A stretch of DNA of 64,000 nucleotides, taken from positions 5,612 through 69,611 of IMG/VR virus record IMGVR_UViG_3300021431_004532. One strand, written 5' to 3'. Made by a program: the position numbers and the translations under genes. Source of the stretch: a virus (taxonomy: Duplodnaviria > Caudoviricetes). Of the stretch, positions 1 to 64,000 are shown one piece after another (position 1 is the stretch's first letter; the number at the start of each line of letters is the position of its first letter). Below the pieces are notes generated by a model that saw only the letters and a list, made by a program, of their open reading frames with translations, searched no databases and was not told where the DNA came from.

Positions 1-14
1 ATATAAAGGGAACT

Positions 15-347
15 ATGAATATGAAGATTTTGGATTTGCCACTGAAAAAGGAGTGGTATAACATGATTGAGAGTGGTGAGAAACCAGAGGAATATAGAGA
101 GATTAAACCTTATTGGAGTAAAAGATTTGTCGGATTTGATAAGCCTCTATTCTCTCACCGTTACGGCTATCAACATGCTAACGTGAAAGGTTATACTCAC
201 GTCCGTTTCCGCTACGGCTACACAAAGCGCACTATGCTCTACAAGATAGATGAAATTATCATCGGACGTGGCAACCCTTATTGGGGTGCGCCAACTGACA
301 AAGACGTATTCATTATTAAGTTTCACAAGGTTCTTAATAATGGATAG
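15..347 (+). CDS. ASCH-domain-like protein
   Basis: N-terminal LxLKKEWYxMIxSGEKxEEYREIKPYW motif typical of phage ASCH/PUA-like proteins. Confidence 0.7.
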   Translation: MNMKILDLPLKKEWYNMIESGEKPEEYREIKPYWSKRFVGFDKPLFSHRYGYQHANVKGYTHVRFRYGYTKRTMLYKIDEIIIGRGNPYWGAPTDKDVFIIKFHKVLNNG

Positions 348-360
348 CATTGACGCACCG

Positions 361-687
361 CTATGAGGTTACTTTTTGCATGCGAGGTTTATTTCTCCAT
401 ACTACAGGCTCAGGTTTGTCATAGCCTCCTTTGAATATGCTACCCTCTCCAGTCAAAAGCCACTCAGCAGAAACATCGTGATACTTTACCAGCAGGGCTA
501 GCACCTCTGGTTTTAAGACCGAGTTCTCTGGGTGAGCTTTAATGTGCAACACATTCCTCCTGTTCAGTCCATATTTAGAAGTGAATGTCTGCAAGCCTCT
601 AAAGTATCTGGTCTCGACCAGTATGTCGATAGCCTCAAAAAATCGTTTTGTTATGGCTATACCAGTATCGGAGACAATCATTGCCAT
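361..687 (-). CDS. XRE-like HTH protein
   Basis: C-terminal VSAEWLLTGEG motif of phage repressor HTH domains; cotranscribed behind the cI-like gene. Confidence 0.6.
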   Translation of the reverse strand: MAMIVSDTGIAITKRFFEAIDILVETRYFRGLQTFTSKYGLNRRNVLHIKAHPENSVLKPEVLALLVKYHDVSAEWLLTGEGSIFKGGYDKPEPVVWRNKPRMQKVTS

Positions 688-689
688 AG

Positions 690-1079
690 TTATACGAGTT
701 TGTTTTCTATGATAGTAATAAGCCTGTCTAGATTTTGTGCATTAAGTTTGTTTGCCTCTGCATTCATTAGATTAGCGTCAGCATTCTTCTTGCCGAGACT
801 GATAAACTCCTGCATCATCTTTACCATGGCGAGCATATTGTCTTCACCATTCTTAGAAATTTCTAAATCTGGAGAGTTGGTCATTTCGCCAAAACCAGTT
901 TTCAGCCAGTCGATGTTAAGATGTGGGAATCCCTTTTTTATCAGTTCCAGTGAGCCATCTGTGATATTGTCTCCAACCTTGTTACAGAAGCCGTTAGAGA
1001 GTCCACACTTTCTCTCGAATGCTGATAATTTCAGGTTTTCGCTGGCAATGAATTCAAGTAGTCTGTCTTTTACACCCAT
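690..1079 (-). CDS. CI-like repressor (HTH, no S24 peptidase domain)
   Basis: LSAFERKCGLSNG helix-turn-helix and LNIDWLKTGFGEM motif; divergent from the cro-like gene. Confidence 0.7.
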   Translation of the reverse strand: MGVKDRLLEFIASENLKLSAFERKCGLSNGFCNKVGDNITDGSLELIKKGFPHLNIDWLKTGFGEMTNSPDLEISKNGEDNMLAMVKMMQEFISLGKKNADANLMNAEANKLNAQNLDRLITIIENKLV

Positions 1080-1114
1080 ATATGTTAAATTTTATGAAGC
1101 AATGGCAAAAACTT

Positions 1115-1144
1115 AGAATATTCTTAGAATATTCAGAATATTTT
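1115..1144. promoter_or_regulatory. Three tandem operator-like palindromes AGAATATTCT / AGAATATTCA / AGAATATTTT
   Basis: At 1115, 1126 and 1135 in the cI-cro intergenic region; the first is a perfect 10-bp palindrome; they lie just upstream of the rightward -7 box. Confidence 0.65.
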
Positions 1145-1147
1145 TTG

Positions 1148-1155
1148 TACCTTTG
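1148..1155 (+). promoter_or_regulatory. Bacteroidetes sigma70 -7 element (TACCTTTG), rightward lytic promoter
   Basis: Matches TAnnTTTG consensus 39 nt upstream of cro ATG. Confidence 0.7.
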
Positions 1156-1193
1156 CATTACTATTTTAATACAACAATGCAAAATTAGTAAAA

Positions 1194-1442
1194 ATGAGCG
1201 AAGAAACAAAGAAAATGAATGAAAAAAAGCATAAAATGACCCTGAAGGGCTATTATGCTCAGATTCCAGACGCAAGTCATCCTAAGACTGAGTTTGTGAA
1301 TGAAATCGCTATGGAGGCAGGTGTCTCTGTAGCGACAGTGAGGAATTGGATTGTGTACGGCATGAAACCAGCGAACAAGAGTCACATTGACATTCTTGTC
1401 AGGAAGACTGGCATTCCTGCCGATGAACTATGGGAGGACTGA
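1194..1442 (+). CDS. Cro-like HTH regulator
   Basis: Small HTH (AGVSVATVRNW), first gene of the rightward operon. Confidence 0.65.
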   Translation: MSEETKKMNEKKHKMTLKGYYAQIPDASHPKTEFVNEIAMEAGVSVATVRNWIVYGMKPANKSHIDILVRKTGIPADELWED

Positions 1443-1990
1443 TGAAAGATTACGAGTTCTACACAATAGACGGAGAGGTGTGGTATCTTACATCTGACGG
1501 AAAGAATGAGAAGTTAGACGAGTCAAAAGAAGACGTTGTCACTATTCTCATAGACAGAATAATGGAGTGCTACCCTGAGGCGTATAAAGCTCTGACCCAG
1601 TGCTACGGCAAAAGTGCTATGAATGTACCTTATTACAGGTATCTGATAGCACGCAGGTTCTGTAAGTGTAACTTTGGAAAACTCGACACTACCGAAGTTG
1701 ACTACAGGTCAGTAGATAGCATGAGGTTTGAGAAGGTGCCATGCCCTCTCAGGGGCGAGTGTCCTTTTGAGGGAGTGATATGTATGCCGAAGTTCAACAC
1801 GAAGCTGTCGAATGCCGAGTTAAAGGTTATGCGACTGGTGTACGAGGGGTACAGCAACGAAGAGGTAGCTAATACTCTTTTCCTCTCTCCTTTCACAGTG
1901 AAGAACCATATCAAGTCAGTGTATGCCAAGTTAGGAATACACGAAAAGAGTGAGTTTATTCAGTATGCTAACAAGAATAGCATTTTTTAG
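1442..1990 (+). CDS. LuxR/GerE-type HTH transcriptional regulator
   Basis: C-terminal LSNAELKVMRLVYEGYSNEEVANTLFLSPFTVKNHIKSVYAKLGI; ATG overlaps the cro stop. Confidence 0.85.
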   Translation: MKDYEFYTIDGEVWYLTSDGKNEKLDESKEDVVTILIDRIMECYPEAYKALTQCYGKSAMNVPYYRYLIARRFCKCNFGKLDTTEVDYRSVDSMRFEKVPCPLRGECPFEGVICMPKFNTKLSNAELKVMRLVYEGYSNEEVANTLFLSPFTVKNHIKSVYAKLGIHEKSEFIQYANKNSIF

Positions 1991-2021
1991 TTTTATGTTA
2001 AATTTTTAATTACAAAAAGCA

Positions 2022-2969
2022 ATGAGTTCATTATTTAAGAAACCAAGTGAATTAGAGTATGTGACCACTATCAAGATGCTGGTCTATGGTCAGCCTGGTA
2101 TTGGCAAGTCAACAATGGCATTGAGCGCTCCTACACCTGTCCTGTTTGATTTCGACGGTGGTGTTCAGCGAGTAAACGTAGCGTTCCAGTGTCCTACCCT
2201 GCAGGTAAAGAGTTGGGAGGAAGCGTTACAGGCTCTGGAGGAATTGAAGAGTGGCGAGGTTGATTGCAAGACCATCGTTATCGACACCGCAGGCAAGATG
2301 TTGGATTTCATGTCCGACTACATCATGCGTAACGATTCTAAGATGCGTATGCGTGACGGCTCTCTCAGCCTTAAAGGCTACGGAGCACGCAAGGTGATGT
2401 TCCAGAATTTCCTCAGAGAGGTGGCCATGATGGGTAAGCACATCGTATTCGTAGCACATGAACGAGAGGAGAAGGACGGTGAGACAAAGGTTGTACGTCC
2501 TGAGATAGGTGGTTCCTCTGCAGGAGACCTCATGAAGGAACTTGACCTTGTAGGTTATGTTCAGGCAGTAGGTTCGGACCGCACGGTGTACTGGACTCCA
2601 CAGGAGAAGTTCTACGCCAAGAACACTTGCAACCTGCCTGCATGGCAGAAGATACCAGTCATCATTGACGCCAACGGCAATGTAACCCAGCAGAATGACA
2701 CTCTCCAGAAGGTGTTTGCTAACTATGCGGGTAACATCAAGAAGATAGAAGAGACTCGCAAGAAGTACAACGAGCTTCTTGAGGAAATCGAGACAGCTAT
2801 CGAGAACATCACTGACGCAAGGGGTGCCAACGAGTTTGCCAAAGCAATCTCTGAGGTTGATGTTATCTGGGACAGCAAGGTACGTGCTAGGGAATTGTTC
2901 AAGGTCAAGGTAGAGTCCTTGAAACTCAAGTGGAATGCTAAGACTAAGACGTATGAAGACGCAGCCTAG
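2022..2969 (+). CDS. AAA_24 / Sak4-like ATPase (recombinase module)
   Basis: Walker A GQPGIGKS, Walker B IVIDT, VAHERE; next to nuclease and SSB-like genes. Confidence 0.8.
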   Translation: MSSLFKKPSELEYVTTIKMLVYGQPGIGKSTMALSAPTPVLFDFDGGVQRVNVAFQCPTLQVKSWEEALQALEELKSGEVDCKTIVIDTAGKMLDFMSDYIMRNDSKMRMRDGSLSLKGYGARKVMFQNFLREVAMMGKHIVFVAHEREEKDGETKVVRPEIGGSSAGDLMKELDLVGYVQAVGSDRTVYWTPQEKFYAKNTCNLPAWQKIPVIIDANGNVTQQNDTLQKVFANYAGNIKKIEETRKKYNELLEEIETAIENITDARGANEFAKAISEVDVIWDSKVRARELFKVKVESLKLKWNAKTKTYEDAA

Positions 2970-3906
2970 TATCAGTTACGCATTTTCTCCGTCTCTGTTG
3001 GATGCCTTCCAGCGCATGCTCGACACCAAAGCAGAAGAATATTTCTACAAGGACGAGAGTGGCGCTTGGCATCTCAACTGGAACGAGACGGAGGAAACGC
3101 TCCACTTCTCGGAGGAAGAGGTTGACGCTCTCCTGAAGCAGGAGTTCATCGACAGGGTGAACAAAGTACCTGAGCCACCTTCTGAGGCGGCAAGCAAGGG
3201 AACTGCATTCAATGAGATTGTTGACTGCCTTGTGAAGCAATGCAAGCCTTTGAGAGAGGACGTAGTCATTAAGACGATACGCAATGGAGAGGATCTGTAC
3301 GATGCTCGTATCAAGAAGCTGTCATACGAGGCAGATGTCTTAGGTAAGGACGTTGTTCCAGAGACCCTGCCGAAGCAGGAGAGCATTGACCAGTTCGCTA
3401 AGATAGGCGTGCCTTTCATCTATGCATCGGTAGATGGTTTTGAGTTCTTCTTTGATAAGAGCCTCTGTTTGCAGGCATCAGAGTATTTCAAGAACAGTAT
3501 CTGTCAGTATTATACGAAAGCCAATCTGGAGACATCGAAAGGTGTCGTCGAATTGCATGGGTACATTGACTATCTCAGACAGGATAAACTGTATGACGCC
3601 AAGACTACCAAGCAGTATGCTTTTGGCAACTATCAGAAGAAATGGCAGAGGTTCACCTATCCGTTTGCAATGATAGAGTCGGGAATGATGAATGATGTTA
3701 CGTCATTTGAGTTCACGATATACGTTCTTAAAGGCGGTAGCAGTCGCACCCCTCTCATTACTGGCACTCAGTACAAGGAAGTTTATACCTACGACCATGA
3801 GCAGGCAAGAACAATGCTTACCCAGCAGTGCGAAAGGCTGATAGAGTTCCTTGAAGAGAACAGAAGTTCGATAACAAATATGAAAGTATTCGGTAAAACA
3901 GAATAG
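2953..3906 (+). CDS. PD-(D/E)XK exonuclease-like protein
   Basis: GTAFNEIVD ... HGYIDYL ... YDAKTT motif order; position in recombination module. Confidence 0.6.
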   Translation: MKTQPSISYAFSPSLLDAFQRMLDTKAEEYFYKDESGAWHLNWNETEETLHFSEEEVDALLKQEFIDRVNKVPEPPSEAASKGTAFNEIVDCLVKQCKPLREDVVIKTIRNGEDLYDARIKKLSYEADVLGKDVVPETLPKQESIDQFAKIGVPFIYASVDGFEFFFDKSLCLQASEYFKNSICQYYTKANLETSKGVVELHGYIDYLRQDKLYDAKTTKQYAFGNYQKKWQRFTYPFAMIESGMMNDVTSFEFTIYVLKGGSSRTPLITGTQYKEVYTYDHEQARTMLTQQCERLIEFLEENRSSITNMKVFGKTE

Positions 3907-3908
3907 TT

Positions 3909-4355
3909 ATGGCATTTCAGATTACAGGTAAATTAGAGTTGGTGGGAGAAGTAACCACCAACTCTAATAAAGACGGTAAGACGTTTTCAAGAAGAAAGTT
4001 CGTGCTTGACTGCACAAGATACAACCCTGACACTGGTGACCCGTGGGAGAACCACCCTGAGTTTGAACTATCAGGCGACAAGTGCTCTCTGGTGGATCAG
4101 TTCAAGGTAGGTCAGCGATTAACGGTAGATTTCGTTCTAAGAGGAACAAAATATACAGACAAGCAGACAGGTGAAATAAAGTATTTCACGACAATCAGTG
4201 CATTCAAGATTCAACCTGCAGAACAGCAGTACAACCAGAATTCTTCTCAGCAACAGAAGGCAACACAGGCAGCAACGTCACAGCCTGCTGCTAGCGTGGC
4301 ACAGTCACCTCAAGGCGAGGGTGTTGCAGAAGAGCCTGACAATCTGCCGTTCTAA
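3909..4355 (+). CDS. DUF3127-type single-stranded DNA-binding protein
   Basis: OB-fold-like N-terminus, Q/A-rich linker, acidic C-terminal DNLPF tail. Confidence 0.75.
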   Translation: MAFQITGKLELVGEVTTNSNKDGKTFSRRKFVLDCTRYNPDTGDPWENHPEFELSGDKCSLVDQFKVGQRLTVDFVLRGTKYTDKQTGEIKYFTTISAFKIQPAEQQYNQNSSQQQKATQAATSQPAASVAQSPQGEGVAEEPDNLPF

Positions 4356-4371
4356 TCTAAGTAGTTTTGTT

Positions 4372-4827
4372 ATGGCGATATTCAACCTACATAACCCTTA
4401 TGAGTTACAGCAGTTCAAGGATTACTGCAACAGAATGGTAAAAGAGTGCGTCAATGCTCCACTGGGAATAGTAGAGGTAAAGAAAAAGCACAGGCAACGT
4501 TCATCGTCGCAGAATTCCTACCTGCATGTGTGTCTTGGTTACTATGCCTCAGAGTTCGGCTATACGATAGAGGAAGTGAAGCAGGACATATTCAAGAGGC
4601 AACTTAATAAGGATATATTTGAGGTAGAGAGGGTAAACAAACGTGGTCAGAAAGTCAGGAGACTGAGAAGTAGCCGTGACCTTGATACGGCTGAAATGAC
4701 TACAGCCATAGAAAGGTTCAGGAACTGGAGTTCTGCCGTTGCTGGTCTGTATATACCCTCGCCAAACGAGACTGAGGCATTATTTGAAGCGCAGAGGCAA
4801 ATGGAAGCCTATGCAGAATATTTGTAA
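4372..4827 (+). CDS. NinB-like recombination protein
   Basis: RSSSQNSYLH motif and SSRDLDTAEMTTAIE resemble the NinB/Orf family. Confidence 0.6.
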   Translation: MAIFNLHNPYELQQFKDYCNRMVKECVNAPLGIVEVKKKHRQRSSSQNSYLHVCLGYYASEFGYTIEEVKQDIFKRQLNKDIFEVERVNKRGQKVRRLRSSRDLDTAEMTTAIERFRNWSSAVAGLYIPSPNETEALFEAQRQMEAYAEYL

Positions 4828-4846
4828 AACCCTAAAGTAAAAGAAA

Positions 4847-5290
4847 ATGGTAGAATTTGAAGAAGGACCTAGAGAGGTTACGATTTCCCTGAAAAGGTAT
4901 GATGAACTAATAGGCGAAATCCACGACAAGAAAGAAAGAATTGAATCCCTGCATCGTGAAATGGATGAGCTCAAGAAAAAGCATGCCACAGAAATTCATG
5001 CTATGATTGAAGAAGGCAAGGTGCGTGTGATTAGAGCAAAGAGAATTGGACTTTTGCCCTGGAGCATGAAATTTAATACTGAGTATCTTAATTTTGACGA
5101 TGTCAAAGAAGATGTCTATCAGCATTTCAAGGACGGTCTTTTTGACGACGAGTTCAAGAAAGCCTTTGCTGAGCGCATAGAAGCATTGAGCAAAGAGAAG
5201 ACAGATAACATGAATAAAATACTTGAATTGGAGCATGAGTTACGTAAACTCAAGAACCGTTCATGGTGGCAACGTTTGTTTAACATTTAA
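4847..5290 (+). CDS. Hypothetical coiled-coil protein
   Basis: 147-aa ORF in operon. Confidence 0.5.
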   Translation: MVEFEEGPREVTISLKRYDELIGEIHDKKERIESLHREMDELKKKHATEIHAMIEEGKVRVIRAKRIGLLPWSMKFNTEYLNFDDVKEDVYQHFKDGLFDDEFKKAFAERIEALSKEKTDNMNKILELEHELRKLKNRSWWQRLFNI

Positions 5291-5307
5291 TCAACATCAG
5301 TAAAAGT

Positions 5308-5994
5308 ATGTACGCAGATTTAAGTAATTACGTTCCTGCAGAAATAGAGTATATTCTGGAGGAGCATGTAAAAGAAATTTTCCCAGCGCAGTTAGATTTC
5401 TCTACAGCCAAAGGTGCTAAGAAGTTCAAGAATTCAGCAGACGCTCTCAAGTTCGTGGCAGACAATCTGGTTGCTACGTTCCCCACTGGTGAGACGGTTA
5501 TGCGTAAGCTTGACGATTTCGAGATACGCAATATCCGTGAAGAGTATTGCGTGATGCAGGAGAATGAGGTGCCAAAGCGCAAGCAGAACCTCGAAGAGAC
5601 TCTTGAGGAAATCAAGCTCATGAAGAAGAGAGCAGAGCAGGCATACGACTCTATTCTTGAAGAGGTCGCTCGATATGCCGCTGAGGTCAAGCGTGGCACC
5701 AGAGAGGTGAAACTTTCGTCAAAAGACACCTTCTGTATAGCACTTGCTGGTTATTATCTTATCTACACCTACGACAAGAAGAAGAATGCTTTCGTACTTG
5801 CAAAGGCATTTGAGGTATCAGACCATCAGGAGCTTTGGGCGAACGAAGAGAAGAACAGAGAAGCGATGATGACGCTCTTTGGTCTCGAGTTCCCTGAGAC
5901 ACCAAAGCCTGAGGAAAAGGGTGCAGAGGGTGACAACGACCTACCTTTCGCTGGAGAAGATGAAGTTGAAAACGAGAATGGTGACGAAGAGTAA
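5308..5994 (+). CDS. Hypothetical phage protein with acidic tail
   Basis: 228-aa ORF whose stop overlaps the helicase ATG. Confidence 0.55.
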   Translation: MYADLSNYVPAEIEYILEEHVKEIFPAQLDFSTAKGAKKFKNSADALKFVADNLVATFPTGETVMRKLDDFEIRNIREEYCVMQENEVPKRKQNLEETLEEIKLMKKRAEQAYDSILEEVARYAAEVKRGTREVKLSSKDTFCIALAGYYLIYTYDKKKNAFVLAKAFEVSDHQELWANEEKNREAMMTLFGLEFPETPKPEEKGAEGDNDLPFAGEDEVENENGDEE

Positions 5995-7169
5995 TGCAAT
6001 ACGTTCTCAGGTCATATCAGAAAGAAGCAAGTGACGCAGCCGTAAAAGCCTTTACGTCCAAGAAAGATAGCAATGGATTACTCATTCTACCTACTGGCGC
6101 AGGCAAGAGCCTTGTGATTGCAGATATTGCTCACAGGCTCAGCGGCCCGTTGCTTATTCTGCAACCATCAAAGGAGATTCTTGAACAGAATTTCGCAAAA
6201 CTCCAGTCTTACGGCTGTTGGGATTGTGACGTCTATTCCGCATCGGTGGGAAGGAAGAACATCAACCGAATCACGTTTGCCACCATCAAAAGCGTGATGA
6301 ACCACATGGATGATTTCGCCCACTTCCGCAATGTGATGATAGACGAGTGTCACGGAGTGAACAGCAATGGAGGCATGTATGAAGAGTTCCTTCACGCAGT
6401 ACCACGAAAAGTAGTAGGGCTAACGGCAACGCCATACCGTCTTGGAAGAGGGCTAGAAGGTAAGTCTATGCTGAAATTCCTCACGAGGACGAGACCACAC
6501 ATCTTCAATAGAGTCTTGTATTATTGTCAAGTGTCGGAGTTGCTTGCCAAAGGTTTCCTTGCAGACTTGCAGTATTTTGACCTCACGGCTATCAATCTTG
6601 AAATGGTCAGCAGCAATTCGACAGGAGCGGACTATGACGAAAACAGTCTTAAACTGGAATACGAGAGAAGTGGCTTCTATGACAAACTTACCACTACTAC
6701 CCTGAGGGTATTGAAGCCAAAGAGCGGCATCCCACGTAAGGGTGTACTGGTCTTCACTCGCTTTATTGAAGAAGCTGACAATCTGGTACAGAAGTTGAAG
6801 TTAAAGGGCATCAATGCAGCTATAGTAACTGGAGAGACAAAAAAGAGAGAAAGAGAACGCATACTCAAGGAGTTTAAGGCAGGAGAGATACAGGTGGTAA
6901 CGAATGTAGGCACACTCACAACTGGCTTTGACTACCCTGAGTTAGATACGATAATACTTGCGAGGCCTACGAAGTCGCTTGCTCTGTATTACCAGATGGT
7001 CGGCAGAGCCATACGTCCCTGCAAGGGAAAAGATGCATGGGTAGTAGATTTGGGTGGAAGTTACCGAAGATTTGGTGCTGTATCAGATTTGAAGGTAGAG
7101 TGTCCTGCAGGTACATCTAAATGGGTTATCACATCGAGAGGAAGAGAGTTGACAAATGTAAACTTCTAA
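5994..7169 (+). CDS. Superfamily II DEAD/DEAH helicase (RadD/YejH-like)
   Basis: LPTGAGKS, IDECH, GLTATP, TTGFDYP, QMVGRAIR motifs. Confidence 0.9.
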   Translation: MQYVLRSYQKEASDAAVKAFTSKKDSNGLLILPTGAGKSLVIADIAHRLSGPLLILQPSKEILEQNFAKLQSYGCWDCDVYSASVGRKNINRITFATIKSVMNHMDDFAHFRNVMIDECHGVNSNGGMYEEFLHAVPRKVVGLTATPYRLGRGLEGKSMLKFLTRTRPHIFNRVLYYCQVSELLAKGFLADLQYFDLTAINLEMVSSNSTGADYDENSLKLEYERSGFYDKLTTTTLRVLKPKSGIPRKGVLVFTRFIEEADNLVQKLKLKGINAAIVTGETKKRERERILKEFKAGEIQVVTNVGTLTTGFDYPELDTIILARPTKSLALYYQMVGRAIRPCKGKDAWVVDLGGSYRRFGAVSDLKVECPAGTSKWVITSRGRELTNVNF

Positions 7170-7179
7170 GAAGAACAGT

Positions 7180-7512
7180 ATGAGCAAGATTTATTTGTCT
7201 GGTCCGATAAGTGGCTATGACTATTCGGAAAGAAAACAGACGTTTTTCAGAATACAGCAGAAATTGGAGAAAATGGGGCATGAGGTCTTCAATCCTATGT
7301 TCAACGGACTGCCTGAAGATGCAAGCACCCAAGAACACATGAAAGTAGATTTTCGTATGTTGCTCCAGTGTGATACTATTTTCATGCTACCCAAGTGGAA
7401 CCATAGTGCAGGTTGCCTTCTAGAGCTGAATGTTGCAACGAGTATAGGATGCGAGGTAAGATTCCTTATGTCAAAAGAGCCACTGATTATTGTTGATACA
7501 AAGTTTGAGTGA
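7180..7512 (+). CDS. DUF4406 / nucleoside 2-deoxyribosyltransferase-like protein
   Basis: IYLSGPISG ... VFNP ... CDTIFMLPKW ... SAGCLLE. Confidence 0.75.
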   Translation: MSKIYLSGPISGYDYSERKQTFFRIQQKLEKMGHEVFNPMFNGLPEDASTQEHMKVDFRMLLQCDTIFMLPKWNHSAGCLLELNVATSIGCEVRFLMSKEPLIIVDTKFE

Positions 7513-7700
7513 TGATAAAAGCGTCAGATTGCAAGTGTTGTAAATGCGGTAAGCAAGCAGTAGCCTTTTGGCCTGTATGCGACCCAGATATTCCCTCCCA
7601 CCCCTATTGCAGGAAGTGTTTAGATAAAGAGAAGAGAGAACTGATAATCAAGTTGAACGAAATCGACAAGAAATATGAAAGCAAACGAACTGATGATTAG
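7509..7700 (+). CDS. Small zinc-finger protein
   Basis: CxxC...CxxC pattern; overlapping start/stop. Confidence 0.5.
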   Translation: MMIKASDCKCCKCGKQAVAFWPVCDPDIPSHPYCRKCLDKEKRELIIKLNEIDKKYESKRTDD

Positions 7701-8043
7701 CGACTGGGTAGCGCAAAAGCACGGCGGCCTCCTGCTGAAGGTCAGCGAGGTCAGACCTCCGTACATCATCGCAGATTGCGAGGACGGGCAATTCCACGAG
7801 GACACGCTGGAGCCGATTCAGCTGACTCCAGAGATTCTTGAAAAGAATGGGTTTCATGAGGAGTGGGATGAAGATATTAAACTTATGGTATATGATACTA
7901 TAAGAGTAGAAATAGGAAATAACTACAAGTTATATAAAGATGGAAAAATGTATTTGCACAGAGTATTAGCACCATTATATTACGTTCACGAACTCCAGCA
8001 CGCATTAAGACTTTGTGGAATTGATAAAGAGATTGTATTATAA
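7675..8043 (+). CDS. Hypothetical phage protein
   Basis: ANELMISDWV ... PIQLTPEILEKNGF ... YVHELQHALRLCGI, a common phage family. Confidence 0.6.
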   Translation: MKANELMISDWVAQKHGGLLLKVSEVRPPYIIADCEDGQFHEDTLEPIQLTPEILEKNGFHEEWDEDIKLMVYDTIRVEIGNNYKLYKDGKMYLHRVLAPLYYVHELQHALRLCGIDKEIVL

Positions 8044-8063
8044 AAGACCTAAAGATTAGTGAT

Positions 8064-8561
8064 ATGTTTCCCTGGTATGTGAGGCGAAAGCCTAAGAAGA
8101 AGAAAACGCAAGAGCAGGATTTGTTTCCAAAGGCAAAGAAATCGTCGGGAAGGAAGCCTGCAGACCCTGTCAAGAAACTTGATAAGGTATTCAGTGCTTA
8201 CATCAGACTAAGAGATTCCATGCCCAATGGCTGTTTCCGTTGTATCAGTTGCGGACAGATAAAAAGGTTTGAGCAAGGTGACTGTGGTCATTACCATTCC
8301 AGAGTACACATGGCGACACGCTGGGAACCAGATAACTGCCACATGGAATGTCGTGCTTGCAACAGAGCAAGTGCTGACCACCTCATCGGCTACAGAAGAA
8401 ACCTAGTTGAGAAGATAGGTCTCGACAGGATAAATCGATTGGAATTACTTGCACGTTCTCAGAAACACTGGCTTGATTTTGAGTTGCAGGAGAAGATTGA
8501 TTACTTTACGCTGGAAGTTAAACGCTTGAGGGCAGAAAAGGGAATAGATGTCAAAATATGA
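8064..8561 (+). CDS. ninG: NinG/Rap-like HNH endonuclease
   Basis: LDKVFSAYIRLRD, CISCG, DCGHY, NCHMECRACN. Confidence 0.85.
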   Translation: MFPWYVRRKPKKKKTQEQDLFPKAKKSSGRKPADPVKKLDKVFSAYIRLRDSMPNGCFRCISCGQIKRFEQGDCGHYHSRVHMATRWEPDNCHMECRACNRASADHLIGYRRNLVEKIGLDRINRLELLARSQKHWLDFELQEKIDYFTLEVKRLRAEKGIDVKI

Positions 8562-8603
8562 AAAAATGTTAGCACAATGCGATTTCTGTTGAAAATATGC
8601 GTC

Positions 8604-8633
8604 TATTTCAAACATTTTTTGTACCTTTGTAAA
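8604..8633 (+). promoter_or_regulatory. Class A promoter (TATTTCAAACA box + TACCTTTG) for the replication operon
   Basis: 30 nt identical to 16374-16403; contains TAnnTTTG. Confidence 0.7.
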
Positions 8634-8689
8634 GTAATTAAGATTATCTGTATTGTAGCGTTTACAGATAGTATAACAAGTGAAATAAG

Positions 8690-8760
8690 GGTATTAGACA
8701 GTACAACCTCCAATGCTACCTGTTCCGACAGGGAGGTTGTCTGCCTGATACCTATTTTTT
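8690..8760 (+). terminator. Long nested leader hairpin with U-tract (attenuator-like)
   Basis: 8690-8701 pairs with 8741-8752; 8703-8711 pairs with 8732-8740; followed by TATTTTTT, 7 nt before the rep ATG. Confidence 0.5.
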
Positions 8761-8767
8761 GTACACC

Positions 8768-9733
8768 ATGTCGACAGGCTATATAAAGTTATATCGTTCT
8801 TCGCAAGATGACCCACTCTACATGAAGGAAGCCTTCACCAAGTGGCAAGCATGGTGTGACTTGATACTGTTAGCATACTTTGCGCCAGCCGAGTTTTTTG
8901 TCAGAGGTGTCCGTGTAAAAGCCAAGAGAGGCTGTGTATACAAAGGTGTCCTTGAACTCGCAGATAGATGGAAATGGAGCCGTGGAAAGGTAGAGAGATT
9001 TCTTTCGTACCTTGAAACGGACAAGAGAATAAGCATACAGAAAAGTCACGTAATTAGCTGTGTGTCAATACTTAACTATGACAAGTATCAGCAAAACGAG
9101 TCAACAAACGAGACAACAGATAAGACAACAAACAGGTCAACAAACGAGTCAACATATAAGAATATAAAGAAGAATAAGAAGAATAATATATTATCTTTAC
9201 CCGAGTCGCAAAATTGCGACATCGGTTTGGATGATGAGCCTGATATTCTCCAGCAGTTGTTAGAGAAGGTTGATTCTCTCAGCAAACGTGTTGAAGAAAT
9301 GGATTCCACACCTAAGAAGCAAACGAAGAAGCAAGTAAACCCTCTCATCACGTTGGGAAGACAAATCTTCGAGGAAAGGTATTCCAGTCTGTTTGACGGA
9401 GGTGTCTATTACTGGCAGGCAAAAGATGCCGTAGCGATGGACTCGCTTACAAAGAAGATAAAGCATTCTAGGGAGCAGAGAGGAATGAGTGTAGAGAATG
9501 ATGATATAGTGTCAGGTCTGAAAGCATTCATCGATTCGATTTCGGACCAGTGGATTCTCAGGAACTTCAGCGTGACGAATATCAATAGCAAGTATAACGA
9601 AATTGTCGCACAAGCAAAATCAACATTGAAAGAAAATGGCAGAAAAGTTAGCAGTACCAGAGAAGATAGGGTTAGAGACGCAGCCAGCGTTATCGCCATT
9701 CTTGAGGCAGAGGAAAGCGGAAATCCTCAGTAA
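8768..9733 (+). CDS. Phage replication initiator (replisome organizer) with internal iterons
   Basis: MSTGYIKLYR N-terminus and winged-helix region, followed by 12-bp repeats and an A-rich tract, lambda O-like layout. Confidence 0.75.
   Translation: MSTGYIKLYRSSQDDPLYMKEAFTKWQAWCDLILLAYFAPAEFFVRGVRVKAKRGCVYKGVLELADRWKWSRGKVERFLSYLETDKRISIQKSHVISCVSILNYDKYQQNESTNETTDKTTNRSTNESTYKNIKKNKKNNILSLPESQNCDIGLDDEPDILQQLLEKVDSLSKRVEEMDSTPKKQTKKQVNPLITLGRQIFEERYSSLFDGGVYYWQAKDAVAMDSLTKKIKHSREQRGMSVENDDIVSGLKAFIDSISDQWILRNFSVTNINSKYNEIVAQAKSTLKENGRKVSSTREDRVRDAASVIAILEAEESGNPQ
9099..9158 (+). repeat. Five 12-bp iterons (RGWCAACADAYR), probable replication origin
   Basis: agtcaacaaacg agacaacagata agacaacaaaca ggtcaacaaacg agtcaacatata, then AT-rich DNA. 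Confidence 0.7.
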
Positions 9734-10232
9734 GTACAATAAGAGGGAAAGTTTCCTGCAAGCCTACAATCCTGATTTGCAGATGAAGATATGCAAAGAT
9801 AAGATTGCATGCTTTGTATCTACCTCTCCTAACCTAAGAGAGCTTAATGTGTCTTATGGGGATATGACAGCCGCTATATGGCTCACCCCTCAACTATACA
9901 ACCTGTCGGAGTTTTGTGGCTGTAAGGAGAAACTAACAGGAAACTCCCTGAAAGAATGCGCTCATGTGATAGCATCGGAGTTTGCATTTCTTAAAGTGAC
10001 AGAGCTGATGTTATTCTTCTACTGGTTCAAGTCTGGCAAGTATGGGAAGTTCTATGGATCTGTTGACCCTCTCACGATTACGTTGTCACTGAGGACATTC
10101 TTAGACGAGCGTGTAGCCATACTGGCAGATATACGCAGAAAGGAAGAGGACAGAATCAGGGAGGAAGGTAGAAAGAATGCGATAAGCAGGGAAGAGTATT
10201 TACGCAGAAAAAAGAATAACGAAATAAAGTAA
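9636..10232 (+). CDS. Replication-associated protein (putative helicase loader, DUF6633-like)
   Basis: Follows initiator; LKVTELMLFFYWFKSGKYGKFYGSVDP motif. Confidence 0.55.
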   Translation: MAEKLAVPEKIGLETQPALSPFLRQRKAEILSKYNKRESFLQAYNPDLQMKICKDKIACFVSTSPNLRELNVSYGDMTAAIWLTPQLYNLSEFCGCKEKLTGNSLKECAHVIASEFAFLKVTELMLFFYWFKSGKYGKFYGSVDPLTITLSLRTFLDERVAILADIRRKEEDRIREEGRKNAISREEYLRRKKNNEIK

Positions 10233-10237
10233 CGAGC

Positions 10238-10402
10238 ATGGCAAACAATATAGACGATTTTATTCCGATTAAAAGTGTCGGAGAAGAGGTGGTTAATTAC
10301 CATTGCCCTATGGGTGGTTTTTGGTTTAGGAGCCCCATGTGTCGTTCCTGCTCAAACTACGAAACGGAAGATGATAAGTGTTATTGCCTTGCAGGCAGGT
10401 AA
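10238..10402 (+). CDS. Small Cys-rich protein (54 aa, below ORF-track cutoff)
   Basis: Manual translation MANNIDD...HCPMG...CRSCS...KCYCLAGR fills the gap between genes. Confidence 0.45.
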   Translation: MANNIDDFIPIKSVGEEVVNYHCPMGGFWFRSPMCRSCSNYETEDDKCYCLAGR

Positions 10403-10413
10403 ACAAAAGTATT

Positions 10414-10719
10414 ATGACGGACAAGAAATTTGAAGAGGCAGTGAACCTCAAGAATGATATTCTCGTAGTAACGAAACAACTGGAGACGATAGACAATCTG
10501 TTTGCTGCATGGAACAAGATGCATCAGAAGAGCGAGTACGATTTCGATTTCCACTATGTAGACCGCAAGAAGGAGTGGGAATTGATTGGCAAGATGGCAG
10601 AAGAGTTTGACGAAGTACGAAAAGAAATCACATATAGTGTGCCACGCACTTTAAGAAGTGTTGAAACTATGTTGAGGAACAGGCTTGCTGATTATAACAA
10701 AAGATTTTCAAAGTTGTAG
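10414..10719 (+). CDS. Hypothetical protein
   Basis: ORF; likely start MTDKKFEE. Confidence 0.5.
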   Translation: MTDKKFEEAVNLKNDILVVTKQLETIDNLFAAWNKMHQKSEYDFDFHYVDRKKEWELIGKMAEEFDEVRKEITYSVPRTLRSVETMLRNRLADYNKRFSKL

Positions 10720-10722
10720 GAT

Positions 10723-11019
10723 ATGAAAAAGAAAATGAAATACAAGCGTGAGCATTTTGATACAGACGAGGATTTCAAAAGGTTCTGCAAAGGCAACTCT
10801 GAACGTATATTACGTTGGTTGAAAAAAACAGAGGAGAAAAATCCTGAGAAGAGAGAACGCAGGCTTTTGAGGCAGAGGCTGTATTCCAGGTACTATTGCA
10901 GAATGGACTACAGACACACCTTCAGTGACTGGATGAAGGAGAAATATGGTGTGGCTGACATTAAAACCTTGTCCGTTGAAGAACTGAGGGGTTTATGTGA
11001 GCAAAAGTTAAATCTTTGA
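10723..11019 (+). CDS. Hypothetical basic protein
   Basis: 98-aa ORF. Confidence 0.5.
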   Translation: MKKKMKYKREHFDTDEDFKRFCKGNSERILRWLKKTEEKNPEKRERRLLRQRLYSRYYCRMDYRHTFSDWMKEKYGVADIKTLSVEELRGLCEQKLNL

Positions 11020-11128
11020 TTAACAGCGTTTTAGCAAGAAAATAATGGTTGAAATCCTTGCATATTTGCTAAAAAATGACTACCTTTACACTATAATTAA
11101 AGAAACACTAAAAAAAGTAAGAGCAATG
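11003..11128 (+). promoter_or_regulatory. Class B promoter module copy 1
   Basis: AAAAGTTAAA at 11003, TACCTTTACACTATAA at 11081, AAGAGCAATG at 11119. Confidence 0.75.
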
Positions 11129-11506
11129 GAAAAGAAACAAGAAATCGAGATTTTGCAGTCCCTCAAGGGTGACACCTACTTCGCAGACTTTTTCGGAAAT
11201 CATGACATCGACCAGATGTGTGAGAACATCAAGAATGATTTCGGTCTGGAATACTGCTGTCAGTTCAATCAGAAAGCAGCAATCCTTGAGAGTCAGGTCA
11301 AGGAAGAAAAGAAACAGGCTCTGGAAAATCAGCAGAGGTTTGTGAAAGGTCTGATAGAGGACTTTGAAGGAAACATACCACCTCAAATTTATGATCGCCT
11401 GGTCGATGCGTCAGGTGTGTTGTTTATTATCAACTTTAAGCGAGAGAAAGGGTATCAGCTGACTGATTGGGAAATAGACTGGCTGGTTAAGAAAGCAAAT
11501 ATGTAA
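11126..11506 (+). CDS. Accessory island 1 hypothetical protein
   Basis: Starts at AAGAGCAATG; MEKKQEIEIL. Confidence 0.6.
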   Translation: MEKKQEIEILQSLKGDTYFADFFGNHDIDQMCENIKNDFGLEYCCQFNQKAAILESQVKEEKKQALENQQRFVKGLIEDFEGNIPPQIYDRLVDASGVLFIINFKREKGYQLTDWEIDWLVKKANM

Positions 11507-11555
11507 GGTAACGGGAGGTGTAACCGACCTCCCACATTTAAGAAACGTAAGAGCA

Positions 11556-12131
11556 ATGAAAGATTTGAAGAAAATGAAGAGCGAATTCGAAAAGAAATTG
11601 AAGTTCGCAGAAAAGGAAAATCAACTGGAAGAAAGATTTGGTTGTCAGTTCCTTGTGTTTGAACGCTACAAAGCAGACGGTGCAAGAATTTATGCAAAGG
11701 AGATAGATTTGCATATTGCGTCAGAACTGCTGAAAGCTTTCCCTGCTGACGAGGAAGTGCCATTAGATACGTCAGCGAGAAATCCGAAAGGAAATGTAAA
11801 GGGTTTGTATCATGCAAGAACAGAAAGAGGTTTTAGGGATTCCTATACTAAGTTGCGTATAGAATGGTTACACAAAGGAGATGAGTACGACTTTGATGTC
11901 AGGATTGATGGCAATGAAAGACTTGAACGCTTCTTTGTTAATGACCAGCGCAAAATGACCAGTTCCGAATGTGAAACCTACAGACCCCTGAGACGTGGTC
12001 ACATTGTTAGAGACATGGATTTGCCGATTAAGAGATTCCTCTGCAATCAAATAGAGTATCAAGGCGGTTACAGGTCTGCAACGGAACCTGAGAGAATAAA
12101 GGAAATTATAGACGCAATCAAGGAGGTTTAG
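11556..12131 (+). CDS. Accessory island 1 hypothetical protein
   Basis: Starts at AAGAGCAATG; hairpin GGGAGGT/ACCTCCC upstream (11513-11533). Confidence 0.6.
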   Translation: MKDLKKMKSEFEKKLKFAEKENQLEERFGCQFLVFERYKADGARIYAKEIDLHIASELLKAFPADEEVPLDTSARNPKGNVKGLYHARTERGFRDSYTKLRIEWLHKGDEYDFDVRIDGNERLERFFVNDQRKMTSSECETYRPLRRGHIVRDMDLPIKRFLCNQIEYQGGYRSATEPERIKEIIDAIKEV

Positions 12132-12133
12132 TT

Positions 12134-12427
12134 ATGGCAAAGGTAAGAACAATCCAAGTGAAGAACGTAGACAATGTTTACACGGCATTCGTCTATCGTG
12201 GTTACTACTGCATCAAGGGCGGTGAGAGAGCATTTCACACCCCGAATATTCTGCGCAACAACAGCTGCGTTGACAACGTAGTAGATGATGATGAGTTTAA
12301 TATGGCTCATGGTCGTTTCGATACTCCAGAGTTTTTCAAGGAGGTGGTGGACGAGCACATCGAAGATGCAGAAAGGTCATACGGCTCTCTAAGGAAGTAC
12401 CTAAGAGCAATGATGGGAGATTTTTGA
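12134..12427 (+). CDS. Accessory island 1 hypothetical protein
   Basis: 97-aa ORF tightly spaced in operon. Confidence 0.5.
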   Translation: MAKVRTIQVKNVDNVYTAFVYRGYYCIKGGERAFHTPNILRNNSCVDNVVDDDEFNMAHGRFDTPEFFKEVVDEHIEDAERSYGSLRKYLRAMMGDF

Positions 12428-12457
12428 ATTAGTATTCACCATAAAAGTAATTGAAGT

Positions 12458-13129
12458 ATGGAATTTTTTAAGACAATCGCAGATTTTCTGCAAGACGGAC
12501 AGCAATTAAGTATTGCAATCAGGAAAAGCGGTGAGAATATCGCAGTAAGTATCTTACCTGACAATCGTGGAGTAAAAGACCAAGCAGTCAAGAATATCAC
12601 TCCACTGGTTATGAGTGGCACGGCTGAAGATTTCGAGCAGGGCTTCGAAGCTGCTCTCCAGCCTTTGGCTCAGGCTCAGGGTCTCGTTACCAATATCAAG
12701 GAGTTTGAAGAAAGCACCGAGAAAGCCAAGAAAGAGTCGGAAATGGCTAAGAAACTCAAAGACGAGGCAAGCAAGCAGAAGAAGGAGTTCAACGACCTCA
12801 TTGCCCTTGCTCGTAAGAATAAGGATGAGCATAAGTTCAAAGACGCTCGCTCCATTCTCGTCAAAGCCTCTGCCCTACCCTCTGCAGAGAAGTCTATCAT
12901 TGACAAGGTCAGCAAGGAGATTGACAGTGCTAGTGGCGTAGGCAATATGTTCGGTGGCGAGCAGGATATGAGTGACGGCAAAGATGTCGGCTCTGAGTCT
13001 ACGGAAGCACCAGCCACAACTCCTGCCCCTGACAAGAATGCTACTGAGGAAGCATTCAAAAAGGCTATGGAGCTTGAAGACGACGAGCCTGACACCAATG
13101 ACAATAACGATAACGAAGAGGAGGAATAA
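12458..13129 (+). CDS. PRTRC system protein E
   Basis: MEFFKTIA...LSIAIRK...VSILP...ITPLVMSGTAEDFEQGF N-terminus; upstream of Ub-like gene. Confidence 0.75.
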   Translation: MEFFKTIADFLQDGQQLSIAIRKSGENIAVSILPDNRGVKDQAVKNITPLVMSGTAEDFEQGFEAALQPLAQAQGLVTNIKEFEESTEKAKKESEMAKKLKDEASKQKKEFNDLIALARKNKDEHKFKDARSILVKASALPSAEKSIIDKVSKEIDSASGVGNMFGGEQDMSDGKDVGSESTEAPATTPAPDKNATEEAFKKAMELEDDEPDTNDNNDNEEEE

Positions 13130-13131
13130 GT

Positions 13132-13341
13132 ATGGCACTTAATGTAACAGGAATGAAGAGAGTGTTCAAGTATGGCAATCGAACACTTGAAGACCCAAGT
13201 AAGAATATGACACCTGACGAGGTAATGCAGTTCTATTCTGCAACCTACCCAGAACTGACCACAAGCAATGTGCATGGTCCAAAGATGGAGGGTGACAAGG
13301 CTGTCTATGAGTTCAAGACCACTGTAGGAACCAAAGGATGA
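13132..13341 (+). CDS. PRTRC system protein C (prokaryotic ubiquitin-like)
   Basis: RVFKY...LEDP...MTPDEVMQFYSATYPELTT...FKTTVGTKG ending in Gly. Confidence 0.9.
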   Translation: MALNVTGMKRVFKYGNRTLEDPSKNMTPDEVMQFYSATYPELTTSNVHGPKMEGDKAVYEFKTTVGTKG

Positions 13342-13348
13342 GTAAGCA

Positions 13349-14536
13349 ATGCAAATCAGAGGAACAGTTAACACCATTCCACAATGCCCTGTATTCAATC
13401 ATAGAGAACGAAGAGCATCAATGGTACAGAGTAAGAGAGCAGGAGCAACAGCCGTTGCTCCCTCCCTCTGCACCTCTGCTTTTCTGACACAGAAGATACA
13501 GCCTATAACATCTGACGAAAGTAAGGTGGCATTGTATGGTTTCAATGTAACTGAAACCCATAAGTGGATTGCAGGGTGTTGCAAACGCTTTCTTGAAACA
13601 ATAGGCATGAAGTATGATTACAAGTGCAATACTCGCCATACAAAGCCGATAATGCTCTTGGATATAATAGAATACTTCGAAAAGAAAATAGAGCCTCTTG
13701 GACTATCTCTCTCGATACGCAAGGAGGAAGAAGAAAATGACAACGAGGTTCTGAAATGTGTCGTCTATAGATATGGAAGTGAAATGGAATTGAGCATACC
13801 TGTCTTTTATTGTTGCCCTGCAGAATATCTGTCTCCTGAAGGAGCAGATTTGTATAAGCATTTCATCAAGTATGTATCAGACAGAACTAGGATAGACATC
13901 GGAGTTAAGGAGTATACTGATAACTATTATCTCGGTATGTTGAGTGACATTTATCAAGACACCTGTTGTCAGGAAGAAGATGACGTCCAGTTCGGTATGG
14001 TAAAGCATTACTGCAATAACGGCAAGTTCAGACCTCTGCTGGATGAGATAGATGCACTACCAGTATATGAGGGGAAATACTTTAAGACGTTACTGGAAGA
14101 ATATCGCCACAAATGCCCGTCTGAAGAGCATGATTTGGTCGAATGCATGATAGACGGCATAGATGTAGTAAAGGACCTAAACAGGCATTGGTTTGATTTT
14201 GACCCTGACAATGACGGAATGCCTAATGCCAATGGGTACGTTGAAGACGTAAACAGTTCAAGCGGTGTAATGGCATCAGCAATCCTTTACTCGGAAAATG
14301 ATGGATTGTGTGACGAAATGCTTGATATGATAAACGGAGACGCTGATTCTGGTCTTAACATCACGACATGGAATATCTGTCAGTATTTGACACCAAAGTT
14401 GAAGAAGTCACATATAAAAGAGTTCGTGAGGTGCAAGGATTTAGTGAGAGATTTCAAAGAATGGTTAGACAAGTTTTATAATGCCTCAGGTAAATTTGAT
14501 AGATATGGGGAACCTGAAGAATGTACTGAGCAATGA
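13349..14536 (+). CDS. PRTRC cassette protein (protein F position), function unknown
   Basis: 395-aa ORF between Ub-like and E2-like genes; identity from position only. Confidence 0.45.
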   Translation: MQIRGTVNTIPQCPVFNHRERRASMVQSKRAGATAVAPSLCTSAFLTQKIQPITSDESKVALYGFNVTETHKWIAGCCKRFLETIGMKYDYKCNTRHTKPIMLLDIIEYFEKKIEPLGLSLSIRKEEEENDNEVLKCVVYRYGSEMELSIPVFYCCPAEYLSPEGADLYKHFIKYVSDRTRIDIGVKEYTDNYYLGMLSDIYQDTCCQEEDDVQFGMVKHYCNNGKFRPLLDEIDALPVYEGKYFKTLLEEYRHKCPSEEHDLVECMIDGIDVVKDLNRHWFDFDPDNDGMPNANGYVEDVNSSSGVMASAILYSENDGLCDEMLDMINGDADSGLNITTWNICQYLTPKLKKSHIKEFVRCKDLVRDFKEWLDKFYNASGKFDRYGEPEECTEQ

Positions 14537-15206
14537 GTTGATAGCAACTTGTGCTTTGGTGTTCTACAAGAACAGCGTACTGAAAGGCGCCTATGTAGAA
14601 CGCAGAGAGATAAAAAATGGTGTCATGGGAGCAGGTAAGCCTCTCAATGTGGAAACACTGGCATCACTGTTAAAGACGGTAGAAAAGTTTGCAAAAGATT
14701 CCACCTCGATGGTTTCTCTTCATGGAGAGATACCAGAGAACCTTCTGTATGCAAGTACGAATATTGATACGTACAAATTGGTATGGTATAGGAAGCCTGA
14801 GAAGAGAATGCTTTATTTCTCTGATAAGTTATCGATACCGAATGGAGAAATGGAAGTGCCAGGACTTATTTATGTGGCTAACGGTTCTTCGTTGGATATG
14901 TATGCTTTCAAAGGCACCAAGCCGACCTCAAAATCAGTTTTGTATAACGCTCCGTTTTTTAACGTAGATGGCTATGTTTGTCTAGGCAACGGTAAGATGC
15001 AGAAGCCGAAGATTCAGTCATACAATAACTGGATGAAGTATTGGGAGGATATGTTTTGGAAAACGGAGTTTTCGCATATTCTTGGTGAGAATCCGATAAA
15101 AGGTAATCTTGCTCTCATAACAAAGGATTGCATACGCCACCACAAGCCGTTTCCTACCTCAGTCCTAGTGAAAACTGACAAGAAACTACAATCACTATAC
15201 AAGTAA
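14505..15206 (+). CDS. PRTRC system protein B (prokaryotic E2 family D)
   Basis: LVWYRKP...VPGLIY...LYNAPFFNVDGYVCLGN with conserved Cys. Confidence 0.85.
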   Translation: MGNLKNVLSNELIATCALVFYKNSVLKGAYVERREIKNGVMGAGKPLNVETLASLLKTVEKFAKDSTSMVSLHGEIPENLLYASTNIDTYKLVWYRKPEKRMLYFSDKLSIPNGEMEVPGLIYVANGSSLDMYAFKGTKPTSKSVLYNAPFFNVDGYVCLGNGKMQKPKIQSYNNWMKYWEDMFWKTEFSHILGENPIKGNLALITKDCIRHHKPFPTSVLVKTDKKLQSLYK

Positions 15207-15266
15207 AGATGATGTATAACAGTACAAGAGAATACAAACATGCAAAGAGATACTAAACACAGAACG

Positions 15267-16043
15267 ATGAAAAGAAAGCACTACGTTCACCAGTATATGT
15301 TAGACCCATGGCACCCATTGACTGTAGCATTGGTGGGGGTTGGTGGAACAGGTTCACAAGTTCTCACTTCGTTAGGTAGGATGAACTACGCTTTGAAACA
15401 GTTAGGTCACAATGGTCTGCACGTAACAGCGTACGATAACGACATAGTGACACCTGCAAACTGTGGCAGGCAGTTATTCTCTCCTGTAGAGGTCGGAAGG
15501 AATAAGGCTGAGGTTCTTATCAGCAAAGTTAATGCATTTTTCGGTACTGATTGGGACAGCGTTCCTAAGTTCTTCGATGAAACCACCGAACTTGCTAACA
15601 TCGTAATATCATGTGTTGATACGGTGAGTGCCAGAATGGTTATAGATAAGCGACTAAAAGAAGGCAATGTGTATTCACATATAGGAGATATGTTAAGATG
15701 CTATTATTGGCTGGACTTTGGAAATACGCAGAACACTGGTCAGGTCATATTAGGAACTGCATACGATTTCAAAGAAGACATGAAAATAAGAGGGAATGTA
15801 AGCAAGTTACGATGTGTGACAGATTTCTTCGATCTGTCTAAGGTTAATGAGAAAGACAGCGGACCAAGTTGCTCCCTTGCAGAAGCTCTGAGCAAGCAGG
15901 ATTTGTTCATCAACTCCACTCTGTCACAGATAGGCATGGCGATTATGTGGAAGATGTTCACGAAAGGTGTCCTCGAGACTCAGGGAGCGTTTCTGAATCT
16001 TGAAACAATGAAAGTAAACCCCATAAAGGTAGAGAAAGTATGA
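15267..16043 (+). CDS. PRTRC ThiF-family E1-like adenylyltransferase
   Basis: GVGGTGSQV, DNDIVTPANCGRQLF, GRNKAEVL, ISCVD, DFGN, PSCSLAEALSKQDLFIN. Confidence 0.9.
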   Translation: MKRKHYVHQYMLDPWHPLTVALVGVGGTGSQVLTSLGRMNYALKQLGHNGLHVTAYDNDIVTPANCGRQLFSPVEVGRNKAEVLISKVNAFFGTDWDSVPKFFDETTELANIVISCVDTVSARMVIDKRLKEGNVYSHIGDMLRCYYWLDFGNTQNTGQVILGTAYDFKEDMKIRGNVSKLRCVTDFFDLSKVNEKDSGPSCSLAEALSKQDLFINSTLSQIGMAIMWKMFTKGVLETQGAFLNLETMKVNPIKVEKV

Positions 16044-16336
16044 AGAAAGTTAAATTCAAAAATGCAATACGCATAGGTTACAATGTGACGGACATCATGA
16101 AACTAAGATGTGTCAACTATGTAACGAAGTGCCCGCCATTTATCGAAGGCAGATATGCCTACTACCTATACCCAGGATTGATGTGGGATTACAAAGAAGA
16201 CCTGAGTCATTGCTATATAGCGTGGACGGGTAACTGGCTATGCGAAGACACTAAAAATCTTTGGCACATTCTCACAAATGAAGAGTACGAGAAACATATT
16301 GAAGACAGTCAATGCAGTCAGCGAAATGTTAAATAA
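16040..16336 (+). CDS. Hypothetical protein
   Basis: Start overlaps ThiF stop. Confidence 0.5.
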   Translation: MKKVKFKNAIRIGYNVTDIMKLRCVNYVTKCPPFIEGRYAYYLYPGLMWDYKEDLSHCYIAWTGNWLCEDTKNLWHILTNEEYEKHIEDSQCSQRNVK

Positions 16337-16373
16337 ATCTTAAATTAAGCACTTTTGTGACAAAATGTGCTTT

Positions 16374-16403
16374 TATTTCAAACATTTTTTGTACCTTTGT
16401 AAA
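16374..16403 (+). promoter_or_regulatory. Class A promoter for the DUF488-tRNA-enzyme-terminase unit
   Basis: Identical to 8604-8633. Confidence 0.7.
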
Positions 16404-16420
16404 AGTTTAATAACATCATT

Positions 16421-16819
16421 ATGCAAATATATACGAGTTATTTTGCTAATTTAAGAGCATTGGGCAAAGAAGGTATAATGCCTATCAGTATTGCGAGATA
16501 TTCGCCCAAATGGTATAATGGACCACGATACACGCTGGTTTCTCCTACCAGTTACATGCTCTCGTCTTCATGCAGTCATGAGGAATACCTCAGGAAGTAT
16601 GCAGATATATTGAAGAGACTTGATGCCAAGCAGGTCATTCATGCAATCCAGACCATGGCAAACGGAAAAGATGTTGCCTTGTGTTGCTACGAGAAGCCTG
16701 GAGAGTTTTGTCATCGCCATTTACTCTCCGAATGGCTCAGGAAGAATGGCTTTGACGTCAATGAGTGGACTCCGAAAGAAACGAAGGAACAGGCTCAACA
16801 GCTTTCCCTGTTCGATTAG
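16421..16819 (+). CDS. DUF488-like protein
   Basis: IYTSYF...PISIAR...VALCCYEKPGEFCHRHLLSEWL. Confidence 0.75.
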   Translation: MQIYTSYFANLRALGKEGIMPISIARYSPKWYNGPRYTLVSPTSYMLSSSCSHEEYLRKYADILKRLDAKQVIHAIQTMANGKDVALCCYEKPGEFCHRHLLSEWLRKNGFDVNEWTPKETKEQAQQLSLFD

Positions 16820-16831
16820 GAGTTCCAAGTT

Positions 16832-16904
16832 AGAAGGTTGGCTGAGTGGATAGGCGACAGTTGAAAAAGGCTGTGTTACGATGGTTCGAGTCCGTCACCT
16901 TCTT
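16832..16904 (+). tRNA. Degenerate tRNA-like element 1 (TTGAAAA Phe-like loop in an expanded anticodon arm)
   Basis: 7-bp acceptor AGAAGGT/ACCTTCT; T-arm GATGG-TTCGAGT-CCGTC; ACAG/CTGT stem with a 10-nt loop. Confidence 0.5.
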
Positions 16905-16914
16905 CAAGACAAAG

Positions 16915-17001
16915 AGGTTAGTATCTTTTCTGCCAAAAAAGTAAAAGGAAATCGGATGTTAATGCCGATACAGAATGCAAGTTCGAGTCTTGCCTAATTT
17001 C
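16915..17001 (+). tRNA. Degenerate tRNA-like element 2 (GTT Asn-like, enlarged D and anticodon loops)
   Basis: Acceptor AGGTTAG/CTAATTT; T-arm GCAAG-TTCGAGT-CTTGC; ATCGG/CCGAT stem with a 9-nt loop ATGTTAATG. Confidence 0.4.
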
Positions 17002-17007
17002 AATGTT

Positions 17008-17078
17008 TAGCAGTTAGTTTAGCGGTAAAATACCAGATGCCTAATCTGGAGCCACGGGTTCGAATCCTGTACTGCGTC
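17008..17078 (+). tRNA. tRNA-like element 3 (loop TGCCTAA; Arg-CCT with G33, or shifted Gly-GCC)
   Basis: D-arm GTTT-AGCGGTA-AAAT; CCAGA/TCTGG stem; T-arm ACGGG-TTCGAAT-CCTGT; acceptor only 5 bp. Confidence 0.55.
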
Positions 17079-17099
17079 CTAATTCTACTAACAGACAAT

Positions 17100-17174
17100 G
17101 CGGAGATAGCTCAGTAATGTAGAGCGCTATCAGTTCCATGATAGAGGTCGAAGGTGCGGGTCCTTCTCTCCGCT
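17100..17174 (+). tRNA. tRNA-Gly(TCC)-like element with 8-nt anticodon loop and altered T-loop
   Basis: Perfect acceptor GCGGAGA/TCTCCGC; GCTC/GAGC D-stem; CTATC-AGTTCCAT-GATAG; T-loop TGCGGGT. Confidence 0.6.
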
Positions 17175-17194
17175 CTATAGTAAATCAGAATCCT

Positions 17195-18271
17195 ATGAAA
17201 GTTTCGGTAATTGGAGCAGGAAATGTCGGTGTCGCTATAGCAGCCGACTTATCTATTAGAGGTCATGAGGTCACCTTGATTAAGACCTCAGGCAAAAAAT
17301 CAGAGTCTTTTGAGAGACTGAAAATGAATGGCAACCGTGTGTATCTCAAAGAAGACGGTAAGTACACAGAGACTGTCATACACGAAGTGACACAAGAGTT
17401 GTCAAAGGTTTCTTTGGCAGATGTAGTAATTGTGACCATACAGAGTTCTTATCACGAACCGTTGTACAAGAAGATGGCTAAGTATCTAAAGAGTGAGCAG
17501 ACGGTGCTCATTATCTGCAGTTACATGTCATCTTTTTATTTGGTAAGAGAAAGTGTCAAGTGTAATGTCATGCCAGTCATTGCAGAGGCAACAGGTCCTT
17601 ACCTCGAGGGGCGTGTAGAGTTGAAAGACAAACCCAGCGAGGTTGTTTTTCGTGTCGGCTGCAGGCTGACAAGAAGCCCTTTGTCTGTTTTCCAGAAGGA
17701 GCGTGCTGACGAATGTATGGCAAAACTAAAATCGCTGTATGAGGGATTGAGCAACGATTACTCCTACATAGAGTCAGCCTTGCTTAATCCGAACCTTGTG
17801 ATACACACCGTAGGAGCAATCATGAGCATTCCACGCATAGAGTACAGCGAGGGAAACTTCTGTATGTATCGTGAGGCATATTGTCATAAGAACGAGGCAA
17901 CGATAAAAGTAATGCTCCAGTTAGATGAAGAGAAGAAGAAAGTGTTGAAACACCTAGGAGGCAGACCTATTGACATCATGGAGGCTGGCGGTTTCCTCAA
18001 AGGCATGGAGAGCTTCTATGAGTATTCAGAGTCAGAAGACAGAGCTATCAGTCCCACCTCTATTCACTCAAGGTATATCACGGAAGATGTGTCGCAAGGC
18101 TTGGTTTTACTCGAGAGCATAGCAAAAACGATAGGCATCGCTACACCTATTACTACTTCGCTGATAGACCTTGCTGGTTGTGCGTTAGGTGAAGATTTTC
18201 GCAAAGAAGGTCGTACTATTGAACGACTAAACGCTGCAAAAGTAATCGTAAATATGTTTAAGTACGAATGA
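17195..18271 (+). CDS. NAD(P)-dependent opine (octopine/nopaline) dehydrogenase family protein
   Basis: Rossmann VIGAGNVG; ALLNPNLVIHTVGAIMS and RYITEDVSQGLV motifs of the opine-DH C-terminal domain. Confidence 0.85.
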   Translation: MKVSVIGAGNVGVAIAADLSIRGHEVTLIKTSGKKSESFERLKMNGNRVYLKEDGKYTETVIHEVTQELSKVSLADVVIVTIQSSYHEPLYKKMAKYLKSEQTVLIICSYMSSFYLVRESVKCNVMPVIAEATGPYLEGRVELKDKPSEVVFRVGCRLTRSPLSVFQKERADECMAKLKSLYEGLSNDYSYIESALLNPNLVIHTVGAIMSIPRIEYSEGNFCMYREAYCHKNEATIKVMLQLDEEKKKVLKHLGGRPIDIMEAGGFLKGMESFYEYSESEDRAISPTSIHSRYITEDVSQGLVLLESIAKTIGIATPITTSLIDLAGCALGEDFRKEGRTIERLNAAKVIVNMFKYE

Positions 18272-20343
18272 ATATAGGAGAAGACTTAAAAAGCAGGACC
18301 TTTGGCATAGAGATTGAAATGTGCAATCTTGACAGGCAGTTGGTAAAGTTGCCTGATGGTTTCTCCTGGAGTAAAGATGAGGAAATCGTAAACACTGACG
18401 GGTCATGTAACAAACGATTTGGTGGAGAGGTTAATACCCCTCCACTCTGTGTTTACAGTATGAATGATCTGCACAACCTGAAAGCGTGTTATGAATCTAT
18501 GAAGGAGGCAGGAGGCGTGATAAAATGGACTACCTATACTCACGTCCATATCTATGCAGGTGATTTGTCAGTAGAGCAGATAAAAAAGGTGTGGCTGTTC
18601 TTCTATATCTGCTATCCTTGGTGGAAGAGATACACGAAGCTTTCCGATTGGGATGAGAAGGTGTTCAACTGCCAGCCTTTGCCGACAGAGAAATACTATA
18701 ATGGTCTGATTGAGGCTGAGACCTATGAGGACATCAACAAACTGTTCACGAACCAGTCAAAGAAAGGATTTATAAGACATGCCTGCAATATCTCTGCGTA
18801 CTTCAAGACGAAGACGATAGAGTTCAGGACATATCATGGCACGAGCGATTTCAGGGAGGCGATGAACTGTGTCCTTTCGTCGTATCGATTGTTCTACTAT
18901 GCAATAAATCATGATTTAGAAGACTTCAAATCAATTTCCTCCTATGAGCAATTTTTGCATGTTACAAAGCTCAAATACGAGTGTCCTAGAGAGTTAATTC
19001 CCCTCCTTTATCAAGGAAACCCCTATAGTGCGATAGAGACGTTCCAGACCAAATCTCTGCCGTATAATTCGAAGCAGGCATCAGCCTTATGGGAGGCTAT
19101 CAAGAATCACGGGCATAAGGAGTTGTGTATTGTTAATGGCTTTATGTACTACTATGAGTTATTCTTCATGGAGAAGGTGAAGTTGACGATTTATGCTCAA
19201 GACGCTTATTGTCATTTACTATGGATGATTGCCAATGGTAAGGTAACTCTCAAGTATAAAGAGAAACTGTCATGGTTGGAGGATTATAACAATGACACTC
19301 CTGCAAGACAACTGGCACTGGCACTCTATGCAGAGAAATTGCAGAAATTCTCCATGAGCGAATCAGACAGAAATGATGCTGTCCTGGAGTCTGTCAAGAT
19401 ACGTGCAAGAGAGTCTATCGAGAAGACGGAGAAAGGCAGTGAGCGCCTTTTGAAACTGCTGACTACTTGCGAATATCACGTGGGAACCCTGCAAGATGCC
19501 ATACCAAAAGAGAAAGTGATATTCTTCAATTATGGCAAGGATAAGACACAGAAACGCACGTTCAAACTGATAGTTGAGAACAGCGATTTGGAAATGGAGT
19601 TCAACGTGAAACGTAATGATTACTATGAAGTAATCGAGACGCTTCCGAAAGACTCTTTCTTCTACTATTTCAGCAATAGCCCGTATTTGAGTAATATGCA
19701 CAAATTGGCTATGTGGAATTCCTCAAAGGGAGAACGTTGGTCCGCAGGCAGGTTCCTTTATTGCAATAAGCCTAGCAACAGTAATCAGGTCAGCACGTCA
19801 TATAAATCTAGTCACGTCGAGGTCAATGAAATTGTTCCTCCAGACGAACTGGTTATTGACAATGCAAACAGTCTTAAGATAGCAAGGGTTGACTCTGATG
19901 TATTATATGCCTTGCAGAAGAAGTATATTCGAAAGGTTGATATGGTCAGTCACTGCACCTATGCGTTTGTTGTGATGTATGAGAAGTACACACTGGGAGG
20001 GTTCGGTTTCACGCTACCTCAGCACAAAGGTTATGACCTATTCCAGTTGACTGATTTCTGCACGAATAACAATGTGCCGAGACTCGCTAAGTTTATCCTG
20101 CTTTGCATTCAGACTGCAGAAGTACAGAAGGTGTTAAGTAGGCGTATGCACAAGTTATGTGAGAAGGTGATTTCCTGCGCCTATACACACAAGCCAGTCT
20201 CCATGAAGTATCGTGGTGTCTATACGAAAGTGAAGGAACACTGCACATCATCATATCTGGCTTATGAAGGTCAGTTAGGCAAATATGCTAGCAACAAAGA
20301 AGTAATAGAGAAATATCAAAAAATGTTGAAGAATGGAAATTGA
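18268..20343 (+). CDS. Fusion: amidoligase (COOH-NH2 ligase type 2) + degenerate MTase-like region + C-terminal GNAT/Mom-like domain
   Basis: RTFGIEIE, GEVNTPPL, THVHI, KTIEFRTYHGT in the N-terminal ~220 aa; C-terminal GGFGF...LTDF...PRLAKFIL...THKPVSMKYRGVY recalled from phage GNAT-like proteins. Confidence 0.7.
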   Translation: MNIGEDLKSRTFGIEIEMCNLDRQLVKLPDGFSWSKDEEIVNTDGSCNKRFGGEVNTPPLCVYSMNDLHNLKACYESMKEAGGVIKWTTYTHVHIYAGDLSVEQIKKVWLFFYICYPWWKRYTKLSDWDEKVFNCQPLPTEKYYNGLIEAETYEDINKLFTNQSKKGFIRHACNISAYFKTKTIEFRTYHGTSDFREAMNCVLSSYRLFYYAINHDLEDFKSISSYEQFLHVTKLKYECPRELIPLLYQGNPYSAIETFQTKSLPYNSKQASALWEAIKNHGHKELCIVNGFMYYYELFFMEKVKLTIYAQDAYCHLLWMIANGKVTLKYKEKLSWLEDYNNDTPARQLALALYAEKLQKFSMSESDRNDAVLESVKIRARESIEKTEKGSERLLKLLTTCEYHVGTLQDAIPKEKVIFFNYGKDKTQKRTFKLIVENSDLEMEFNVKRNDYYEVIETLPKDSFFYYFSNSPYLSNMHKLAMWNSSKGERWSAGRFLYCNKPSNSNQVSTSYKSSHVEVNEIVPPDELVIDNANSLKIARVDSDVLYALQKKYIRKVDMVSHCTYAFVVMYEKYTLGGFGFTLPQHKGYDLFQLTDFCTNNNVPRLAKFILLCIQTAEVQKVLSRRMHKLCEKVISCAYTHKPVSMKYRGVYTKVKEHCTSSYLAYEGQLGKYASNKEVIEKYQKMLKNGN

Positions 20344-21043
20344 AGACAGATGGAAATACGAAAAGGTTGATATAGACCTCATTGATGAAGCAGAGCTTAA
20401 TGCCAACGAAATGAGTGCAGAAGACTTTGCTACTCTTTGTGAAAATATAGGTTTGTCTGGATTGAGCAGCGTGCCATGTTGCTACAAGAAAGCGAATGGT
20501 AGGTTCGGTATGATCAGCGGACATCACAGATGGAGAGCCTGCAAGAAGAACCACTTTTTGAAGATAGGCATCCTGTGGGTTGATGAAAGTGACCTCACAG
20601 AAGATGAAAAGATAGCTATCCAGTTATCTCATAACTCTCTGCATGGAGAGGACAATATGAGTATTCTGAAAATTCTGTTCGGAAAGATACAGAATATAGA
20701 TTTCAAGAAGTTTGCTCACATCAATATTGACGAAGTCGCTCCTATCAGCACTGAGGGTATTAGCGTCTATGCCTTGAAGGAGAATTTTGTGTTCACGATA
20801 GTGCTCTACCCTAACTCGTTTGAGAACTTAGACGAGTTATATGGTGACATCAGAGAGCAAGCAAAGAAATGTGATGCTCTTGTGCTTGCTGATGATACAA
20901 ACGAATTGCCTTTGCTGAAGCTACAGCAGGACATAGGCAGTCAGTTTAATATTAAGTCTCCGTCTATCACGTTTGCCAAACTTCTGGAATTAGCAAGGGA
21001 AAGACTGGATGAAATAAAGGTCAAAAAGGAGAAAAAGGAATGA
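20333..21043 (+). CDS. ParB/Srx-like N-terminal domain protein
   Basis: NANEM...ISGHHRWRA...IAIQLSHNSLHGED. Confidence 0.8.
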   Translation: MEIEDRWKYEKVDIDLIDEAELNANEMSAEDFATLCENIGLSGLSSVPCCYKKANGRFGMISGHHRWRACKKNHFLKIGILWVDESDLTEDEKIAIQLSHNSLHGEDNMSILKILFGKIQNIDFKKFAHINIDEVAPISTEGISVYALKENFVFTIVLYPNSFENLDELYGDIREQAKKCDALVLADDTNELPLLKLQQDIGSQFNIKSPSITFAKLLELARERLDEIKVKKEKKE

Positions 21044-21924
21044 TTTGGACGATAGTAAGCAAGGCAGAAATGGAGGGCTATAGCATCCCGCCAGTATTCC
21101 AGTATTACAGGGAGGTGATAGGCAGGGAGAATATCAGGCTGGCTGTAGTGGACGAGAATGACCCTCTTGATTTCGTCATGGAGAATGATATAGTTCTGCT
21201 CCGTACTGCAAGCAAGAACCTCATTGAAACGATAGAGAGAAAGGGTGTTGCTACAACTGCTGAACACTACTCTGTATATCAGCAAGCAAGTGACAAGGCA
21301 GAGTTGAGCAGGTTCCTCTTTGAGCATGGCATCAATGTGCCAATGCAGCATAAAATAGAGGACATAGAGGACGGAAGGATATACTTTGTCAAGCCACGAT
21401 TTGGCAGTGAGAGCTTCGGCATTACGGAACATAATATATGCTACAGCAAGGAAGAAGTCAGGTTTCAGGTCAAGCGTCTGCAGGTACTCGGCTATGATAG
21501 TGTTATAGAGGATTTCATCGATGGCAATGATGCGACTGTAGCCTGCTATTTCAACCCAGAGACCAAAATAGTGCATGCCCATGCTATTGCAGTTGACTGT
21601 GAGACAAAGGGAGCCATTCAGACACACGAAGGAAAGTTCGACTATAACGAATACTGCTATGCCTTGAAAGGTTCGGAATGGAAGAAAGTATGTGCAATGA
21701 GCAGGGAGGTGTTCTGGCTGCTCGGCATCAAGCACCATGCAAGGATAGACTTTCGCTTCACTAAGAATGGCAATGTGTATCTCATTGATGTGAATCTGTT
21801 GCCTGGTCTTGGACCATCAGCGCATTTCTCGAAGTGTTTGCTCTTGACGGAGAACATCTCCTATAAGGACACAATCCTGAATATTTTGAAATCATCAAGA
21901 GGACAGATATGGCAAAGAACATAG
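21040..21924 (+). CDS. ATP-grasp ligase (D-Ala-D-Ala ligase-like)
   Basis: YFVKPRFGSESFGI, IEDFIDG, ARIDFR, YLIDVNLLPGL. Confidence 0.85.
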   Translation: MIWTIVSKAEMEGYSIPPVFQYYREVIGRENIRLAVVDENDPLDFVMENDIVLLRTASKNLIETIERKGVATTAEHYSVYQQASDKAELSRFLFEHGINVPMQHKIEDIEDGRIYFVKPRFGSESFGITEHNICYSKEEVRFQVKRLQVLGYDSVIEDFIDGNDATVACYFNPETKIVHAHAIAVDCETKGAIQTHEGKFDYNEYCYALKGSEWKKVCAMSREVFWLLGIKHHARIDFRFTKNGNVYLIDVNLLPGLGPSAHFSKCLLLTENISYKDTILNILKSSRGQIWQRT

Positions 21925-22247
21925 ATATTGAAGATGTTGTTAAAATGTATGAGAAGAAAGGTTGCAATGTGACTGCAACCTGTGCTGCTCTTGGCATAAA
22001 TCGTAAGACCTTTTACGATTGGAAAGCAAAGAAGAAGAAACTTGCAGAAGCCCTGGATGATGTGGACGAGTCCATTCTTGACTGGGCAGAAAGCAAGTTA
22101 AAGGAGCATATTGATAATGATGATCTGCAGGCTTTGATATTCTTTCTCAAGACCAAAGGAAAGAAACGAGGCTACGTAGAGAAGCAGGAAATTGATGCTA
22201 ATATCAATCAGTTCGAGAAACTTATGCAAGAGACTGACGACGAATAG
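21909..22247 (+). CDS. Terminase small subunit (HTH)
   Basis: ATCAALGINRKTFYDWK HTH, LIFFLKTKGKKRGYVE; directly upstream of TerL. Confidence 0.75.
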   Translation: MAKNIDIEDVVKMYEKKGCNVTATCAALGINRKTFYDWKAKKKKLAEALDDVDESILDWAESKLKEHIDNDDLQALIFFLKTKGKKRGYVEKQEIDANINQFEKLMQETDDE

Positions 22248-22250
22248 AAC

Positions 22251-23762
22251 ATGGTTCCAGCAGACAAGAGACAGAAGAAAATGCGAGCGTGGCGCAACGA
22301 TTGGTGTTTATTCGCCAAAGAAGTGCTTCACGCTCGTCTTGATGAAGAACAAAAGGCTATCCTGCGTGCAGTTCAAAATGAACGTATGGTAGCTGTTGCT
22401 TCGGGCACTGCTCGAGGCAAGGACTTCATTGCTGCTGTTGCTTGTCTTTGTTTCATGTACCTCACTCCTCGTTGGAAAGACGGAAAGCTGATCGGCAATA
22501 CTAAGATTGCCATGACAGCGCCTACGGACAGACAGGTAAGAAATATCATGGTTCCAGAGGTAAGACGACTGTTCAAGTCTGCAGGTGTACTGCCTGGCCG
22601 ATTGGTCGGTTATGATATAAGAACGAATTACGAAGAATGGTTTTTGACAGGCTTCAAATCAAGCGCTGATAATACTGAGGCTTGGTCAGGCTTTCATGCG
22701 GTGAATACTATGTTTGTAGTTACTGAGGCATCTGGTATCTCGGAAACGATATACAATGCCATAGAGGGTAACTTGCAGGGTAATTCACGATTGCTGATAG
22801 TGTTCAACCCCAATGTCACAACTGGCTATGCAGCCAAAGCCATGAAATCTTCACGCTTCAAGAAATTCAGGCTAAACTCCCTACATGCAGAGAATGTAAT
22901 AAGCAAGAGAAACGTAATCCCTGGTCAGGTGGATTATGAGTGGGTGAAGGATAAGGTGGAGAACTGGAGTATTTCAATCAGTGAAGATGACAGGAACGAA
23001 GGAGAGGGCGATTTCAAGTGGGAAGGTCGGTGGTACAGACCTAATGACCTTTTTCGTGTCAAAGTGTTGGGAATGTTTCCTAAGGTGGCAGAAGACGTGC
23101 TGATACCATATGAATGGGTAGAGCTCGCCAATATAAGGTGGAAGGAAATGCAGGAAGAAGGATTTGAGCCAAAGAAGAAATGCCGTCTTGGTGTCGATGT
23201 CGCTGGCATGGGAAGAGACTCTTCGGTGCTTACACCTAGATACGGAAACTATGTTGGAGAGTTTGAAGTTCATAACTCTGCTGGAAAGGCAGACCACATG
23301 CACGTTGCAGGTATGACTGTGCCTTACCTCAAACAGAAAGGCGTCAAAGTTTTCATAGATACAATCGGTGAGGGTGCTGGAGTATTCTCCAGATTGCAGG
23401 AATTGAAATACAGCAATGCTTATTCTTGCAAATTCTCAGAGAGTGCAAAAGGGTTGCATGATGTCACAGATGTATATACTTTCTCTAATATGAGAGCATA
23501 CCTGTATTGGGCTGTCAGGGACTGGCTGAATCCGAAGAACGGATTTAACCCTGCATTGCCACCAAATGATTTGCTGATGCAGGAATGTACTGATATACAC
23601 TGGAAATTTCAAAGTTCAGGAGATATTATCATGGAGTCGAAAGATGAGATTAAAAAGCGATTAGGGCGGTCTCCAGACTATTTCGATTCGCTTGCCAATA
23701 CATTCTACCCAAGAAATTATGAAGAGATACAAGAGAGCGAATTGTTCAAAGATTTCTTGTAG
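22251..23762 (+). CDS. terL: Terminase large subunit
   Basis: SGTARGKD Walker A-like, VTEASG Walker B, nuclease GVDVAGMGRD, SPDYFDSL. Confidence 0.9.
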   Translation: MVPADKRQKKMRAWRNDWCLFAKEVLHARLDEEQKAILRAVQNERMVAVASGTARGKDFIAAVACLCFMYLTPRWKDGKLIGNTKIAMTAPTDRQVRNIMVPEVRRLFKSAGVLPGRLVGYDIRTNYEEWFLTGFKSSADNTEAWSGFHAVNTMFVVTEASGISETIYNAIEGNLQGNSRLLIVFNPNVTTGYAAKAMKSSRFKKFRLNSLHAENVISKRNVIPGQVDYEWVKDKVENWSISISEDDRNEGEGDFKWEGRWYRPNDLFRVKVLGMFPKVAEDVLIPYEWVELANIRWKEMQEEGFEPKKKCRLGVDVAGMGRDSSVLTPRYGNYVGEFEVHNSAGKADHMHVAGMTVPYLKQKGVKVFIDTIGEGAGVFSRLQELKYSNAYSCKFSESAKGLHDVTDVYTFSNMRAYLYWAVRDWLNPKNGFNPALPPNDLLMQECTDIHWKFQSSGDIIMESKDEIKKRLGRSPDYFDSLANTFYPRNYEEIQESELFKDFL

Positions 23763-23799
23763 TTTTTTGGTGGAATACGAAAAAATGCTTAACTTTGCA

Positions 23800-23880
23800 G
23801 TGTTTCTTAAATGACGGCTGCTTTCTGCAGTCTTCATTGCTCTTGCCAGTCAAAGCCGTGAGGCCAAGACTGGTTTTTTT
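23800..23880 (+). ncRNA. Candidate trans-acting sRNA 1 (antisense to AAGAGCAATG start sites)
   Basis: Own -7 box TAACTTTG (23790-23797); small 5' hairpin; TCTTCATTGCTCTT (23831-23844); terminator CCAGTC...GACTGG + T-run. Confidence 0.6.
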
Positions 23881-23924
23881 TGTTTGTTATGGGTAAAACT
23901 GTAAGTTTATGGGTAAAAGTGAGC

Positions 23925-24048
23925 AAAAGTTAAAACTCTGATTTTCAGTATTTTGACTATTATTTTTCTTGTATTTTTCTTGCATATTTGCAAAAAAATG
24001 ACTACCTTTACACTATAAATAAGAAACTTATAAAACAAAAGAGCAATG
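23925..24048 (+). promoter_or_regulatory. Class B promoter module copy 2
   Basis: AAAAGTTAAA 23925, TACCTTTACACTATAA 24003, AAGAGCAATG 24039. Confidence 0.75.
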
Positions 24049-24450
24049 AAGAAAGAAGTTAAGAAATTTGTGGTTTACTACAATGAAAGACAGCAGTTAA
24101 TCGGAATGCGTGAACATCACTTCGATTGGGAAGAGGGTGACACGATAACGACAGACGGAGTAAGCACTACGATTTTCGGAATCTTCGAGGGAACGAAGAA
24201 GAACCTGAGTCTGGCACATAGGATGTTCGATACCCTCAGGAAGTATCTGCCGAAGAAGAAGATGGTAAGAGTTCTCGACGAGGGCTTTGTGAAGACAGGT
24301 GATCAGATAGAGGATATGTTGAATGCGCTGGTCCATTCTCACATGGAGCTTGTCGATGTTCACAAGAAGATTTGGAAGAACTTCGATGCACAGTTAGATT
24401 TCGTAGATAGTGTTTTCGAAAAGATGAATAAGAAAGGAGGCAAGTCATGA
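24046..24450 (+). CDS. Accessory island 2 hypothetical protein
   Basis: Starts at AAGAGCAATG. Confidence 0.6.
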   Translation: MKKEVKKFVVYYNERQQLIGMREHHFDWEEGDTITTDGVSTTIFGIFEGTKKNLSLAHRMFDTLRKYLPKKKMVRVLDEGFVKTGDQIEDMLNALVHSHMELVDVHKKIWKNFDAQLDFVDSVFEKMNKKGGKS

Positions 24451-24596
24451 AGCAAGTAATCGTTGACATCATCAAGGAAGGTTGGGAGAAGAACCTGCCT
24501 GTATCAAAGGTTATCGACAATATCGTTTCTGCTACTGGTCTGTATTACAGATTTGCAGCAGAGCAGTTTACAGAATTGGTGTTTATGAGTAAGTAA
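24447..24596 (+). CDS. Small hypothetical protein (49 aa)
   Basis: Manual translation MKQVIVDII...FMSK; ATGA overlap with the previous gene. Confidence 0.45.
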   Translation: MKQVIVDIIKEGWEKNLPVSKVIDNIVSATGLYYRFAAEQFTELVFMSK

Positions 24597-24601
24597 GGAA
24601 T

Positions 24602-24844
24602 ATGAAGCACATTGGTAAGTACAAGATACCTCAGTATGCCATCTGTGCAATCGAGTATGGCGACTTCTCGGGACTTGACGAGGAAGACATCGACAATATC
24701 AACGAGTTCCTGGAGGATGAGTTTCCGAAAGGCTTTGTGGCAGACTGGCATAGCAACGAGCCTGAGGGCGAGCCGTATTTCACCAGTTGCCCAGCTTTCG
24801 GAATGGCAACAGAAGTTGTGGACGCAGATTTCTATGAGCCATGA
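24602..24844 (+). CDS. Accessory acidic small protein
   Basis: 80 aa, strongly acidic. Confidence 0.55.
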   Translation: MKHIGKYKIPQYAICAIEYGDFSGLDEEDIDNINEFLEDEFPKGFVADWHSNEPEGEPYFTSCPAFGMATEVVDADFYEP

Positions 24845-25074
24845 GTAAGACAGAGAGAGCTATATCGTTATTAAGAGAAGGTCACTTCCCTGAAGCATTG
24901 TCAGTAATTGCAAAGTTCCGTCTGGGCTTTACCAAAGATGATAAGCGTACGATAGAGATAGCCAACGAAGTGCTGAATGGTCATGGTAAGATATACAGGT
25001 CATTAGGCATAGACACTGAGGCGGTAGTCTGCAAGGCAAGGGAGATTATCAGAGAAAAGTATAATGTAAAATGA
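24841..25074 (+). CDS. Accessory hypothetical protein
   Basis: ATGA overlap. Confidence 0.5.
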   Translation: MSKTERAISLLREGHFPEALSVIAKFRLGFTKDDKRTIEIANEVLNGHGKIYRSLGIDTEAVVCKAREIIREKYNVK

Positions 25075-25077
25075 ACT

Positions 25078-25329
25078 ATGGATACTAAAGAAAAAGCAAA
25101 AAAAGTAAGAGAACTGAAAAGACTTGAGCAAAAAGTCTATAACTATGTAGCCAAACTAGACGGTTCATTGGAAGGACTTGCTATAGCCGCATCGCTTGCA
25201 TTAGGATATGAGGTTGTAGCGGATTTATGTCATGGAAATGAGATTGAGTTTCGAGTTTATGGCGATAATGATGTACCAGATACTGATTCTTGTATAAAGA
25301 TGGAGGAAGTAATAGCAAAGATAAAATAA
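25078..25329 (+). CDS. Accessory hypothetical protein
   Basis: 83-aa ORF. Confidence 0.5.
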   Translation: MDTKEKAKKVRELKRLEQKVYNYVAKLDGSLEGLAIAASLALGYEVVADLCHGNEIEFRVYGDNDVPDTDSCIKMEEVIAKIK

Positions 25330-25339
25330 AGTTATGACG

Positions 25340-25433
25340 TGATTTAGATGAGTCCCTGCATTCAGGGATTACATTGCTCTTTAATAAGATGAAGACAGTT
25401 GTGCCTGTCTGTGAAGATCGGCACAATTTTTTT
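25340..25433 (+). ncRNA. Candidate sRNA 2 / 3'-UTR element with CATTGCTCTT
   Basis: Hairpin TCCCTG/CAGGGA, then CATTGCTCTT (25372-25381), then terminator TTGTGCC/GGCACAA + T-run (25399-25433). Confidence 0.5.
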
Positions 25434-25456
25434 AGAACCTAATCAAACAAGAAGAT

Positions 25457-25714
25457 ATGAAAGAAAAAATGCAATTAGTAATCAAGGTGGGCAAGGGCTA
25501 TGAATTCCTTGCAGGTTATTGTATCAACTGGGATGAAACCCTTAGAGAAGAGTTTAAGGACGTCAATAGTAACGAATGGCGCTCAGGAGGAGAGTATGAA
25601 GTGGGTTATGATGATGACTCCATAGAATACATAAAAAAGTATGCAGAGGAAAAGCTTAGAGAGCTTGGAGTAAAAGAGTTCATCATTGATAAAGTCATTA
25701 TTGACCAGAAATAG
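25457..25714 (+). CDS. Hypothetical protein
   Basis: 85-aa ORF. Confidence 0.5.
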   Translation: MKEKMQLVIKVGKGYEFLAGYCINWDETLREEFKDVNSNEWRSGGEYEVGYDDDSIEYIKKYAEEKLRELGVKEFIIDKVIIDQK

Positions 25715-25719
25715 ATATT

Positions 25720-26001
25720 ATGGGCAAGGTTATTGAGAACACAAGCAGGAAGCTATGTATCAAAAGTGATAATGGTCTGTATATGCTAAGTGCCACCAGA
25801 AGAGCACTCTCAAACACGTACAATGGTGAAATAAGGTACTACGGCTCTATGTGGTGTATAGAGTCATACAGGAGCGAGAATGGGGTGTATCAGCCTTTCA
25901 GACTTAGAGGGCTCCCCTATAATGTTGATAGAAAGAGAGATATAATAGATTTGCTAAGTAAGTCGGTTCAGTTTAAGATTGCATACACAGAATTGAAATA
26001 G
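25720..26001 (+). CDS. Hypothetical protein
   Basis: 93-aa ORF. Confidence 0.5.
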   Translation: MGKVIENTSRKLCIKSDNGLYMLSATRRALSNTYNGEIRYYGSMWCIESYRSENGVYQPFRLRGLPYNVDRKRDIIDLLSKSVQFKIAYTELK

Positions 26002-26062
26002 ATTTCTTAAAAAAGTGTAAAAAAGTGTTTGAAACACGCATATTTTTCTCCTTTTTATGCGT

Positions 26063-26090
26063 TAGTTTCAAGCACTTTTTGTAATTTTGT
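26063..26090 (+). promoter_or_regulatory. Class A-like promoter for the portal operon
   Basis: TTTCAAGCA box followed by TAATTTTG. Confidence 0.55.
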
Positions 26091-26112
26091 AGCGTTAACA
26101 ATTTTTGAGCGC

Positions 26113-27522
26113 ATGCAAAATATTAAGGAAATCTTGGCACAGCCTGCAGGTAGTGCTATAACAGAACTGAAAAAGAAATCCGTTTCAATTCCTGATTGGA
26201 AGGATTTGATAAAAGAGTACGAGCCTACCATGCATACTATTGTAAGTGATAGGCTGGGCAGAAAGGATAGACTTCGTTCTGACCAAGTAGTAGAAAAGGC
26301 TAGTCGAATTTATATCGGAATGGAGAAACTGCTTTCCTGCCGATATAACGAGTATTCTTTCTCTCTACCTGTAAAGAGAGTATATTCAAATCTGGAAGGC
26401 AACAAGACCAGACAGGAAATTGCCAACGCTATAGAGCTTATCTATAAACATGCTCGCATAAATGCAGTAAACCTCAAGAGAGGACTGGCATATTATGCTG
26501 CTTGTGAAATGTTTACTATCTGGTATACGGTAGAGCGCCCAAACACGTTATACGGCTTTCAAAGCAAGTATAAATTGAAGTGTAAAACTTACTCTCCAAT
26601 GGAGGGGTACAAGTTGTACCCTCTCTTTGATGAAATGGATGATATGGTAGCCATGTCATTTGAATATCAAAAGAAGGACGGAGAGCAGAGTGTAAATTAT
26701 TTTGAGACTTTTACTGAAGATAGGCACTATAAGTGGAAAGGTGACAGTTCAAGTGCAGACGGTTGGACTGAGGTCCTTAATGAAGAGATTAACATCATGA
26801 AAATTCCTGGAGCATATATATGGCGTCCAGTTCCAGTGTATCATGGTTTATCTTACTTGCGTGAAGAAATGGAGTACACCCTTTCTCGTAACAGTGATGT
26901 GATAGCATACAACTCTGCTCCAGTGCTGAAGGTTGTGGGAAAGATTATAGGTGACGAAGAAAAGGGAGAATCACGCAGAGCATTCCGTATGGAGAATGGA
27001 GGCGATGTGTCGTATGTGTCATGGCAGCAGTCTATTGACGCATTGAAGTACCATATCGATATGCTCATAAAGTTGTTCTTCATGCAGGCACAGATGCCTG
27101 ACGTGTCATTCGATAACCTGAAGGGGCTGGGAAGCATCGGATATGATGCCAGACAGACGTTGTTTACAGACGCTCATTTGAAGATAGGTGACGAGGCAGG
27201 TGCTTGGATAGAGTTCTTCGAGAGAGAATGTAATGTCATCAAGGCGTTCCTGAAGAAGTTGAACACTAAATGGGCAAATGAGATTGATAATGTAGATATA
27301 GAGCATATCATAACTCCATTCGTTCAAAATGACGAGAAGTATGAAATCGAAAAGTGGATGAAAGCAAATGGCGACAAGCCGCTTATCGGACACTTGGAGT
27401 CTATCCGCAAGGCAGGTGTATCAGAAGATCCTGATGCTACCTATGAAGAGTATAAGCAAGAACAAGACGCGTCACTGGAGAACCGTGTAAACGACATCTT
27501 TGGTGGTTCGTCAGCCGAATAA
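26113..27522 (+). CDS. Portal protein (SPP1 gp6-like)
   Basis: ~470 aa; size, position and motifs (YVSWQQSIDALKYHI, ECNVIKAFL, IEHIITPF). Confidence 0.85.
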   Translation: MQNIKEILAQPAGSAITELKKKSVSIPDWKDLIKEYEPTMHTIVSDRLGRKDRLRSDQVVEKASRIYIGMEKLLSCRYNEYSFSLPVKRVYSNLEGNKTRQEIANAIELIYKHARINAVNLKRGLAYYAACEMFTIWYTVERPNTLYGFQSKYKLKCKTYSPMEGYKLYPLFDEMDDMVAMSFEYQKKDGEQSVNYFETFTEDRHYKWKGDSSSADGWTEVLNEEINIMKIPGAYIWRPVPVYHGLSYLREEMEYTLSRNSDVIAYNSAPVLKVVGKIIGDEEKGESRRAFRMENGGDVSYVSWQQSIDALKYHIDMLIKLFFMQAQMPDVSFDNLKGLGSIGYDARQTLFTDAHLKIGDEAGAWIEFFERECNVIKAFLKKLNTKWANEIDNVDIEHIITPFVQNDEKYEIEKWMKANGDKPLIGHLESIRKAGVSEDPDATYEEYKQEQDASLENRVNDIFGGSSAE

Positions 27523-27546
27523 CATATAACATAAAACCTGAATGAT

Positions 27547-27897
27547 ATGAAGAAAAGATTAGGAACATGGTTTCTGCTTGTTGCAAAGCGCCTTAACCCT
27601 GATATAACTGTTAAGAATTCCAAAGCAGTCGAAGGCTATGAGCCTAAGAAGCTCGGTCTTTCTTTTGAGATAAGGAAGCAGGATATAAGGTTATTGCGTG
27701 ATGCTAAAGGTCTTGATGAGCAGAGCAGTCGTAAGAAGATTGTCGAAGACACTAAATGCCGTATAGTAAATTCTATACTTGATGGTGTTGTTAGCAAGAA
27801 CCTCATTGAGTTTGATGTACGCAAGAAAGGCGTCGGTTACATCATCACTGGTTCCTTGAATGTGTATGTTCCCCAGTCTGATTGCAGTGGCAAATAG
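27547..27897 (+). CDS. Hypothetical protein
   Basis: 116-aa ORF. Confidence 0.5.
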   Translation: MKKRLGTWFLLVAKRLNPDITVKNSKAVEGYEPKKLGLSFEIRKQDIRLLRDAKGLDEQSSRKKIVEDTKCRIVNSILDGVVSKNLIEFDVRKKGVGYIITGSLNVYVPQSDCSGK

Positions 27898-28081
27898 AAT
27901 TGTACAAAATAGCACCACGCATCGATGTGGAGAGTGTGAACATGTGACACCTGTTACTCGTTTCCACTCCCTCAGCGTCAAAGGTCTACCGACACTTGGC
28001 GAATGTCCTTTCTGGAAGAATTCTAAAAGTGTGCTACTGAGTCAGCCTGCATGCGAGAAACATTTTAAGATGAAGATTTAA
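27860..28081 (+). CDS. Small Cys-rich protein
   Basis: CGECEH...ECPF...ACEKHF. Confidence 0.45.
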   Translation: MCMFPSLIAVANRIVQNSTTHRCGECEHVTPVTRFHSLSVKGLPTLGECPFWKNSKSVLLSQPACEKHFKMKI

Positions 28082-28449
28082 TGGCACCAATCATCACATT
28101 AGAGAAGTTTGAATTTGAAGAAAGTAGGTATCACAGAGGCGATAAAGGATGGTTAGCTACAACCCTACTTAAAGCCGTTAGAGACCAAAACCTTGAAGCC
28201 TTTGATTACCCTGTTGCTGCATACGATATGAGCAATAGGAATTTCAGCCTCGAGAACATGGACGATTTCTGTTGGCAGGTAAGAAGAACCCTCGCTGCTG
28301 ACTATGAGACCTACCCTATAATACTAGACGATTTAGGTCAGGTGGCAGACGGAAATCACAGAATATGCCATGCTATCATAGACGGTGTAACTACTGTGAA
28401 AGCCTATCGTCTTCAGTATATGCCTAAACCTGATTTTGTTGACAATTAA
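28081..28449 (+). CDS. Short ParB-like domain protein
   Basis: YPIILDDLGQVADGNHRICHAI. Confidence 0.65.
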   Translation: MAPIITLEKFEFEESRYHRGDKGWLATTLLKAVRDQNLEAFDYPVAAYDMSNRNFSLENMDDFCWQVRRTLAADYETYPIILDDLGQVADGNHRICHAIIDGVTTVKAYRLQYMPKPDFVDN

Positions 28450-28453
28450 AGAC

Positions 28454-30190
28454 ATGGCAAAGCCTAAAGGTATCAATCAGAAAGCAAAGTACAGAGCGCA
28501 CTCTATCCGTATGGCGAAATATGTGGGTAGGGTGCAGTCTGTTTATGATACCTTAAACGAAGAGATAGCCAGTTCTGTTGTCAAGACGTCTTATGACGGA
28601 ACCAAGCCTTTTCGGTTCTCTGACTACCCAGTTACAAAGAAAAAGTTTGATGAAGTACAGGCGGCATTTGTAAAAGACTTGCGTGCTGTCATAGAACGTG
28701 GGACAAGTGAAGAATGGAAGGAGAGCAATCTTGTTCAGGACCTTCTTGCAGATAAGGTTTTGAAATTCTATGGAGCTAAGGTGAGAGGAAAGAAGCACCG
28801 TGTCTATTACCAGACTAACAGCGACGCACTGAAAGCTTTCCAGAAACGTAAGGACAAAGGTCTTGGATTGTCTGAAAGGCTGTGGAACCAGTCTAAGGAT
28901 TATAAGGAGGAAATGGAGTATGCGATTTCCTCTGCAGTGGAGAAAGGAACCAGTGCAGTCAAGCTGAGCAAGAGGCTGAGCAAGTACCTCACAGACTACC
29001 CTACCCTCAAGAAAGACTACAAGGAGAAGTTCGGAAGGGCAGTGAATTGTCATGACTGTGAGTATAGGAGTATGCGTCTTGCACGCTCCGAAATCAATAT
29101 GGCATATCGTTCTGCAGAGCAGGAAAGGTGGAAGCAGTTTGATTTCGTGCTGGGATATGAAGTGAAACTGACTCAGAATGGTAAGCATAAGCCTGACATC
29201 TGTGATGACCTTGCTGGTAAGTACCCAAAGGATTTCGTGTTTCTCGGCTGGCACCCAAATTGTATGTGCTATGTAATTCCAATTCTAAAGACTGAGGAAG
29301 AATTCTGGGGTGAGAAGGAGGCGGTGCCAGTTAACGATGTCCCAGACGGAATGAAGGATTGGTTGTATGCGAACTCAGAACGCATAACGGATGCAGAAAA
29401 AAAAGGCACTTTGCCGTACTGGATCAGTGATAACAGCGACATTATAAGAGCCGGAAGCATTATTGATTCACCAGTCATCCCTGTCGCTAAGCCTGTTGAC
29501 AACCCTATCGATATGATAGGAAGGATGCGGTCAGATTATGCAGAAAAATGCAAGATAGAGGGAGCGTTTAATATTAGTAGAATATTGCCCAACTTTAACT
29601 GGGAAGAATGGGTGTCCGATTATGAGAAGCTTCTGGAAGACTATGATTGCACACTAAGCCGCTTCACCATAAAGGACGGGTTCGGACAGAGTGTGGACGC
29701 ATACCTGTTCGGGAAATACAAAGGTCAAGAGTTTTATATTCAAAGAACGTTCGTGCGATCAGAAGATAAGTTAATTGCAAAGCATGATAGAATGGAGTTG
29801 CCAGAAGAGTTACAAGGAAGAGGGTTCTGTAAAAGATTTTTAGCGAACTCCTACAAACAATATGTTGCGGCAGGGATTGATGAAATATCATTAGTGGCCA
29901 ACATTACGGTAGGAGGATATTGTTGGGGGAAATATGGTTTCTATACTGACAGATCAAGCGCCCTTGGTGTTGCTATAAAAGACGAGGCAAACCCTGTATC
30001 GAAAGTGATGAAGGGTGTAATTGATGCCTTCTATAGTTCGCATAAAGAGGATGAGCTGTTCCCAATGAGGCTGCTTTCAGATATAGAAGGGGCAAAAGAA
30101 TATATGATGGGTGCGAAATGGTTTGGAGAATTGAACATCAAAGACAAGGCGAAATCCCAAACCTTCATAGAATATTTATTTGGAAAGTGA
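28454..30190 (+). CDS. Minor head (MuF/SPP1 gp7-like) protein with C-terminal GNAT-like extension
   Basis: RLARSEINMAYR, ICDDLAGKYPK, GWHPNCMC; C-terminal LPEELQGRGFCKRFL...VANITVGGYCWGKYGF. Confidence 0.8.
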   Translation: MAKPKGINQKAKYRAHSIRMAKYVGRVQSVYDTLNEEIASSVVKTSYDGTKPFRFSDYPVTKKKFDEVQAAFVKDLRAVIERGTSEEWKESNLVQDLLADKVLKFYGAKVRGKKHRVYYQTNSDALKAFQKRKDKGLGLSERLWNQSKDYKEEMEYAISSAVEKGTSAVKLSKRLSKYLTDYPTLKKDYKEKFGRAVNCHDCEYRSMRLARSEINMAYRSAEQERWKQFDFVLGYEVKLTQNGKHKPDICDDLAGKYPKDFVFLGWHPNCMCYVIPILKTEEEFWGEKEAVPVNDVPDGMKDWLYANSERITDAEKKGTLPYWISDNSDIIRAGSIIDSPVIPVAKPVDNPIDMIGRMRSDYAEKCKIEGAFNISRILPNFNWEEWVSDYEKLLEDYDCTLSRFTIKDGFGQSVDAYLFGKYKGQEFYIQRTFVRSEDKLIAKHDRMELPEELQGRGFCKRFLANSYKQYVAAGIDEISLVANITVGGYCWGKYGFYTDRSSALGVAIKDEANPVSKVMKGVIDAFYSSHKEDELFPMRLLSDIEGAKEYMMGAKWFGELNIKDKAKSQTFIEYLFGK

Positions 30191-30376
30191 TAGCCAAAAG
30201 GTCTTATATTTCATAGCCTGCTCCCATGTTATTCCATATACTTTACATAAACGGAGCTGTTCACTCTTTGGCGCGTCTTTGAAATTGTTCCAAATATTGC
30301 CAGCGCGTAGTCTGATTTCAGTTTCTTCAGAAACAGAAAACTCGGAGTGCATTTTTGTTGTCAGTTCTTCTTTCAT
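30176..30376 (-). CDS. Small convergent protein, candidate immunity/antitoxin
   Basis: Own -7 box TACCTTTG (30388-30381) 4 nt before ATG; overlaps the MuF 3' end. Confidence 0.5.
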   Translation of the reverse strand: MKEELTTKMHSEFSVSEETEIRLRAGNIWNNFKDAPKSEQLRLCKVYGITWEQAMKYKTFWLSLSK

Positions 30377-30441
30377 GCCACAAAGGTACGAAGATTATTC
30401 GATATGAGCAAATTTTAGATAGTTTTTTTTATAATTACCGC

Positions 30442-30566
30442 AAAAGTTAAACTATTTGAAAATCAGCACGTTATGACGAAAATAACGTGCTTTTTGCTTG
30501 CATATAAGCTAAAAATTGACTACCTTTACACTATAAATAAAGAACCTATAAAACAAAAGAGCAATG
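30442..30566 (+). promoter_or_regulatory. Class B promoter module copy 3
   Basis: AAAAGTTAAA 30442, TACCTTTACACTATAA 30521, AAGAGCAATG 30557. Confidence 0.75.
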
Positions 30567-30833
30567 AAAGAATTTAGTAGAAAAGAGTTCGCAGTCCTCA
30601 AGCACAAAGTTGAGGTAGAAACAAGTTACAACTGCCATTCAGAGGCATTGAAGATGATAGCAGATTTCTTTGGCTATCCTGAGTATAGTTACCTGTTCTT
30701 GCAGTATTCTCTCAAGGAAGGGCTCAGTGTAAAGGAATTTGAGGAAAAGTGTGAAGCCTCAGACAGAATGTTCATCATCATCGAGAAACAGTATGGCAAA
30801 GATGTTGTCAATGAGCTAAAGAAAGTATTATAA
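30564..30833 (+). CDS. Accessory island 3 hypothetical protein
   Basis: Starts at AAGAGCAATG. Confidence 0.6.
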   Translation: MKEFSRKEFAVLKHKVEVETSYNCHSEALKMIADFFGYPEYSYLFLQYSLKEGLSVKEFEEKCEASDRMFIIIEKQYGKDVVNELKKVL

Positions 30834-30858
30834 GTTTAACCAGTAAATTTTTAGAGCA

Positions 30859-31473
30859 ATGAAGAAAGAAGAAATGAAAGCGGCTATCACAGCCAACTTT
30901 GAGAACCACGAGTTCAATGAGGCAATGGAACTGAACAAAGATTTGTTCCAGGAGTATGAGAAAGTAGCAGGCAAGCGTAGTCTTGCGAGTCTTATTACCT
31001 ACTGGAAGAAGAAGAATGTTTCCCCTGCTCCTGCAGAGGAACCAACCAAGCAGGAAGAGATAACTGCAACAGAAAGTCAGGGCGAGACTCCAAAAGAGGG
31101 TGTCGAGGTAAAGACTGGCATCATCGACGAGGAGAAGGCAAAGGCTATTATTGAGTCTTCAAATGCAGGTTTGTATTGTATCATCAAAGAAGAGTTCAAG
31201 CAGGTAAGCGATACTGAGCGCTTCGTACAGACCACCATGATTGTCAAGCCTGACGGAGCTGGCTGGGACACCTACAAAGATGTTGTTGCTAAACTCGGAG
31301 GTAAGAAGGGTGTCAGCAAGCGTAAGGTCGGTAGTCTCTGGAGGTCCAACTGCGGTATCCCTGTAGGAGAAGAAATCACTACATGGAATATATGGAAGAT
31401 TGGCGATGCCCTCAAGCGCTATGCTTTCAGGAACAACGAGTCTGCACTGAGAAAGGTAACAACTGTATTATAA
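30859..31473 (+). CDS. Accessory island 3 hypothetical protein
   Basis: Starts at AGAGCAATG. Confidence 0.6.
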   Translation: MKKEEMKAAITANFENHEFNEAMELNKDLFQEYEKVAGKRSLASLITYWKKKNVSPAPAEEPTKQEEITATESQGETPKEGVEVKTGIIDEEKAKAIIESSNAGLYCIIKEEFKQVSDTERFVQTTMIVKPDGAGWDTYKDVVAKLGGKKGVSKRKVGSLWRSNCGIPVGEEITTWNIWKIGDALKRYAFRNNESALRKVTTVL

Positions 31474-31487
31474 GAAAGGAGGAAGCT

Positions 31488-31685
31488 ATGGGATTAGTAA
31501 AGAATGTAAGCAGAAGCCTGTCTGTCTCAATGGAAGAGGCTAACAATATAATAAATGAACAGGCAAACCTCTGTAGGGATATGTTATCTGTCGGGGAATT
31601 GGAATATGACGATGTAGAACAGGCAATGGCAGATATGGGAGTAGAACCTGACTTAATGGAAGATTTTCTATTTAGAATGATGTAA
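31488..31685 (+). CDS. Accessory acidic small protein
   Basis: Likely start MGLVKN. Confidence 0.5.
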   Translation: MGLVKNVSRSLSVSMEEANNIINEQANLCRDMLSVGELEYDDVEQAMADMGVEPDLMEDFLFRMM

Positions 31686-31702
31686 GAATAGTAAAATGCG
31701 AG

Positions 31703-31739
31703 AAATACAGAGGTCTCAAAAGACTTCTGTATTTTTTTT
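31703..31739. terminator. Bidirectional intrinsic terminator
   Basis: 14-bp stem AAATACAGAGGTCT/AGACTTCTGTATTT between convergent genes. Confidence 0.8.
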
Positions 31740-32058
31740 ATTCGATGTGTTCGTATAATACCCAGACTTCACGCCCGCTTAACAGGTGTATTTGTACCTT
31801 TCCTTTGCGGACATGTTCTATTTTTCCCCACATACCCTTATGCAAAATAACAGCGTCCCCAGATTTCAATATGGAGTTTATAGCCTTAGCATCTTTGTTG
31901 TTTGCATTTGCTTCAACGACATCAAGAAGGTATTCGCTTGATGTTCCTATAGTTTCTGTTTTGATGCTGATGCTTTCACCTACCTTCATGGTCCTTGTTT
32001 TTTTTCCGCATGAGGTGGTTAACGTAACTATCAGTAATAGTGCTAGTAACTTTTTCAT
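31738..32058 (-). CDS. Small lipoprotein moron (possible superinfection exclusion)
   Basis: MKKLLALLLIVTLTTSC lipobox; own TATCTTTG box (32070-32063) just upstream of ATG. Confidence 0.65.
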   Translation of the reverse strand: MKKLLALLLIVTLTTSCGKKTRTMKVGESISIKTETIGTSSEYLLDVVEANANNKDAKAINSILKSGDAVILHKGMWGKIEHVRKGKVQIHLLSGREVWVLYEHIE

Positions 32059-32137
32059 GCAACAAAGATAGCATTTTTTTTGCATATACAGCGAGAGGTA
32101 TATATAAAAACGCAGGAAAAAGAAATAAAAATGCTTT

Positions 32138-32176
32138 TATTTCAAACACTTTTTGGAATGTTTTTTGTAATTTTGT
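32138..32176 (+). promoter_or_regulatory. Class A-like late promoter for head-tail operon
   Basis: TATTTCAAACA box then TAATTTTG at 32168-32175. Confidence 0.55.
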
Positions 32177-32278
32177 TACCGACAAGGCGTATGTAGGTGC
32201 ACACATAATACCTTTTCTGAATTGATGATTATGCGTTCATCACGACGCTATAAGTGTAATCATTAAAAAAGTTCCACA

Positions 32279-33058
32279 ATGAACAAAAGACAGAGAAGGG
32301 TTTTTACCTTGTTGAGAACGAAGACTAAGGCAATCGGTCTCAATCGTAAGGAGCTAGAGGGTCTTGCGCTGAAGATTGACAAGAACCTGGAGCTCGAAGA
32401 AGATGCCTCAGATGAGGAAATTGACGCTGCCATTGAGGAGGCAATTGATGCGGCAATTCCATTCTTAGAAGTGAGCCAGTCCGTGGCTCAGCGCTCTATC
32501 CAGAATGCTTTACAGCGCAGACGTGCTAATCAGGACACTGATGACAACGACGACGATGATTCTAACGATGATGATTCTAACGACGATGATTCAGACGGAG
32601 ACGGCAACGGCAGTGGTAAAGGAAAAGGAAAGGGCAAAAAAAACCCAAAGACACCAGCGGTAGATAGCGCAATAATGACGCTTCTCAAGGAGCAGAGTGA
32701 CGCTATCAAGTCTCTCAATGAAAAGTTCGCCTCAATGCAGGGAAGTCAGACAAAAGATGCCAGACGTGCGCAACTGAAGAAACTTCTAGAGAACACAGGT
32801 CAGTATGGCAAGTCGGTTCTGAAACAGTTTGATTTCATGGACTTCAAGACAGACGAAGATTTTGAGGACTATCTTGATGGTGTACGTGACGACCTTGACG
32901 CTTACAACCAAGAGCGTGCTGACCAAGGCTTGAAAAAGCTAGGTGAAGTTCCTGCTGGTGGTAAAGACGATAAGGGCGGCAAAGGCGGTAAAATCGAAGC
33001 TCTGTCTGATGAAGACATTATTGCCCTCGCAGGCGGTAGTAATAACCAAAACAAGTAA
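32279..33058 (+). CDS. Capsid scaffolding protein
   Basis: Acidic/low-complexity coiled-coil protein upstream of decoration and capsid genes. Confidence 0.65.
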   Translation: MNKRQRRVFTLLRTKTKAIGLNRKELEGLALKIDKNLELEEDASDEEIDAAIEEAIDAAIPFLEVSQSVAQRSIQNALQRRRANQDTDDNDDDDSNDDDSNDDDSDGDGNGSGKGKGKGKKNPKTPAVDSAIMTLLKEQSDAIKSLNEKFASMQGSQTKDARRAQLKKLLENTGQYGKSVLKQFDFMDFKTDEDFEDYLDGVRDDLDAYNQERADQGLKKLGEVPAGGKDDKGGKGGKIEALSDEDIIALAGGSNNQNK

Positions 33059-33070
33059 AATGTAACCAGT

Positions 33071-33481
33071 ATGGGAGCTCAAGCAAATCTTATCTCAGAA
33101 TTTAATCACATTGATTCTGCTAATGATTCAATCGTGATTCGCAAGTATGGCGCTGGTATAGTTGGCGGTCGTACTCTCGACATGACAGACTTCCCAGCAA
33201 ACCTCAAGTGCATTCGTGCAGGTCACGTGGTTATCCGTAGCACTACGGACGAAACTCTCTACAAGCCAATGCCAGTCAATCAGGCTGGTGACGGCTACGG
33301 CTCATTGCCTAACGGCTATGAGTATGTAGGTGTAGTAGTAGCCACAAAGCCAGTTGACTACCCTCTCGTAGGCATCATGTACGCAGGTGAGGTTAATGAT
33401 GTGGCAAGTCCATATCCAGTTGATTCAATCAAGGCAGCGATGAAGACTGCACTTCCCTGCCTCGTGTATATGCACGACTAA
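33071..33481 (+). CDS. Head decoration/stabilising protein
   Basis: 136 aa; GGRTLD...IRAGHVVI; position between scaffold and MCP. Confidence 0.65.
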   Translation: MGAQANLISEFNHIDSANDSIVIRKYGAGIVGGRTLDMTDFPANLKCIRAGHVVIRSTTDETLYKPMPVNQAGDGYGSLPNGYEYVGVVVATKPVDYPLVGIMYAGEVNDVASPYPVDSIKAAMKTALPCLVYMHD

Positions 33482-33509
33482 GTTGTAGAACTCTAAAACG
33501 GAAAAAGAT

Positions 33510-34844
33510 ATGCAAGAATCATTGTTTATCCAGTTCATCATGGCTCTGTTCCCAAAGCTGTCTCTGTATGTGACAACTAAGGTGAACAATGGTAATGCCA
33601 TGACCTACCTCCACAAGACTATGCTGGAGCCTGTTTACAGTGCTGACCAGAAGTGGGAGGGAACTTCTGCCAACACAGTGTATGTTGCTGCTGATATGGT
33701 GGCTATGGACTCACCTCTTCCAGTGAAGAAGCGTGATTCTATCGCAACCTCTAACGGCAAACTGCCAAAGATCGGCATGGAGAAGAAGAAGGGTGAGACC
33801 GACATCAACACCCTGAATATTATGAACGCTCAGTATCAGACTCTGGTAGCAGGTGGCAACCAGACCGCTGCTGCTTCTCAGCGTCAGCGTATCATTCAGC
33901 GCTTTGCTAACGATGCAGTTTACTGCTCTGTTGGTATTGACGAGAAGAATGAGGCAAACTTCCTTACGGCACTTTCTGATGGTGTCATGGCTGTTCCTGA
34001 CGATGAGAATACTGGCACTGCACTCCGTGTTTCATTCGGTTATGACAAGTTCCCTGGCAACCACTTCGGTGTCGAGGAGAAAGGTCATATCGGACGTGAC
34101 GACATTGAGCGTGTACTTGCAAAGGCAAATGCCAACGGTGTGACTATCACTACTATTGCCATTGCACTCTCAACGTACCGTGAAATGAAGAAGGAGCGCT
34201 GGGCACGTGAGCTCGTAGCAGACGCAAAGGATATGGCATACAACGACAACACGAAGTTGCCAATTCCTAATGCAACTGCATTCGACGAGGCATTTGCTAC
34301 AGAGTTCGGTGGCATCCAGTTCCTCAAGATAGACCGCACGGTGTACTTTGAGAAGAACGGCAAGCGCACTCCAGTCAAGCCTTTCAACGCTGACAAGCTG
34401 GTGTTCCTGTCTTCTACTCAGGTCGGCTCTCTCGTATGGGGTACACTCGCAGAGGTTACCAACCCTGTCAATGGCGTTAACTACGCTACCATAGACCAGT
34501 ACAAACTCATTTCAGAGTATTCTACAACGAAGCCTCTGATTGAGCATACAACTGGTGAGGCATTGGTAATCCCAGTTATCGAGAATGTAGACATGATTTA
34601 CACTATCGATAAGTCCAATGCTTACGAGGTTGACACAGAGGCAGAGGCAGAGGACACTGATGACGAGTACATCACTATCAACGGCAAGAAGTACAGCAAG
34701 GCAGATGTAGCAGCACAACTTACTGCTATGGGCTACAAGACCTCTGCTGACGTCAAGGACGAGACCATCATGAAGAAGGTCAACGCCCTGAGCGATGAGG
34801 AGGAGGAGACATTCTTTGCTGCACTGACAGAAGTTAACGGCTAA
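33510..34844 (+). CDS. Major capsid protein with ~70-aa C-terminal extension
   Basis: AADMVAMDSPLPVKKRD...GKLPKIGM; highly biased codon usage; position. Confidence 0.8.
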   Translation: MQESLFIQFIMALFPKLSLYVTTKVNNGNAMTYLHKTMLEPVYSADQKWEGTSANTVYVAADMVAMDSPLPVKKRDSIATSNGKLPKIGMEKKKGETDINTLNIMNAQYQTLVAGGNQTAAASQRQRIIQRFANDAVYCSVGIDEKNEANFLTALSDGVMAVPDDENTGTALRVSFGYDKFPGNHFGVEEKGHIGRDDIERVLAKANANGVTITTIAIALSTYREMKKERWARELVADAKDMAYNDNTKLPIPNATAFDEAFATEFGGIQFLKIDRTVYFEKNGKRTPVKPFNADKLVFLSSTQVGSLVWGTLAEVTNPVNGVNYATIDQYKLISEYSTTKPLIEHTTGEALVIPVIENVDMIYTIDKSNAYEVDTEAEAEDTDDEYITINGKKYSKADVAAQLTAMGYKTSADVKDETIMKKVNALSDEEEETFFAALTEVNG

Positions 34845-34855
34845 ACTACAGGGAT

Positions 34856-35188
34856 ATGAATAAGACAGTCAGACAAGCGCTAATAGACGAGATTGTTTAC
34901 CCACTTCCAGAAGGGAAGATAGATAACAAGATTGTTGCTCGAGGTCTCAAAGCAGAAGCCTCATACGATGCTACTATCGCAAAGAGTGATGCATATCGAG
35001 GTGCTTACGCTGATTGCCTTATTGCCCTTGTTCAGTCTGTTAGTTTCTCGGAAGCCGACAAGAGTGTCAGTGCTATCTCTGATGAAATGAAAAAGAAACT
35101 AATTGCTATTGCCAACTCCATATATAAAGCCATCGGTGAAGAAGAAGTGCAAACCGAATCAGAGCCGATGGTCTACATCAACTGCTAA
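34856..35188 (+). CDS. Head-tail adaptor
   Basis: 110 aa after MCP; SVSFSEADKSVS. Confidence 0.6.
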   Translation: MNKTVRQALIDEIVYPLPEGKIDNKIVARGLKAEASYDATIAKSDAYRGAYADCLIALVQSVSFSEADKSVSAISDEMKKKLIAIANSIYKAIGEEEVQTESEPMVYINC

Positions 35189-35193
35189 GTGTC

Positions 35194-35532
35194 ATGCCTA
35201 TACTGAAGATAAAACCCCACTTGCTCGAAGTTCTTACACTCGGAGAAGAGTATGAGGATGAGAACGGTGATTTCCACGAAGGTGCAAAGGAATGGGTAGA
35301 ACTATGCAAATGCGATGCTGTTCCTGCAGGAGAAGCAAGAGAAATCACTTTGCCAGACGGAATGGCTGTTGCCTACACCTACACTATCTACCTACCTAAG
35401 AACACTCGTGAATTTCATGTCGGTGAGAAAGTAAGGATCAGTTTCTTCGGTAACGGCACCTTGCAGGAGAAGAAGGAGTTTGAGGTAAAAGGTTTCCATG
35501 CTTATCAACATCAATGTAAGATGTGGGTATGA
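35194..35532 (+). CDS. Head closure protein
   Basis: Position; YEDENGDFH...YTYTIYLP. Confidence 0.6.
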   Translation: MPILKIKPHLLEVLTLGEEYEDENGDFHEGAKEWVELCKCDAVPAGEAREITLPDGMAVAYTYTIYLPKNTREFHVGEKVRISFFGNGTLQEKKEFEVKGFHAYQHQCKMWV

Positions 35533-36020
35533 GTGATATAAAACTGGTCACACCAAAGAATGCTATAGACGAGCTATTCGTCAAAGCCGCCAAGATACTC
35601 TTTGACAGGGTGCAGTACAACCTCAACTATCTGGGGCTTGATTGCATCAGACGCATACGAGACAGAAACGGTAGCGATAGCTGGTATGACCAGACTGGTA
35701 ACCTCAGAAGTTCAATAGGCTATGCAATCTATTCTTACGGACAGAAGCAGATAGAGTCCACCTTTACCTCTGTTCTAGGAGGCACGGAAGGCTCGCAGAA
35801 AGGACGTAAGATGGTTGAGGACCTAGCGAAGCAGTATTCAGACACATACGCATTGGTAGTAGTAGCCGCAATGGAATATGCCGATTTTGTTGAAGCCATA
35901 GAGTCCAAAGATGTGTTAGCGTCAACAGAAGTCTATGCTAAGTCGGTAGCCAAGCGGTATCTAGAGAAAGCCGTCAGGGAAGCAGAAAACGAAATCCAAA
36001 AACTTGAAGTCTCTCTATGA
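35523..36020 (+). CDS. Tail completion (HK97 gp10-like) protein
   Basis: WYDQTGNLRSSIGY...AAMEYADFVEA. Confidence 0.65.
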   Translation: MGMSDIKLVTPKNAIDELFVKAAKILFDRVQYNLNYLGLDCIRRIRDRNGSDSWYDQTGNLRSSIGYAIYSYGQKQIESTFTSVLGGTEGSQKGRKMVEDLAKQYSDTYALVVVAAMEYADFVEAIESKDVLASTEVYAKSVAKRYLEKAVREAENEIQKLEVSL

Positions 36021-36418
36021 AGTCAGATATTCTCATAAAAGACGATATACACAAGATTGTTAAAGCTAGTCCGCTTGCATCAGAAGTAACGGGCAGTCTG
36101 TGTAAACAGGGTGTAAGACCGAAAGGCTCTGACAAGGAAGACATAGTTATTTCTGTCATATCTAACGAAAATGGTCAGATACAGTCTGCTGTTGTTAACG
36201 TCAATATTTATGTGAACGACATCATCAAGAAAGACGGACAGAACATAGAAGACTCCCTCAGGCTCCGTTATCTGTGCGGAATAGCATCAGAGGTGTTAGA
36301 GGTAGGCAGCGGTGAGGATTTCCGTTTCACTCTTAAAAGCCAACGTGTACTGGAAGTCGCAGAAGCCAACGTCCATGTAATAAACAACAAACTAGAGTAT
36401 AAACAAGTAAACGAATAA
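36017..36418 (+). CDS. Tail terminator protein
   Basis: Position before major tail gene; EDIVISV...VNVNIYV. Confidence 0.6.
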   Translation: MKSDILIKDDIHKIVKASPLASEVTGSLCKQGVRPKGSDKEDIVISVISNENGQIQSAVVNVNIYVNDIIKKDGQNIEDSLRLRYLCGIASEVLEVGSGEDFRFTLKSQRVLEVAEANVHVINNKLEYKQVNE

Positions 36419-36422
36419 GAAT

Positions 36423-36995
36423 ATGAAAATCGGATGGGGAAAGCCACGCTTGTTCACTAAGAATGCGGACAAGCCAAATAGCAAGGCATACGAACTTGCT
36501 ACTCCTGTTGAGGATTCTACCGAGTTGACACCTACAAAGGGCGACAAGATGGAAGCCAAGATAGAGGGCGGTGAGAACGAAGACGTCAAGTACAAGCGTT
36601 CCACCTATGCACTTAACTACAACATCAGAAAGGCTAAGGCTCGCAAGGCTCCATTCCCTGCTGTTGACGGTCTAGTTGACGACCACTTTGGCATTATGCT
36701 TATGCCTGAGGATTCAACCTGTGAGGGATTCTTGATTGAGAGTTCTACGGTAAGTGTCGACGACACCTTCACTGCTGCTGACGGTGCTATCTGGCAGATT
36801 CAGCATGACGCTGTCAAGGCTGAGGAAGGCGACACCGTTAAGTGGGGTACTGTCGAGATTGTCGAAGAGAACAACAAGACGTATGTCAAGTTTACTGAAC
36901 GCTCTTCTGCAGAGAGCGAAGACACGCCATACGAGGTTCAGTGGGAGATTGACCCTGAAGCTAACACCAATGGCGCCGCAGGCAAGCCAGAATAA
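36423..36995 (+). CDS. Major tail tube protein
   Basis: IGWGKP...TPVEDSTELTPTKGDKMEAKIEGGENED. Confidence 0.75.
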   Translation: MKIGWGKPRLFTKNADKPNSKAYELATPVEDSTELTPTKGDKMEAKIEGGENEDVKYKRSTYALNYNIRKAKARKAPFPAVDGLVDDHFGIMLMPEDSTCEGFLIESSTVSVDDTFTAADGAIWQIQHDAVKAEEGDTVKWGTVEIVEENNKTYVKFTERSSAESEDTPYEVQWEIDPEANTNGAAGKPE

Positions 36996-37009
36996 GAGTA
37001 ATTAAAACC

Positions 37010-37042
37010 TTTTGCCCTTCTGTCTAGTATGGGAGGGCAAAA
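37010..37042. terminator. Hairpin between tail tube gene and tRNA
   Basis: TTTTGCCCT/AGGGCAAAA inverted repeat. Confidence 0.5.
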
Positions 37043-37045
37043 CAT

Positions 37046-37118
37046 CACGGAGTAGAGCAGTTGGTAGCTCGCTACGCTCATAACGTAGAGGCCGTAGGTT
37101 CGAATCCTGCCTCCGTAA
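37046..37118 (+). tRNA. tRNA-Met(CAT), initiator-like
   Basis: Full cloverleaf; C1xA72 mismatch; loop CTCATAA; no encoded CCA. Confidence 0.9.
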
Positions 37119-37120
37119 CT

Positions 37121-37843
37121 ATGAAAATTGATATGAAGATAGAACAAGACATAGCAGACGTTGTAATGGGAAGACCTTATGGTTTCTCAGTCGGTAACAG
37201 CCACTTCTATCTTTACCCAGAGTCTCTAGGTAAGATGTATTTGCTTCAGCGATTAACTGAGCAGTTGGAGATAAATGAAGATAACCTGGAGACAAATGCC
37301 TCCCTTGAAGTTTTACGATTGGTAAAAGAGAAAAGGGAGATATGCCTTACAATTATTGTCTATCATACTTGCAGAAGCAAGAATCAGGTATTCACCCAAA
37401 CACTCATAGAGAAAAGAAAGAGACTCTTCGACAAAGAACTCTCAGAAGAAGAACTGGCATCACTCATGATGATAGTTCTACCTAAAGACAAGACAGCCCT
37501 TTACGCAAAACATTTAGGCATCGACAAAGAGCATGACGCACTACAGACTGCTGTGCGTATTAAAAGTAAAGACGATAAGGGCAATCTGAATTTCGGAGGG
37601 GTATCGGTATTCGGTGCACTCATAGACGCAGCATGTGAGCGTTACGGGTGGACCAAAGAGTATGTTGTATGGGGAATTGACTATGTTTCACTACGTTTAA
37701 TGCTGGCAGATAAGCCAACATCGATGTATTTGACGAAAGAAGAAATGAACAAGCTCCCTGCTAACCTCGCCAACAGAAACGAAGACGTAGTCAAGGCTGA
37801 CAAGGAAAACATGGAGAAAATCAAGTCCATGGACTGGAAGTAG
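37121..37843 (+). CDS. Tail assembly chaperone (G and T parts in one frame)
   Basis: Between tail tube and tape measure; C-terminal YGWTKEYVVWGIDYVSLRLMLAD. Confidence 0.7.
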   Translation: MKIDMKIEQDIADVVMGRPYGFSVGNSHFYLYPESLGKMYLLQRLTEQLEINEDNLETNASLEVLRLVKEKREICLTIIVYHTCRSKNQVFTQTLIEKRKRLFDKELSEEELASLMMIVLPKDKTALYAKHLGIDKEHDALQTAVRIKSKDDKGNLNFGGVSVFGALIDAACERYGWTKEYVVWGIDYVSLRLMLADKPTSMYLTKEEMNKLPANLANRNEDVVKADKENMEKIKSMDWK

Positions 37844-37897
37844 AAATAAACAAATGTAACACTCAGCGCACGTGCGTGCGCAAGACTGAGAAAAGAT

Positions 37898-40800
37898 ATG
37901 CCACTAAGATTTGACATAACGGGCGACAACAGCAACTTTCTGAGTAGTCTGGAAGGTGCCAGGCAGAACGTACACAGGACTGCACGTGATATAGAGCAGA
38001 GCGGTTTGGGCATAGAGGATATGTTCAAGCGCATTGGTGCTGCAGCAGGTCTAGCATTCTCCCTCGACCAAGCCAAAAGTTTTATAGGCAAGGTGGCAGA
38101 GGTTCGTGCATACTTCCAAGACATCGAGAGCACCATGAAGGTCTTTCTCGGAAATGAGCAGAAAGCAACCCAGTTCACAGAGGCCTTGAAGGACTATGCC
38201 TACTACAATATGTACGAATTCTCTCAGTTGGCAGATGCAAGTAAGCAGATGATAGCCTATGGTCATTCTGTTGATACTGTCATTCCTCGTCTGGATCAGC
38301 TGAGTAACATTGCCACTGGTACAAATGCTGACCTCATGGAGCTGGTTGACCTGTACAACAGAGCCAAGAACTTAGGTGAGGTGGGTAGTCAGGGTCTTGC
38401 GAGCTGGGCTACCAAAGGTCTTGTCGTTAAGGACGTGCTAAAGGAAATGGGCGAAGAGGTTAAGGGTTCTACCGTGACCTTTGAGCAGTTGAATAAGGTA
38501 CTTGACAAGGTGACTGGTGAGGGTGGTATGTTCCATAACCTTATGCTTGAGCAAATGGAGAACATTTCGGCAGAGCAGGGTCAGTTGCAGGACAACCTCG
38601 ATGCCATGTATAATGAGATAGGTGAAAAGTATCAGGATTATATCACTGGTGTCTACAAGGCGGAGTCATGGATGGTTGACCACTATAAGGAGATTGCTCA
38701 GGTGATAGCAGACGTGATTGTTGCCTACGGTTCGTACAAGGGCGCTCTCATGGCAGCAAACGCCATAGAGAAAATACACGTTATGTGGGTGTCACTGGAG
38801 GAAACAGCGCACCTTCAGAATGTCCTTGCTACTGAGGCAGAAATAGCAGCAAAGGGAAAGGCGACAGTAGCAACAGTTCTCTTTGACAGGGCGCTAAAGG
38901 CTTTGAACGCCACCCTGCTTGCTAACCCTTACTCTATTGCTGCAGTGGCATTATCTGCAGTGGCATTTGGTATCTACAAACTTGTTTCATCGACAGATGA
39001 CGCAAGCGAGTCTCAAGAAAGACTTAAAGCAGTGATAGCTGAAACAGATAGTAAGATAGTATCTGAGCAGGATTCTATTGACCACCTGTTTAACAAACTC
39101 CGTAAGGCAAAGGAAGGGACAGAGGAGTATAAGAATACGAAAGAAAAGATACTCTCTCAATACGGAAAGTATCTGAAAGGACTGAATAACGAAATATCAA
39201 CCCTTAAAGATGTAGAAGGGGCGTACAAGGCTGTTGCCAAAGCAGCAAGAGAGGCTTCTATAGCAAGAGGCAAAGATGCAGCACTGAAAGAAGTTCAAGA
39301 TAATCACGGAAAGGTTTATAGTGATAATATAAGTAAACTTCAGGAAGCCCTGAATAAAAAAGTTGGAGAAAAGAAAGCTACCAGCACACTTACTAAGATA
39401 CAGAAAGAACTCAGGAAGACTGGCACTATAAGTGCTCAGACAGAAAACGAGGTTAGAAATCTGCTTAAAGGGACATTTGACTATGGTAATTCTGGGGCAT
39501 GGATAACAGGTCTGAGAAATAATGAAAGAAACCTCAGTCAAATGACGAAGTTGGTAGAGGAAAGATTTCAGTTAGAAGAAGAAGAAAATAAGGAGTCAGA
39601 AGAAGACACAAAAGACAAGAAAAAAGACACCATTCGCAATAAGGAGATTATTGAGGAAGAGCGAAAGAACCTCAAGGAAGAATTAGAAAATCTCGACCTC
39701 AAAGAGGCTAAAGGCGAAAAAGGTCGTAAAATCAAAGAAAAGATAAAGAAACTCGATAAGGAATTAAACGAGTTTGATGTAAAGGGTGGATCTGCTGGTG
39801 GTTCAAAGAACAATGTTGAAACACGTTCTGCAGAAGCTATCAAGGCAGAGTTAGAGTATCGGGACAAACTCAATGAAATCCGACAGCAGTCATCCGATGA
39901 GCAGGAGAAAGCCGACATTTCTGCTGAAAGGGATAGATTTGAACGTGAGAGAAAAGAGAGGAAGCTACAGCATGACCTCACACTCCGTCAGATAGAAGAT
40001 GAGTATCAGGAGATATTCAAGACTATCTATGAGATTCGTAAGAAGAATTGGGAGAACACCCACAAAGACAGCCCTTACGAGAACACTGAACTCGGTAAGT
40101 TAGGCTGGCGTGGTGTTTCTGGTTCTACCTTGAACGATAAAGAGCGCGCCCTTGTATCTGCTGCAGAAGAAAAGCGTAACTCCAGAAGGAAGCAGACAGA
40201 GGAGGAATACACTCGCTTTATCAGGGAGCAGGAGAAAGAACGTGAAAAGAGTCTCAATGACTACTACAAAGAGTATGGCACACGTGAAGAGAAAAGGGCT
40301 GCTCTGGTAAAGGAATACGAGGAACAGATAAAGCAAGCACGCAGTGAGGGTGACATGGGCAAAATGCTCACTGCACATGCACAGATGCTTGACTCTCTTA
40401 GGCAGTTTGACGCTGACACCATAAAGGAAAATCTGAACTGGGATGCGATATTCTCGGACATCACTAATTACGACCTCCAGTTCTTGACGAGTCTTGAGAA
40501 GCAGTTACAACAGGCAATGAAAGACGGTATCGAGCAAGGTATCGATGCCGTTGACCTAAAGGCTATTGGTGACAAACTGCAAGAGGCGAAAGATTTGATT
40601 GCCAACCGAAAGACTGGCATCTTTGATACCGAAAGGCTGTTGGGTGGCAGTTGGATGGGTAATGTGTCACAGACACGTAGCGCACAACGCCAAAAGGAGC
40701 AACGTGCTGCAAAGGCACAGCAAGACCTCTTGGCAGCCAACCAGAAGAAAGAGCAGGCTTTGAGGAACAAGCAGAATGCTCAAATGGAGGCTGACTTTGC

Positions 40801-42406
40801 AGAGACAATGTTTGGCAAGGGAAGCGACAAGGCGAAGAAGGCTTTGGAGGATCTTGGCAAGGCGGCAGACGAGGCTACACAGGCAGACAAGGCGGCAACG
40901 GTAACAAGCGAAGAGGCTGTAAAGGCTCAGTCGGCAGCAATGCAGGGAGCAAAGGCGGCTCCACTGGCTATCACTGACGCAATCATTCACGGTGTCAACG
41001 ATAACCTGCAGTCGGCTAACACCATGTTCCAGGAATGGGGTATCGGAAGCGAAGAGTTCAGACAGAAGTTTGCTCTCTTTGCAGACAGCTCGGCTAAGGC
41101 AACACAAGCATTTGACTCACTGAAGCAGGGCGATGTGTTCGGTACTATCTACAACCTCGGAGGTGCCGTATCTTCACTCGGAGAGAGTTTAGGACTGTGG
41201 TCTAACTCCAACGTAGCAGAGAAGGAAGCAGAGATAGAGGCAAGAGAGAATGCCAACAAAGAACTTGTCAAAGCCTTGCAAGACCTCACCAAAGCGTTTA
41301 AGAATTCCGACCTTTCCAAAGGTGTCACGACCTTTGAGAAAGCCCTTAGCGTGCTTAACTCACAGATAGACAATGCAAGGAGAAATGTCACAGATAAGAT
41401 GGACGAATATGACGGTCATCACTCTACACGATACTACTCCGACGATGCCACACATACACTGGAGGACCTTGCATACAGGGCAGCTCAGAGAGGTGTTATC
41501 AGTAAAGACCATAGATTTTCAGGTAATGAGAATATCAACTGGATTATCAATGAGTTCTCCCCTGAGGAACTTGCAAAGATGCGTGCCTTTGACGCCAGTG
41601 CATGGACTAAGGCAATGGAGCAACTGAGGGATGCCGACAAGGCAGGTCTTGGTGCTACAGACAGATTTGTCGCTTATGTCGATGAATATGCTACAGCCGT
41701 CAAAGACCTTGAAAGACAATGGAAAGAAACGGTAACAAACCTTTCGTGGGACTCGTTAAAGAGCAGTTTTTCTTCTGCTTTGAACGATATGACCAAAGAT
41801 GTCAAAGACTGGTCCAATGATGTAGATGATATTTTCCGTAGCAATGTGTCTAACTATATTTCCACTAAGTACACCAGTACGGACACAACAGACGGTCAAC
41901 AAGAGGGCAGACTGACTAAGTGGTACGACAAGTTGGCAGAGTACACAGAATCAGCAGGTCTTGACGCTAGGGAAGCAGCAGAACTGAGGTCTGAGTATCT
42001 TGCTATACAGCAGGAGGCAAATGCTGAAAGAGACAGGTGGTATTCTCTCCTTGACCTCGATGATGTTTCGTCTTCAGAGGCTCAGGGGACTATCAATGGC
42101 ATCAAGTCTATCAGTGATGATACTGGCAATGAAATAGTCGGTGGCGTCACTGCTACACGTATAGGTGTAGAGAGGGGCAATATTCAGCGTGAAGAACTAT
42201 CAAGGCAGATAGGAGACGGTATCATCAGTCTACGCAGTATCACGGAGGTTTCCACACGTAATAATGAGGTGTTGAATGAGATACTGGATCAGCAGGTACG
42301 AAGTAATGGTTACCTCTATGACATCGTAGAGCATAACAAGAACATCTACAATGAATTTGGTATTGAAATCAGAGCCATAAGAAAGAAACTAGAGACATCG
42401 CTATAA
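37898..42406 (+). CDS. Tape measure protein
   Basis: 1502 aa, helical Ala/Glu/Lys-rich; tape-measure N-terminal motif. Confidence 0.9.
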   Translation: MPLRFDITGDNSNFLSSLEGARQNVHRTARDIEQSGLGIEDMFKRIGAAAGLAFSLDQAKSFIGKVAEVRAYFQDIESTMKVFLGNEQKATQFTEALKDYAYYNMYEFSQLADASKQMIAYGHSVDTVIPRLDQLSNIATGTNADLMELVDLYNRAKNLGEVGSQGLASWATKGLVVKDVLKEMGEEVKGSTVTFEQLNKVLDKVTGEGGMFHNLMLEQMENISAEQGQLQDNLDAMYNEIGEKYQDYITGVYKAESWMVDHYKEIAQVIADVIVAYGSYKGALMAANAIEKIHVMWVSLEETAHLQNVLATEAEIAAKGKATVATVLFDRALKALNATLLANPYSIAAVALSAVAFGIYKLVSSTDDASESQERLKAVIAETDSKIVSEQDSIDHLFNKLRKAKEGTEEYKNTKEKILSQYGKYLKGLNNEISTLKDVEGAYKAVAKAAREASIARGKDAALKEVQDNHGKVYSDNISKLQEALNKKVGEKKATSTLTKIQKELRKTGTISAQTENEVRNLLKGTFDYGNSGAWITGLRNNERNLSQMTKLVEERFQLEEEENKESEEDTKDKKKDTIRNKEIIEEERKNLKEELENLDLKEAKGEKGRKIKEKIKKLDKELNEFDVKGGSAGGSKNNVETRSAEAIKAELEYRDKLNEIRQQSSDEQEKADISAERDRFERERKERKLQHDLTLRQIEDEYQEIFKTIYEIRKKNWENTHKDSPYENTELGKLGWRGVSGSTLNDKERALVSAAEEKRNSRRKQTEEEYTRFIREQEKEREKSLNDYYKEYGTREEKRAALVKEYEEQIKQARSEGDMGKMLTAHAQMLDSLRQFDADTIKENLNWDAIFSDITNYDLQFLTSLEKQLQQAMKDGIEQGIDAVDLKAIGDKLQEAKDLIANRKTGIFDTERLLGGSWMGNVSQTRSAQRQKEQRAAKAQQDLLAANQKKEQALRNKQNAQMEADFAETMFGKGSDKAKKALEDLGKAADEATQADKAATVTSEEAVKAQSAAMQGAKAAPLAITDAIIHGVNDNLQSANTMFQEWGIGSEEFRQKFALFADSSAKATQAFDSLKQGDVFGTIYNLGGAVSSLGESLGLWSNSNVAEKEAEIEARENANKELVKALQDLTKAFKNSDLSKGVTTFEKALSVLNSQIDNARRNVTDKMDEYDGHHSTRYYSDDATHTLEDLAYRAAQRGVISKDHRFSGNENINWIINEFSPEELAKMRAFDASAWTKAMEQLRDADKAGLGATDRFVAYVDEYATAVKDLERQWKETVTNLSWDSLKSSFSSALNDMTKDVKDWSNDVDDIFRSNVSNYISTKYTSTDTTDGQQEGRLTKWYDKLAEYTESAGLDAREAAELRSEYLAIQQEANAERDRWYSLLDLDDVSSSEAQGTINGIKSISDDTGNEIVGGVTATRIGVERGNIQREELSRQIGDGIISLRSITEVSTRNNEVLNEILDQQVRSNGYLYDIVEHNKNIYNEFGIEIRAIRKKLETSL

Positions 42407-42837
42407 TGACACAGGATTTAATCATAAATGGCAAGAATGCTAGAGAGGAATGGGGTGTATTCGCTACAGAGACATCCTTGACTGAGTTGATGACTCCCCC
42501 ACCCCAGAAAGACCTCGTGAGCAACGAGAGTCGCCTGGAGCATGGTAAGAGGGTGATAACCAAAAATCCCAAAGTGAAAGATAGAGACGTTACGTTGACA
42601 CTGAACTTTGTGGCACCTTCAGAGAGAGCTTTCCTTGATAACTACGCATCGTTCTGTCAGGAACTTGCCAAAGGCAGGCTGGAGATACGCATAGACTACA
42701 TTCCGAGAGTAGTCTATCGTATGGACTACAAGGACTGCACGCAGTTCAAGGAATTCAGAAGACGCATGGCAAAGGCTTCTTTGAGGCTTAACGAACCAGA
42801 CCCTACCAACAGGGGAATAATTGACAACAGCAGGTGA
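42406..42837 (+). CDS. Distal tail (Dit-like) protein
   Basis: 143 aa right after TMP; LNEPDPTNR end. Confidence 0.7.
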   Translation: MTQDLIINGKNAREEWGVFATETSLTELMTPPPQKDLVSNESRLEHGKRVITKNPKVKDRDVTLTLNFVAPSERAFLDNYASFCQELAKGRLEIRIDYIPRVVYRMDYKDCTQFKEFRRRMAKASLRLNEPDPTNRGIIDNSR

Positions 42838-45800
42838 TATGCTTGAACGTACCAAATCATACATAAAGATATGTAATCCGTCAGGAGAGGTGATAGTCTC
42901 AGTGCCTATCACTCCTGATTGCCGTAGGGTTAAGAAACTTATGGAAGCAGACAATATCGCCATAAAGTTCAACTCTACAGAGGCAATACCTATTCCAGTC
43001 GGCTCGTATATCGATGATGAGATATTTGGCAGGTTCTTCTTAACGGAAGAGCAGTTACCCTCATGGGACAAAGGTATAGGTGGTTACATCTATGACCTTC
43101 GTTTTGACGCATGGTACTACTTATGGTCGTTGAAGAAGAATATGCTTGTCACACCCTCTGTTATGTGGGCACGCAAAGAAACCTCATGGACGTTGACAGG
43201 CAACCTTGAAAGTCATGCACGTGAGATATACCATAACCTGCTGGCACAGAATTTTGTTGAAAGGAGCTATGATTCTCAGTACACTGGAGGATATATAAAT
43301 CGTTTCTGTGCGAAAAGGGAGTATATCAATGGTGAATGGCAAGTCAGGATATATGCCAAGTTTGCTGTACAATATGACACCCTATTTCGTATTGAGTATG
43401 ATTACGAAGATGGAGTTGAATATACATCATATCCTTATGTAGTGATAAGAAAAGGTGAGCATGTATCTAATTTCATATCAGTCTTCGAAGACAGAATTGA
43501 CAACGAGTATGGTTTCCACAATCTCGGTGAGAATAATAAGTTTACTGTTGCAGGCATTACGATAGCCGATAAGTATTATTACGAGGATGATGAACTGCAT
43601 GTAGATGTTATAGACCCTGATAATGAAAGAGTGATAAAGGGAGACACCCTTGAATATTATAGTTGGTATTCTGGTGTTTCTTATGCAGAAGTGTCTTATA
43701 TGTGGAATGACGTGGAATACTCTACCCTTGATGAGATAAAGACGGAAATGGGCATGAGTATGTCAGGGTACTGGTGGCACTTTGAGACAGAGGAAGATTA
43801 CGATGTAAATATTGACCCAGGAATAGAGGCAAATGCTCTCAATGCAGAGAGAGAGGTCAAGGTAGAAAATTTTGTTACCGAAGAGTCACACTTCATTGAT
43901 TACTTTGTCATATCTAACGATATAGCGAAGAAAAATCAGGCACTCACGATAAGTTACAAGGGTAGAGATATTCTGTCTGCTATAAAGGATATAGCCAACG
44001 CCTTTGAGTGTGAGTATTGGGTGACAATGGAGAATGAGAATTTCCCCTACCCTGCCTTCAAGGTGCATTTCGGTAAGTGTGAGATAGGAGACGAGAAAAT
44101 CATATCTTGCGAAGATTACAAAGAAAATGAGGAAGATGAGAATGAATTGCCTCTCAATGCAGAGAGTATAGCTATCAGCAAAGACCAGTCACAAATTGCT
44201 GATAAGTTCTTTGTTTTCGGCTCTCAGGACAATATTCCGTTTACATACGGAAAGAGGCTTTCAGCAAAGTGTGTTCATCTGTATAGCAGTTCTGCTGGAA
44301 AGTGTGCTTTCTTTCAGGTTCAAAATATCAACAAGGGTTACTATGGCTACATAGACGGTAACTGGTTCGGACACGAAGAAGCAGCCGACCCCCTTGTTAT
44401 CGAGAGAGGCACAATGGCAGAGAAATCTATCTCTGTTGTCAGTCGTGACACTGACAACTACGAATTTGAGGAGAAGATAGGTAGTCGTATACGCATCCCT
44501 GCTGGCAATTACACTCTGCAGGCACCAAGTGGTGGGACTCTGGCAGATTTGTTCAGACCTATCTCAGCGCATTTTGGTGCTTCTGGTGGCATATACCATG
44601 GCGATGATGATGTAGATGGTTACTACGGTGGATTAAACTTCGGTTTAATTAGAAGTGACGGAAAAGAATACATCTCTCTTGCACATGCAAGGAGAAGCGG
44701 TTTCTATAACAATGGAGATAGTATTCAGGCTGGAGTTGTTTTCGGATACAATGGCAGGTGGAGTGACTATACGACAATAAACAGCAGTGTAATCGTAAAG
44801 GGCGGTTATTATACGTTAGGCGTTTGGGGTGAGGTGTCAACTGACAGCGGCTCATTTTACTCTGGTAGTGGAAATGTAGAAGTAGTCAGTCCTTTGTCTT
44901 TGACTTTCACAGGAGAAGACTTAGGAAGAACGGAAATTACCATAAACTACAAAGGTAACGACTATCAGATTACAACAAACCCTGATTCTCTACCGAAGCC
45001 TAGTGTTGTCACAAAGGAGTATGACGGAAATGGTATGCGGTATTTTGCTTGCCTCCTACCTGACAACTTAGATATAAGCGTAGGTGAGGAAGTAGTATAT
45101 GTCAATGCAGACGAGCATATAGATATACCTCTGACGTATTTCACTGAGGATTTCGACAATGAAGCAGCTCTTTTGCAATTAGGAGAGAGAAGGTTGCATT
45201 TGCCACAGAACAGCAATCCTTCAAGCCTGGAGTATGTTGATAACCCTGACAATCCGAAATGGATTTGTCTCGGTGGAGTTATTCTGCCTTATGACAAAAG
45301 GCATGACACAGAGAATGTTTTTTTGAGGGAGACTGTCATTTCTTTCGATAAGGTGTACCCTAACGGAAAGATGAGGGTGAAGAAAGTTATCCCTGAAGAC
45401 AAGAAGAAAGTTGATAGTGACGAACAGACTGTCGAGGTCTATACGTGGGACTGGCATCAGTATCATTTGAGGCTCGTCTATGCGAATGGTGGTGCCGATG
45501 TGGAGTTTGACAAGAACTTCATTCTTGATGGTTATGAGTTAGGAATAAGATTCCTGCCTCCTTCGGATATTGAAGAAGACGACCCTGCAGACGGATTTAA
45601 GTTGTCAGGAATGCAGTTCTCTGTTGAATTCAACAAGAAGAAAGCCACCTTTAAGCCTAGTGGTTTTGATGTCACTATACCGACTGAAGAGGGTCAAAGC
45701 ATTACTGACGGCACTGTTACCTATACGAAAGACGACCTGAATAATGTATTCAGCATTGTCCGCAACAAGGATTTCGGTGCTATGTTGCCAAACGATATTC

Positions 45801-46369
45801 TGAACCCCAAAGAGGGTGATGCTTGCTGTCTCATCAACTGGGATGTGAGAGCGGTGTCTGCTCTCGGTCTTGTTCACGCTGCAGAAATGGAGTTGATGAA
45901 GAAAGGTTTTGAGTATGCTACAGCCTTGAAAGAAGGTAATGCAATGTTCACCTGTGATATGATGTCAAGCATTATGTTCGACTGGTTCGGAGAATATGTG
46001 AAGATGTATTCTGCTATCTACGGACCTATTGCGCTGTTTGAAGGCAACAATCTGGCTTTGTCTGACGGAAACGAAGACAGACTGCACGTAAGAAGCAGTA
46101 TTCCTACTGATTTCCTGAAGATGATCGAGGGCAATGGTCTTACGATGCTGGTAAGAAATCACCATGACGCATACCTAGTTCCTGACATAGGACAGAGAGT
46201 AAAAATCCGTCATGACGGTATCGCCAGCGGTTTCAAGAATACTCGCATAATAGGCATGGAGTTAAAACTGGATAAGCCGTATGACACTCCAAGATTTATC
46301 TGTGGAGAGACAGATGCTTACTCTAGGATTAAGCAATTAGAAAAAGAAATAACAAAATTGTCAAACTAA
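42821..46369 (+). CDS. Baseplate hub/Tal-like tail protein with large insertions
   Basis: 1182 aa after Dit; conserved segments (SWTLTG, HFGKCE, FVFGSQDNI, VYP) separated by beta-rich inserts. Confidence 0.7.
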   Translation: MTTAGDMLERTKSYIKICNPSGEVIVSVPITPDCRRVKKLMEADNIAIKFNSTEAIPIPVGSYIDDEIFGRFFLTEEQLPSWDKGIGGYIYDLRFDAWYYLWSLKKNMLVTPSVMWARKETSWTLTGNLESHAREIYHNLLAQNFVERSYDSQYTGGYINRFCAKREYINGEWQVRIYAKFAVQYDTLFRIEYDYEDGVEYTSYPYVVIRKGEHVSNFISVFEDRIDNEYGFHNLGENNKFTVAGITIADKYYYEDDELHVDVIDPDNERVIKGDTLEYYSWYSGVSYAEVSYMWNDVEYSTLDEIKTEMGMSMSGYWWHFETEEDYDVNIDPGIEANALNAEREVKVENFVTEESHFIDYFVISNDIAKKNQALTISYKGRDILSAIKDIANAFECEYWVTMENENFPYPAFKVHFGKCEIGDEKIISCEDYKENEEDENELPLNAESIAISKDQSQIADKFFVFGSQDNIPFTYGKRLSAKCVHLYSSSAGKCAFFQVQNINKGYYGYIDGNWFGHEEAADPLVIERGTMAEKSISVVSRDTDNYEFEEKIGSRIRIPAGNYTLQAPSGGTLADLFRPISAHFGASGGIYHGDDDVDGYYGGLNFGLIRSDGKEYISLAHARRSGFYNNGDSIQAGVVFGYNGRWSDYTTINSSVIVKGGYYTLGVWGEVSTDSGSFYSGSGNVEVVSPLSLTFTGEDLGRTEITINYKGNDYQITTNPDSLPKPSVVTKEYDGNGMRYFACLLPDNLDISVGEEVVYVNADEHIDIPLTYFTEDFDNEAALLQLGERRLHLPQNSNPSSLEYVDNPDNPKWICLGGVILPYDKRHDTENVFLRETVISFDKVYPNGKMRVKKVIPEDKKKVDSDEQTVEVYTWDWHQYHLRLVYANGGADVEFDKNFILDGYELGIRFLPPSDIEEDDPADGFKLSGMQFSVEFNKKKATFKPSGFDVTIPTEEGQSITDGTVTYTKDDLNNVFSIVRNKDFGAMLPNDILNPKEGDACCLINWDVRAVSALGLVHAAEMELMKKGFEYATALKEGNAMFTCDMMSSIMFDWFGEYVKMYSAIYGPIALFEGNNLALSDGNEDRLHVRSSIPTDFLKMIEGNGLTMLVRNHHDAYLVPDIGQRVKIRHDGIASGFKNTRIIGMELKLDKPYDTPRFICGETDAYSRIKQLEKEITKLSN

Positions 46370-46382
46370 AATCGGAAGAATT

Positions 46383-47288
46383 ATGATTACAGAAGACGGT
46401 TACAAGTTTCCCCAAACAGGTGAGACCCTTGAAGAGTTGTTTGTGACTCTCCTGGAGTTCCTGTCTAATGAAGGAGTGCTTGAGGCTACTGGCTCTATTA
46501 GTGTCGATGGAGAGGTAAATGCAAATGGTCATAAGTTGACTGAGAAGTATAAGAAACCTGCTAGTGGTATTCCAAAGGCAGATTTGACTATACCAGTCCA
46601 GACTATGCTCAACAAAGCCGCCAGCGCTTACCAGCTACCAGAAAACGGCATGCCAAAGACTGATTTGTCGGAAGCCGTTCGGCAGTCTCTCAGCAAGGCT
46701 GACAGTGCTATTCAAGAAGTCAAGTTGGAGAACTACATAACGACTGGCAGTAGAATAGAGAATTTTGCAGGCAAGTGTTTCTCTTACTATGGCAGACCGA
46801 CGATTAGCGTGTTCTATCAGGAGAGTAACGGAGATACCAGTCACATGCTCTTTGTCGTGTCTCATGGTGACAGCGAGAGAGACGGTGACAACTTCGGTTT
46901 CCCCTGCAGGGTGCTGTCATACGTGGTAGATAGCGGTACTCTGTCGTTTGAAGCAGATTATAATGGAAACGTACCGACAAACGTGTTACGTGCGCTGGGC
47001 TATGCAGTAACAAACTTGCAGAAGGCTCAGTCTGCCGTGGATGTCACTGTCAGTCCTAACGTGCTCAACGTATGGGGTAGTGTCAACTCTCTTACTGTGG
47101 CGTTTGCTGAAGGACGTTCTGGTGTCATCAATGAATATATGCTACAGTTTACTGTGGGTAGCAATAACTTCACTCTCAAACTGCCTAATGGTGTGAAGTG
47201 GATTGCGGAACCTGAGTTCTCACAGGGTAGCACGTATCAGGTGAGCATAGTTAATAATCTTGCTGTCATTGCAGAATGGGGAGGATAA
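46383..47288 (+). CDS. Tail fibre/structural protein
   Basis: Two PxxGxPKxDL...KAxSA repeats; C-terminal VKWIAEPEF...YQVSIVNNLAV. Confidence 0.55.
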   Translation: MITEDGYKFPQTGETLEELFVTLLEFLSNEGVLEATGSISVDGEVNANGHKLTEKYKKPASGIPKADLTIPVQTMLNKAASAYQLPENGMPKTDLSEAVRQSLSKADSAIQEVKLENYITTGSRIENFAGKCFSYYGRPTISVFYQESNGDTSHMLFVVSHGDSERDGDNFGFPCRVLSYVVDSGTLSFEADYNGNVPTNVLRALGYAVTNLQKAQSAVDVTVSPNVLNVWGSVNSLTVAFAEGRSGVINEYMLQFTVGSNNFTLKLPNGVKWIAEPEFSQGSTYQVSIVNNLAVIAEWGG

Positions 47289-47291
47289 GTT

Positions 47292-47393
47292 ATGAGTATG
47301 TTCAGAAGAATGCTCATGGTGGCATCTACAATCAAGGAAGCGCTTTCTTCGTGGTTCAGGAGTGAGGGCTGGTTTCATAGTGAAGCATGGTAA
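47292..47393 (+). CDS. 33-aa peptide MSMFRRMLM...WFRSEGWFHSEAW
   Basis: Manual translation; fills the gap between tail genes. Confidence 0.5.
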   Translation: MSMFRRMLMVASTIKEALSSWFRSEGWFHSEAW

Positions 47394-47415
47394 ATAACGA
47401 CTAAAACTAAACAAT

Positions 47416-50400
47416 ATGGCTAAGAAAATTACGATTACAGGCACTGACCTTCTTCAGACTGTCAGTGACGATTGGGGAGGAAAAAATAACGGTTCAACTC
47501 CTATTACCAAATACGACACGGAGATACCTGCTGGTGCTGAGTGGGGCATGAACCGTGGAGAGGTTGAAAGATTCCTCAAAGAGCAATTCGGCACTAAGGC
47601 TGGCGCATTCCATATGGATTCAGGCTATCTCTATGTGTTCGCTACCGTAACAGACAAGGAGGCGTGGATTCTGGAGCCTGACGACAAGTACGTGCTCGAT
47701 AAGGTGAAGCTGCCTGAGGGTGGCGACACTCCTTCAGATTCTCTTGTGATATACTCTGTGGATAACACACAGTATTATAAGAAGGGTGCTCAGTCTGTCA
47801 ATATCAAGTTCAAGGTGCGCAACATCGTGGACGGTGAGCAGAGTGGCGACATCTCTGTAAAACTGACGAATGCTCAGGGCGTGGTGCTGTATCAGGCTAC
47901 ACGACCAGTGGCTGACGAGAACGATTTCTATACCATACCGTTGCAGGGTAGTCAGCTGAAGAATATCGCTAACGCCTCAGAGACGGTGACGCTGCGTGTT
48001 GACCGTACTGGTGAGGAGCGTTACGTTACCCGTAACCTGTCTATGTTCTGTATAGAGCTCGGACTGGAGCTGCACAGCGCATACAACTTCGGTGTTGCCA
48101 ATCCTGCGAACATTAGCTATGTGCCTACGTTTACCCTGCCTCAGGGCATTACGAACATTCGTCTGGTGGTGGACGTGTACCAGTCTGCTTCTCAGGTGTT
48201 CAAGCATTTCGAGACAAGTTCTATCGTGACTAACAACCGTGTGGTGCTGCCTCTTGACTGGAGCGACCTGCCTTTCTCTGGTGTGTATATGGCGAAGGCA
48301 TACCTTGACATGAACTACGGCATGATACAGAGTGAGGTGGTGGAGACACCTCTGTTTGCTATCGTGAGCGGAGAAGAGGATTCTACACAGCTTGTAGCAA
48401 TAGAGCCTATCAATGACGTGACATTGTATGACGAGGTCACTCCACGTATCGCTGTGTACAATAATGGCGAGACGAGTGCTGTCATCGACATAGTGCTCAA
48501 TGGAGGTACGCACACACAGCTGGAGGTGATGACTGCTCGTGTGAATACCGAATACACTATGGTTGCTGAGCAGGCGAACAACGTGCTGGTGGTTCAGATA
48601 ATGGAAGAGGGAGAGCCTGTCACTGGTACATCAGTGGAGTTCACTGCAACGGGCTCATTCAACTGGCAGACGATTGGCGGTTACGAGCAGAACCTGACTG
48701 CTAAGGGACGTTCCAACAACGAGCTGCCTACTCCTGCTAACTGGGGTGGCATAACGACATTCAACGATTTCTCATGGTCTGAGGGTGGCTCATGCTGGAA
48801 GGACGGTGCGCTGCACCTGACTGGCGGTGCTTCTGCTATTGTGGGTATTACGCCATTCTTCTCTACTACTCCATACGACCAGCAGAGGAATATCGGTGGC
48901 GGTATTCTCGACACTGGACGCACACTGAGAATACGTTTCAAGGTGAGCAATATCTGTAGCACTGCTGCAAGACTGATAGAGTGTTTTGACGGAAACGTAG
49001 GTTTCTTCGTTACTCCTGAGACTATCTACGTGAAAATGGGTAACAGCGGTGAGATAACCACCGACCCTGACAACGGTCCTCAGGCTACGCAGAACAACCG
49101 TCACTTCTCTCCTGACGAGTATATAGAGCTGTGCGTAACAGTGCAGCCATATTGGGACGAGAGTTACCGTCTTACTGGTCACTTCGCCACTATGTATGTC
49201 AACGGTCAGTTTGCTGGCGAGGCGATACTGAGCAACACGTCTCTGTCTCAGGAGTCTGCTCTGCCTCTCACTCTGCGTGCTGTAGGCTGTGACCTTGACG
49301 TGTCTCAGATAACATACTACGAGAAGTGCCTTGATTCATTCGATGTACTGCAGAACTTCGTCATGGCTCTCGGTAGTCTGGAGGAGATGAAGGAAGCATT
49401 CGAGAAGAACCAGTGCTATACTGGCAATGGCACAGTGAACTTCAACGAGTCATTCAAGTATTGCTGTGCGCTGAGTGCCAAACTGCCTGCTGACGCTGTT
49501 GAGGGTTCTTGTAACCTTATAGTGAACACGCACGAGTTTGACCCTGCCGTGACTGACACGGACGCTTATCCTACTGGTCAGCAGGAGCTGGAACTGTTCT
49601 TCTTCCGTAACGGTGATGTTGATACGTCTCGTTCAGTGAAGTACGTGGGTGAGAACACGAAGGATCTACGTGTTCGTATTCAGGGTACTTCTACTGCTAT
49701 GGAGTATCGTAAGAATATGCGCTACGACTGCAAGGGTACGGTGAAGGTGTACCGCTGGAGCAGAGAACTCTATGAGGCTGGCGGTTCTATCAACCCAAGT
49801 GACGGCTGGTACTACGTAGAGGATAAGACAAAGCTCGCTATCTTCATGCGTGGTGACGCTACAACGGAGAAGGCATGCACGCTGCTCACTACCAAGACAA
49901 ACTACAACGAGAGCACTGCAACACGTAACCTGCCTATGGCTCGCTGGATAGATGACGCTATGCGCTATCTCGCTACGGTACGTGACGGTAACAATAATCT
50001 GATGTTCCCACAGCTGCTGACACCTCCACAGAAGGCTGACGCTTCTGGTGCAGTACGTCAGGCTATTGACGGTCTGCCTGCTATTCAGTTCACTCATGCT
50101 GTAGGCTCTCAGGACTATCGTTTCACTGGTAAGGTGGATTTGATTACCGACAAGAAGAATGCTGGCGTGTTCGGTTTTGCAAAGAATGGTCCTTATAACT
50201 CGGACTCTCCTGTGGAGCACCCAGACTATTCTATTGAGTTCCGCAACGGCAACACCGATGTATGTAACTTCCGTTGTCCTAGCCTGCTGAAGGCTGGTAA
50301 GTACATGGACGCGAGCTTCACGACAAGAGGACAGGACTGCCTAGAGTATCGTTGGCCTGACCTCGACGCTGGCGACACATACTACGGTGACGCTCATCTG

Positions 50401-51990
50401 CGTGCTGACTCTGCTATACAGCGTCTGTTCGACTTCGTATTCAACTGTCACCCTGACTTCATCGGTTACAAGTCTAAGAATGGCGTCATCAGCGAAACAA
50501 ACAGCATTATAACAGTGCTGGGAGAGAACAGAACGGATAACGCTAACTACCGTCGCCAGAAGTTCTATGCGGAAATGGGTAACTACATGGTGAAGGATTC
50601 TATCACTTTCAACGCATTCGTAACGAAGGTGCTTCTGTGGACTGACCAGCGTGCCAAGAACCAGTTCTTCACCCACTATGCAGGTGACGAGGTAGTGAGT
50701 GCATACACCGATGACCTGAATACTGCTGGCGAGACATACGAGATACTGCGTCTGCTGCCTTACGACATAGACACCTCTCTGCGTGGCGACAATGCTTCCC
50801 GTCTGCGTTATGATTTCACTCGTCTCTACAATGATGCGGACGTGTACAACGATACCGTAGGCGTGACGACTATCAGTGACGAGTTCTATCCTTCTCAGCA
50901 GGCTATCGCCAACCCTCAGGAGTTTATCGCTAACCGTGTCATGGGTAAGCGTTCTGCTCTCTTCGAGCTGCTTGACGCTACCTGCCAGTCTGAATATGCT
51001 ACATACTTTGCTCTCCTTGCAGCAGGTTACCTGAATGTGGAGGCACTGAAGAAGTATTGCATAACAGACGAGGCGGAAGCATACAACTCCGTGGTGTACA
51101 ATGCCGATACAGAGTACAAGTACATTGCCAGTGGCTCATCTTCAGACCAGAAGAAGGCTCACGGCTCTGCTAAGGAAGACCTGCTGTGGTGGCTCAAAGG
51201 ACGTATGTACTTCATGGGTGGCGAGAATGGCGCTGGCGATTTCATCGGTTCAAGCATACGTGCTACGATGTGCCAGGACAGTGTGCTGACACAGGCTGGC
51301 GTACCTCTGACTATGCGTATTCCTGCTGGTGCTAATGGCATCACTCTGAGTATCAAGAGCCGTGTACGTAACTATATCGGTACGAAGCTCGGTTCTACTG
51401 GTGCTCTCGCTAAGCAGTATGCTCCTGACCCTTCACAGTATTATGACGTTACACTGGTGACACAGGGTATCGGCAACGAGGACGCTGGTCGCTTCAATAT
51501 CTACGGTCATCTGTTCTTCGACGATGTGGCTGACTTCTCCAGAATGTTCATTGCGTCTATCACAGACTGGGGCGGTTGCACCACCTTAAAGACAATGAAG
51601 TTCGGTGACGATGCAGAAGGATTCAAGAACCCTGCACTGACTGATATCATGGGTAGCGGAAATCCTGTCTTTGGTGCATGTGAACTGCTCGACCTCCGTA
51701 ACTGCGTGGCGTATGCTGAGAGTAACTTTGTTTGCTTCCCTGCTGCCAAGACTATCCTGCTGGAGGGCTGTGACAGTCTGGACGGTATGGAGCTGCCAAG
51801 TACGGATAACCTGCAGGTGCTCTCTCTGCCTAAGAATATTCGCACTCTGAGACTGAAGAACAAGACGAAGCTGGCTACTCTCACACTGGAACAGGGTGGT
51901 GACCTTACGGCTGTGGACTGCGAGAATATCAGCAACACTACTGCGGCTGCGGTATTGGGCGTTTTGGAACAAATCTATAACAATCAATAA
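47416..51990 (+). CDS. Giant tail-associated protein: LamG-like + CotH-kinase-like + leucine-rich repeats
   Basis: RIQGTSTAMEYRKN, DQRAKN, LLPYDIDTSL (CotH-like); C-terminal LLDLRNC/ILLEGCDSL/LQVLSLP LRRs. Confidence 0.65.
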   Translation: MAKKITITGTDLLQTVSDDWGGKNNGSTPITKYDTEIPAGAEWGMNRGEVERFLKEQFGTKAGAFHMDSGYLYVFATVTDKEAWILEPDDKYVLDKVKLPEGGDTPSDSLVIYSVDNTQYYKKGAQSVNIKFKVRNIVDGEQSGDISVKLTNAQGVVLYQATRPVADENDFYTIPLQGSQLKNIANASETVTLRVDRTGEERYVTRNLSMFCIELGLELHSAYNFGVANPANISYVPTFTLPQGITNIRLVVDVYQSASQVFKHFETSSIVTNNRVVLPLDWSDLPFSGVYMAKAYLDMNYGMIQSEVVETPLFAIVSGEEDSTQLVAIEPINDVTLYDEVTPRIAVYNNGETSAVIDIVLNGGTHTQLEVMTARVNTEYTMVAEQANNVLVVQIMEEGEPVTGTSVEFTATGSFNWQTIGGYEQNLTAKGRSNNELPTPANWGGITTFNDFSWSEGGSCWKDGALHLTGGASAIVGITPFFSTTPYDQQRNIGGGILDTGRTLRIRFKVSNICSTAARLIECFDGNVGFFVTPETIYVKMGNSGEITTDPDNGPQATQNNRHFSPDEYIELCVTVQPYWDESYRLTGHFATMYVNGQFAGEAILSNTSLSQESALPLTLRAVGCDLDVSQITYYEKCLDSFDVLQNFVMALGSLEEMKEAFEKNQCYTGNGTVNFNESFKYCCALSAKLPADAVEGSCNLIVNTHEFDPAVTDTDAYPTGQQELELFFFRNGDVDTSRSVKYVGENTKDLRVRIQGTSTAMEYRKNMRYDCKGTVKVYRWSRELYEAGGSINPSDGWYYVEDKTKLAIFMRGDATTEKACTLLTTKTNYNESTATRNLPMARWIDDAMRYLATVRDGNNNLMFPQLLTPPQKADASGAVRQAIDGLPAIQFTHAVGSQDYRFTGKVDLITDKKNAGVFGFAKNGPYNSDSPVEHPDYSIEFRNGNTDVCNFRCPSLLKAGKYMDASFTTRGQDCLEYRWPDLDAGDTYYGDAHLRADSAIQRLFDFVFNCHPDFIGYKSKNGVISETNSIITVLGENRTDNANYRRQKFYAEMGNYMVKDSITFNAFVTKVLLWTDQRAKNQFFTHYAGDEVVSAYTDDLNTAGETYEILRLLPYDIDTSLRGDNASRLRYDFTRLYNDADVYNDTVGVTTISDEFYPSQQAIANPQEFIANRVMGKRSALFELLDATCQSEYATYFALLAAGYLNVEALKKYCITDEAEAYNSVVYNADTEYKYIASGSSSDQKKAHGSAKEDLLWWLKGRMYFMGGENGAGDFIGSSIRATMCQDSVLTQAGVPLTMRIPAGANGITLSIKSRVRNYIGTKLGSTGALAKQYAPDPSQYYDVTLVTQGIGNEDAGRFNIYGHLFFDDVADFSRMFIASITDWGGCTTLKTMKFGDDAEGFKNPALTDIMGSGNPVFGACELLDLRNCVAYAESNFVCFPAAKTILLEGCDSLDGMELPSTDNLQVLSLPKNIRTLRLKNKTKLATLTLEQGGDLTAVDCENISNTTAAAVLGVLEQIYNNQ

Positions 51991-51991
51991 T

Positions 51992-53662
51992 ATGGGAAGA
52001 CTTAATTCGATAAAGCTGCCTCTTGGCACAGCCGATGAGCGCATGACGCTCACTCAGGCACAGGTGAATACACTCATCAATGTGTATTACGACCAGAATG
52101 TTACGACTAAGCAAATCAGTGGCTATGTGTACAAGGAGAGTATATCTATGCGTGAGCACTATATTCTCACACAGCTGGGACTGGACGTAGAGTACGAGAC
52201 GATGACTACCGATTCGTGGTCATTTACCTCTGATAAGAGTGTATTGCGTAACGGTGAGTCCGCTACGCTTGCATTCGGCAATGCCCTCACTTATCAAGAC
52301 GTGGTGTTGAGCATTGACAGTATCAGTGTTGACTATGGTAGCGTCACTGTTGAACAGGTGGAGTCATGGGTAACTCTCGAAAATGGCGTGCTGTCTCTTG
52401 ACAAGGGCAGTTCTACGGATAACTTCGTAGCCAAAGTATCTTTGTCAGCGCACCCTTTGTGGAACACTGATGACGTTAAGACACTCGCTATCGACCTGAA
52501 CGAGGCGAATGCTAGGACAGTATGGATAAATCCTGCCAGTCAGTCAACTGCACTCGCTCATACTGGTAGCATGGAACTGCTGGAAGATTATATCAATCGC
52601 TGCAAGTGCTATGTATTCAATGCTAATGGCTCCAAGAAGGCTGAGATTGCTTCTGCCACCTTCAAGGGTAACTACAGCGGTATGACGGCTGGCACCGTGA
52701 CCTTTGCGGACGGTACGACGGTGAATATTGCCGACCTCAATGCTGCTGGCTGCAACTTCATGGTACTACGTCCAGAGCTTCATATCTTCAGTGGTCTGAA
52801 CGAGGACCAGGAAGAGATACTGCGTTGCACTGGAGTCTTCAATATTGGCGAAGGTGAGAAGGTATTCCCTAAGAAGTACATCGGTATGTTCAAGGCATTC
52901 GAGCAGAACAGCATCATAAAGTCTCAGCCTAACCGAATTCCTACAGGCGAACGTACTATCGCTCAGTTCCAACAGCGAGCTGCTGCTGGTGGCGCTGGCT
53001 ACGGTCTGTGGAACTACTCTGATTGGTGCAAGGAGAATGCTATACATCTTGCGTGGTTTGCTAACACCAACTACGATACCAACGTAGGTGTAGGACGTGT
53101 GGGCGGTGACCAGAATGCTTACAACCGTATTCGTAACATCGTGACTGGCTTCACTCTACCTCTTGCTGGTCAGTATAAGTGTGGCAACGTAGCCACACAG
53201 GACCAAGGAGGCTATACGGTCAACTGCCTTAACTTCTTCGGAATAGAGGGTATGGGTGAGCAGATATGGGAATTCGTTATCGGTTTCCGTCACAATGGTA
53301 CAACGGCATTTATCTGGGACGATAATGCTTGGAGTGAAACACAGGCTCCTGACCGTACGTTAGACCTCAAAGTGACCAACACCTCAGGTACGTATATCAA
53401 GTCGGTTATCGCTGGTGCTGATTTCGATATGCTTCCTAGAGAGGTAGGAGCGTCCGCTACTACAGGAATGTGCGACGGTCACTGGGTGAGCAATCAGGGC
53501 AGGTTGCTGCGCGTCGGCGGTGATGCGAATGGCGGCTCGTTGTGCGGTCTGTCGGCTTCGAACGCGAATGCTCCGTTCTCGGCCTCGTATGCGGATTACG
53601 GTGCTCGTCTGGCTTTCTATGGCGAACCCGAGCTCGTGGACGGTGCGGATCTGCTTGTCTAA
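51992..53662 (+). CDS. DGR target protein (receptor-binding, C-type-lectin fold) with C-terminal VR
   Basis: NFFGIEGMGEQIWEF and GARLAF terminal motifs; last ~120 nt match the TR. Confidence 0.9.
   Translation: MGRLNSIKLPLGTADERMTLTQAQVNTLINVYYDQNVTTKQISGYVYKESISMREHYILTQLGLDVEYETMTTDSWSFTSDKSVLRNGESATLAFGNALTYQDVVLSIDSISVDYGSVTVEQVESWVTLENGVLSLDKGSSTDNFVAKVSLSAHPLWNTDDVKTLAIDLNEANARTVWINPASQSTALAHTGSMELLEDYINRCKCYVFNANGSKKAEIASATFKGNYSGMTAGTVTFADGTTVNIADLNAAGCNFMVLRPELHIFSGLNEDQEEILRCTGVFNIGEGEKVFPKKYIGMFKAFEQNSIIKSQPNRIPTGERTIAQFQQRAAAGGAGYGLWNYSDWCKENAIHLAWFANTNYDTNVGVGRVGGDQNAYNRIRNIVTGFTLPLAGQYKCGNVATQDQGGYTVNCLNFFGIEGMGEQIWEFVIGFRHNGTTAFIWDDNAWSETQAPDRTLDLKVTNTSGTYIKSVIAGADFDMLPREVGASATTGMCDGHWVSNQGRLLRVGGDANGGSLCGLSASNANAPFSASYADYGARLAFYGEPELVDGADLLV
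53501..53617 (+). repeat. DGR variable repeat (VR)
   Basis: 117 bp; 14 mismatches to the TR, all at TR adenines. Confidence 0.97.
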
Positions 53663-53700
53663 CATTTTAATAATAGTAATATATAAAGGTAGATTGGGTG

Positions 53701-53817
53701 AGGTTGCTGCACGTCGGCAGTAATGCGAATAACGGCTCGTTGTGCGGTCTGTCGGCTTCGAACGCGAATAATCCGTTCTCGAACTCGAATGCGAATTACG
53801 GTGCTCGTCTGAAATTC
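53701..53817 (+). ncRNA. DGR template repeat (TR)
   Basis: 200 bp downstream copy of the VR; 25 adenines; nine in-frame AAY codons. Confidence 0.97.
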
Positions 53818-53975
53818 ATCTATAAAAAGCAAGCAAAACACCCATGTGAACCTCGCAACTGGGAGGTAGTGATACCGAACATGCGAAAGATAAATGCAAT
53901 CCTCAATGAGAGGGACGTGCAAGTAGGGTAACACTGAAAGCTCGTAGCATGAAGATGAAAGCCTAAGGCAAAGCG

Positions 53976-55343
53976 TTGATTGACAATCTGAACATAACGA
54001 CTATACGTGGCAAGTACAGAAAGGTGAAGCTGGAGCAGGTCTATGATAAGGATAACCTCATAGCCGCTGAGAAGGAGGCTCGTAGAGGCAAGGGCAAGAA
54101 GTATGGCGTACGTAAGTTCGATAAGCAAGCTGAGGAAAACCTAAAAAAGGTGCAGTCCATGCTGATTAACAGGACATACCATACTTCTCCTGTCAAGACT
54201 GAGGAGCAGTATTGTCCTTGTGGCAAGGTCAGGAAACTGGCTAAACTGCCATACTGCCCTGACCATATCATTCATCATGCACTGATGAGGGTAATAGGTC
54301 CAGTGATAACAAGGTCGTACTACTTTGATTCGGCTGCGAGTATCAAGGGCAAGGGCATAGAGTTCTCCCGTAAGCGCCTGAGACGTTTCATTGACAAGAA
54401 CAGACACCGTGACATCGTATTTGCTAAAATGGATTTCACGAAGTTCTATCACAAGATTAGTCAGGAGCTGGTATTCGCTGAGCTGTGCAGAATGTTCCAT
54501 GATGAGGGCATACGCTGGCTAATGCGTGAGGTGGTGACTGCTGTCGATGAAGGTCTGGGTATCGGACTGTTTCCAATACAGCCGATTGCTAATATGTACC
54601 TAAACAGATTAGACAGGCTGATTGGTAAGGGTAAAGGTGGTAGAATACACCTGTTCCGTTACTGCGACGACCTGCTGATAGTAGGCTTCGACACTAAAGA
54701 GGTGTGGAAGGCTGTGGACGTTGTGAGACATTATGCTGACGAGGTGCTGCACCAACCGCTGCATACCAATATCAATGTGGAGCACGTCACCAACACCGTA
54801 GGCATTGACTTCGTAGGCTATGTGTTCTACAAGGACTACACTCTCCTGCGTAAGAGAACGAAGAAACGCATGAAGAGGAGGGTGGCGAGGTATAGTCGTC
54901 AGATTGAAGACAAGAAGCCTGGTGCAGAGAGTCGCTTATTTGACACTCTGGCAAGCTACAAAGGCTGGCTAATGCATTGCAATGGTAGAAATTTATGGTA
55001 TAAAGTAACAGGTATGAAAAAGTTTAGTGAATTGGGTATTAAAAATTCGTCTGTCAATTCAGACGGTTCGGTGTTCTTTAATGTGCCTCTGGTAGGCTGC
55101 AATTTTCTTGCTAATCATGAAATCGTTGTGAAGGATTTCCAAGAGGGAGTTGACACTGTCAAAGGCAAGGGCAGGTTTGTGGTTCTTGTGGAGGAAAATG
55201 GTCATGAATGCAAGTTCGTGACAAACAACCCACGAATGAAAGACACTCTCCTGCAGTGCAGGGAAATGGAAGCGTTTCCTTTTTCTGCTACTATGAAGAG
55301 CCGTTCGCTGGGTGGCAGTAAGGTTGATTATTATTTTGAGTAG
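53976..55343 (+). CDS. DGR reverse transcriptase with ~110-aa C-terminal extension
   Basis: DHIIHHAL, DFTKFY, GIGLFPIQPIANMYL, RYCDD, GIDFVGY, SYKGWL; TTG start. Confidence 0.95.
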   Translation: MIDNLNITTIRGKYRKVKLEQVYDKDNLIAAEKEARRGKGKKYGVRKFDKQAEENLKKVQSMLINRTYHTSPVKTEEQYCPCGKVRKLAKLPYCPDHIIHHALMRVIGPVITRSYYFDSAASIKGKGIEFSRKRLRRFIDKNRHRDIVFAKMDFTKFYHKISQELVFAELCRMFHDEGIRWLMREVVTAVDEGLGIGLFPIQPIANMYLNRLDRLIGKGKGGRIHLFRYCDDLLIVGFDTKEVWKAVDVVRHYADEVLHQPLHTNINVEHVTNTVGIDFVGYVFYKDYTLLRKRTKKRMKRRVARYSRQIEDKKPGAESRLFDTLASYKGWLMHCNGRNLWYKVTGMKKFSELGIKNSSVNSDGSVFFNVPLVGCNFLANHEIVVKDFQEGVDTVKGKGRFVVLVEENGHECKFVTNNPRMKDTLLQCREMEAFPFSATMKSRSLGGSKVDYYFE

Positions 55344-55349
55344 TTAAGT

Positions 55350-56048
55350 ATGAAGACAGAATCTACAGTAAGACCAGAGCTTGTGGAGAGGTACACAGGC
55401 TTGGTGCGCATCAATTACGATGTGCAGGAGCATCAGGTGACTGGTGCTGAAGGTGAAGAGGCAAGGACGGTGTATGTGTATCGTATGCTGGAGGTGCCAA
55501 GTGTTGAAGGACTGGAGTCTCTTACTCAGATGCTGGTGGTTGACAAGTTCCCACTGGAGGAGCAGATAAGAATACTCTCTGAGGGTACGTCTGCCGATAT
55601 TGCAGGACTGAAGGACTTTAAGTTCAAGTGCAGGCAGTGGGCGCGTCGTGTTCTGGAGCTGCCTGCAACGGCTCAGTCGGAGTCGGAGGTGTACCAAGCC
55701 GCCATTGACCGTATCAATGCTGAGACAGAAGAGAAGATACTGACTGGCTTTAAGTGGGTGTCAAAGAAAGGCACTGACAAGGGTACGGAGTATAACGTAT
55801 GGCTCAGCGAAGAGAACCAGCACAACTACTCAGAGGCTCAGCGTGCGGCTGTGCTTACCGAAGGCAAATCCCTTCCTGTAAAGTTCAAAATGGGTGAGGA
55901 CGCTGACGGCAAGGCTGTCTATCATGAGTTTACTACCGTTGACGAGCTGACAGAGTTCTACCTTTCTGCTGTAGCGTTCGTACAGGAGTGTCTGGCTGAA
56001 GGCTGGGAGAAGAAAGACAATATAGTAATATCTAATGAGGAGGGTTGA
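55350..56048 (+). CDS. Tail-fibre assembly chaperone-like / DUF4376-like protein
   Basis: C-terminal VWLSEENQHNY...PVKFKMG...LTEFYLSAVAFVQECLAEGWEKKD. Confidence 0.55.
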   Translation: MKTESTVRPELVERYTGLVRINYDVQEHQVTGAEGEEARTVYVYRMLEVPSVEGLESLTQMLVVDKFPLEEQIRILSEGTSADIAGLKDFKFKCRQWARRVLELPATAQSESEVYQAAIDRINAETEEKILTGFKWVSKKGTDKGTEYNVWLSEENQHNYSEAQRAAVLTEGKSLPVKFKMGEDADGKAVYHEFTTVDELTEFYLSAVAFVQECLAEGWEKKDNIVISNEEG

Positions 56049-56536
56049 TTATGAAAAGTTATATGCGATGTGCTTTTGAGTGTATATCCCTGATTGCACT
56101 AAGTATTGTAATGCTGGGTGCGTTCGGTGCTCTTACGTCATGTTCACGTAAGCAAGTGGAGTTCATCGAGACTATCGACACGCTGATAGTCGAGAAGATA
56201 GACACCGTTCACTCTGAGAAGGGTACCCACCAGTCTGTCAAGGAGAAGCGAGAGAGCACCAGTAACAGGTTTGTGGTGGTCACGGTGGCTGGTGATACGG
56301 TTAAGGACTATCGTACCGAGTATGTCTATGTAGAGAAAGACAGTACTCTGGTAGATAGTCTGGCGAAGTATAAGGCTATGTGTAACAACCTGAAGAAGAG
56401 TAAGAGCAACCAGAATTACACAGAGGTGCAAAAGCCACCTTCGGCAAAAGAAAAGTTAATAACTATATGCATAGGTTTCGTATTAGGTGTAGGAGCCACA
56501 TTATTACTAACAACTAAATGGAGGAAAATATCATGA
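56045..56536 (+). CDS. Spanin-like membrane lipoprotein
   Basis: N-terminal signal with LTSC lipobox and C-terminal TM helix; lysis region. Confidence 0.5.
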   Translation: MIMKSYMRCAFECISLIALSIVMLGAFGALTSCSRKQVEFIETIDTLIVEKIDTVHSEKGTHQSVKEKRESTSNRFVVVTVAGDTVKDYRTEYVYVEKDSTLVDSLAKYKAMCNNLKKSKSNQNYTEVQKPPSAKEKLITICIGFVLGVGATLLLTTKWRKIS

Positions 56537-56802
56537 CAAGAGAAGTAAAAGGAATCTTAGGATTTGTAGCTCTTACTATAGCAGCTATCACGTTGCTATG
56601 TCTGTTTTTCGGTTTTTCTGTTGTTCCCATAGCAGCAGGAGGAGTATCAGTGTTCATCTTTATGGTTCTGCGAGAAGTCTGGCAATACAAGACCAAGCAG
56701 ACTGTCAGGTTTGAGTACGAAGATGTGACAGAATACGGCATCGTTATTGCAATAGCCACAGCAGTATATATCATCTGTACTGCTATATTCAAGGAATTAT
56801 AG
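56518..56802 (+). CDS. Small membrane protein
   Basis: Three hydrophobic segments. Confidence 0.5.
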   Translation: MEENIMTREVKGILGFVALTIAAITLLCLFFGFSVVPIAAGGVSVFIFMVLREVWQYKTKQTVRFEYEDVTEYGIVIAIATAVYIICTAIFKEL

Positions 56803-56819
56803 CAACAAGGAGAAGCACT

Positions 56820-57293
56820 ATGGTCGAGCAGGTTAAATCTATGATAGTCGGTATTATAATTGCCGTTATAGCATATCTGGAACCGATACAAGGTGAGTTG
56901 CGGAGTCTGTTCATGATATTCTTCATGAATTTCCTGTTTGGATACCTCAGTGGCATGGTTGCCAACGGAGAGGAATGGAACAACAAGAAGGCTCTGCGAT
57001 GTGTGGGAGAAGCCACAGTATTCTGTGTCCTCTGTACTGCAATATATGCAATAGGCAGGTTCAAAGGTCAGATGTCTGGGGCTGTTCAATGTGTAAGTTT
57101 TGTCACGTATGTAGTGATATACTTCTACGGACTGAACATTTTGAAAAATTGTAAGAAGATTTTTAGGGAAGGTACTGCACCATGGCATGTGGTCTCAATG
57201 CTCTACTATGTACTGAGACTGAAATTTGTTGAAAAGGTGCCACTCCTTTCGGACTATCTTAATACGATAGAAAAGAAACATGATGAATCATGA
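56820..57293 (+). CDS. Holin
   Basis: Multiple TM helices; YGLNILKNC; charged C-tail; upstream of endolysin. Confidence 0.7.
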   Translation: MVEQVKSMIVGIIIAVIAYLEPIQGELRSLFMIFFMNFLFGYLSGMVANGEEWNNKKALRCVGEATVFCVLCTAIYAIGRFKGQMSGAVQCVSFVTYVVIYFYGLNILKNCKKIFREGTAPWHVVSMLYYVLRLKFVEKVPLLSDYLNTIEKKHDES

Positions 57294-57444
57294 TTTAGGT
57301 TTTAGTTATTTAGGTTAGAAACTCCCCGTCATGGTTCGAGACGAATAGTGACGGTTTTGTAAATTACCTGCAAATAAAAAGGAGTTGATTTTCAGCCTTT
57401 TATGTTTTTAGCGGATTTACTCTGCAAATAAAAAGCAACGAAGA

Positions 57445-58095
57445 ATGAATATGATAACGAAAGAAATATTAAAGGCAATAATGCCAAATGTAGAAACGAA
57501 TATCAAGGCTAACCCCAACTTCAAGGGTTATGACCTTGACAGAATTGTGGGCTACCTAAACAAGTATGCCGAAGAGTTCGCTATCACTACCCCACTGCGT
57601 CAGGCACACTATCTTGCACAGATAGCGCACGAATGCGGAGAGTTCAGGTACACGGAAGAAAACCTCAACTATTCGGCAGAGGGATTGTTAAAGGTCTTTT
57701 CGAAGTATTTCAACAAATCAAACGTGGCTTCGTATGCTCGCAATCCAAAGAAGATAGCAAGCAGGGCGTATGCTAACCGTATGGGCAACGGCAATGAGTT
57801 AAGCGGTGACGGGTGGAAATATCGAGGAAGAGGTGTTATCCAACTCACAGGCAAAGACAACTATTCAGCATACAAGAAATACTGCGGATTTGACGTTGTG
57901 GCACAGCCTGACCTCATAGCACAGCCCGTGGGAGCTATCAGGAGTTCTATGTGGTTCTGGCGACTGAACGGATTGAATGTCCTTTCAGACAAGGGAGAGT
58001 TTGTCATGATTACCAAGCGAATCAATAAGGCGATGCTCAATATAGATGACAGACGCAAATACCTGCTGAGAGCCAAGAAAGCACTAGGATGTTGA
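57445..58095 (+). CDS. Glycoside hydrolase family 19 endolysin
   Basis: YLAQIAHECG, EENLNYS, GDGWKYRGRGVIQLTGKDNY, ITKRIN. Confidence 0.92.
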   Translation: MNMITKEILKAIMPNVETNIKANPNFKGYDLDRIVGYLNKYAEEFAITTPLRQAHYLAQIAHECGEFRYTEENLNYSAEGLLKVFSKYFNKSNVASYARNPKKIASRAYANRMGNGNELSGDGWKYRGRGVIQLTGKDNYSAYKKYCGFDVVAQPDLIAQPVGAIRSSMWFWRLNGLNVLSDKGEFVMITKRINKAMLNIDDRRKYLLRAKKALGC

Positions 58096-58113
58096 AATGA
58101 ACTGAAAAAAACG

Positions 58114-58173
58114 GGTCAACAGATAGGTCAACAAACAGGTCAACAGATAGGTCAACAGATAGGTCAACATATA
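58114..58173 (+). repeat. Five tandem 12-bp repeats GGTCAACA(G/A/T)A(T/C)A; second iteron array
   Basis: Intergenic; same consensus, copy number and trailing ATATAAGAA as 9099-9158. Confidence 0.85.
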
Positions 58174-58266
58174 AGAAGATATAAGAATATATATATATTA
58201 TTAAGGGCATGACAAAAAATGTCAGCCCTTTTTTGGTTCTTCTCATTTTCTGCCGTTTTGAAAAAG

Positions 58267-58394
58267 AAAAGTTAAATAATTGGAAATTAAGCAGTTAGCG
58301 AACATCTTTTATGGAAAAACCCTTGCAAAATTGTAAAAAAATGACTAACTTTACACTATAAATTAAGAAACACCCAAAAAAGGAAAGAGCAATG
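58267..58394 (+). promoter_or_regulatory. Class B promoter module copy 4
   Basis: AAAAGTTAAA 58267, TAACTTTACACTATAA 58346, AAGAGCAATG 58385. Confidence 0.75.
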
Positions 58395-58736
58395 AAGAAG
58401 TTTAAGATTTATCAGGTTGATAGCACCTCAAAGGAAGGTGGCTACATCAAGTTCATGAATTTGGATTTCGTTAAGGAGAATGGACTTTGTACAATGGCTG
58501 GCGACACCTGTAAGATAGACAGCGCCCTCTACAAGAAAGTGTATGAAGGAAAGATTACCACTTCTCCTGACGAGTCAGATGAATTCAAGTTGGAACTGTT
58601 ATACAAGAAGTTTCAGGGTACGAAGCCTGCAGGCTACACTGGTCACAGTCTGTCAGTATCAGACGTAGTGGTATTAGGTGAAAAAGCCTACTATGTTGAC
58701 AGCTTCGGATTTGAAGAGATAGTTTTTGAAGTTTAA
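58392..58736 (+). CDS. YodL-like domain protein
   Basis: FKIYQV...YKKVYEG...GHSLSVSDVVVL...YYVDSFGF. Confidence 0.8.
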   Translation: MKKFKIYQVDSTSKEGGYIKFMNLDFVKENGLCTMAGDTCKIDSALYKKVYEGKITTSPDESDEFKLELLYKKFQGTKPAGYTGHSLSVSDVVVLGEKAYYVDSFGFEEIVFEV

Positions 58737-58755
58737 CCTATAAATTGTAAGAGCA

Positions 58756-59259
58756 ATGAACATTGAAAGATTAAAGAAAGCGGTTGAAGAACTCGAGACG
58801 TTAATTGAGGAAATGCAAGATGAATGCTCCCAATTCAGGGAGAAGAAGAGTGACTGGTATGATTTCCAGTTATGCAGGCGGAATAGCGGACTGCAAACCA
58901 GAGAGCAGTTTGACAAGGAAGTGTTTGATAAGTATCAGGAGATAGACACGTTATTCGATGATGATCTGTTCTCTCTGCAACGTGGAATACTCAATCTGGA
59001 GACAAGGTATCGTGAGTTTGACAATGTGAGCAAGAGACTTGACAAGATAGTGGAAGATTCGGACAAGAATATTCCTGAGGGTTGGAAACTGTGGAAGGTG
59101 ACCTTCAACGACAGCGACTATACTAGTCTTGATAGCAGGACTGTTTATGGTCCCAATGAGGAATATGCTAAGAATCGGATTCTTGCCATTCAGAAGAGAG
59201 ATTACAATGAGATTAACGTAACTAAAGTGGAGGAGGTTGTCAATGGCAAACTGTTGTGA
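58756..59259 (+). CDS. Accessory island 4 hypothetical protein
   Basis: Starts at AAGAGCAATG. Confidence 0.6.
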   Translation: MNIERLKKAVEELETLIEEMQDECSQFREKKSDWYDFQLCRRNSGLQTREQFDKEVFDKYQEIDTLFDDDLFSLQRGILNLETRYREFDNVSKRLDKIVEDSDKNIPEGWKLWKVTFNDSDYTSLDSRTVYGPNEEYAKNRILAIQKRDYNEINVTKVEEVVNGKLL

Positions 59260-59380
59260 GAATTGTAGATATTGTAAGTGTATGGGTTACCATTACTACG
59301 AATGCACGAATAGGAGAAGTGAGAATTATGGTATCAGCCTCTATAGAGGCAAGAGTTGTAACTATTTTGAGGAGGAGTAA
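59243..59380 (+). CDS. Small Cys-rich protein (45 aa)
   Basis: Manual translation MANCCENCRYCKC...ECTN...SCNYFEEE. Confidence 0.5.
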   Translation: MANCCENCRYCKCMGYHYYECTNRRSENYGISLYRGKSCNYFEEE

Positions 59381-59381
59381 T

Positions 59382-59633
59382 ATGAGACATCTGAACACGT
59401 ATTATGCTGTATGTAATGAGAAAGGCAGGTTTCTCAAATACAGGAAATCGTACGGAAGATATGAATGGGTAAAGAATTTCATGAGTGCCAACGTGGGTAC
59501 AAGGCGTCAATGTATGTCTTGGCTCAGAGATATGGCTAATTCCCCTTACTATCTGGGGGCAGAATTGAAGAAGATTGGTCAAGGCAGAAGTGCCTGGCAG
59601 GTCAAGTTATCAGCATTAAAAGTAGGTCTATGA
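59382..59633 (+). CDS. Hypothetical protein
   Basis: Likely start MRHLNTYY. Confidence 0.5.
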   Translation: MRHLNTYYAVCNEKGRFLKYRKSYGRYEWVKNFMSANVGTRRQCMSWLRDMANSPYYLGAELKKIGQGRSAWQVKLSALKVGL

Positions 59634-59842
59634 TGTACTATAAGGTAAAAGCGGAGTGTGACAACCTCCCACGCAAAGACGGCTCTATTCTAGTAAAGAA
59701 CGAGTTGTACACGGAGAGAGAGCTGAAGAGATATGAGATACCAGCGCAATGTGTCGTAAAGGTATCGGTAAAGAAAAGTGAAATCTACTGGCTGTTCGGA
59801 GCTCGCTTTGGCTCTGACGGCTACAACGGAAAAGAGAAATGA
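59630..59842 (+). CDS. Hypothetical protein
   Basis: ATGA overlap. Confidence 0.5.
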   Translation: MMYYKVKAECDNLPRKDGSILVKNELYTERELKRYEIPAQCVVKVSVKKSEIYWLFGARFGSDGYNGKEK

Positions 59843-59843
59843 T

Positions 59844-59993
59844 ATGGCATGGTCAGCAACAAAGTATCAGGGCAAATGGGCATTATTCTCTGACGTTTGC
59901 CGATGTTATTTCCTCATGGAGGGAGGACAGAGAGAGTGTGAGAGAAGAGCAAAAGTGTTGAACGAAGAAGACAAGAACTATGGAAAGAATTGA
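59844..59993 (+). CDS. Small hypothetical protein
   Basis: Likely start MAWSATKY. Confidence 0.45.
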   Translation: MAWSATKYQGKWALFSDVCRCYFLMEGGQRECERRAKVLNEEDKNYGKN

Positions 59994-60336
59994 TTTTTAC
60001 GAGAAGAAGAAAGCCCTTCATCTGGAAATGATGAAAGAGATAGCAAACCTATTTGAAGCGGCAGGAATTGACGAAATGATTTTCTGCAACGAAGACGAGT
60101 ATTTGCATGTAGCCTATCTCTTGTATTGTCCTGACGGAGCAGAAAGCATACAGGAGCAGAGAGTCAAAAGGGTTAGATGTAATGAAGGACTAATCGAGGT
60201 AGTTTTGGAGGAAGAACGTGAAGATAAGTGGATTTCCTGTCAGCATGGCGGAGACATCATGACGGACTCCCTTGACAGTCTGTATGATGCAGTATTCGAC
60301 GCAGTTGATGAACTATTCAGCAAGCAGGTAAGATAG
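59980..60336 (+). CDS. Acidic hypothetical protein
   Basis: 118-aa ORF. Confidence 0.5.
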   Translation: MERIDFYEKKKALHLEMMKEIANLFEAAGIDEMIFCNEDEYLHVAYLLYCPDGAESIQEQRVKRVRCNEGLIEVVLEEEREDKWISCQHGGDIMTDSLDSLYDAVFDAVDELFSKQVR

Positions 60337-60337
60337 T

Positions 60338-60474
60338 AAAAGTTAAACTATCTGAATACCAGACTGTTGCAAGCAAATTAGGAGTGAAAACGCTTGTCTA
60401 TTTGCTAAAAAATGAGTACCTTTACAATAGATTTAAGGAACATCATTATTAACCTATTTAAGAACAGAGCAATG
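60338..60474 (+). promoter_or_regulatory. Class B promoter module copy 5
   Basis: AAAAGTTAAA 60338, TACCTTTACA 60417, AGAGCAATG 60466. Confidence 0.7.
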
Positions 60475-60999
60475 AGTAAGAAACAAGAAAACGAGATTTT
60501 GAAGTCAAAGACAGTTCACTCAAGGAGTGGAGAGAGTTACGAAATCAGTCTGTCACAAGAGCAGATGAACGACCTCAGAAAAGGAGCTGAAATATGCAAA
60601 CTGAATGGTCATGATTTCAGGTATTTCCTCGAGGACTATGTGCCAATAGTGATAAAGCATAACTGGCCTGAAATGGCTGCTGTCGCTTTCAATGACGTAC
60701 ACCCAGAACTGAAGGTAGGAATGGGTGCCACGATGAACCTCTATTCAGACAGGAGGGCAATGACCATAGTGAAGATTGTCAGTCCGACAGAGATAGTAGT
60801 TGCCGAGAACAAGACCAAGTGCCTTGATTACTATGCTGGAGAATACGAAGTCCTGCCAGACCTTGCAGAATACATGAGGCAGAGCACCTTTACGCTGAGA
60901 AAGGGAGGTACATGGGTAGAGAAAGGTCAGCCTAAGAAGTATGGCAGTGTCACACTCTCTGTGGGATTCCAGCGTCATTACATAGACCCAAGTTTTTAA
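60472..60999 (+). CDS. Accessory island 5 hypothetical protein
   Basis: MSKKQENEIL; C-terminal VGMGAT...YSDRRAMTIVK...GFQRHYIDPSF. Confidence 0.6.
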   Translation: MSKKQENEILKSKTVHSRSGESYEISLSQEQMNDLRKGAEICKLNGHDFRYFLEDYVPIVIKHNWPEMAAVAFNDVHPELKVGMGATMNLYSDRRAMTIVKIVSPTEIVVAENKTKCLDYYAGEYEVLPDLAEYMRQSTFTLRKGGTWVEKGQPKKYGSVTLSVGFQRHYIDPSF

Positions 61000-61017
61000 C
61001 CTATACAAGAAAAAGCG

Positions 61018-61278
61018 ATGAAAGTAGAAAGAACGACATTCGAGTGCGAGGGCATAGAGGTTCCCTGCATCATGGTAACGAGCGACAGCGGATATGCTCA
61101 GGTGCGTATCAGCAAGTGTTATCACCTCGTAGGCTCAGACAGCCTGTACGTTAGGGAAATCCTTGACGGAGAGTTCAACGGAGAGGATGAGTTAACGGGC
61201 GACTTTGACGAATTGACGGACGAGGAAGCTATCCGCATTGCAAGGAAATTTTCGGTTTACATGAACGAAAGTATATGA
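61018..61278 (+). CDS. Hypothetical protein
   Basis: 86-aa ORF. Confidence 0.5.
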   Translation: MKVERTTFECEGIEVPCIMVTSDSGYAQVRISKCYHLVGSDSLYVREILDGEFNGEDELTGDFDELTDEEAIRIARKFSVYMNESI

Positions 61279-61526
61279 ACAAAAACGATAAACCTCTCAC
61301 TACAGGACGCATGGTTGAAGCAGTCATGATATACCGTGGTGTTACTATCAAAGAGTTAGCTGATTCCATTGGCACACACGTAATGAATGCCTACAAGTTG
61401 TTGAACGGCAGACAAACCATTACAAACGAAATGGCAATCAAGATTGGTAAGGCTTTGAATATGCCACCTATCATCATCATGCAAGCGAGGGATTTGGAAG
61501 TATTGAATTTGTTAAACAATAAGTAG
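61275..61526 (+). CDS. HigA-like HTH antitoxin/regulator (orphan)
   Basis: TIKELADSIG...LLNGRQTITNEMAIKIGKAL. Confidence 0.75.
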   Translation: MNKNDKPLTTGRMVEAVMIYRGVTIKELADSIGTHVMNAYKLLNGRQTITNEMAIKIGKALNMPPIIIMQARDLEVLNLLNNK

Positions 61527-61536
61527 TAATGAAGAT

Positions 61537-61914
61537 ATGAAAGCAGAAGAATTTTTGATTAACAATGCCATGATTTGCAAATTTGAGAATGGTGGCGGTA
61601 ACGACATGGTAACATTAGACGATGCCAAGCGTGCTCTAGACATCGCTCATAACGATGCAGTCAAGAAGTGGACGTTGTGGTGTTTCAACTACCCCACTCC
61701 ATTTGAGGGAACGATATGCAAGATATGGGGAGGAACGTTGTCCGGATTCGGCGGAAGCTATTATTGCAAGGACAACATGTTCACGCAGCATTTGATTGAG
61801 AAGTGGAAGTCGGCACGGCACAATGATGCCCACATGCTGTATTTCTACTGCGAGCTTGACAGCAAGCTAAGGAAGCAGTTGGTTGATTGGGTAATGGAGA
61901 ATTACGAAGGGTAG
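61537..61914 (+). CDS. Hypothetical protein
   Basis: 125-aa ORF. Confidence 0.5.
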   Translation: MKAEEFLINNAMICKFENGGGNDMVTLDDAKRALDIAHNDAVKKWTLWCFNYPTPFEGTICKIWGGTLSGFGGSYYCKDNMFTQHLIEKWKSARHNDAHMLYFYCELDSKLRKQLVDWVMENYEG

Positions 61915-61915
61915 T

Positions 61916-62191
61916 ATGCAGTTCGGTATAAACTGGAATGACGGTTACGAGGTGACTGTACTGATGGTCGGAAAGCATGGGTTCTTGAGACACTTTCCTT
62001 TGCGGAACTTTGGAGAGCATCAAGGTGATGCGAGAATCTTCAAAGAGGTTGATTGTCCCAAGTTGACGGATGCACAGATTCGCATGCTGATTAAGAACTA
62101 TGACCCGAAAGTGAAGTACAAGCGTATAAGTGGTAAGAGGTTTGTCAGAGAGAAGGTCACGGAAAACGTATATACAGACCATGAAGGCTGA
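61916..62191 (+). CDS. Hypothetical protein
   Basis: 91-aa ORF. Confidence 0.5.
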   Translation: MQFGINWNDGYEVTVLMVGKHGFLRHFPLRNFGEHQGDARIFKEVDCPKLTDAQIRMLIKNYDPKVKYKRISGKRFVREKVTENVYTDHEG

Positions 62192-62201
62192 CGTATAACA
62201 C

Positions 62202-62789
62202 ATGTATATGGGGAGACGAAAGATGAAAAAGTATCAGTATCTAAAAAATCTTTGCAATAAGATAAAGAGTGACAAATTTGACGAAATGAAGTATCGCAGC
62301 CAGAAGAGTTACTATGGCAGCTTGATTTTCACTGAGCCAGTGTTTGTGAGTTACGGAAAGATAGGCTACACCGTTCGCATTTGGTGGGAGGGTGACATGC
62401 ACGAGCAGACGGAGGTTAAGTATGACTATGATCTTGGCAAACTGACTATTGACGACAGACCTTACCAGCACGCAATAAATCTCGCCTACCTCGAGGAAGA
62501 AGATATTAACCTGATTTCTGAGGAGGTATGGAAAGATAAACCATACAGCGTAGAATTGGAATGTTATACCGATGCTGGCGGTGATATGATTATAGACCTT
62601 GAGGAACCAACAAAAAAGGAACTGGAGAACTATGCCGACAACTTCGATATTAACGAGGAGGTTGTTATTTGGTGGCCTAACGGACAGCCTGGCAATGGAG
62701 TGCCCTTCTCAAATGTCAAAGAGCATTACGAGGACCTAGAGGATTACGTGAAGAGAATAAAGGTTGTTGCTAAGAATATGCCGTATTAG
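62202..62789 (+). CDS. Hypothetical protein
   Basis: 195-aa ORF whose stop overlaps the integrase stop. Confidence 0.5.
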   Translation: MYMGRRKMKKYQYLKNLCNKIKSDKFDEMKYRSQKSYYGSLIFTEPVFVSYGKIGYTVRIWWEGDMHEQTEVKYDYDLGKLTIDDRPYQHAINLAYLEEEDINLISEEVWKDKPYSVELECYTDAGGDMIIDLEEPTKKELENYADNFDINEEVVIWWPNGQPGNGVPFSNVKEHYEDLEDYVKRIKVVAKNMPY

Positions 62790-64000
62790 ACACCCAGAAC
62801 ATAGTCTATGACCTTTCGGTTCGCCTCGTCAACTTTGTGGAGGTCGGAATTGATATAGATAGCTGTTGTCCTATTGCCATACGAATGACCTAGGGCAGCA
62901 GTTATCGTTTCTCGTGGAATGTTCAACTGGTCAGCTATCGTTGCCCATGTGTGCCTTGCTACATAGATAGACAGGTCAGGGAATGCAGGATGATAGACCA
63001 GTTTTTTCTCTCCGTTTTTGATGATGTGTTCACGTGTGCCTATCTGCTTGAGCGCCCTATTGACAGAACTTGTGAATGTGTGGGCATCTTTGTAACCTTC
63101 TGAGAGAGAAAGAAGATGTTTTGTTCCCTTGTAGCGGTCAATGATTTCCTGTGCCTCTGGCTCTACCTTGATGTCATATAGACGATACGTTTTTGAACGC
63201 TGATACACAATTCTACCATTCTCGACTTTCAGAGCGTCACAGAGGTCAACAAGATTGATTCCTATGAGATAGAAGACCAACTTAAACAGGTCAACGTATT
63301 TCTGCTGGTGTGGAAGAACTGGATAGCAGAAAAGTTCCCTCAGCCTCTCTACGGTGTATGCCCTCTTTGCTGTTTGTACTGGTCTTACCATGAACTTTCG
63401 GAAAGGGTATGCTGTAGTAATGTCATTGTCTATGGCATCATTGAAAACGGCACGTATGTTACGGAAATGTATAGAGCGAGAGTTTTGTGACGGCTCGTAG
63501 TCCATGAGGAATCTGTCGAAACGAGTCAGCCAGTCTTTGTTAATCTGCTCGAACGAAAGCTGTCCTGCCTTTGTGTCGAACTGAAGTATTCTTTTATATG
63601 TTTCGTTGTAGAGGTCTTTGGTGCGTTGTTTTATTCTGGTTTCCATGTACCCCTTGAATCGGCTGATGAAAAGTGCTTTGCTTTCGCTTTCAGGGTCAAG
63701 ACACTCCTGCATCATGTTCTTGATTTGAACAGAAGACATCTTATGAAGTTTGCCTTCTGTCGTCAGTCGCATAAGAAGATTGTCTATCTTCTGCTTCTGC
63801 ATTTGTATGAAAGAGTTCAGTGCTACCTTGTTTGTATTGTCTTTGACCTTGCCGTGCTCTTTGTCCCATTGGCTGGGAAAAATCTTTACGCCCAAAGAGA
63901 TATATGACGCCTTGCCATGCTTTGTGATGCTCACCTTCAGGGGTGCAGGTTCACCACGTTTCACTGCTCTTGTGTCTAAATATAGTTTTGTAGTTGCCAT
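62786..64000 (-). CDS. int: Tyrosine integrase (Bacteroidetes arm-binding + SAM-like + catalytic domains)
   Basis: KLYLDTR...ISLGVKIFPSQWD arm domain; GINLVD, YVARHTWAT, ALGHSYG...TAIYI. Confidence 0.92.
   Translation of the reverse strand: MATTKLYLDTRAVKRGEPAPLKVSITKHGKASYISLGVKIFPSQWDKEHGKVKDNTNKVALNSFIQMQKQKIDNLLMRLTTEGKLHKMSSVQIKNMMQECLDPESESKALFISRFKGYMETRIKQRTKDLYNETYKRILQFDTKAGQLSFEQINKDWLTRFDRFLMDYEPSQNSRSIHFRNIRAVFNDAIDNDITTAYPFRKFMVRPVQTAKRAYTVERLRELFCYPVLPHQQKYVDLFKLVFYLIGINLVDLCDALKVENGRIVYQRSKTYRLYDIKVEPEAQEIIDRYKGTKHLLSLSEGYKDAHTFTSSVNRALKQIGTREHIIKNGEKKLVYHPAFPDLSIYVARHTWATIADQLNIPRETITAALGHSYGNRTTAIYINSDLHKVDEANRKVIDYVLGV

Follow-up and report, generated by a model that had tools for sequence, protein, structure and literature searches.

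Organization of the locus

The 64,000-nucleotide window, i.e. the whole stretch of DNA that was analysed, belongs to a rumen-type, Prevotella-like phage, and all features described here lie on its forward strand. At the head of the operon, as the earlier note had it, is a gene for a rhodanese/phosphatase-like DUF488-N3a protein with conserved C-x-E...CHR (16421..16819; Pfam PF22751, E 1e-11). Four tRNA-like elements, an opine dehydrogenase (ODH) gene, a gene for a three-domain fusion protein, a ParB-like gene and an ATP-grasp gene follow, and the terminase small subunit (terS, 21909..22247; PHROG 309) and large subunit (terL, 22251..23762; PHROG 2) complete the series. All open reading frames and the overlapping stop and start codons reported earlier were found: ATGA overlaps join ODH to the fusion gene (18268-18271) and the ParB-like gene to the ATP-grasp gene (21040-21043), the 3' end of the fusion gene overlaps the ParB start (20333-20343), the ATP-grasp/terS overlap spans 21909-21924, and 3 nt separate terS from terL.

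The promoter placed previously at 16374-16403 is partly borne out. A Bacteroidota -7 box, TAnnTTTG, lies inside it (16392..16399) and recurs in relatives: of 43 distinct ones, 37 have it no more than 100 nt ahead of DUF488, mostly at -24 to -31. The -33 box is weak. At this site the -7 box alone matched, not the complete Bacteroidota -33/-7 pattern, and a scan for E. coli-type sigma70 promoters did not recover it. RNA-library contigs from two studies overlap parts of the operon (22/30 and 7/30 bins), but they show neither transcription nor its level, and one sample is possibly the source.

The order of the operon is repeated in about 90 Bacteroidota phage loci, and comparison of gene neighbourhoods confirmed that the genes travel as one unit beside terS-terL. 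DUF488-N3a is missing from about half (34/80) of the loci that have no amidoligase.

An atypical tRNA-Gly

Three of the four tRNA-like elements listed in the earlier note pass Rfam (at 16832, 17010 and 17100), while the fourth (16914..17002), with an enlarged D arm and a 9-nt anticodon loop, received no Rfam call and is recognized by its fold and its homologues: it folds cloverleaf-like, with a z of only -1.8, and is conserved in relatives L003-L005 and L007. The first element (16832..16905; ARAGORN; Rfam 36 bits) has an enlarged anticodon loop. The element at 17008..17079 (Rfam from 17010) is without U33, and its anticodon position differs between relatives (cct, gct, gat, gtt), which is why an identity as tRNA-Arg was dropped.

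The last element had been listed, but its probable role as acyl donor was overlooked. It is an atypical tRNA-Gly (17100..17175; Rfam 45.6 bits; cloverleaf fold; family statistics) with UCC in an 8-nt loop. Glycyl-tRNA synthetase (GlyRS) recognizes an identity set of G1-C72, C2-G71, C35, C36 and U73. These elements are present, with G1-C72, C2-G71, G3-C70 and U73 at the acceptor end. The T-stem, on the other hand, lacks G51-C63 and carries A51-U63, a weak EF-Tu form, the T-loop begins UGC, the D-loop is without GG, and CCA is not encoded. A51-U63 marks the non-proteogenic tRNA-Gly of S. aureus (PMC7826273). Judged by these positions, the element keeps the marks for charging, is without those for translation, and is a probable non-translational glycyl donor.

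The same features are found among relatives. G51-C63 occurs in none of 50 distinct tRNAs, compared with all eight host Prevotella tRNA-Gly copies, and is retained by two distant tRNAs; 23 of the 50 have the UGC T-loop, and position 34 is unconstrained (ACC 18, TCC 14, CCC 11, GCC 2, 8-nt loop 5). About 80 of 89 Bacteroidota-type loci, many of them near-identical, have a Gly-like tRNA within 450 nt upstream. Among distant amidoligase-less loci it was found in 18 of 72, against about 1.1 expected, with further ones downstream of ParB; most distant loci have no tRNA-Gly close by in this relaxed scan, whose false positives (L004) and misses (L059, L089, L130, L186) make the counts approximate. The tRNA-Gly immediately precedes the core gene in mycobacteriophage Argie, cultured cluster W mycobacteriophages are among the relatives with such a tRNA ahead of the Dam-like/GNAT gene, and an unannotated one is present in the Gordonia phages Clawz and Sting. 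In FP_Brigit the slot holds a tRNA-Lys, and other tRNAs occupy it in four close relatives without a tRNA-Gly: L002, L004, L007 and L001, whose genome is complete and 89% identical.

The core fusion protein and its ParB-like partner

The amidoligase/GNAT fusion reported earlier contains both of these domains, but a third domain, of the Dam fold, had been missed between them. The 691-aa product of 18268..20343 (Pfam; AlphaFold pLDDT 87; VIA-align; motifs) consists of a GCS2-type amidoligase (aa ~1-240), a Dam-fold domain (~263-502) and a Mom-fold GNAT (~530-672), with Pfam matches to Amidoligase_2 (E 9e-14), DAM-like-phage2 (7e-95) and GNAT-phage-like (2e-40); the latter two score 316 and 138 bits against a cut-off of 27, and ParB is adjacent. 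The amidoligase domain matches YbdK in structure (VIA-align, Z 11.0), has the GCS2/COOH-NH2 amidoligase fold with the metal/ATP residues ExE...E...HxH...R...ExR, and keeps E15, E17, E54, H94, R170, E185 and R187 invariant or nearly so among homologues. It is joined in one chain to Dam-GNAT over a wide range of divergence, and the fused form was not found in any cultured phage among those searched.

The middle domain matches EcoDam (VIA-align, Z 10.6, 181 aligned), and neither methylase motif I FxGxG nor motif IV (D/N)PPY is present: in their places stand VNGFM and FNYG, which differ from one homologue to another. Going by these motifs, the domain is methylase-dead. For the GNAT domain, Mu Mom ranked first of 999 chains (VIA-align, Z 11.4, rmsd 2.9, 135 aligned) and again first of 48,161 (Z 10.8), with a lead over ordinary acetyltransferases of less than 1 Z unit, which effectively ties it with other GNATs. 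The Mom-like character assigned earlier has a counterpart in structure but none in sequence: hhalign gave a probability of 0.2%, there was no PF25680 match at E 0.1, and no significant hhalign alignment was obtained that would place the essential R111, S124 and R151 of Mom. The family conserves D596 and SMKYRG instead, and PDB sequence searches with the family profiles returned no matches.

The assignment of a ParB gene beside the terminase was upheld (20333..21043; PHROG ParB-like 1e-9; ParB_N match weak, E 0.002). A ParB-like gene follows the fusion gene in nearly all loci, including 79 of 80 distant ones. The core, consisting of tRNA-Gly, Dam-like/GNAT and ParB, occurs without amidoligase, ODH or ATP-grasp, and stands alone in hundreds of loci.

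Interchangeable cassettes

The ODH gene (17195..18271; PF02317 Octopine_DH, E 8e-29) encodes a protein with the Rossmann GxGxxG, the Octopine_DH domain and the His/Asp pair of NAD(P)-dependent opine dehydrogenases, and matches PDB 1bg6 (E 4e-15), in agreement with the earlier assignment. H204 and D298 are kept in 56 of 56 homologues. The corresponding pair is the catalytic one in 1bg6. A longer ORF starting at 17138 was rejected because this start falls inside the tRNA. The ATP-grasp gene (21040..21924), likewise confirmed, encodes a Ddl-like ligase (PF07478 Dala_Dala_lig_C, E 2e-14) with conserved K118, R235, D237, D250 and N252; it misses the NCBIfam cut-off for D-Ala-D-Ala ligase proper (49 bits vs 243-246) and is placed in the ATP-grasp superfamily only. 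From their residues, ODH, amidoligase and ATP-grasp look catalytically intact.

The five-enzyme combination put forward in the earlier note is not the unit: the core stands without amidoligase, ODH and ATP-grasp, and the latter two are exchanged. ODH and ATP-grasp are one swappable accessory cassette. At least five cassettes were seen: ODH with ATP-grasp, ATP-grasp alone, one with a lysine-ketoglutarate reductase (E 5e-35), one with a KamA lysine aminomutase, and one with a racemase-like protein and a small GNAT acetyltransferase. ODH and lysine-ketoglutarate reductase represent two folds for one reaction type. All amidoligase-fused loci whose context is complete have a cassette, against 0 of 80 amidoligase-less loci, as counted by BLAST, which remote enzymes could escape; the members of the amidoligase class belong for the most part to a single lineage, and this contingency therefore reflects few independent events. 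The ATP-grasp subtype follows the presence of ODH (one change on the ATP-grasp tree vs three on the core tree), and between loci L034 and L018 identity is 94-100% for core and terminase but 37% for ATP-grasp. Screening the amidoligase for residues that vary with ODH presence yielded one uninformative position.

Proposed mechanism and alternatives

Mom modifies N6 of adenine in double-stranded DNA using Gly-tRNA-Gly (PMC13219725). By analogy glycine, rather than an opine, is therefore likely to be the first donor. DNA is the most likely target, and probably the true one, because the fusion combines a DNA-recognition domain of the Dam fold with a GNAT that in structure best matches Mom. We see an even chance that the locus carries out tRNA-primed glycylation of phage DNA with amidoligase extension by a cassette-made amino acid. 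Modification would be post-replicative, act on the phage's own DNA and be expressed together with the packaging genes. Host glycyl-tRNA synthetase would charge the phage tRNA-Gly, which would bind poorly to EF-Tu and ribosomes and so form a private pool, for which host tRNA-Gly could substitute. The methylase-dead Dam-fold domain would then hold DNA and present a base, which is probably adenine; the GNAT would move the glycyl group onto the exocyclic amine of this base as in Mom, with the ParB-like protein as putative activator; ParB activates a different phage DNA-modifying enzyme (PMC13229309). In a third step the fused amidoligase may use ATP to link the glycyl amine, carried by tRNA or by DNA, with a carboxylate. 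The cassette would finally make or tailor the second unit: ODH would condense an amine and a 2-oxo acid reductively, and ATP-grasp would add a further amide bond. Thymidine hypermodification offers a precedent for glycine first and swappable tailoring later (PMC8989533). Capping of the glycyl amine is a chemical problem, because the free glycyl amine of Mom's product rearranges and an acylated N6 is unstable.

A broader view, to which we give somewhat less than an even chance, is that of a modular assembly line for peptide- or opine-like side chains on the bases of DNA. A Gly-tRNA reserved for this use, outside translation, would prime the base, the fused ATP-dependent amidoligase would lengthen the chain, and phages would exchange the source of the monomers. 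The monomers would, equally tentatively, be an opine, saccharopine, beta-lysine, a D- or N-acetyl amino acid and a dipeptide, and the DNA chemistry would keep changing.

Other explanations are conceivable. The core may make a Mom-like glycine adduct on DNA while amidoligase, ODH and ATP-grasp are merely co-regulated and act on free peptide, opine or protein. This would agree with the hundreds of loci that have the core alone and with the free small molecules that ODH and Ddl-like ligases usually use. It is nevertheless unlikely: the amidoligase shares a chain with Dam-GNAT over wide divergence, and the cassettes are restricted to the fused form and swapped chemistry for chemistry. A target in RNA or in protein, be it of the virion, the terminase or a host factor, with the Dam fold just tethering the enzyme to DNA, is a decidedly unlikely reading, even though GNATs that use tRNA have proteins and tRNA among their targets too, and peptide tagging is known for amidoligases and ATP-grasps; Dam fold, Mom-first GNAT, ParB and terminase linkage together make the pattern of phage DNA modification.

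The earlier note proposed that an opine or peptide-like acyl donor is built and transferred, which in its direct form, with a cassette-built donor used by the GNAT and the tRNAs as incidental cargo, now seems quite improbable. All enzymes are kept in close relatives without tRNA-Gly, and the array in the window contains several unrelated tRNA-like elements, but a tRNA-Gly that has lost its translation marks adjoins the gene in phages of Bacteroidota and of Actinomycetota and in environmental phages, whether cassettes are present or not, and no obvious CoA ligase is among the operon's enzymes.

It is very improbable that the operon remodels the peptides of host peptidoglycan as Fem proteins do, in order to exclude superinfection or to control lysis. 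The best-known non-proteogenic tRNA-Gly do supply Fem transferases, and the cassettes include Ddl-like and racemase-like enzymes; however, the one GNAT is joined to a DNA-binding fold, the same core is found in hosts whose walls differ greatly, and the top 50 structural matches contain no Fem protein, which does not decide the matter by itself. It is just as hard to credit that the middle domain has adenine methylase activity of an atypical kind and yields a methyl mark or methyl-primed adduct, since despite its Dam fold and an FPP(T)Y conserved in the amidoligase-less class (interrupted by inteins in two proteins), the amidoligase-fused class has a freely varying FNYG at the motif IV position and no motif I.

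Significance and comparison with known systems

If tRNA-primed glycylation with amidoligase extension is correct, tRNA-dependent DNA modification would no longer be confined to Mom but would be the work of a widespread family that takes in common gut and rumen Bacteroidales phages, and at least five so far unknown modified bases are predicted. Orphan tRNA-Gly genes of phages, among them the sole tRNA of the mycobacteriophages in cluster W, would also gain a function. The cultured phages Argie, Taptic, Clawz and Sting give access to the minimal core, and Prevotella lysogens such as Prevotella vespertina A2879 and Prevotella sp. KH2C16, with ODH and ATP-grasp, to the extended form.

The claim of an undescribed pathway holds in part. 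Literature searches, whose coverage did not extend to Burroughs & Aravind 2023, found no account of the operon, of its link to tRNA-Gly or of the exchange of cassettes, but the core architecture is already curated in Pfam. The locus is a member of the neighbourhoods of DAM-like-phage1/2 (PF22555/PF22556), GNAT-phage-like (PF22559) and DUF488-N3a (PF22751), families that are predictions without an assigned reaction. These phage models presumably derive from Burroughs & Aravind 2023, who reportedly predicted viral nucleic-acid-modifying systems around DUF488.

ParB-dependent phage T-dioxygenases (PMC13229309) likewise combine a ParB-like gene with a DNA-modifying enzyme near the terminase, but their catalytic partner is a different one and the activator role of the ParB-like protein is putative here. 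The S. aureus tRNA-Gly NP1-3 (PMC7826273) also retain the GlyRS marks and have the weak EF-Tu T-stem pair A51-U63; they are, however, chromosomal and feed Fem peptidoglycan transferases, whereas the tRNA described here is phage-borne and free at position 34. In the thymidine hypermodification of phages M6, ViI and PaMx11 (PMC8989533) glycine also goes onto DNA first, tailoring enzymes are swapped, and amidoligases are mentioned as uncharacterised neighbours, but those systems use free amino acids, a 5-hmdU kinase and aGPT-Pplase2 on another base, without tRNA or GNAT transferase. Mu Mom (PDB 8bv8; PMC13219725) shares the GNAT fold, as the top structural match, the late phage locus and the link to glycine-tRNA. 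In contrast to Mom, a single enzyme that works with host tRNA, the present system has a fusion with Dam-fold and amidoligase domains, a ParB partner, its own atypical tRNA-Gly and cassettes.

The phage and its operon

The window (64 kb out of a 69.6-kb virus record) derives from a temperate Bacteroidales phage: an integrase is encoded at 62786-64000, its nearest named relatives reside as prophages in Prevotella and other Bacteroidales, and animal gut metagenomes contain the DNA. The ORFs and overlapping stop/start junctions described in the earlier note are present as stated, and family searches assign the products to DUF488-N3a (16421-16819), an opine dehydrogenase (ODH, 17195-18271), a fusion of Amidoligase_2, DAM-like-phage2 and GNAT-phage-like domains (18268-20343), a ParB-like protein (20333-21043), a Ddl-like ATP-grasp enzyme (21040-21924), terS and terL. 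The operon observation is real. In a gene-neighbourhood comparison, 80 viral loci and 13 genome loci keep the arrangement DUF488 - tRNA(s) - [ODH] - fusion - ParB - ATP-grasp next to terS. Three of the four claimed tRNA-like elements pass Rfam and the fourth only folds similarly, while the promoter placed at 16374-16403 holds a Bacteroidota -7 box (16392-16399) and no E. coli-type site; 37 of 43 relatives have this box upstream of DUF488 as well. A second Bacteroidota-type promoter match (23766-23797), immediately past terL, precedes a variable run of small ORFs 5' of the portal gene. Directly 5' of the operon lies a PRTRC-type cassette (PRTRC_E, prokaryotic E2 family D, ThiF; 12458-16043), retained in the closest relatives only.

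Elsewhere lies a diversity-generating retroelement (53501-55343). The first copy of its 111-nt repeat (53501-53611) sits at the end of ORF 51896-53662; the second (53701-53811) has adenine at the 11 positions where the two disagree and is otherwise identical. A reverse transcriptase comes next. A head-morphogenesis-like ORF 3' of the portal gene (28436-30190), with no Pfam match, has a C-terminal extension with a GNAT-like QGRG motif.

An atypical tRNA-Gly

In the loci that keep this gene order, the tRNA in the operon slot is nearly always Gly. That of the window (17100-17175) has a glycine acceptor stem, U73, an 8-nt loop holding UCC, the pair A51-U63 and a UGC T-loop, and its D-loop is without GG. 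A scan found tRNA-Gly in about 80 of 89 loci, many of them near-identical gut phages. Among the 50 distinct sequences, all of which have C35-C36 and U73 because the search required them, all four bases occur at position 34 (ACC is commonest), 23 have the UGC T-loop and none has G51-C63, a pair present in all eight host copies of two Prevotella genomes. In S. aureus a weak 51-63 pair diverts tRNA-Gly from EF-Tu (PMC7826273).

The link between tRNA-Gly and the Dam-like/GNAT gene extends far beyond Bacteroidota. Mycobacteriophage Argie carries a tRNA-Gly immediately 5' of an amidoligase-less Dam-like/GNAT gene, plus ParB; in the equivalent slot of Gordonia phages Clawz and Sting (L095, 6133-6206; L097, 2767-2840) lie unannotated Gly-like tRNAs with broken, degenerate T-loops and differing anticodons, missed by ARAGORN and GenBank annotation; and a Gly-like tRNA occurs within 400 nt upstream in 18 of 72 distant loci (about 1.1 expected). 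It is absent from four close relatives, among them a complete genome, most distant loci are without one nearby, and Faecalibacterium phage FP_Brigit has in its place a canonical-looking tRNA-Lys(CTT) (L096, 4639-4715), just 5' of its Dam-like/GNAT gene; the tRNA is therefore helpful, not required. A tRNA-independent donor, the reading of the earlier note, would accommodate the four close relatives; it is an unlikely rival, with the recurrence of tRNA-Gly against it. A SAM synthetase is also encoded near the FP_Brigit gene.

Three non-Gly tRNA-like elements of the window (16832-17079) have enlarged loops or are without U33, and loci L001-L007 hold a variable tRNA array there (Asn, Met, Ser, Lys, Arg); elements of this kind might act against host tRNA nucleases, as decoys or as replacements. 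An isolated tRNA-Met(CAT) lies among tail genes (37046-37119).

The fusion protein

The AlphaFold model of the fusion is confident (pLDDT 87). Structural alignment matches its three parts to different enzymes: YbdK/glutamate-cysteine ligase for residues 6-243 (Z 11.0), E. coli Dam for 264-502 (Z 10.6) and, at rank 1, Mu Mom for 530-672 (Z 11.4). Modelled alone (pLDDT 96.7), the GNAT domain again has Mom as top match among 48,161 chains, with a lead over ordinary acetyltransferases of less than one Z unit. Pfam, PDB profile search and hhalign found no sequence similarity to Mom, and by this measure the locus is outside the Mom family. The metal/ATP residues of the amidoligase are invariant or nearly so in homologues down to 21% identity. 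The Dam domain is without motifs I and IV, and our reading is therefore that it binds DNA and presents a base. An atypical methylase, which would agree with the Dam fold and less readily with the missing motifs, is an unlikely rival reading; the FP_Brigit subclass may use a different donor or be an active methylase. In two proteins of the amidoligase-less class (P0161, P0233) the Dam-like domain has intein-like insertions directly behind its FPP(T/Y) motif, which suggests that this site is functionally constrained in that class.

Interchangeable cassettes

The ODH is nearest to Arthrobacter opine dehydrogenase 1bg6, and His204/Asp298 are kept in 56 of 56 homologues. Some relatives are without ODH and have another ATP-grasp subtype; ODH presence or absence requires one change on the ATP-grasp tree versus three on the core tree, and some locus pairs with 94-100% identity in core and terminase share only 37% in ATP-grasp. 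In more distant amidoligase-fused loci, ODH and ATP-grasp are replaced by a lysine-ketoglutarate reductase (another fold, the same reductive condensation of amine and 2-oxo acid), by a KamA-type aminomutase, or by a racemase-like protein (weak match, E 2e-4) with a small acetyltransferase. A cassette is present in every amidoligase-fused locus with full context and was found by BLAST, of limited sensitivity, in none of 80 amidoligase-less loci (53 with ample flanks). This suggests, albeit from few independent events, that the cassettes work for the amidoligase. A DUF4417-like protein (PHROG 940) fills the ODH slot in one locus (L068, 6274-6999) and lies 3' of terS in another (L265).

Proposed mechanism

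Most likely, the Dam-GNAT core would glycylate a DNA base with glycine from Gly-tRNA, as Mom transfers glycine from Gly-tRNA-Gly onto N6 of adenine (PMC13219725). The ParB-like protein would be its activator, for which there is precedent (PMC13229309), and the amidoligase would extend the glycyl adduct through its amine, adding an amino acid that the cassette produces or tailors. We give this complete scheme an even chance. A cassette product independent of the core's DNA adduct is the closest rival; the occurrence of the core without amidoligase or cassette would suit it, and the confinement of cassettes to amidoligase-fused loci would not. DNA is probably the target; a protein or RNA target would sit less well with the Dam-fold domain. 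Cell-wall remodelling, an unlikely reading, would suit the Ddl-like ATP-grasp. Acylated N6 is known to be unstable and the Mom rearrangement depends on the amine, so that the final adduct structure is not predictable.

Comparison with known systems

Pfam already curates the fusion's domains as phage DAM-like and GNAT-like, models that stem from a 2023 paper which reportedly predicted viral nucleic-acid-modifying systems centred on DUF488. Literature searches, whose coverage did not extend to that paper, found no description of the operon, the tRNA or the cassettes. Glycine first and swappable tailoring later is an established order in thymidine hypermodification, with enzymes unrelated to those of the window (PMC8989533). 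With Mom the locus would share its working mode but not its sequence family, and Mom draws on host tRNA whereas the locus brings its own tRNA-Gly. The main addition to these systems is cassette interchange tied to the amidoligase.

Follow-up and report, generated by a model that had tools for sequence, protein, structure and literature searches.

The sequence analyzed here, which we call the window, is a 64-kb part of a 69.6-kb virus record. It holds terL and portal genes (terL being phrog_2) and a tyrosine integrase gene at 62786-64000. A small HTH-like gene at 1194 faces away from two minus-strand ORFs, and the complete relative G003 is arranged in this way too. A Pfam search of the two minus-strand ORFs opposite gene 1194 gave no match; by position only, we read this divergent pair as a CI/Cro-like switch. 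Relatives of the window phage reside as prophages in Prevotella, Parabacteroides and further Bacteroidales, with family members in Prevotella vespertina A2879, Prevotella sp. KH2C16 and Parabacteroides faecalis AGMB00274; it is itself a temperate gut or rumen Bacteroidales phage. Kinship with the LoVEphages was considered and rejected: against MW660583, the first 40 kb have a single protein in common and terL has no match.

Several other modules lie in the window. PRTRC system genes (protein E, ThiF) follow island 1 (12458-16043), the islands being the gene groups described below. Upstream of the terminase genes, an opine-dehydrogenase-like gene and an amidoligase/DAM-like/GNAT fusion (17195-20343) may form a DNA-modification module. 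A pair of 111-nt repeats and a reverse transcriptase gene beside the tail genes (53501-53811 and 54159-55343) look like a diversity-generating retroelement. Iteron-like repeats of 12 bp occur inside a replication gene (9091-9203), with a second copy 49 kb off (58106-58218), intergenic and before island 4; three tRNA genes are found at 17010, 17100 and 37046.

A promoter-to-terminator unit behind terL

About 40 nt past the terL stop codon begins a candidate sRNA unit that has, by its sequence, its own promoter, an intrinsic terminator and no ORF (Table 1). The promoter elements at 23766-23769 and 23790-23797 match perfectly the sigma-ABfr consensus, which we took from PMC7366714. The first-pass annotation had described a unit of about 80 nt with its own -7 box, a 5' hairpin and a terminator, and this description stands, with a length of ~81 nt and a fold z-score of -3.6. 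Its claim that the seed is single-stranded holds for 23839-23844, a free 6-nt stretch; the AUG-complementary 23834-23838 is paired in the 5' stem, leaving seed 2 half-buried. The unit presents a feature by which a trans-acting base-pairing sRNA is recognized, a conserved accessible seed directed at translation-initiation regions elsewhere, with seed 2 half exposed in the window copy. An Rfam search at the gathering cut-off and at E<=5, with the C4 and FopS models included, found no family; the promoter/terminator scanner, built on sigma-70 and unbulged-stem models, gave no usable call on the unit.

Table 1. Candidate sRNA, second seed unit and tagged leaders in the window
Feature	Position	Strand	Remarks
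terL	22251..23762	+	phrog_2; conserved upstream neighbour of the sRNA unit
sRNA promoter, consensus sigma-ABfr	23766..23797	+	-33 TTTG, 20-nt spacer, -7 TAACTTTG
Candidate sRNA (type A), ~81 nt	23801..23881	+	ends placed from promoter and U-tract
Seed 1, single-stranded 5' tail	23802..23812	+	antisense to leader box 1 (core AAGAAAC); extension phage-specific
5' hairpin	23810..23838	+	predicted fold; hides AUG-complementary half of seed 2
Seed 2	23831..23844	+	antisense to start motif; free toehold 23839-23844
Intrinsic terminator	23845..23881	+	GUGA loop conserved; ends the terL transcript as well
Second seed-bearing unit (type C), hairpin-seed-terminator	25345..25435	+	no own promoter; end of island-2 operon; homologues in L004 and L005
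Cassette promoter -7 box, box 1 (11100), start motif; gene 11126	11081..11128	+	10-nt Watson-Crick match to sRNA
Box 1 (12-nt match to seed 1), start motif; gene 11556	11535..11560	+	directly behind hairpin, no own promoter; 12-nt Watson-Crick match to sRNA
Cassette promoter, box 1 (24021), start motif; gene 24046	24003..24052	+	14-nt Watson-Crick match to sRNA
Cassette promoter, start motif; gene 30564	30521..30568	+	box 1 degenerate; 12-nt Watson-Crick match to sRNA
Start motif; gene 30859	30853..30865	+	no box 1; 13-nt Watson-Crick match to sRNA
Cassette promoter, box 1 (58365), start motif; gene 58392 (YodL-like)	58346..58398	+	14-nt Watson-Crick match to sRNA
Start motif; gene 58756	58749..58760	+	no box 1; 12-nt Watson-Crick match to sRNA
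Cassette promoter, box 1 variant (60435), start motif; gene 60472	60417..60475	+	10-nt Watson-Crick match to sRNA

The unit follows terL in 64 of the 80 related IMG/VR loci (a redundant set), is present also in prophages of named genomes, and retains its -7 box in nearly all homologues. Among 23 diverse copies the seed is near-invariant over 11 positions (seed 2 positions -2 to +8 are each identical in at least 21 of the 23) while flanking positions vary freely, and both stems are variable with compensatory pairs. The terminator stem pairs swap among up to five pair types around the GUGA loop, itself GTRA in 23/23, and G-U pairs make up 87 of the 562 pairs in homologue stems. Pairs were counted per sequence because RNAalifold on a MAFFT alignment recovered only 4 pairs, with the stems out of register. 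The plus strand folds better than the minus strand in every one of the 23 homologues, by 10 kcal/mol on average. Together, the near-invariant seed, the exchanging stem pairs and the strand bias argue that the unit is under selection as a plus-strand RNA with a sequence-constrained seed. Covariation in related Bacteroidales phages, which the annotation had proposed as a check, is thus found in the stems, around a near-invariant seed.

The tagged genes

The nine-base start motif AGAGCAATG occurs nine times on the plus strand of the window and twice on the minus strand; shuffled sequences gave 1.03 +/- 0.95, none reaching 11. Eight of the plus-strand copies span start codons at which the sRNA can pair over 10-14 nt, with lengths as given in the first-pass annotation, and these eight genes are, as it also held, the first or second genes of the islands, behind five repeated promoter cassettes. 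The ninth copy, at 12404, heads a 5-codon ORF only. When all 99 starts of the genome are ranked by pairing with seed 2, seven of the eight targets take ranks 1-7 and the eighth is 9th. In addition, the 5' tail at 23802-23812 (seed 1) is antisense to box 1, which is 5'-terminal in the cassette leaders and also precedes some promoter-less second genes, behind hairpins.

An obvious objection is that the motif is merely a generic Bacteroidetes start context. In 12 genomes the tag was found at 0 of 160 core-gene starts versus 89 other starts, a count from rough automated start calls that recovered four of the eight window targets; within that limit, the claim that the motif shuns core-gene starts is borne out. 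In host G020, 25 of the 38 motif matches fall within a 42 kb prophage and the 13 elsewhere compare with ~14 expected; in host G019, 16 of 43 are on the prophage contig, with 27 elsewhere versus ~24 expected. Since the motif is at chance in host chromosomes outside the prophages and absent from core starts, the objection fails. In a scan of 401 Bacteroidia genomes for the seed with a loose pattern, a kind of scan in which chance matches predominate, the true unit was seen, among the matches listed, only in a prophage. Cofolding of whole molecules parts targets from controls poorly (2022 = -16, terL = -13) and is not counted as support.

A 13-nt wobble match at the integrase coding start (63973) was rejected as a target, being not conserved in relatives. 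Partial tags, with box 1 and a shortened start motif, are seen at 2022 and 13349 and, before the window, at G000:C1:150-200. The orthologue of 2022 in G003 bears a full tag, and thus genes appear to move in and out of the regulon.

The cassettes have two further features. A AAAAGTTAAA element lies ~78 bp upstream of the -7 box at all five cassette promoters (11003, 23925, 30442, 58267 and 60338) and in relatives; it is probably the DNA site of a regulator, that is, a second, transcriptional layer of control. The -7 boxes end in TTTA in cassettes and in TTTG in core promoters.

The tagged genes themselves are mostly anonymous. We sought the function of the window targets with PHROGs, PADLOC and the ESM Atlas and obtained none. 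Seven of the eight have no credible family and one (58392) is YodL-like, so the label of a host-takeover regulon given in the first-pass annotation finds no support. Its other label, accessory, is too narrow, since relatives carry the tag also on early recombination genes. The 142 tagged genes of 17 related records make up 78 unrelated families, mostly of unknown function; the named ones are RecT/Bet, AAA_24, DUF1351, RadC, MutS-I, DUF4942, DUF3560, DUF2958, YodL, DUF488, Dam and amidase, several of which we take to be typical early-acting, establishment-type genes of mobile elements.

This diversity bears on one alternative, in which the same pairing and repression serve addiction, an antitoxin-like RNA silencing several toxic genes so that loss of the prophage kills the cell. 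Small unknown proteins behind strong promoters would suit it, as would the retention of at least one seed unit by every tagged phage. The many families listed above, RecT/Bet, AAA_24, RadC, Dam, YodL and DUF3560 among them, do not, and neither a toxin family nor a credible PADLOC hit was found among the tagged genes; we regard addiction as very unlikely. A type I toxin-antitoxin system would have one small toxin target adjacent to the RNA, and here the targets are many, unrelated and of 50-500 aa.

Seed carriers and seed variation in relatives

The seed is found in a linker, in an apical loop or in a second scaffold. Carriers are the unit behind terL (type A) and the type C unit, which bears the second antisense copy of the motif in the window and whose homologues in L004 and L005 have the seed folded back on a sense copy. 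In many relatives, moreover, the scaffold/capsid operon has a structured leader with seed 2 in one of its loops (type B); the seed is missing from this head-operon leader in the window, G002 and G003. Among long loci, all 129 with at least two tags hold a seed carrier and the 19 tagless ones hold none (a redundant set).

The type B leader (window 32168-32278; L010:16880-17030; L008:16710-16860) is structured and covarying; for its first hairpin the terminator interior is an alternative pairing partner, which suggests an attenuator. A GUGA(A/G) loop is common to the type A and type C terminators (23859-23864 and 25407-25412 in the window) and the type B first hairpin, and is a possible protein-binding or tertiary-contact site.

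The type B leaders, and the fact that type A terminates the terL transcript, raise the possibility that seed units are cis-acting sensors, bound by early mRNA leaders and thereby switching termination either behind terL or within the leader of the head operon. The type A unit starts at a promoter of its own and ends in a plain terminator that has no alternative fold, and the window, G002 and G003 do without a seed in the head leader, so this role carries a very low probability in our assessment.

Seeds vary together with their targets. Across 10 phages the extension of seed 1 matches the phage's own leaders over a mean of 3.6 nt and foreign leaders over 1.6 nt; none of 100000 permutations did as well, a value that overstates independence because the compared phages are related. 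In G001 the seed carries C>U and all five cassette starts carry G>A, and no AGAGCAATG remains on its coding strand. In G432 the AUG complement is lost and seed 2 is extended upstream to fit its own starts (13.0 nt own, 4-8.4 nt foreign). The Paludibacteraceae prophage G014 has the same kind of cassettes with other start motifs and lacks the usual seed; upstream of its portal gene (G014:C4:19812-19945, L438/L439) lies a distinct RNA of promoter, hairpin, linker and terminator, whose linker matches its own leaders over up to 19 nt. The window seed and the G014 seed each bind their own leaders better than the other's. In both G014 and G432 the pairing ends short of the AUG. In the terL tree such seed/tag variants occupy six or more separate long branches. 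There are exceptions: single starts in L081, L009 and L013 differ from the seed of their own phage, the G433 leaders have one mismatch to seed 1 in box 1, and the type B seed of G001 is unchanged although its targets changed.

That the unit is a terL terminator only, with the complementarity a matter of chance or a relic of duplication, would fit its place so close behind terL. The conserved promoter of its own, the invariant seed between variable stems, the covariation and the seed replacement in G014 largely refute this idea, which is now barely credible.

Covariation by itself cannot tell DNA from RNA, and the cassettes are 77-nt DNA repeats with the extra upstream AAAAGTTAAA element. The boxes, inverted copies included, might therefore be DNA sites: operators of a protein, or places where crossover or gene conversion shuffles the cassettes. 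We find this quite unlikely. The inverted copies always lie at exposed positions of promoter/terminator-bounded, strand-specific RNA folds; the seed is in register with the AUG; and box 1 occurs also at promoter-less internal genes behind hairpins. Moreover, seed order along the RNA equals box order along the leader; the RNA cannot then be an inverted leader copy, and a plain inverted duplication is excluded.

The antisense, trans-acting reading of the first-pass annotation has thus come through the comparisons that sequences allow: the motif is specific, the RNA structure is conserved with covariation, and the seeds covary with their targets.

Proposed action and known systems

We propose, with a probability of roughly 0.7, that the unit encodes a trans-acting translational repressor that silences dispersed early and accessory genes through portable RNA 'operators'. 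From the observed sequence, conserved structure, specificity and covariation we infer its transcription, in vivo pairing, repression and timing as follows. Host polymerase would transcribe the RNA from the sigma-ABfr promoter; the 3' end of the terL message may be a further source. Its free 5' tail would capture leaders at box 1, close to where the cassette mRNAs begin; the 6-nt toehold would nucleate pairing, after which the 5' hairpin would open and a duplex of 10-14 nt would form over the AUG and the A-rich initiation signal. This duplex would mask the AUG together with the adenines on which initiation in this phylum relies, and translation would stop, as for GibS (PMC7366714). The boxes would act as portable RNA operators, a gene that gains the leader entering the regulon. 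Given the common order of seeds and boxes, one RNA cannot pair with both boxes as a simple duplex; two-site binding would need a crossed topology, two molecules or alternate use.

Pairing could instead activate or stabilize the leaders, by shielding the 5' end or by keeping the start accessible. Two facts would agree with activation: cassette mRNAs have box 1 at their extreme 5' end, and the pairing in G014 and G432 does not reach the AUG. In most phages, however, the AUG and A(-3) are covered; the leaders are already unstructured and A-rich, so no opening is needed; and coverage of the start represses in Bacteroides (PMC7366714). Activation is therefore unlikely.

As to timing under the repressor reading, the odds lean slightly towards the strongly promoted islands giving a burst after DNA entry, being shut as the RNA accumulates, and staying off in the lysogen. 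This is favoured by the consensus promoter and by the distance of the islands from the CI/Cro-like switch, as for Reg576 (PMC6294495). Shut-off late in lytic growth has a smaller though appreciable chance, and is favoured by the place of seed units behind terL and in the head leader; both can hold. Tentatively, and with more doubt than belief, we offer a wider picture of an RNA-only repressor/operator system, in which a constitutive phage sRNA would be the master off-switch of a portable early anti-defence and recombination regulon. New genes would join by way of the two-box leader, the regulon would be kept silent in the lysogen and incoming related phages disarmed, the variable 5' seed would set specificity groups, and unrelated Bacteroidales phages would have reached the same design with other seeds.

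To our knowledge, each phage sRNA characterized so far controls a single operon or individual host genes, and very few sRNAs are known in the phylum of the Bacteroidales. We found no description of a Bacteroidales phage sRNA of this kind in the literature, where the motif string led to unrelated papers only. The seed was not found in the supplements of the GibS paper (PMC7366714) or in the first 200 supplement files of PMC8040213; an anonymous listing among the candidates of PMC10690425 is possible.

The temperate phage P4 has an RNA repressor acting in trans, CI RNA, and repressors of the c4/CI type have two target elements. The type B seed carrier resembles a leader-derived RNA as in P4. The c4 antisense RNA of P1/P7 (cited in PMC8201110) is likewise a temperate-phage RNA repressor working in trans. 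The c4 and CI RNAs control the one operon that encodes them, whereas the targets of the window sRNA are dispersed among five islands, at distances of up to 37 kb; the C4 model of Rfam does not match the window unit, and the ant/icd context was not seen there, the upstream gene being terL.

In Bacteroides, pairing of GibS at the start codon represses mRNAs (PMC7366714). Members of the GibS/FopS family of Bacteroides thetaiotaomicron (PMC7366714, PMC11697453) are, like the window sRNA, trans-encoded with one or more seeds and an intrinsic terminator. The FopS promoter is also of the sigma-ABfr type, and GibS also has two seeds and binds across start codons, in a phylum that lacks Shine-Dalgarno sequences. 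The family is host-encoded, with few unrelated targets and imperfect pairing; the window sRNA is phage-encoded, with standardized, near-perfect sites on 5-20 of the phage's own genes. FopS is deposited in Rfam, whereas the window sRNA matches no Rfam model. The window RNA would thus work like GibS/FopS and P1 c4, yet by these differences it belongs with neither.

Two other systems share its layout. The start-associated sequence (SAS) of Cluster K mycobacteriophages (PMC3203893) is an asymmetric motif that the host lacks and that marks the starts of 11-19 non-structural genes; several genomes have one copy in the opposite orientation, and the paper left open which factor binds the motif. The SAS has a 13-bp consensus that contains the Shine-Dalgarno core and lies 3-7 nt upstream, whereas the window motif includes the AUG, in a phylum without Shine-Dalgarno sequences, and, unlike the SAS, has an identified cognate, covarying candidate RNA gene. 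If our reading is correct, it offers a testable answer to what binds phage start-associated sequences; the tag would predict which unknown genes act early (likely in counter-defence), and the orthogonal natural seed/leader pairs could be used as translational switches in Bacteroidales engineering. In the Reg576 regulon of plasmid p576 (PMC6294495), too, dispersed early genes with conserved upstream sequences answer to one trans repressor, an arrangement that would yield a transient burst after entry. Reg576 is a protein on DNA operators, whereas the window system would be an RNA on mRNA sites and hence the RNA counterpart of early-gene shut-off of the Aca/Reg576 type, found in temperate phages of gut and rumen that form a common family. 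Trans-acting sRNAs as such are known; what is probably new here is a phage-wide, trans-acting RNA repressor with portable, co-evolving mRNA operators.
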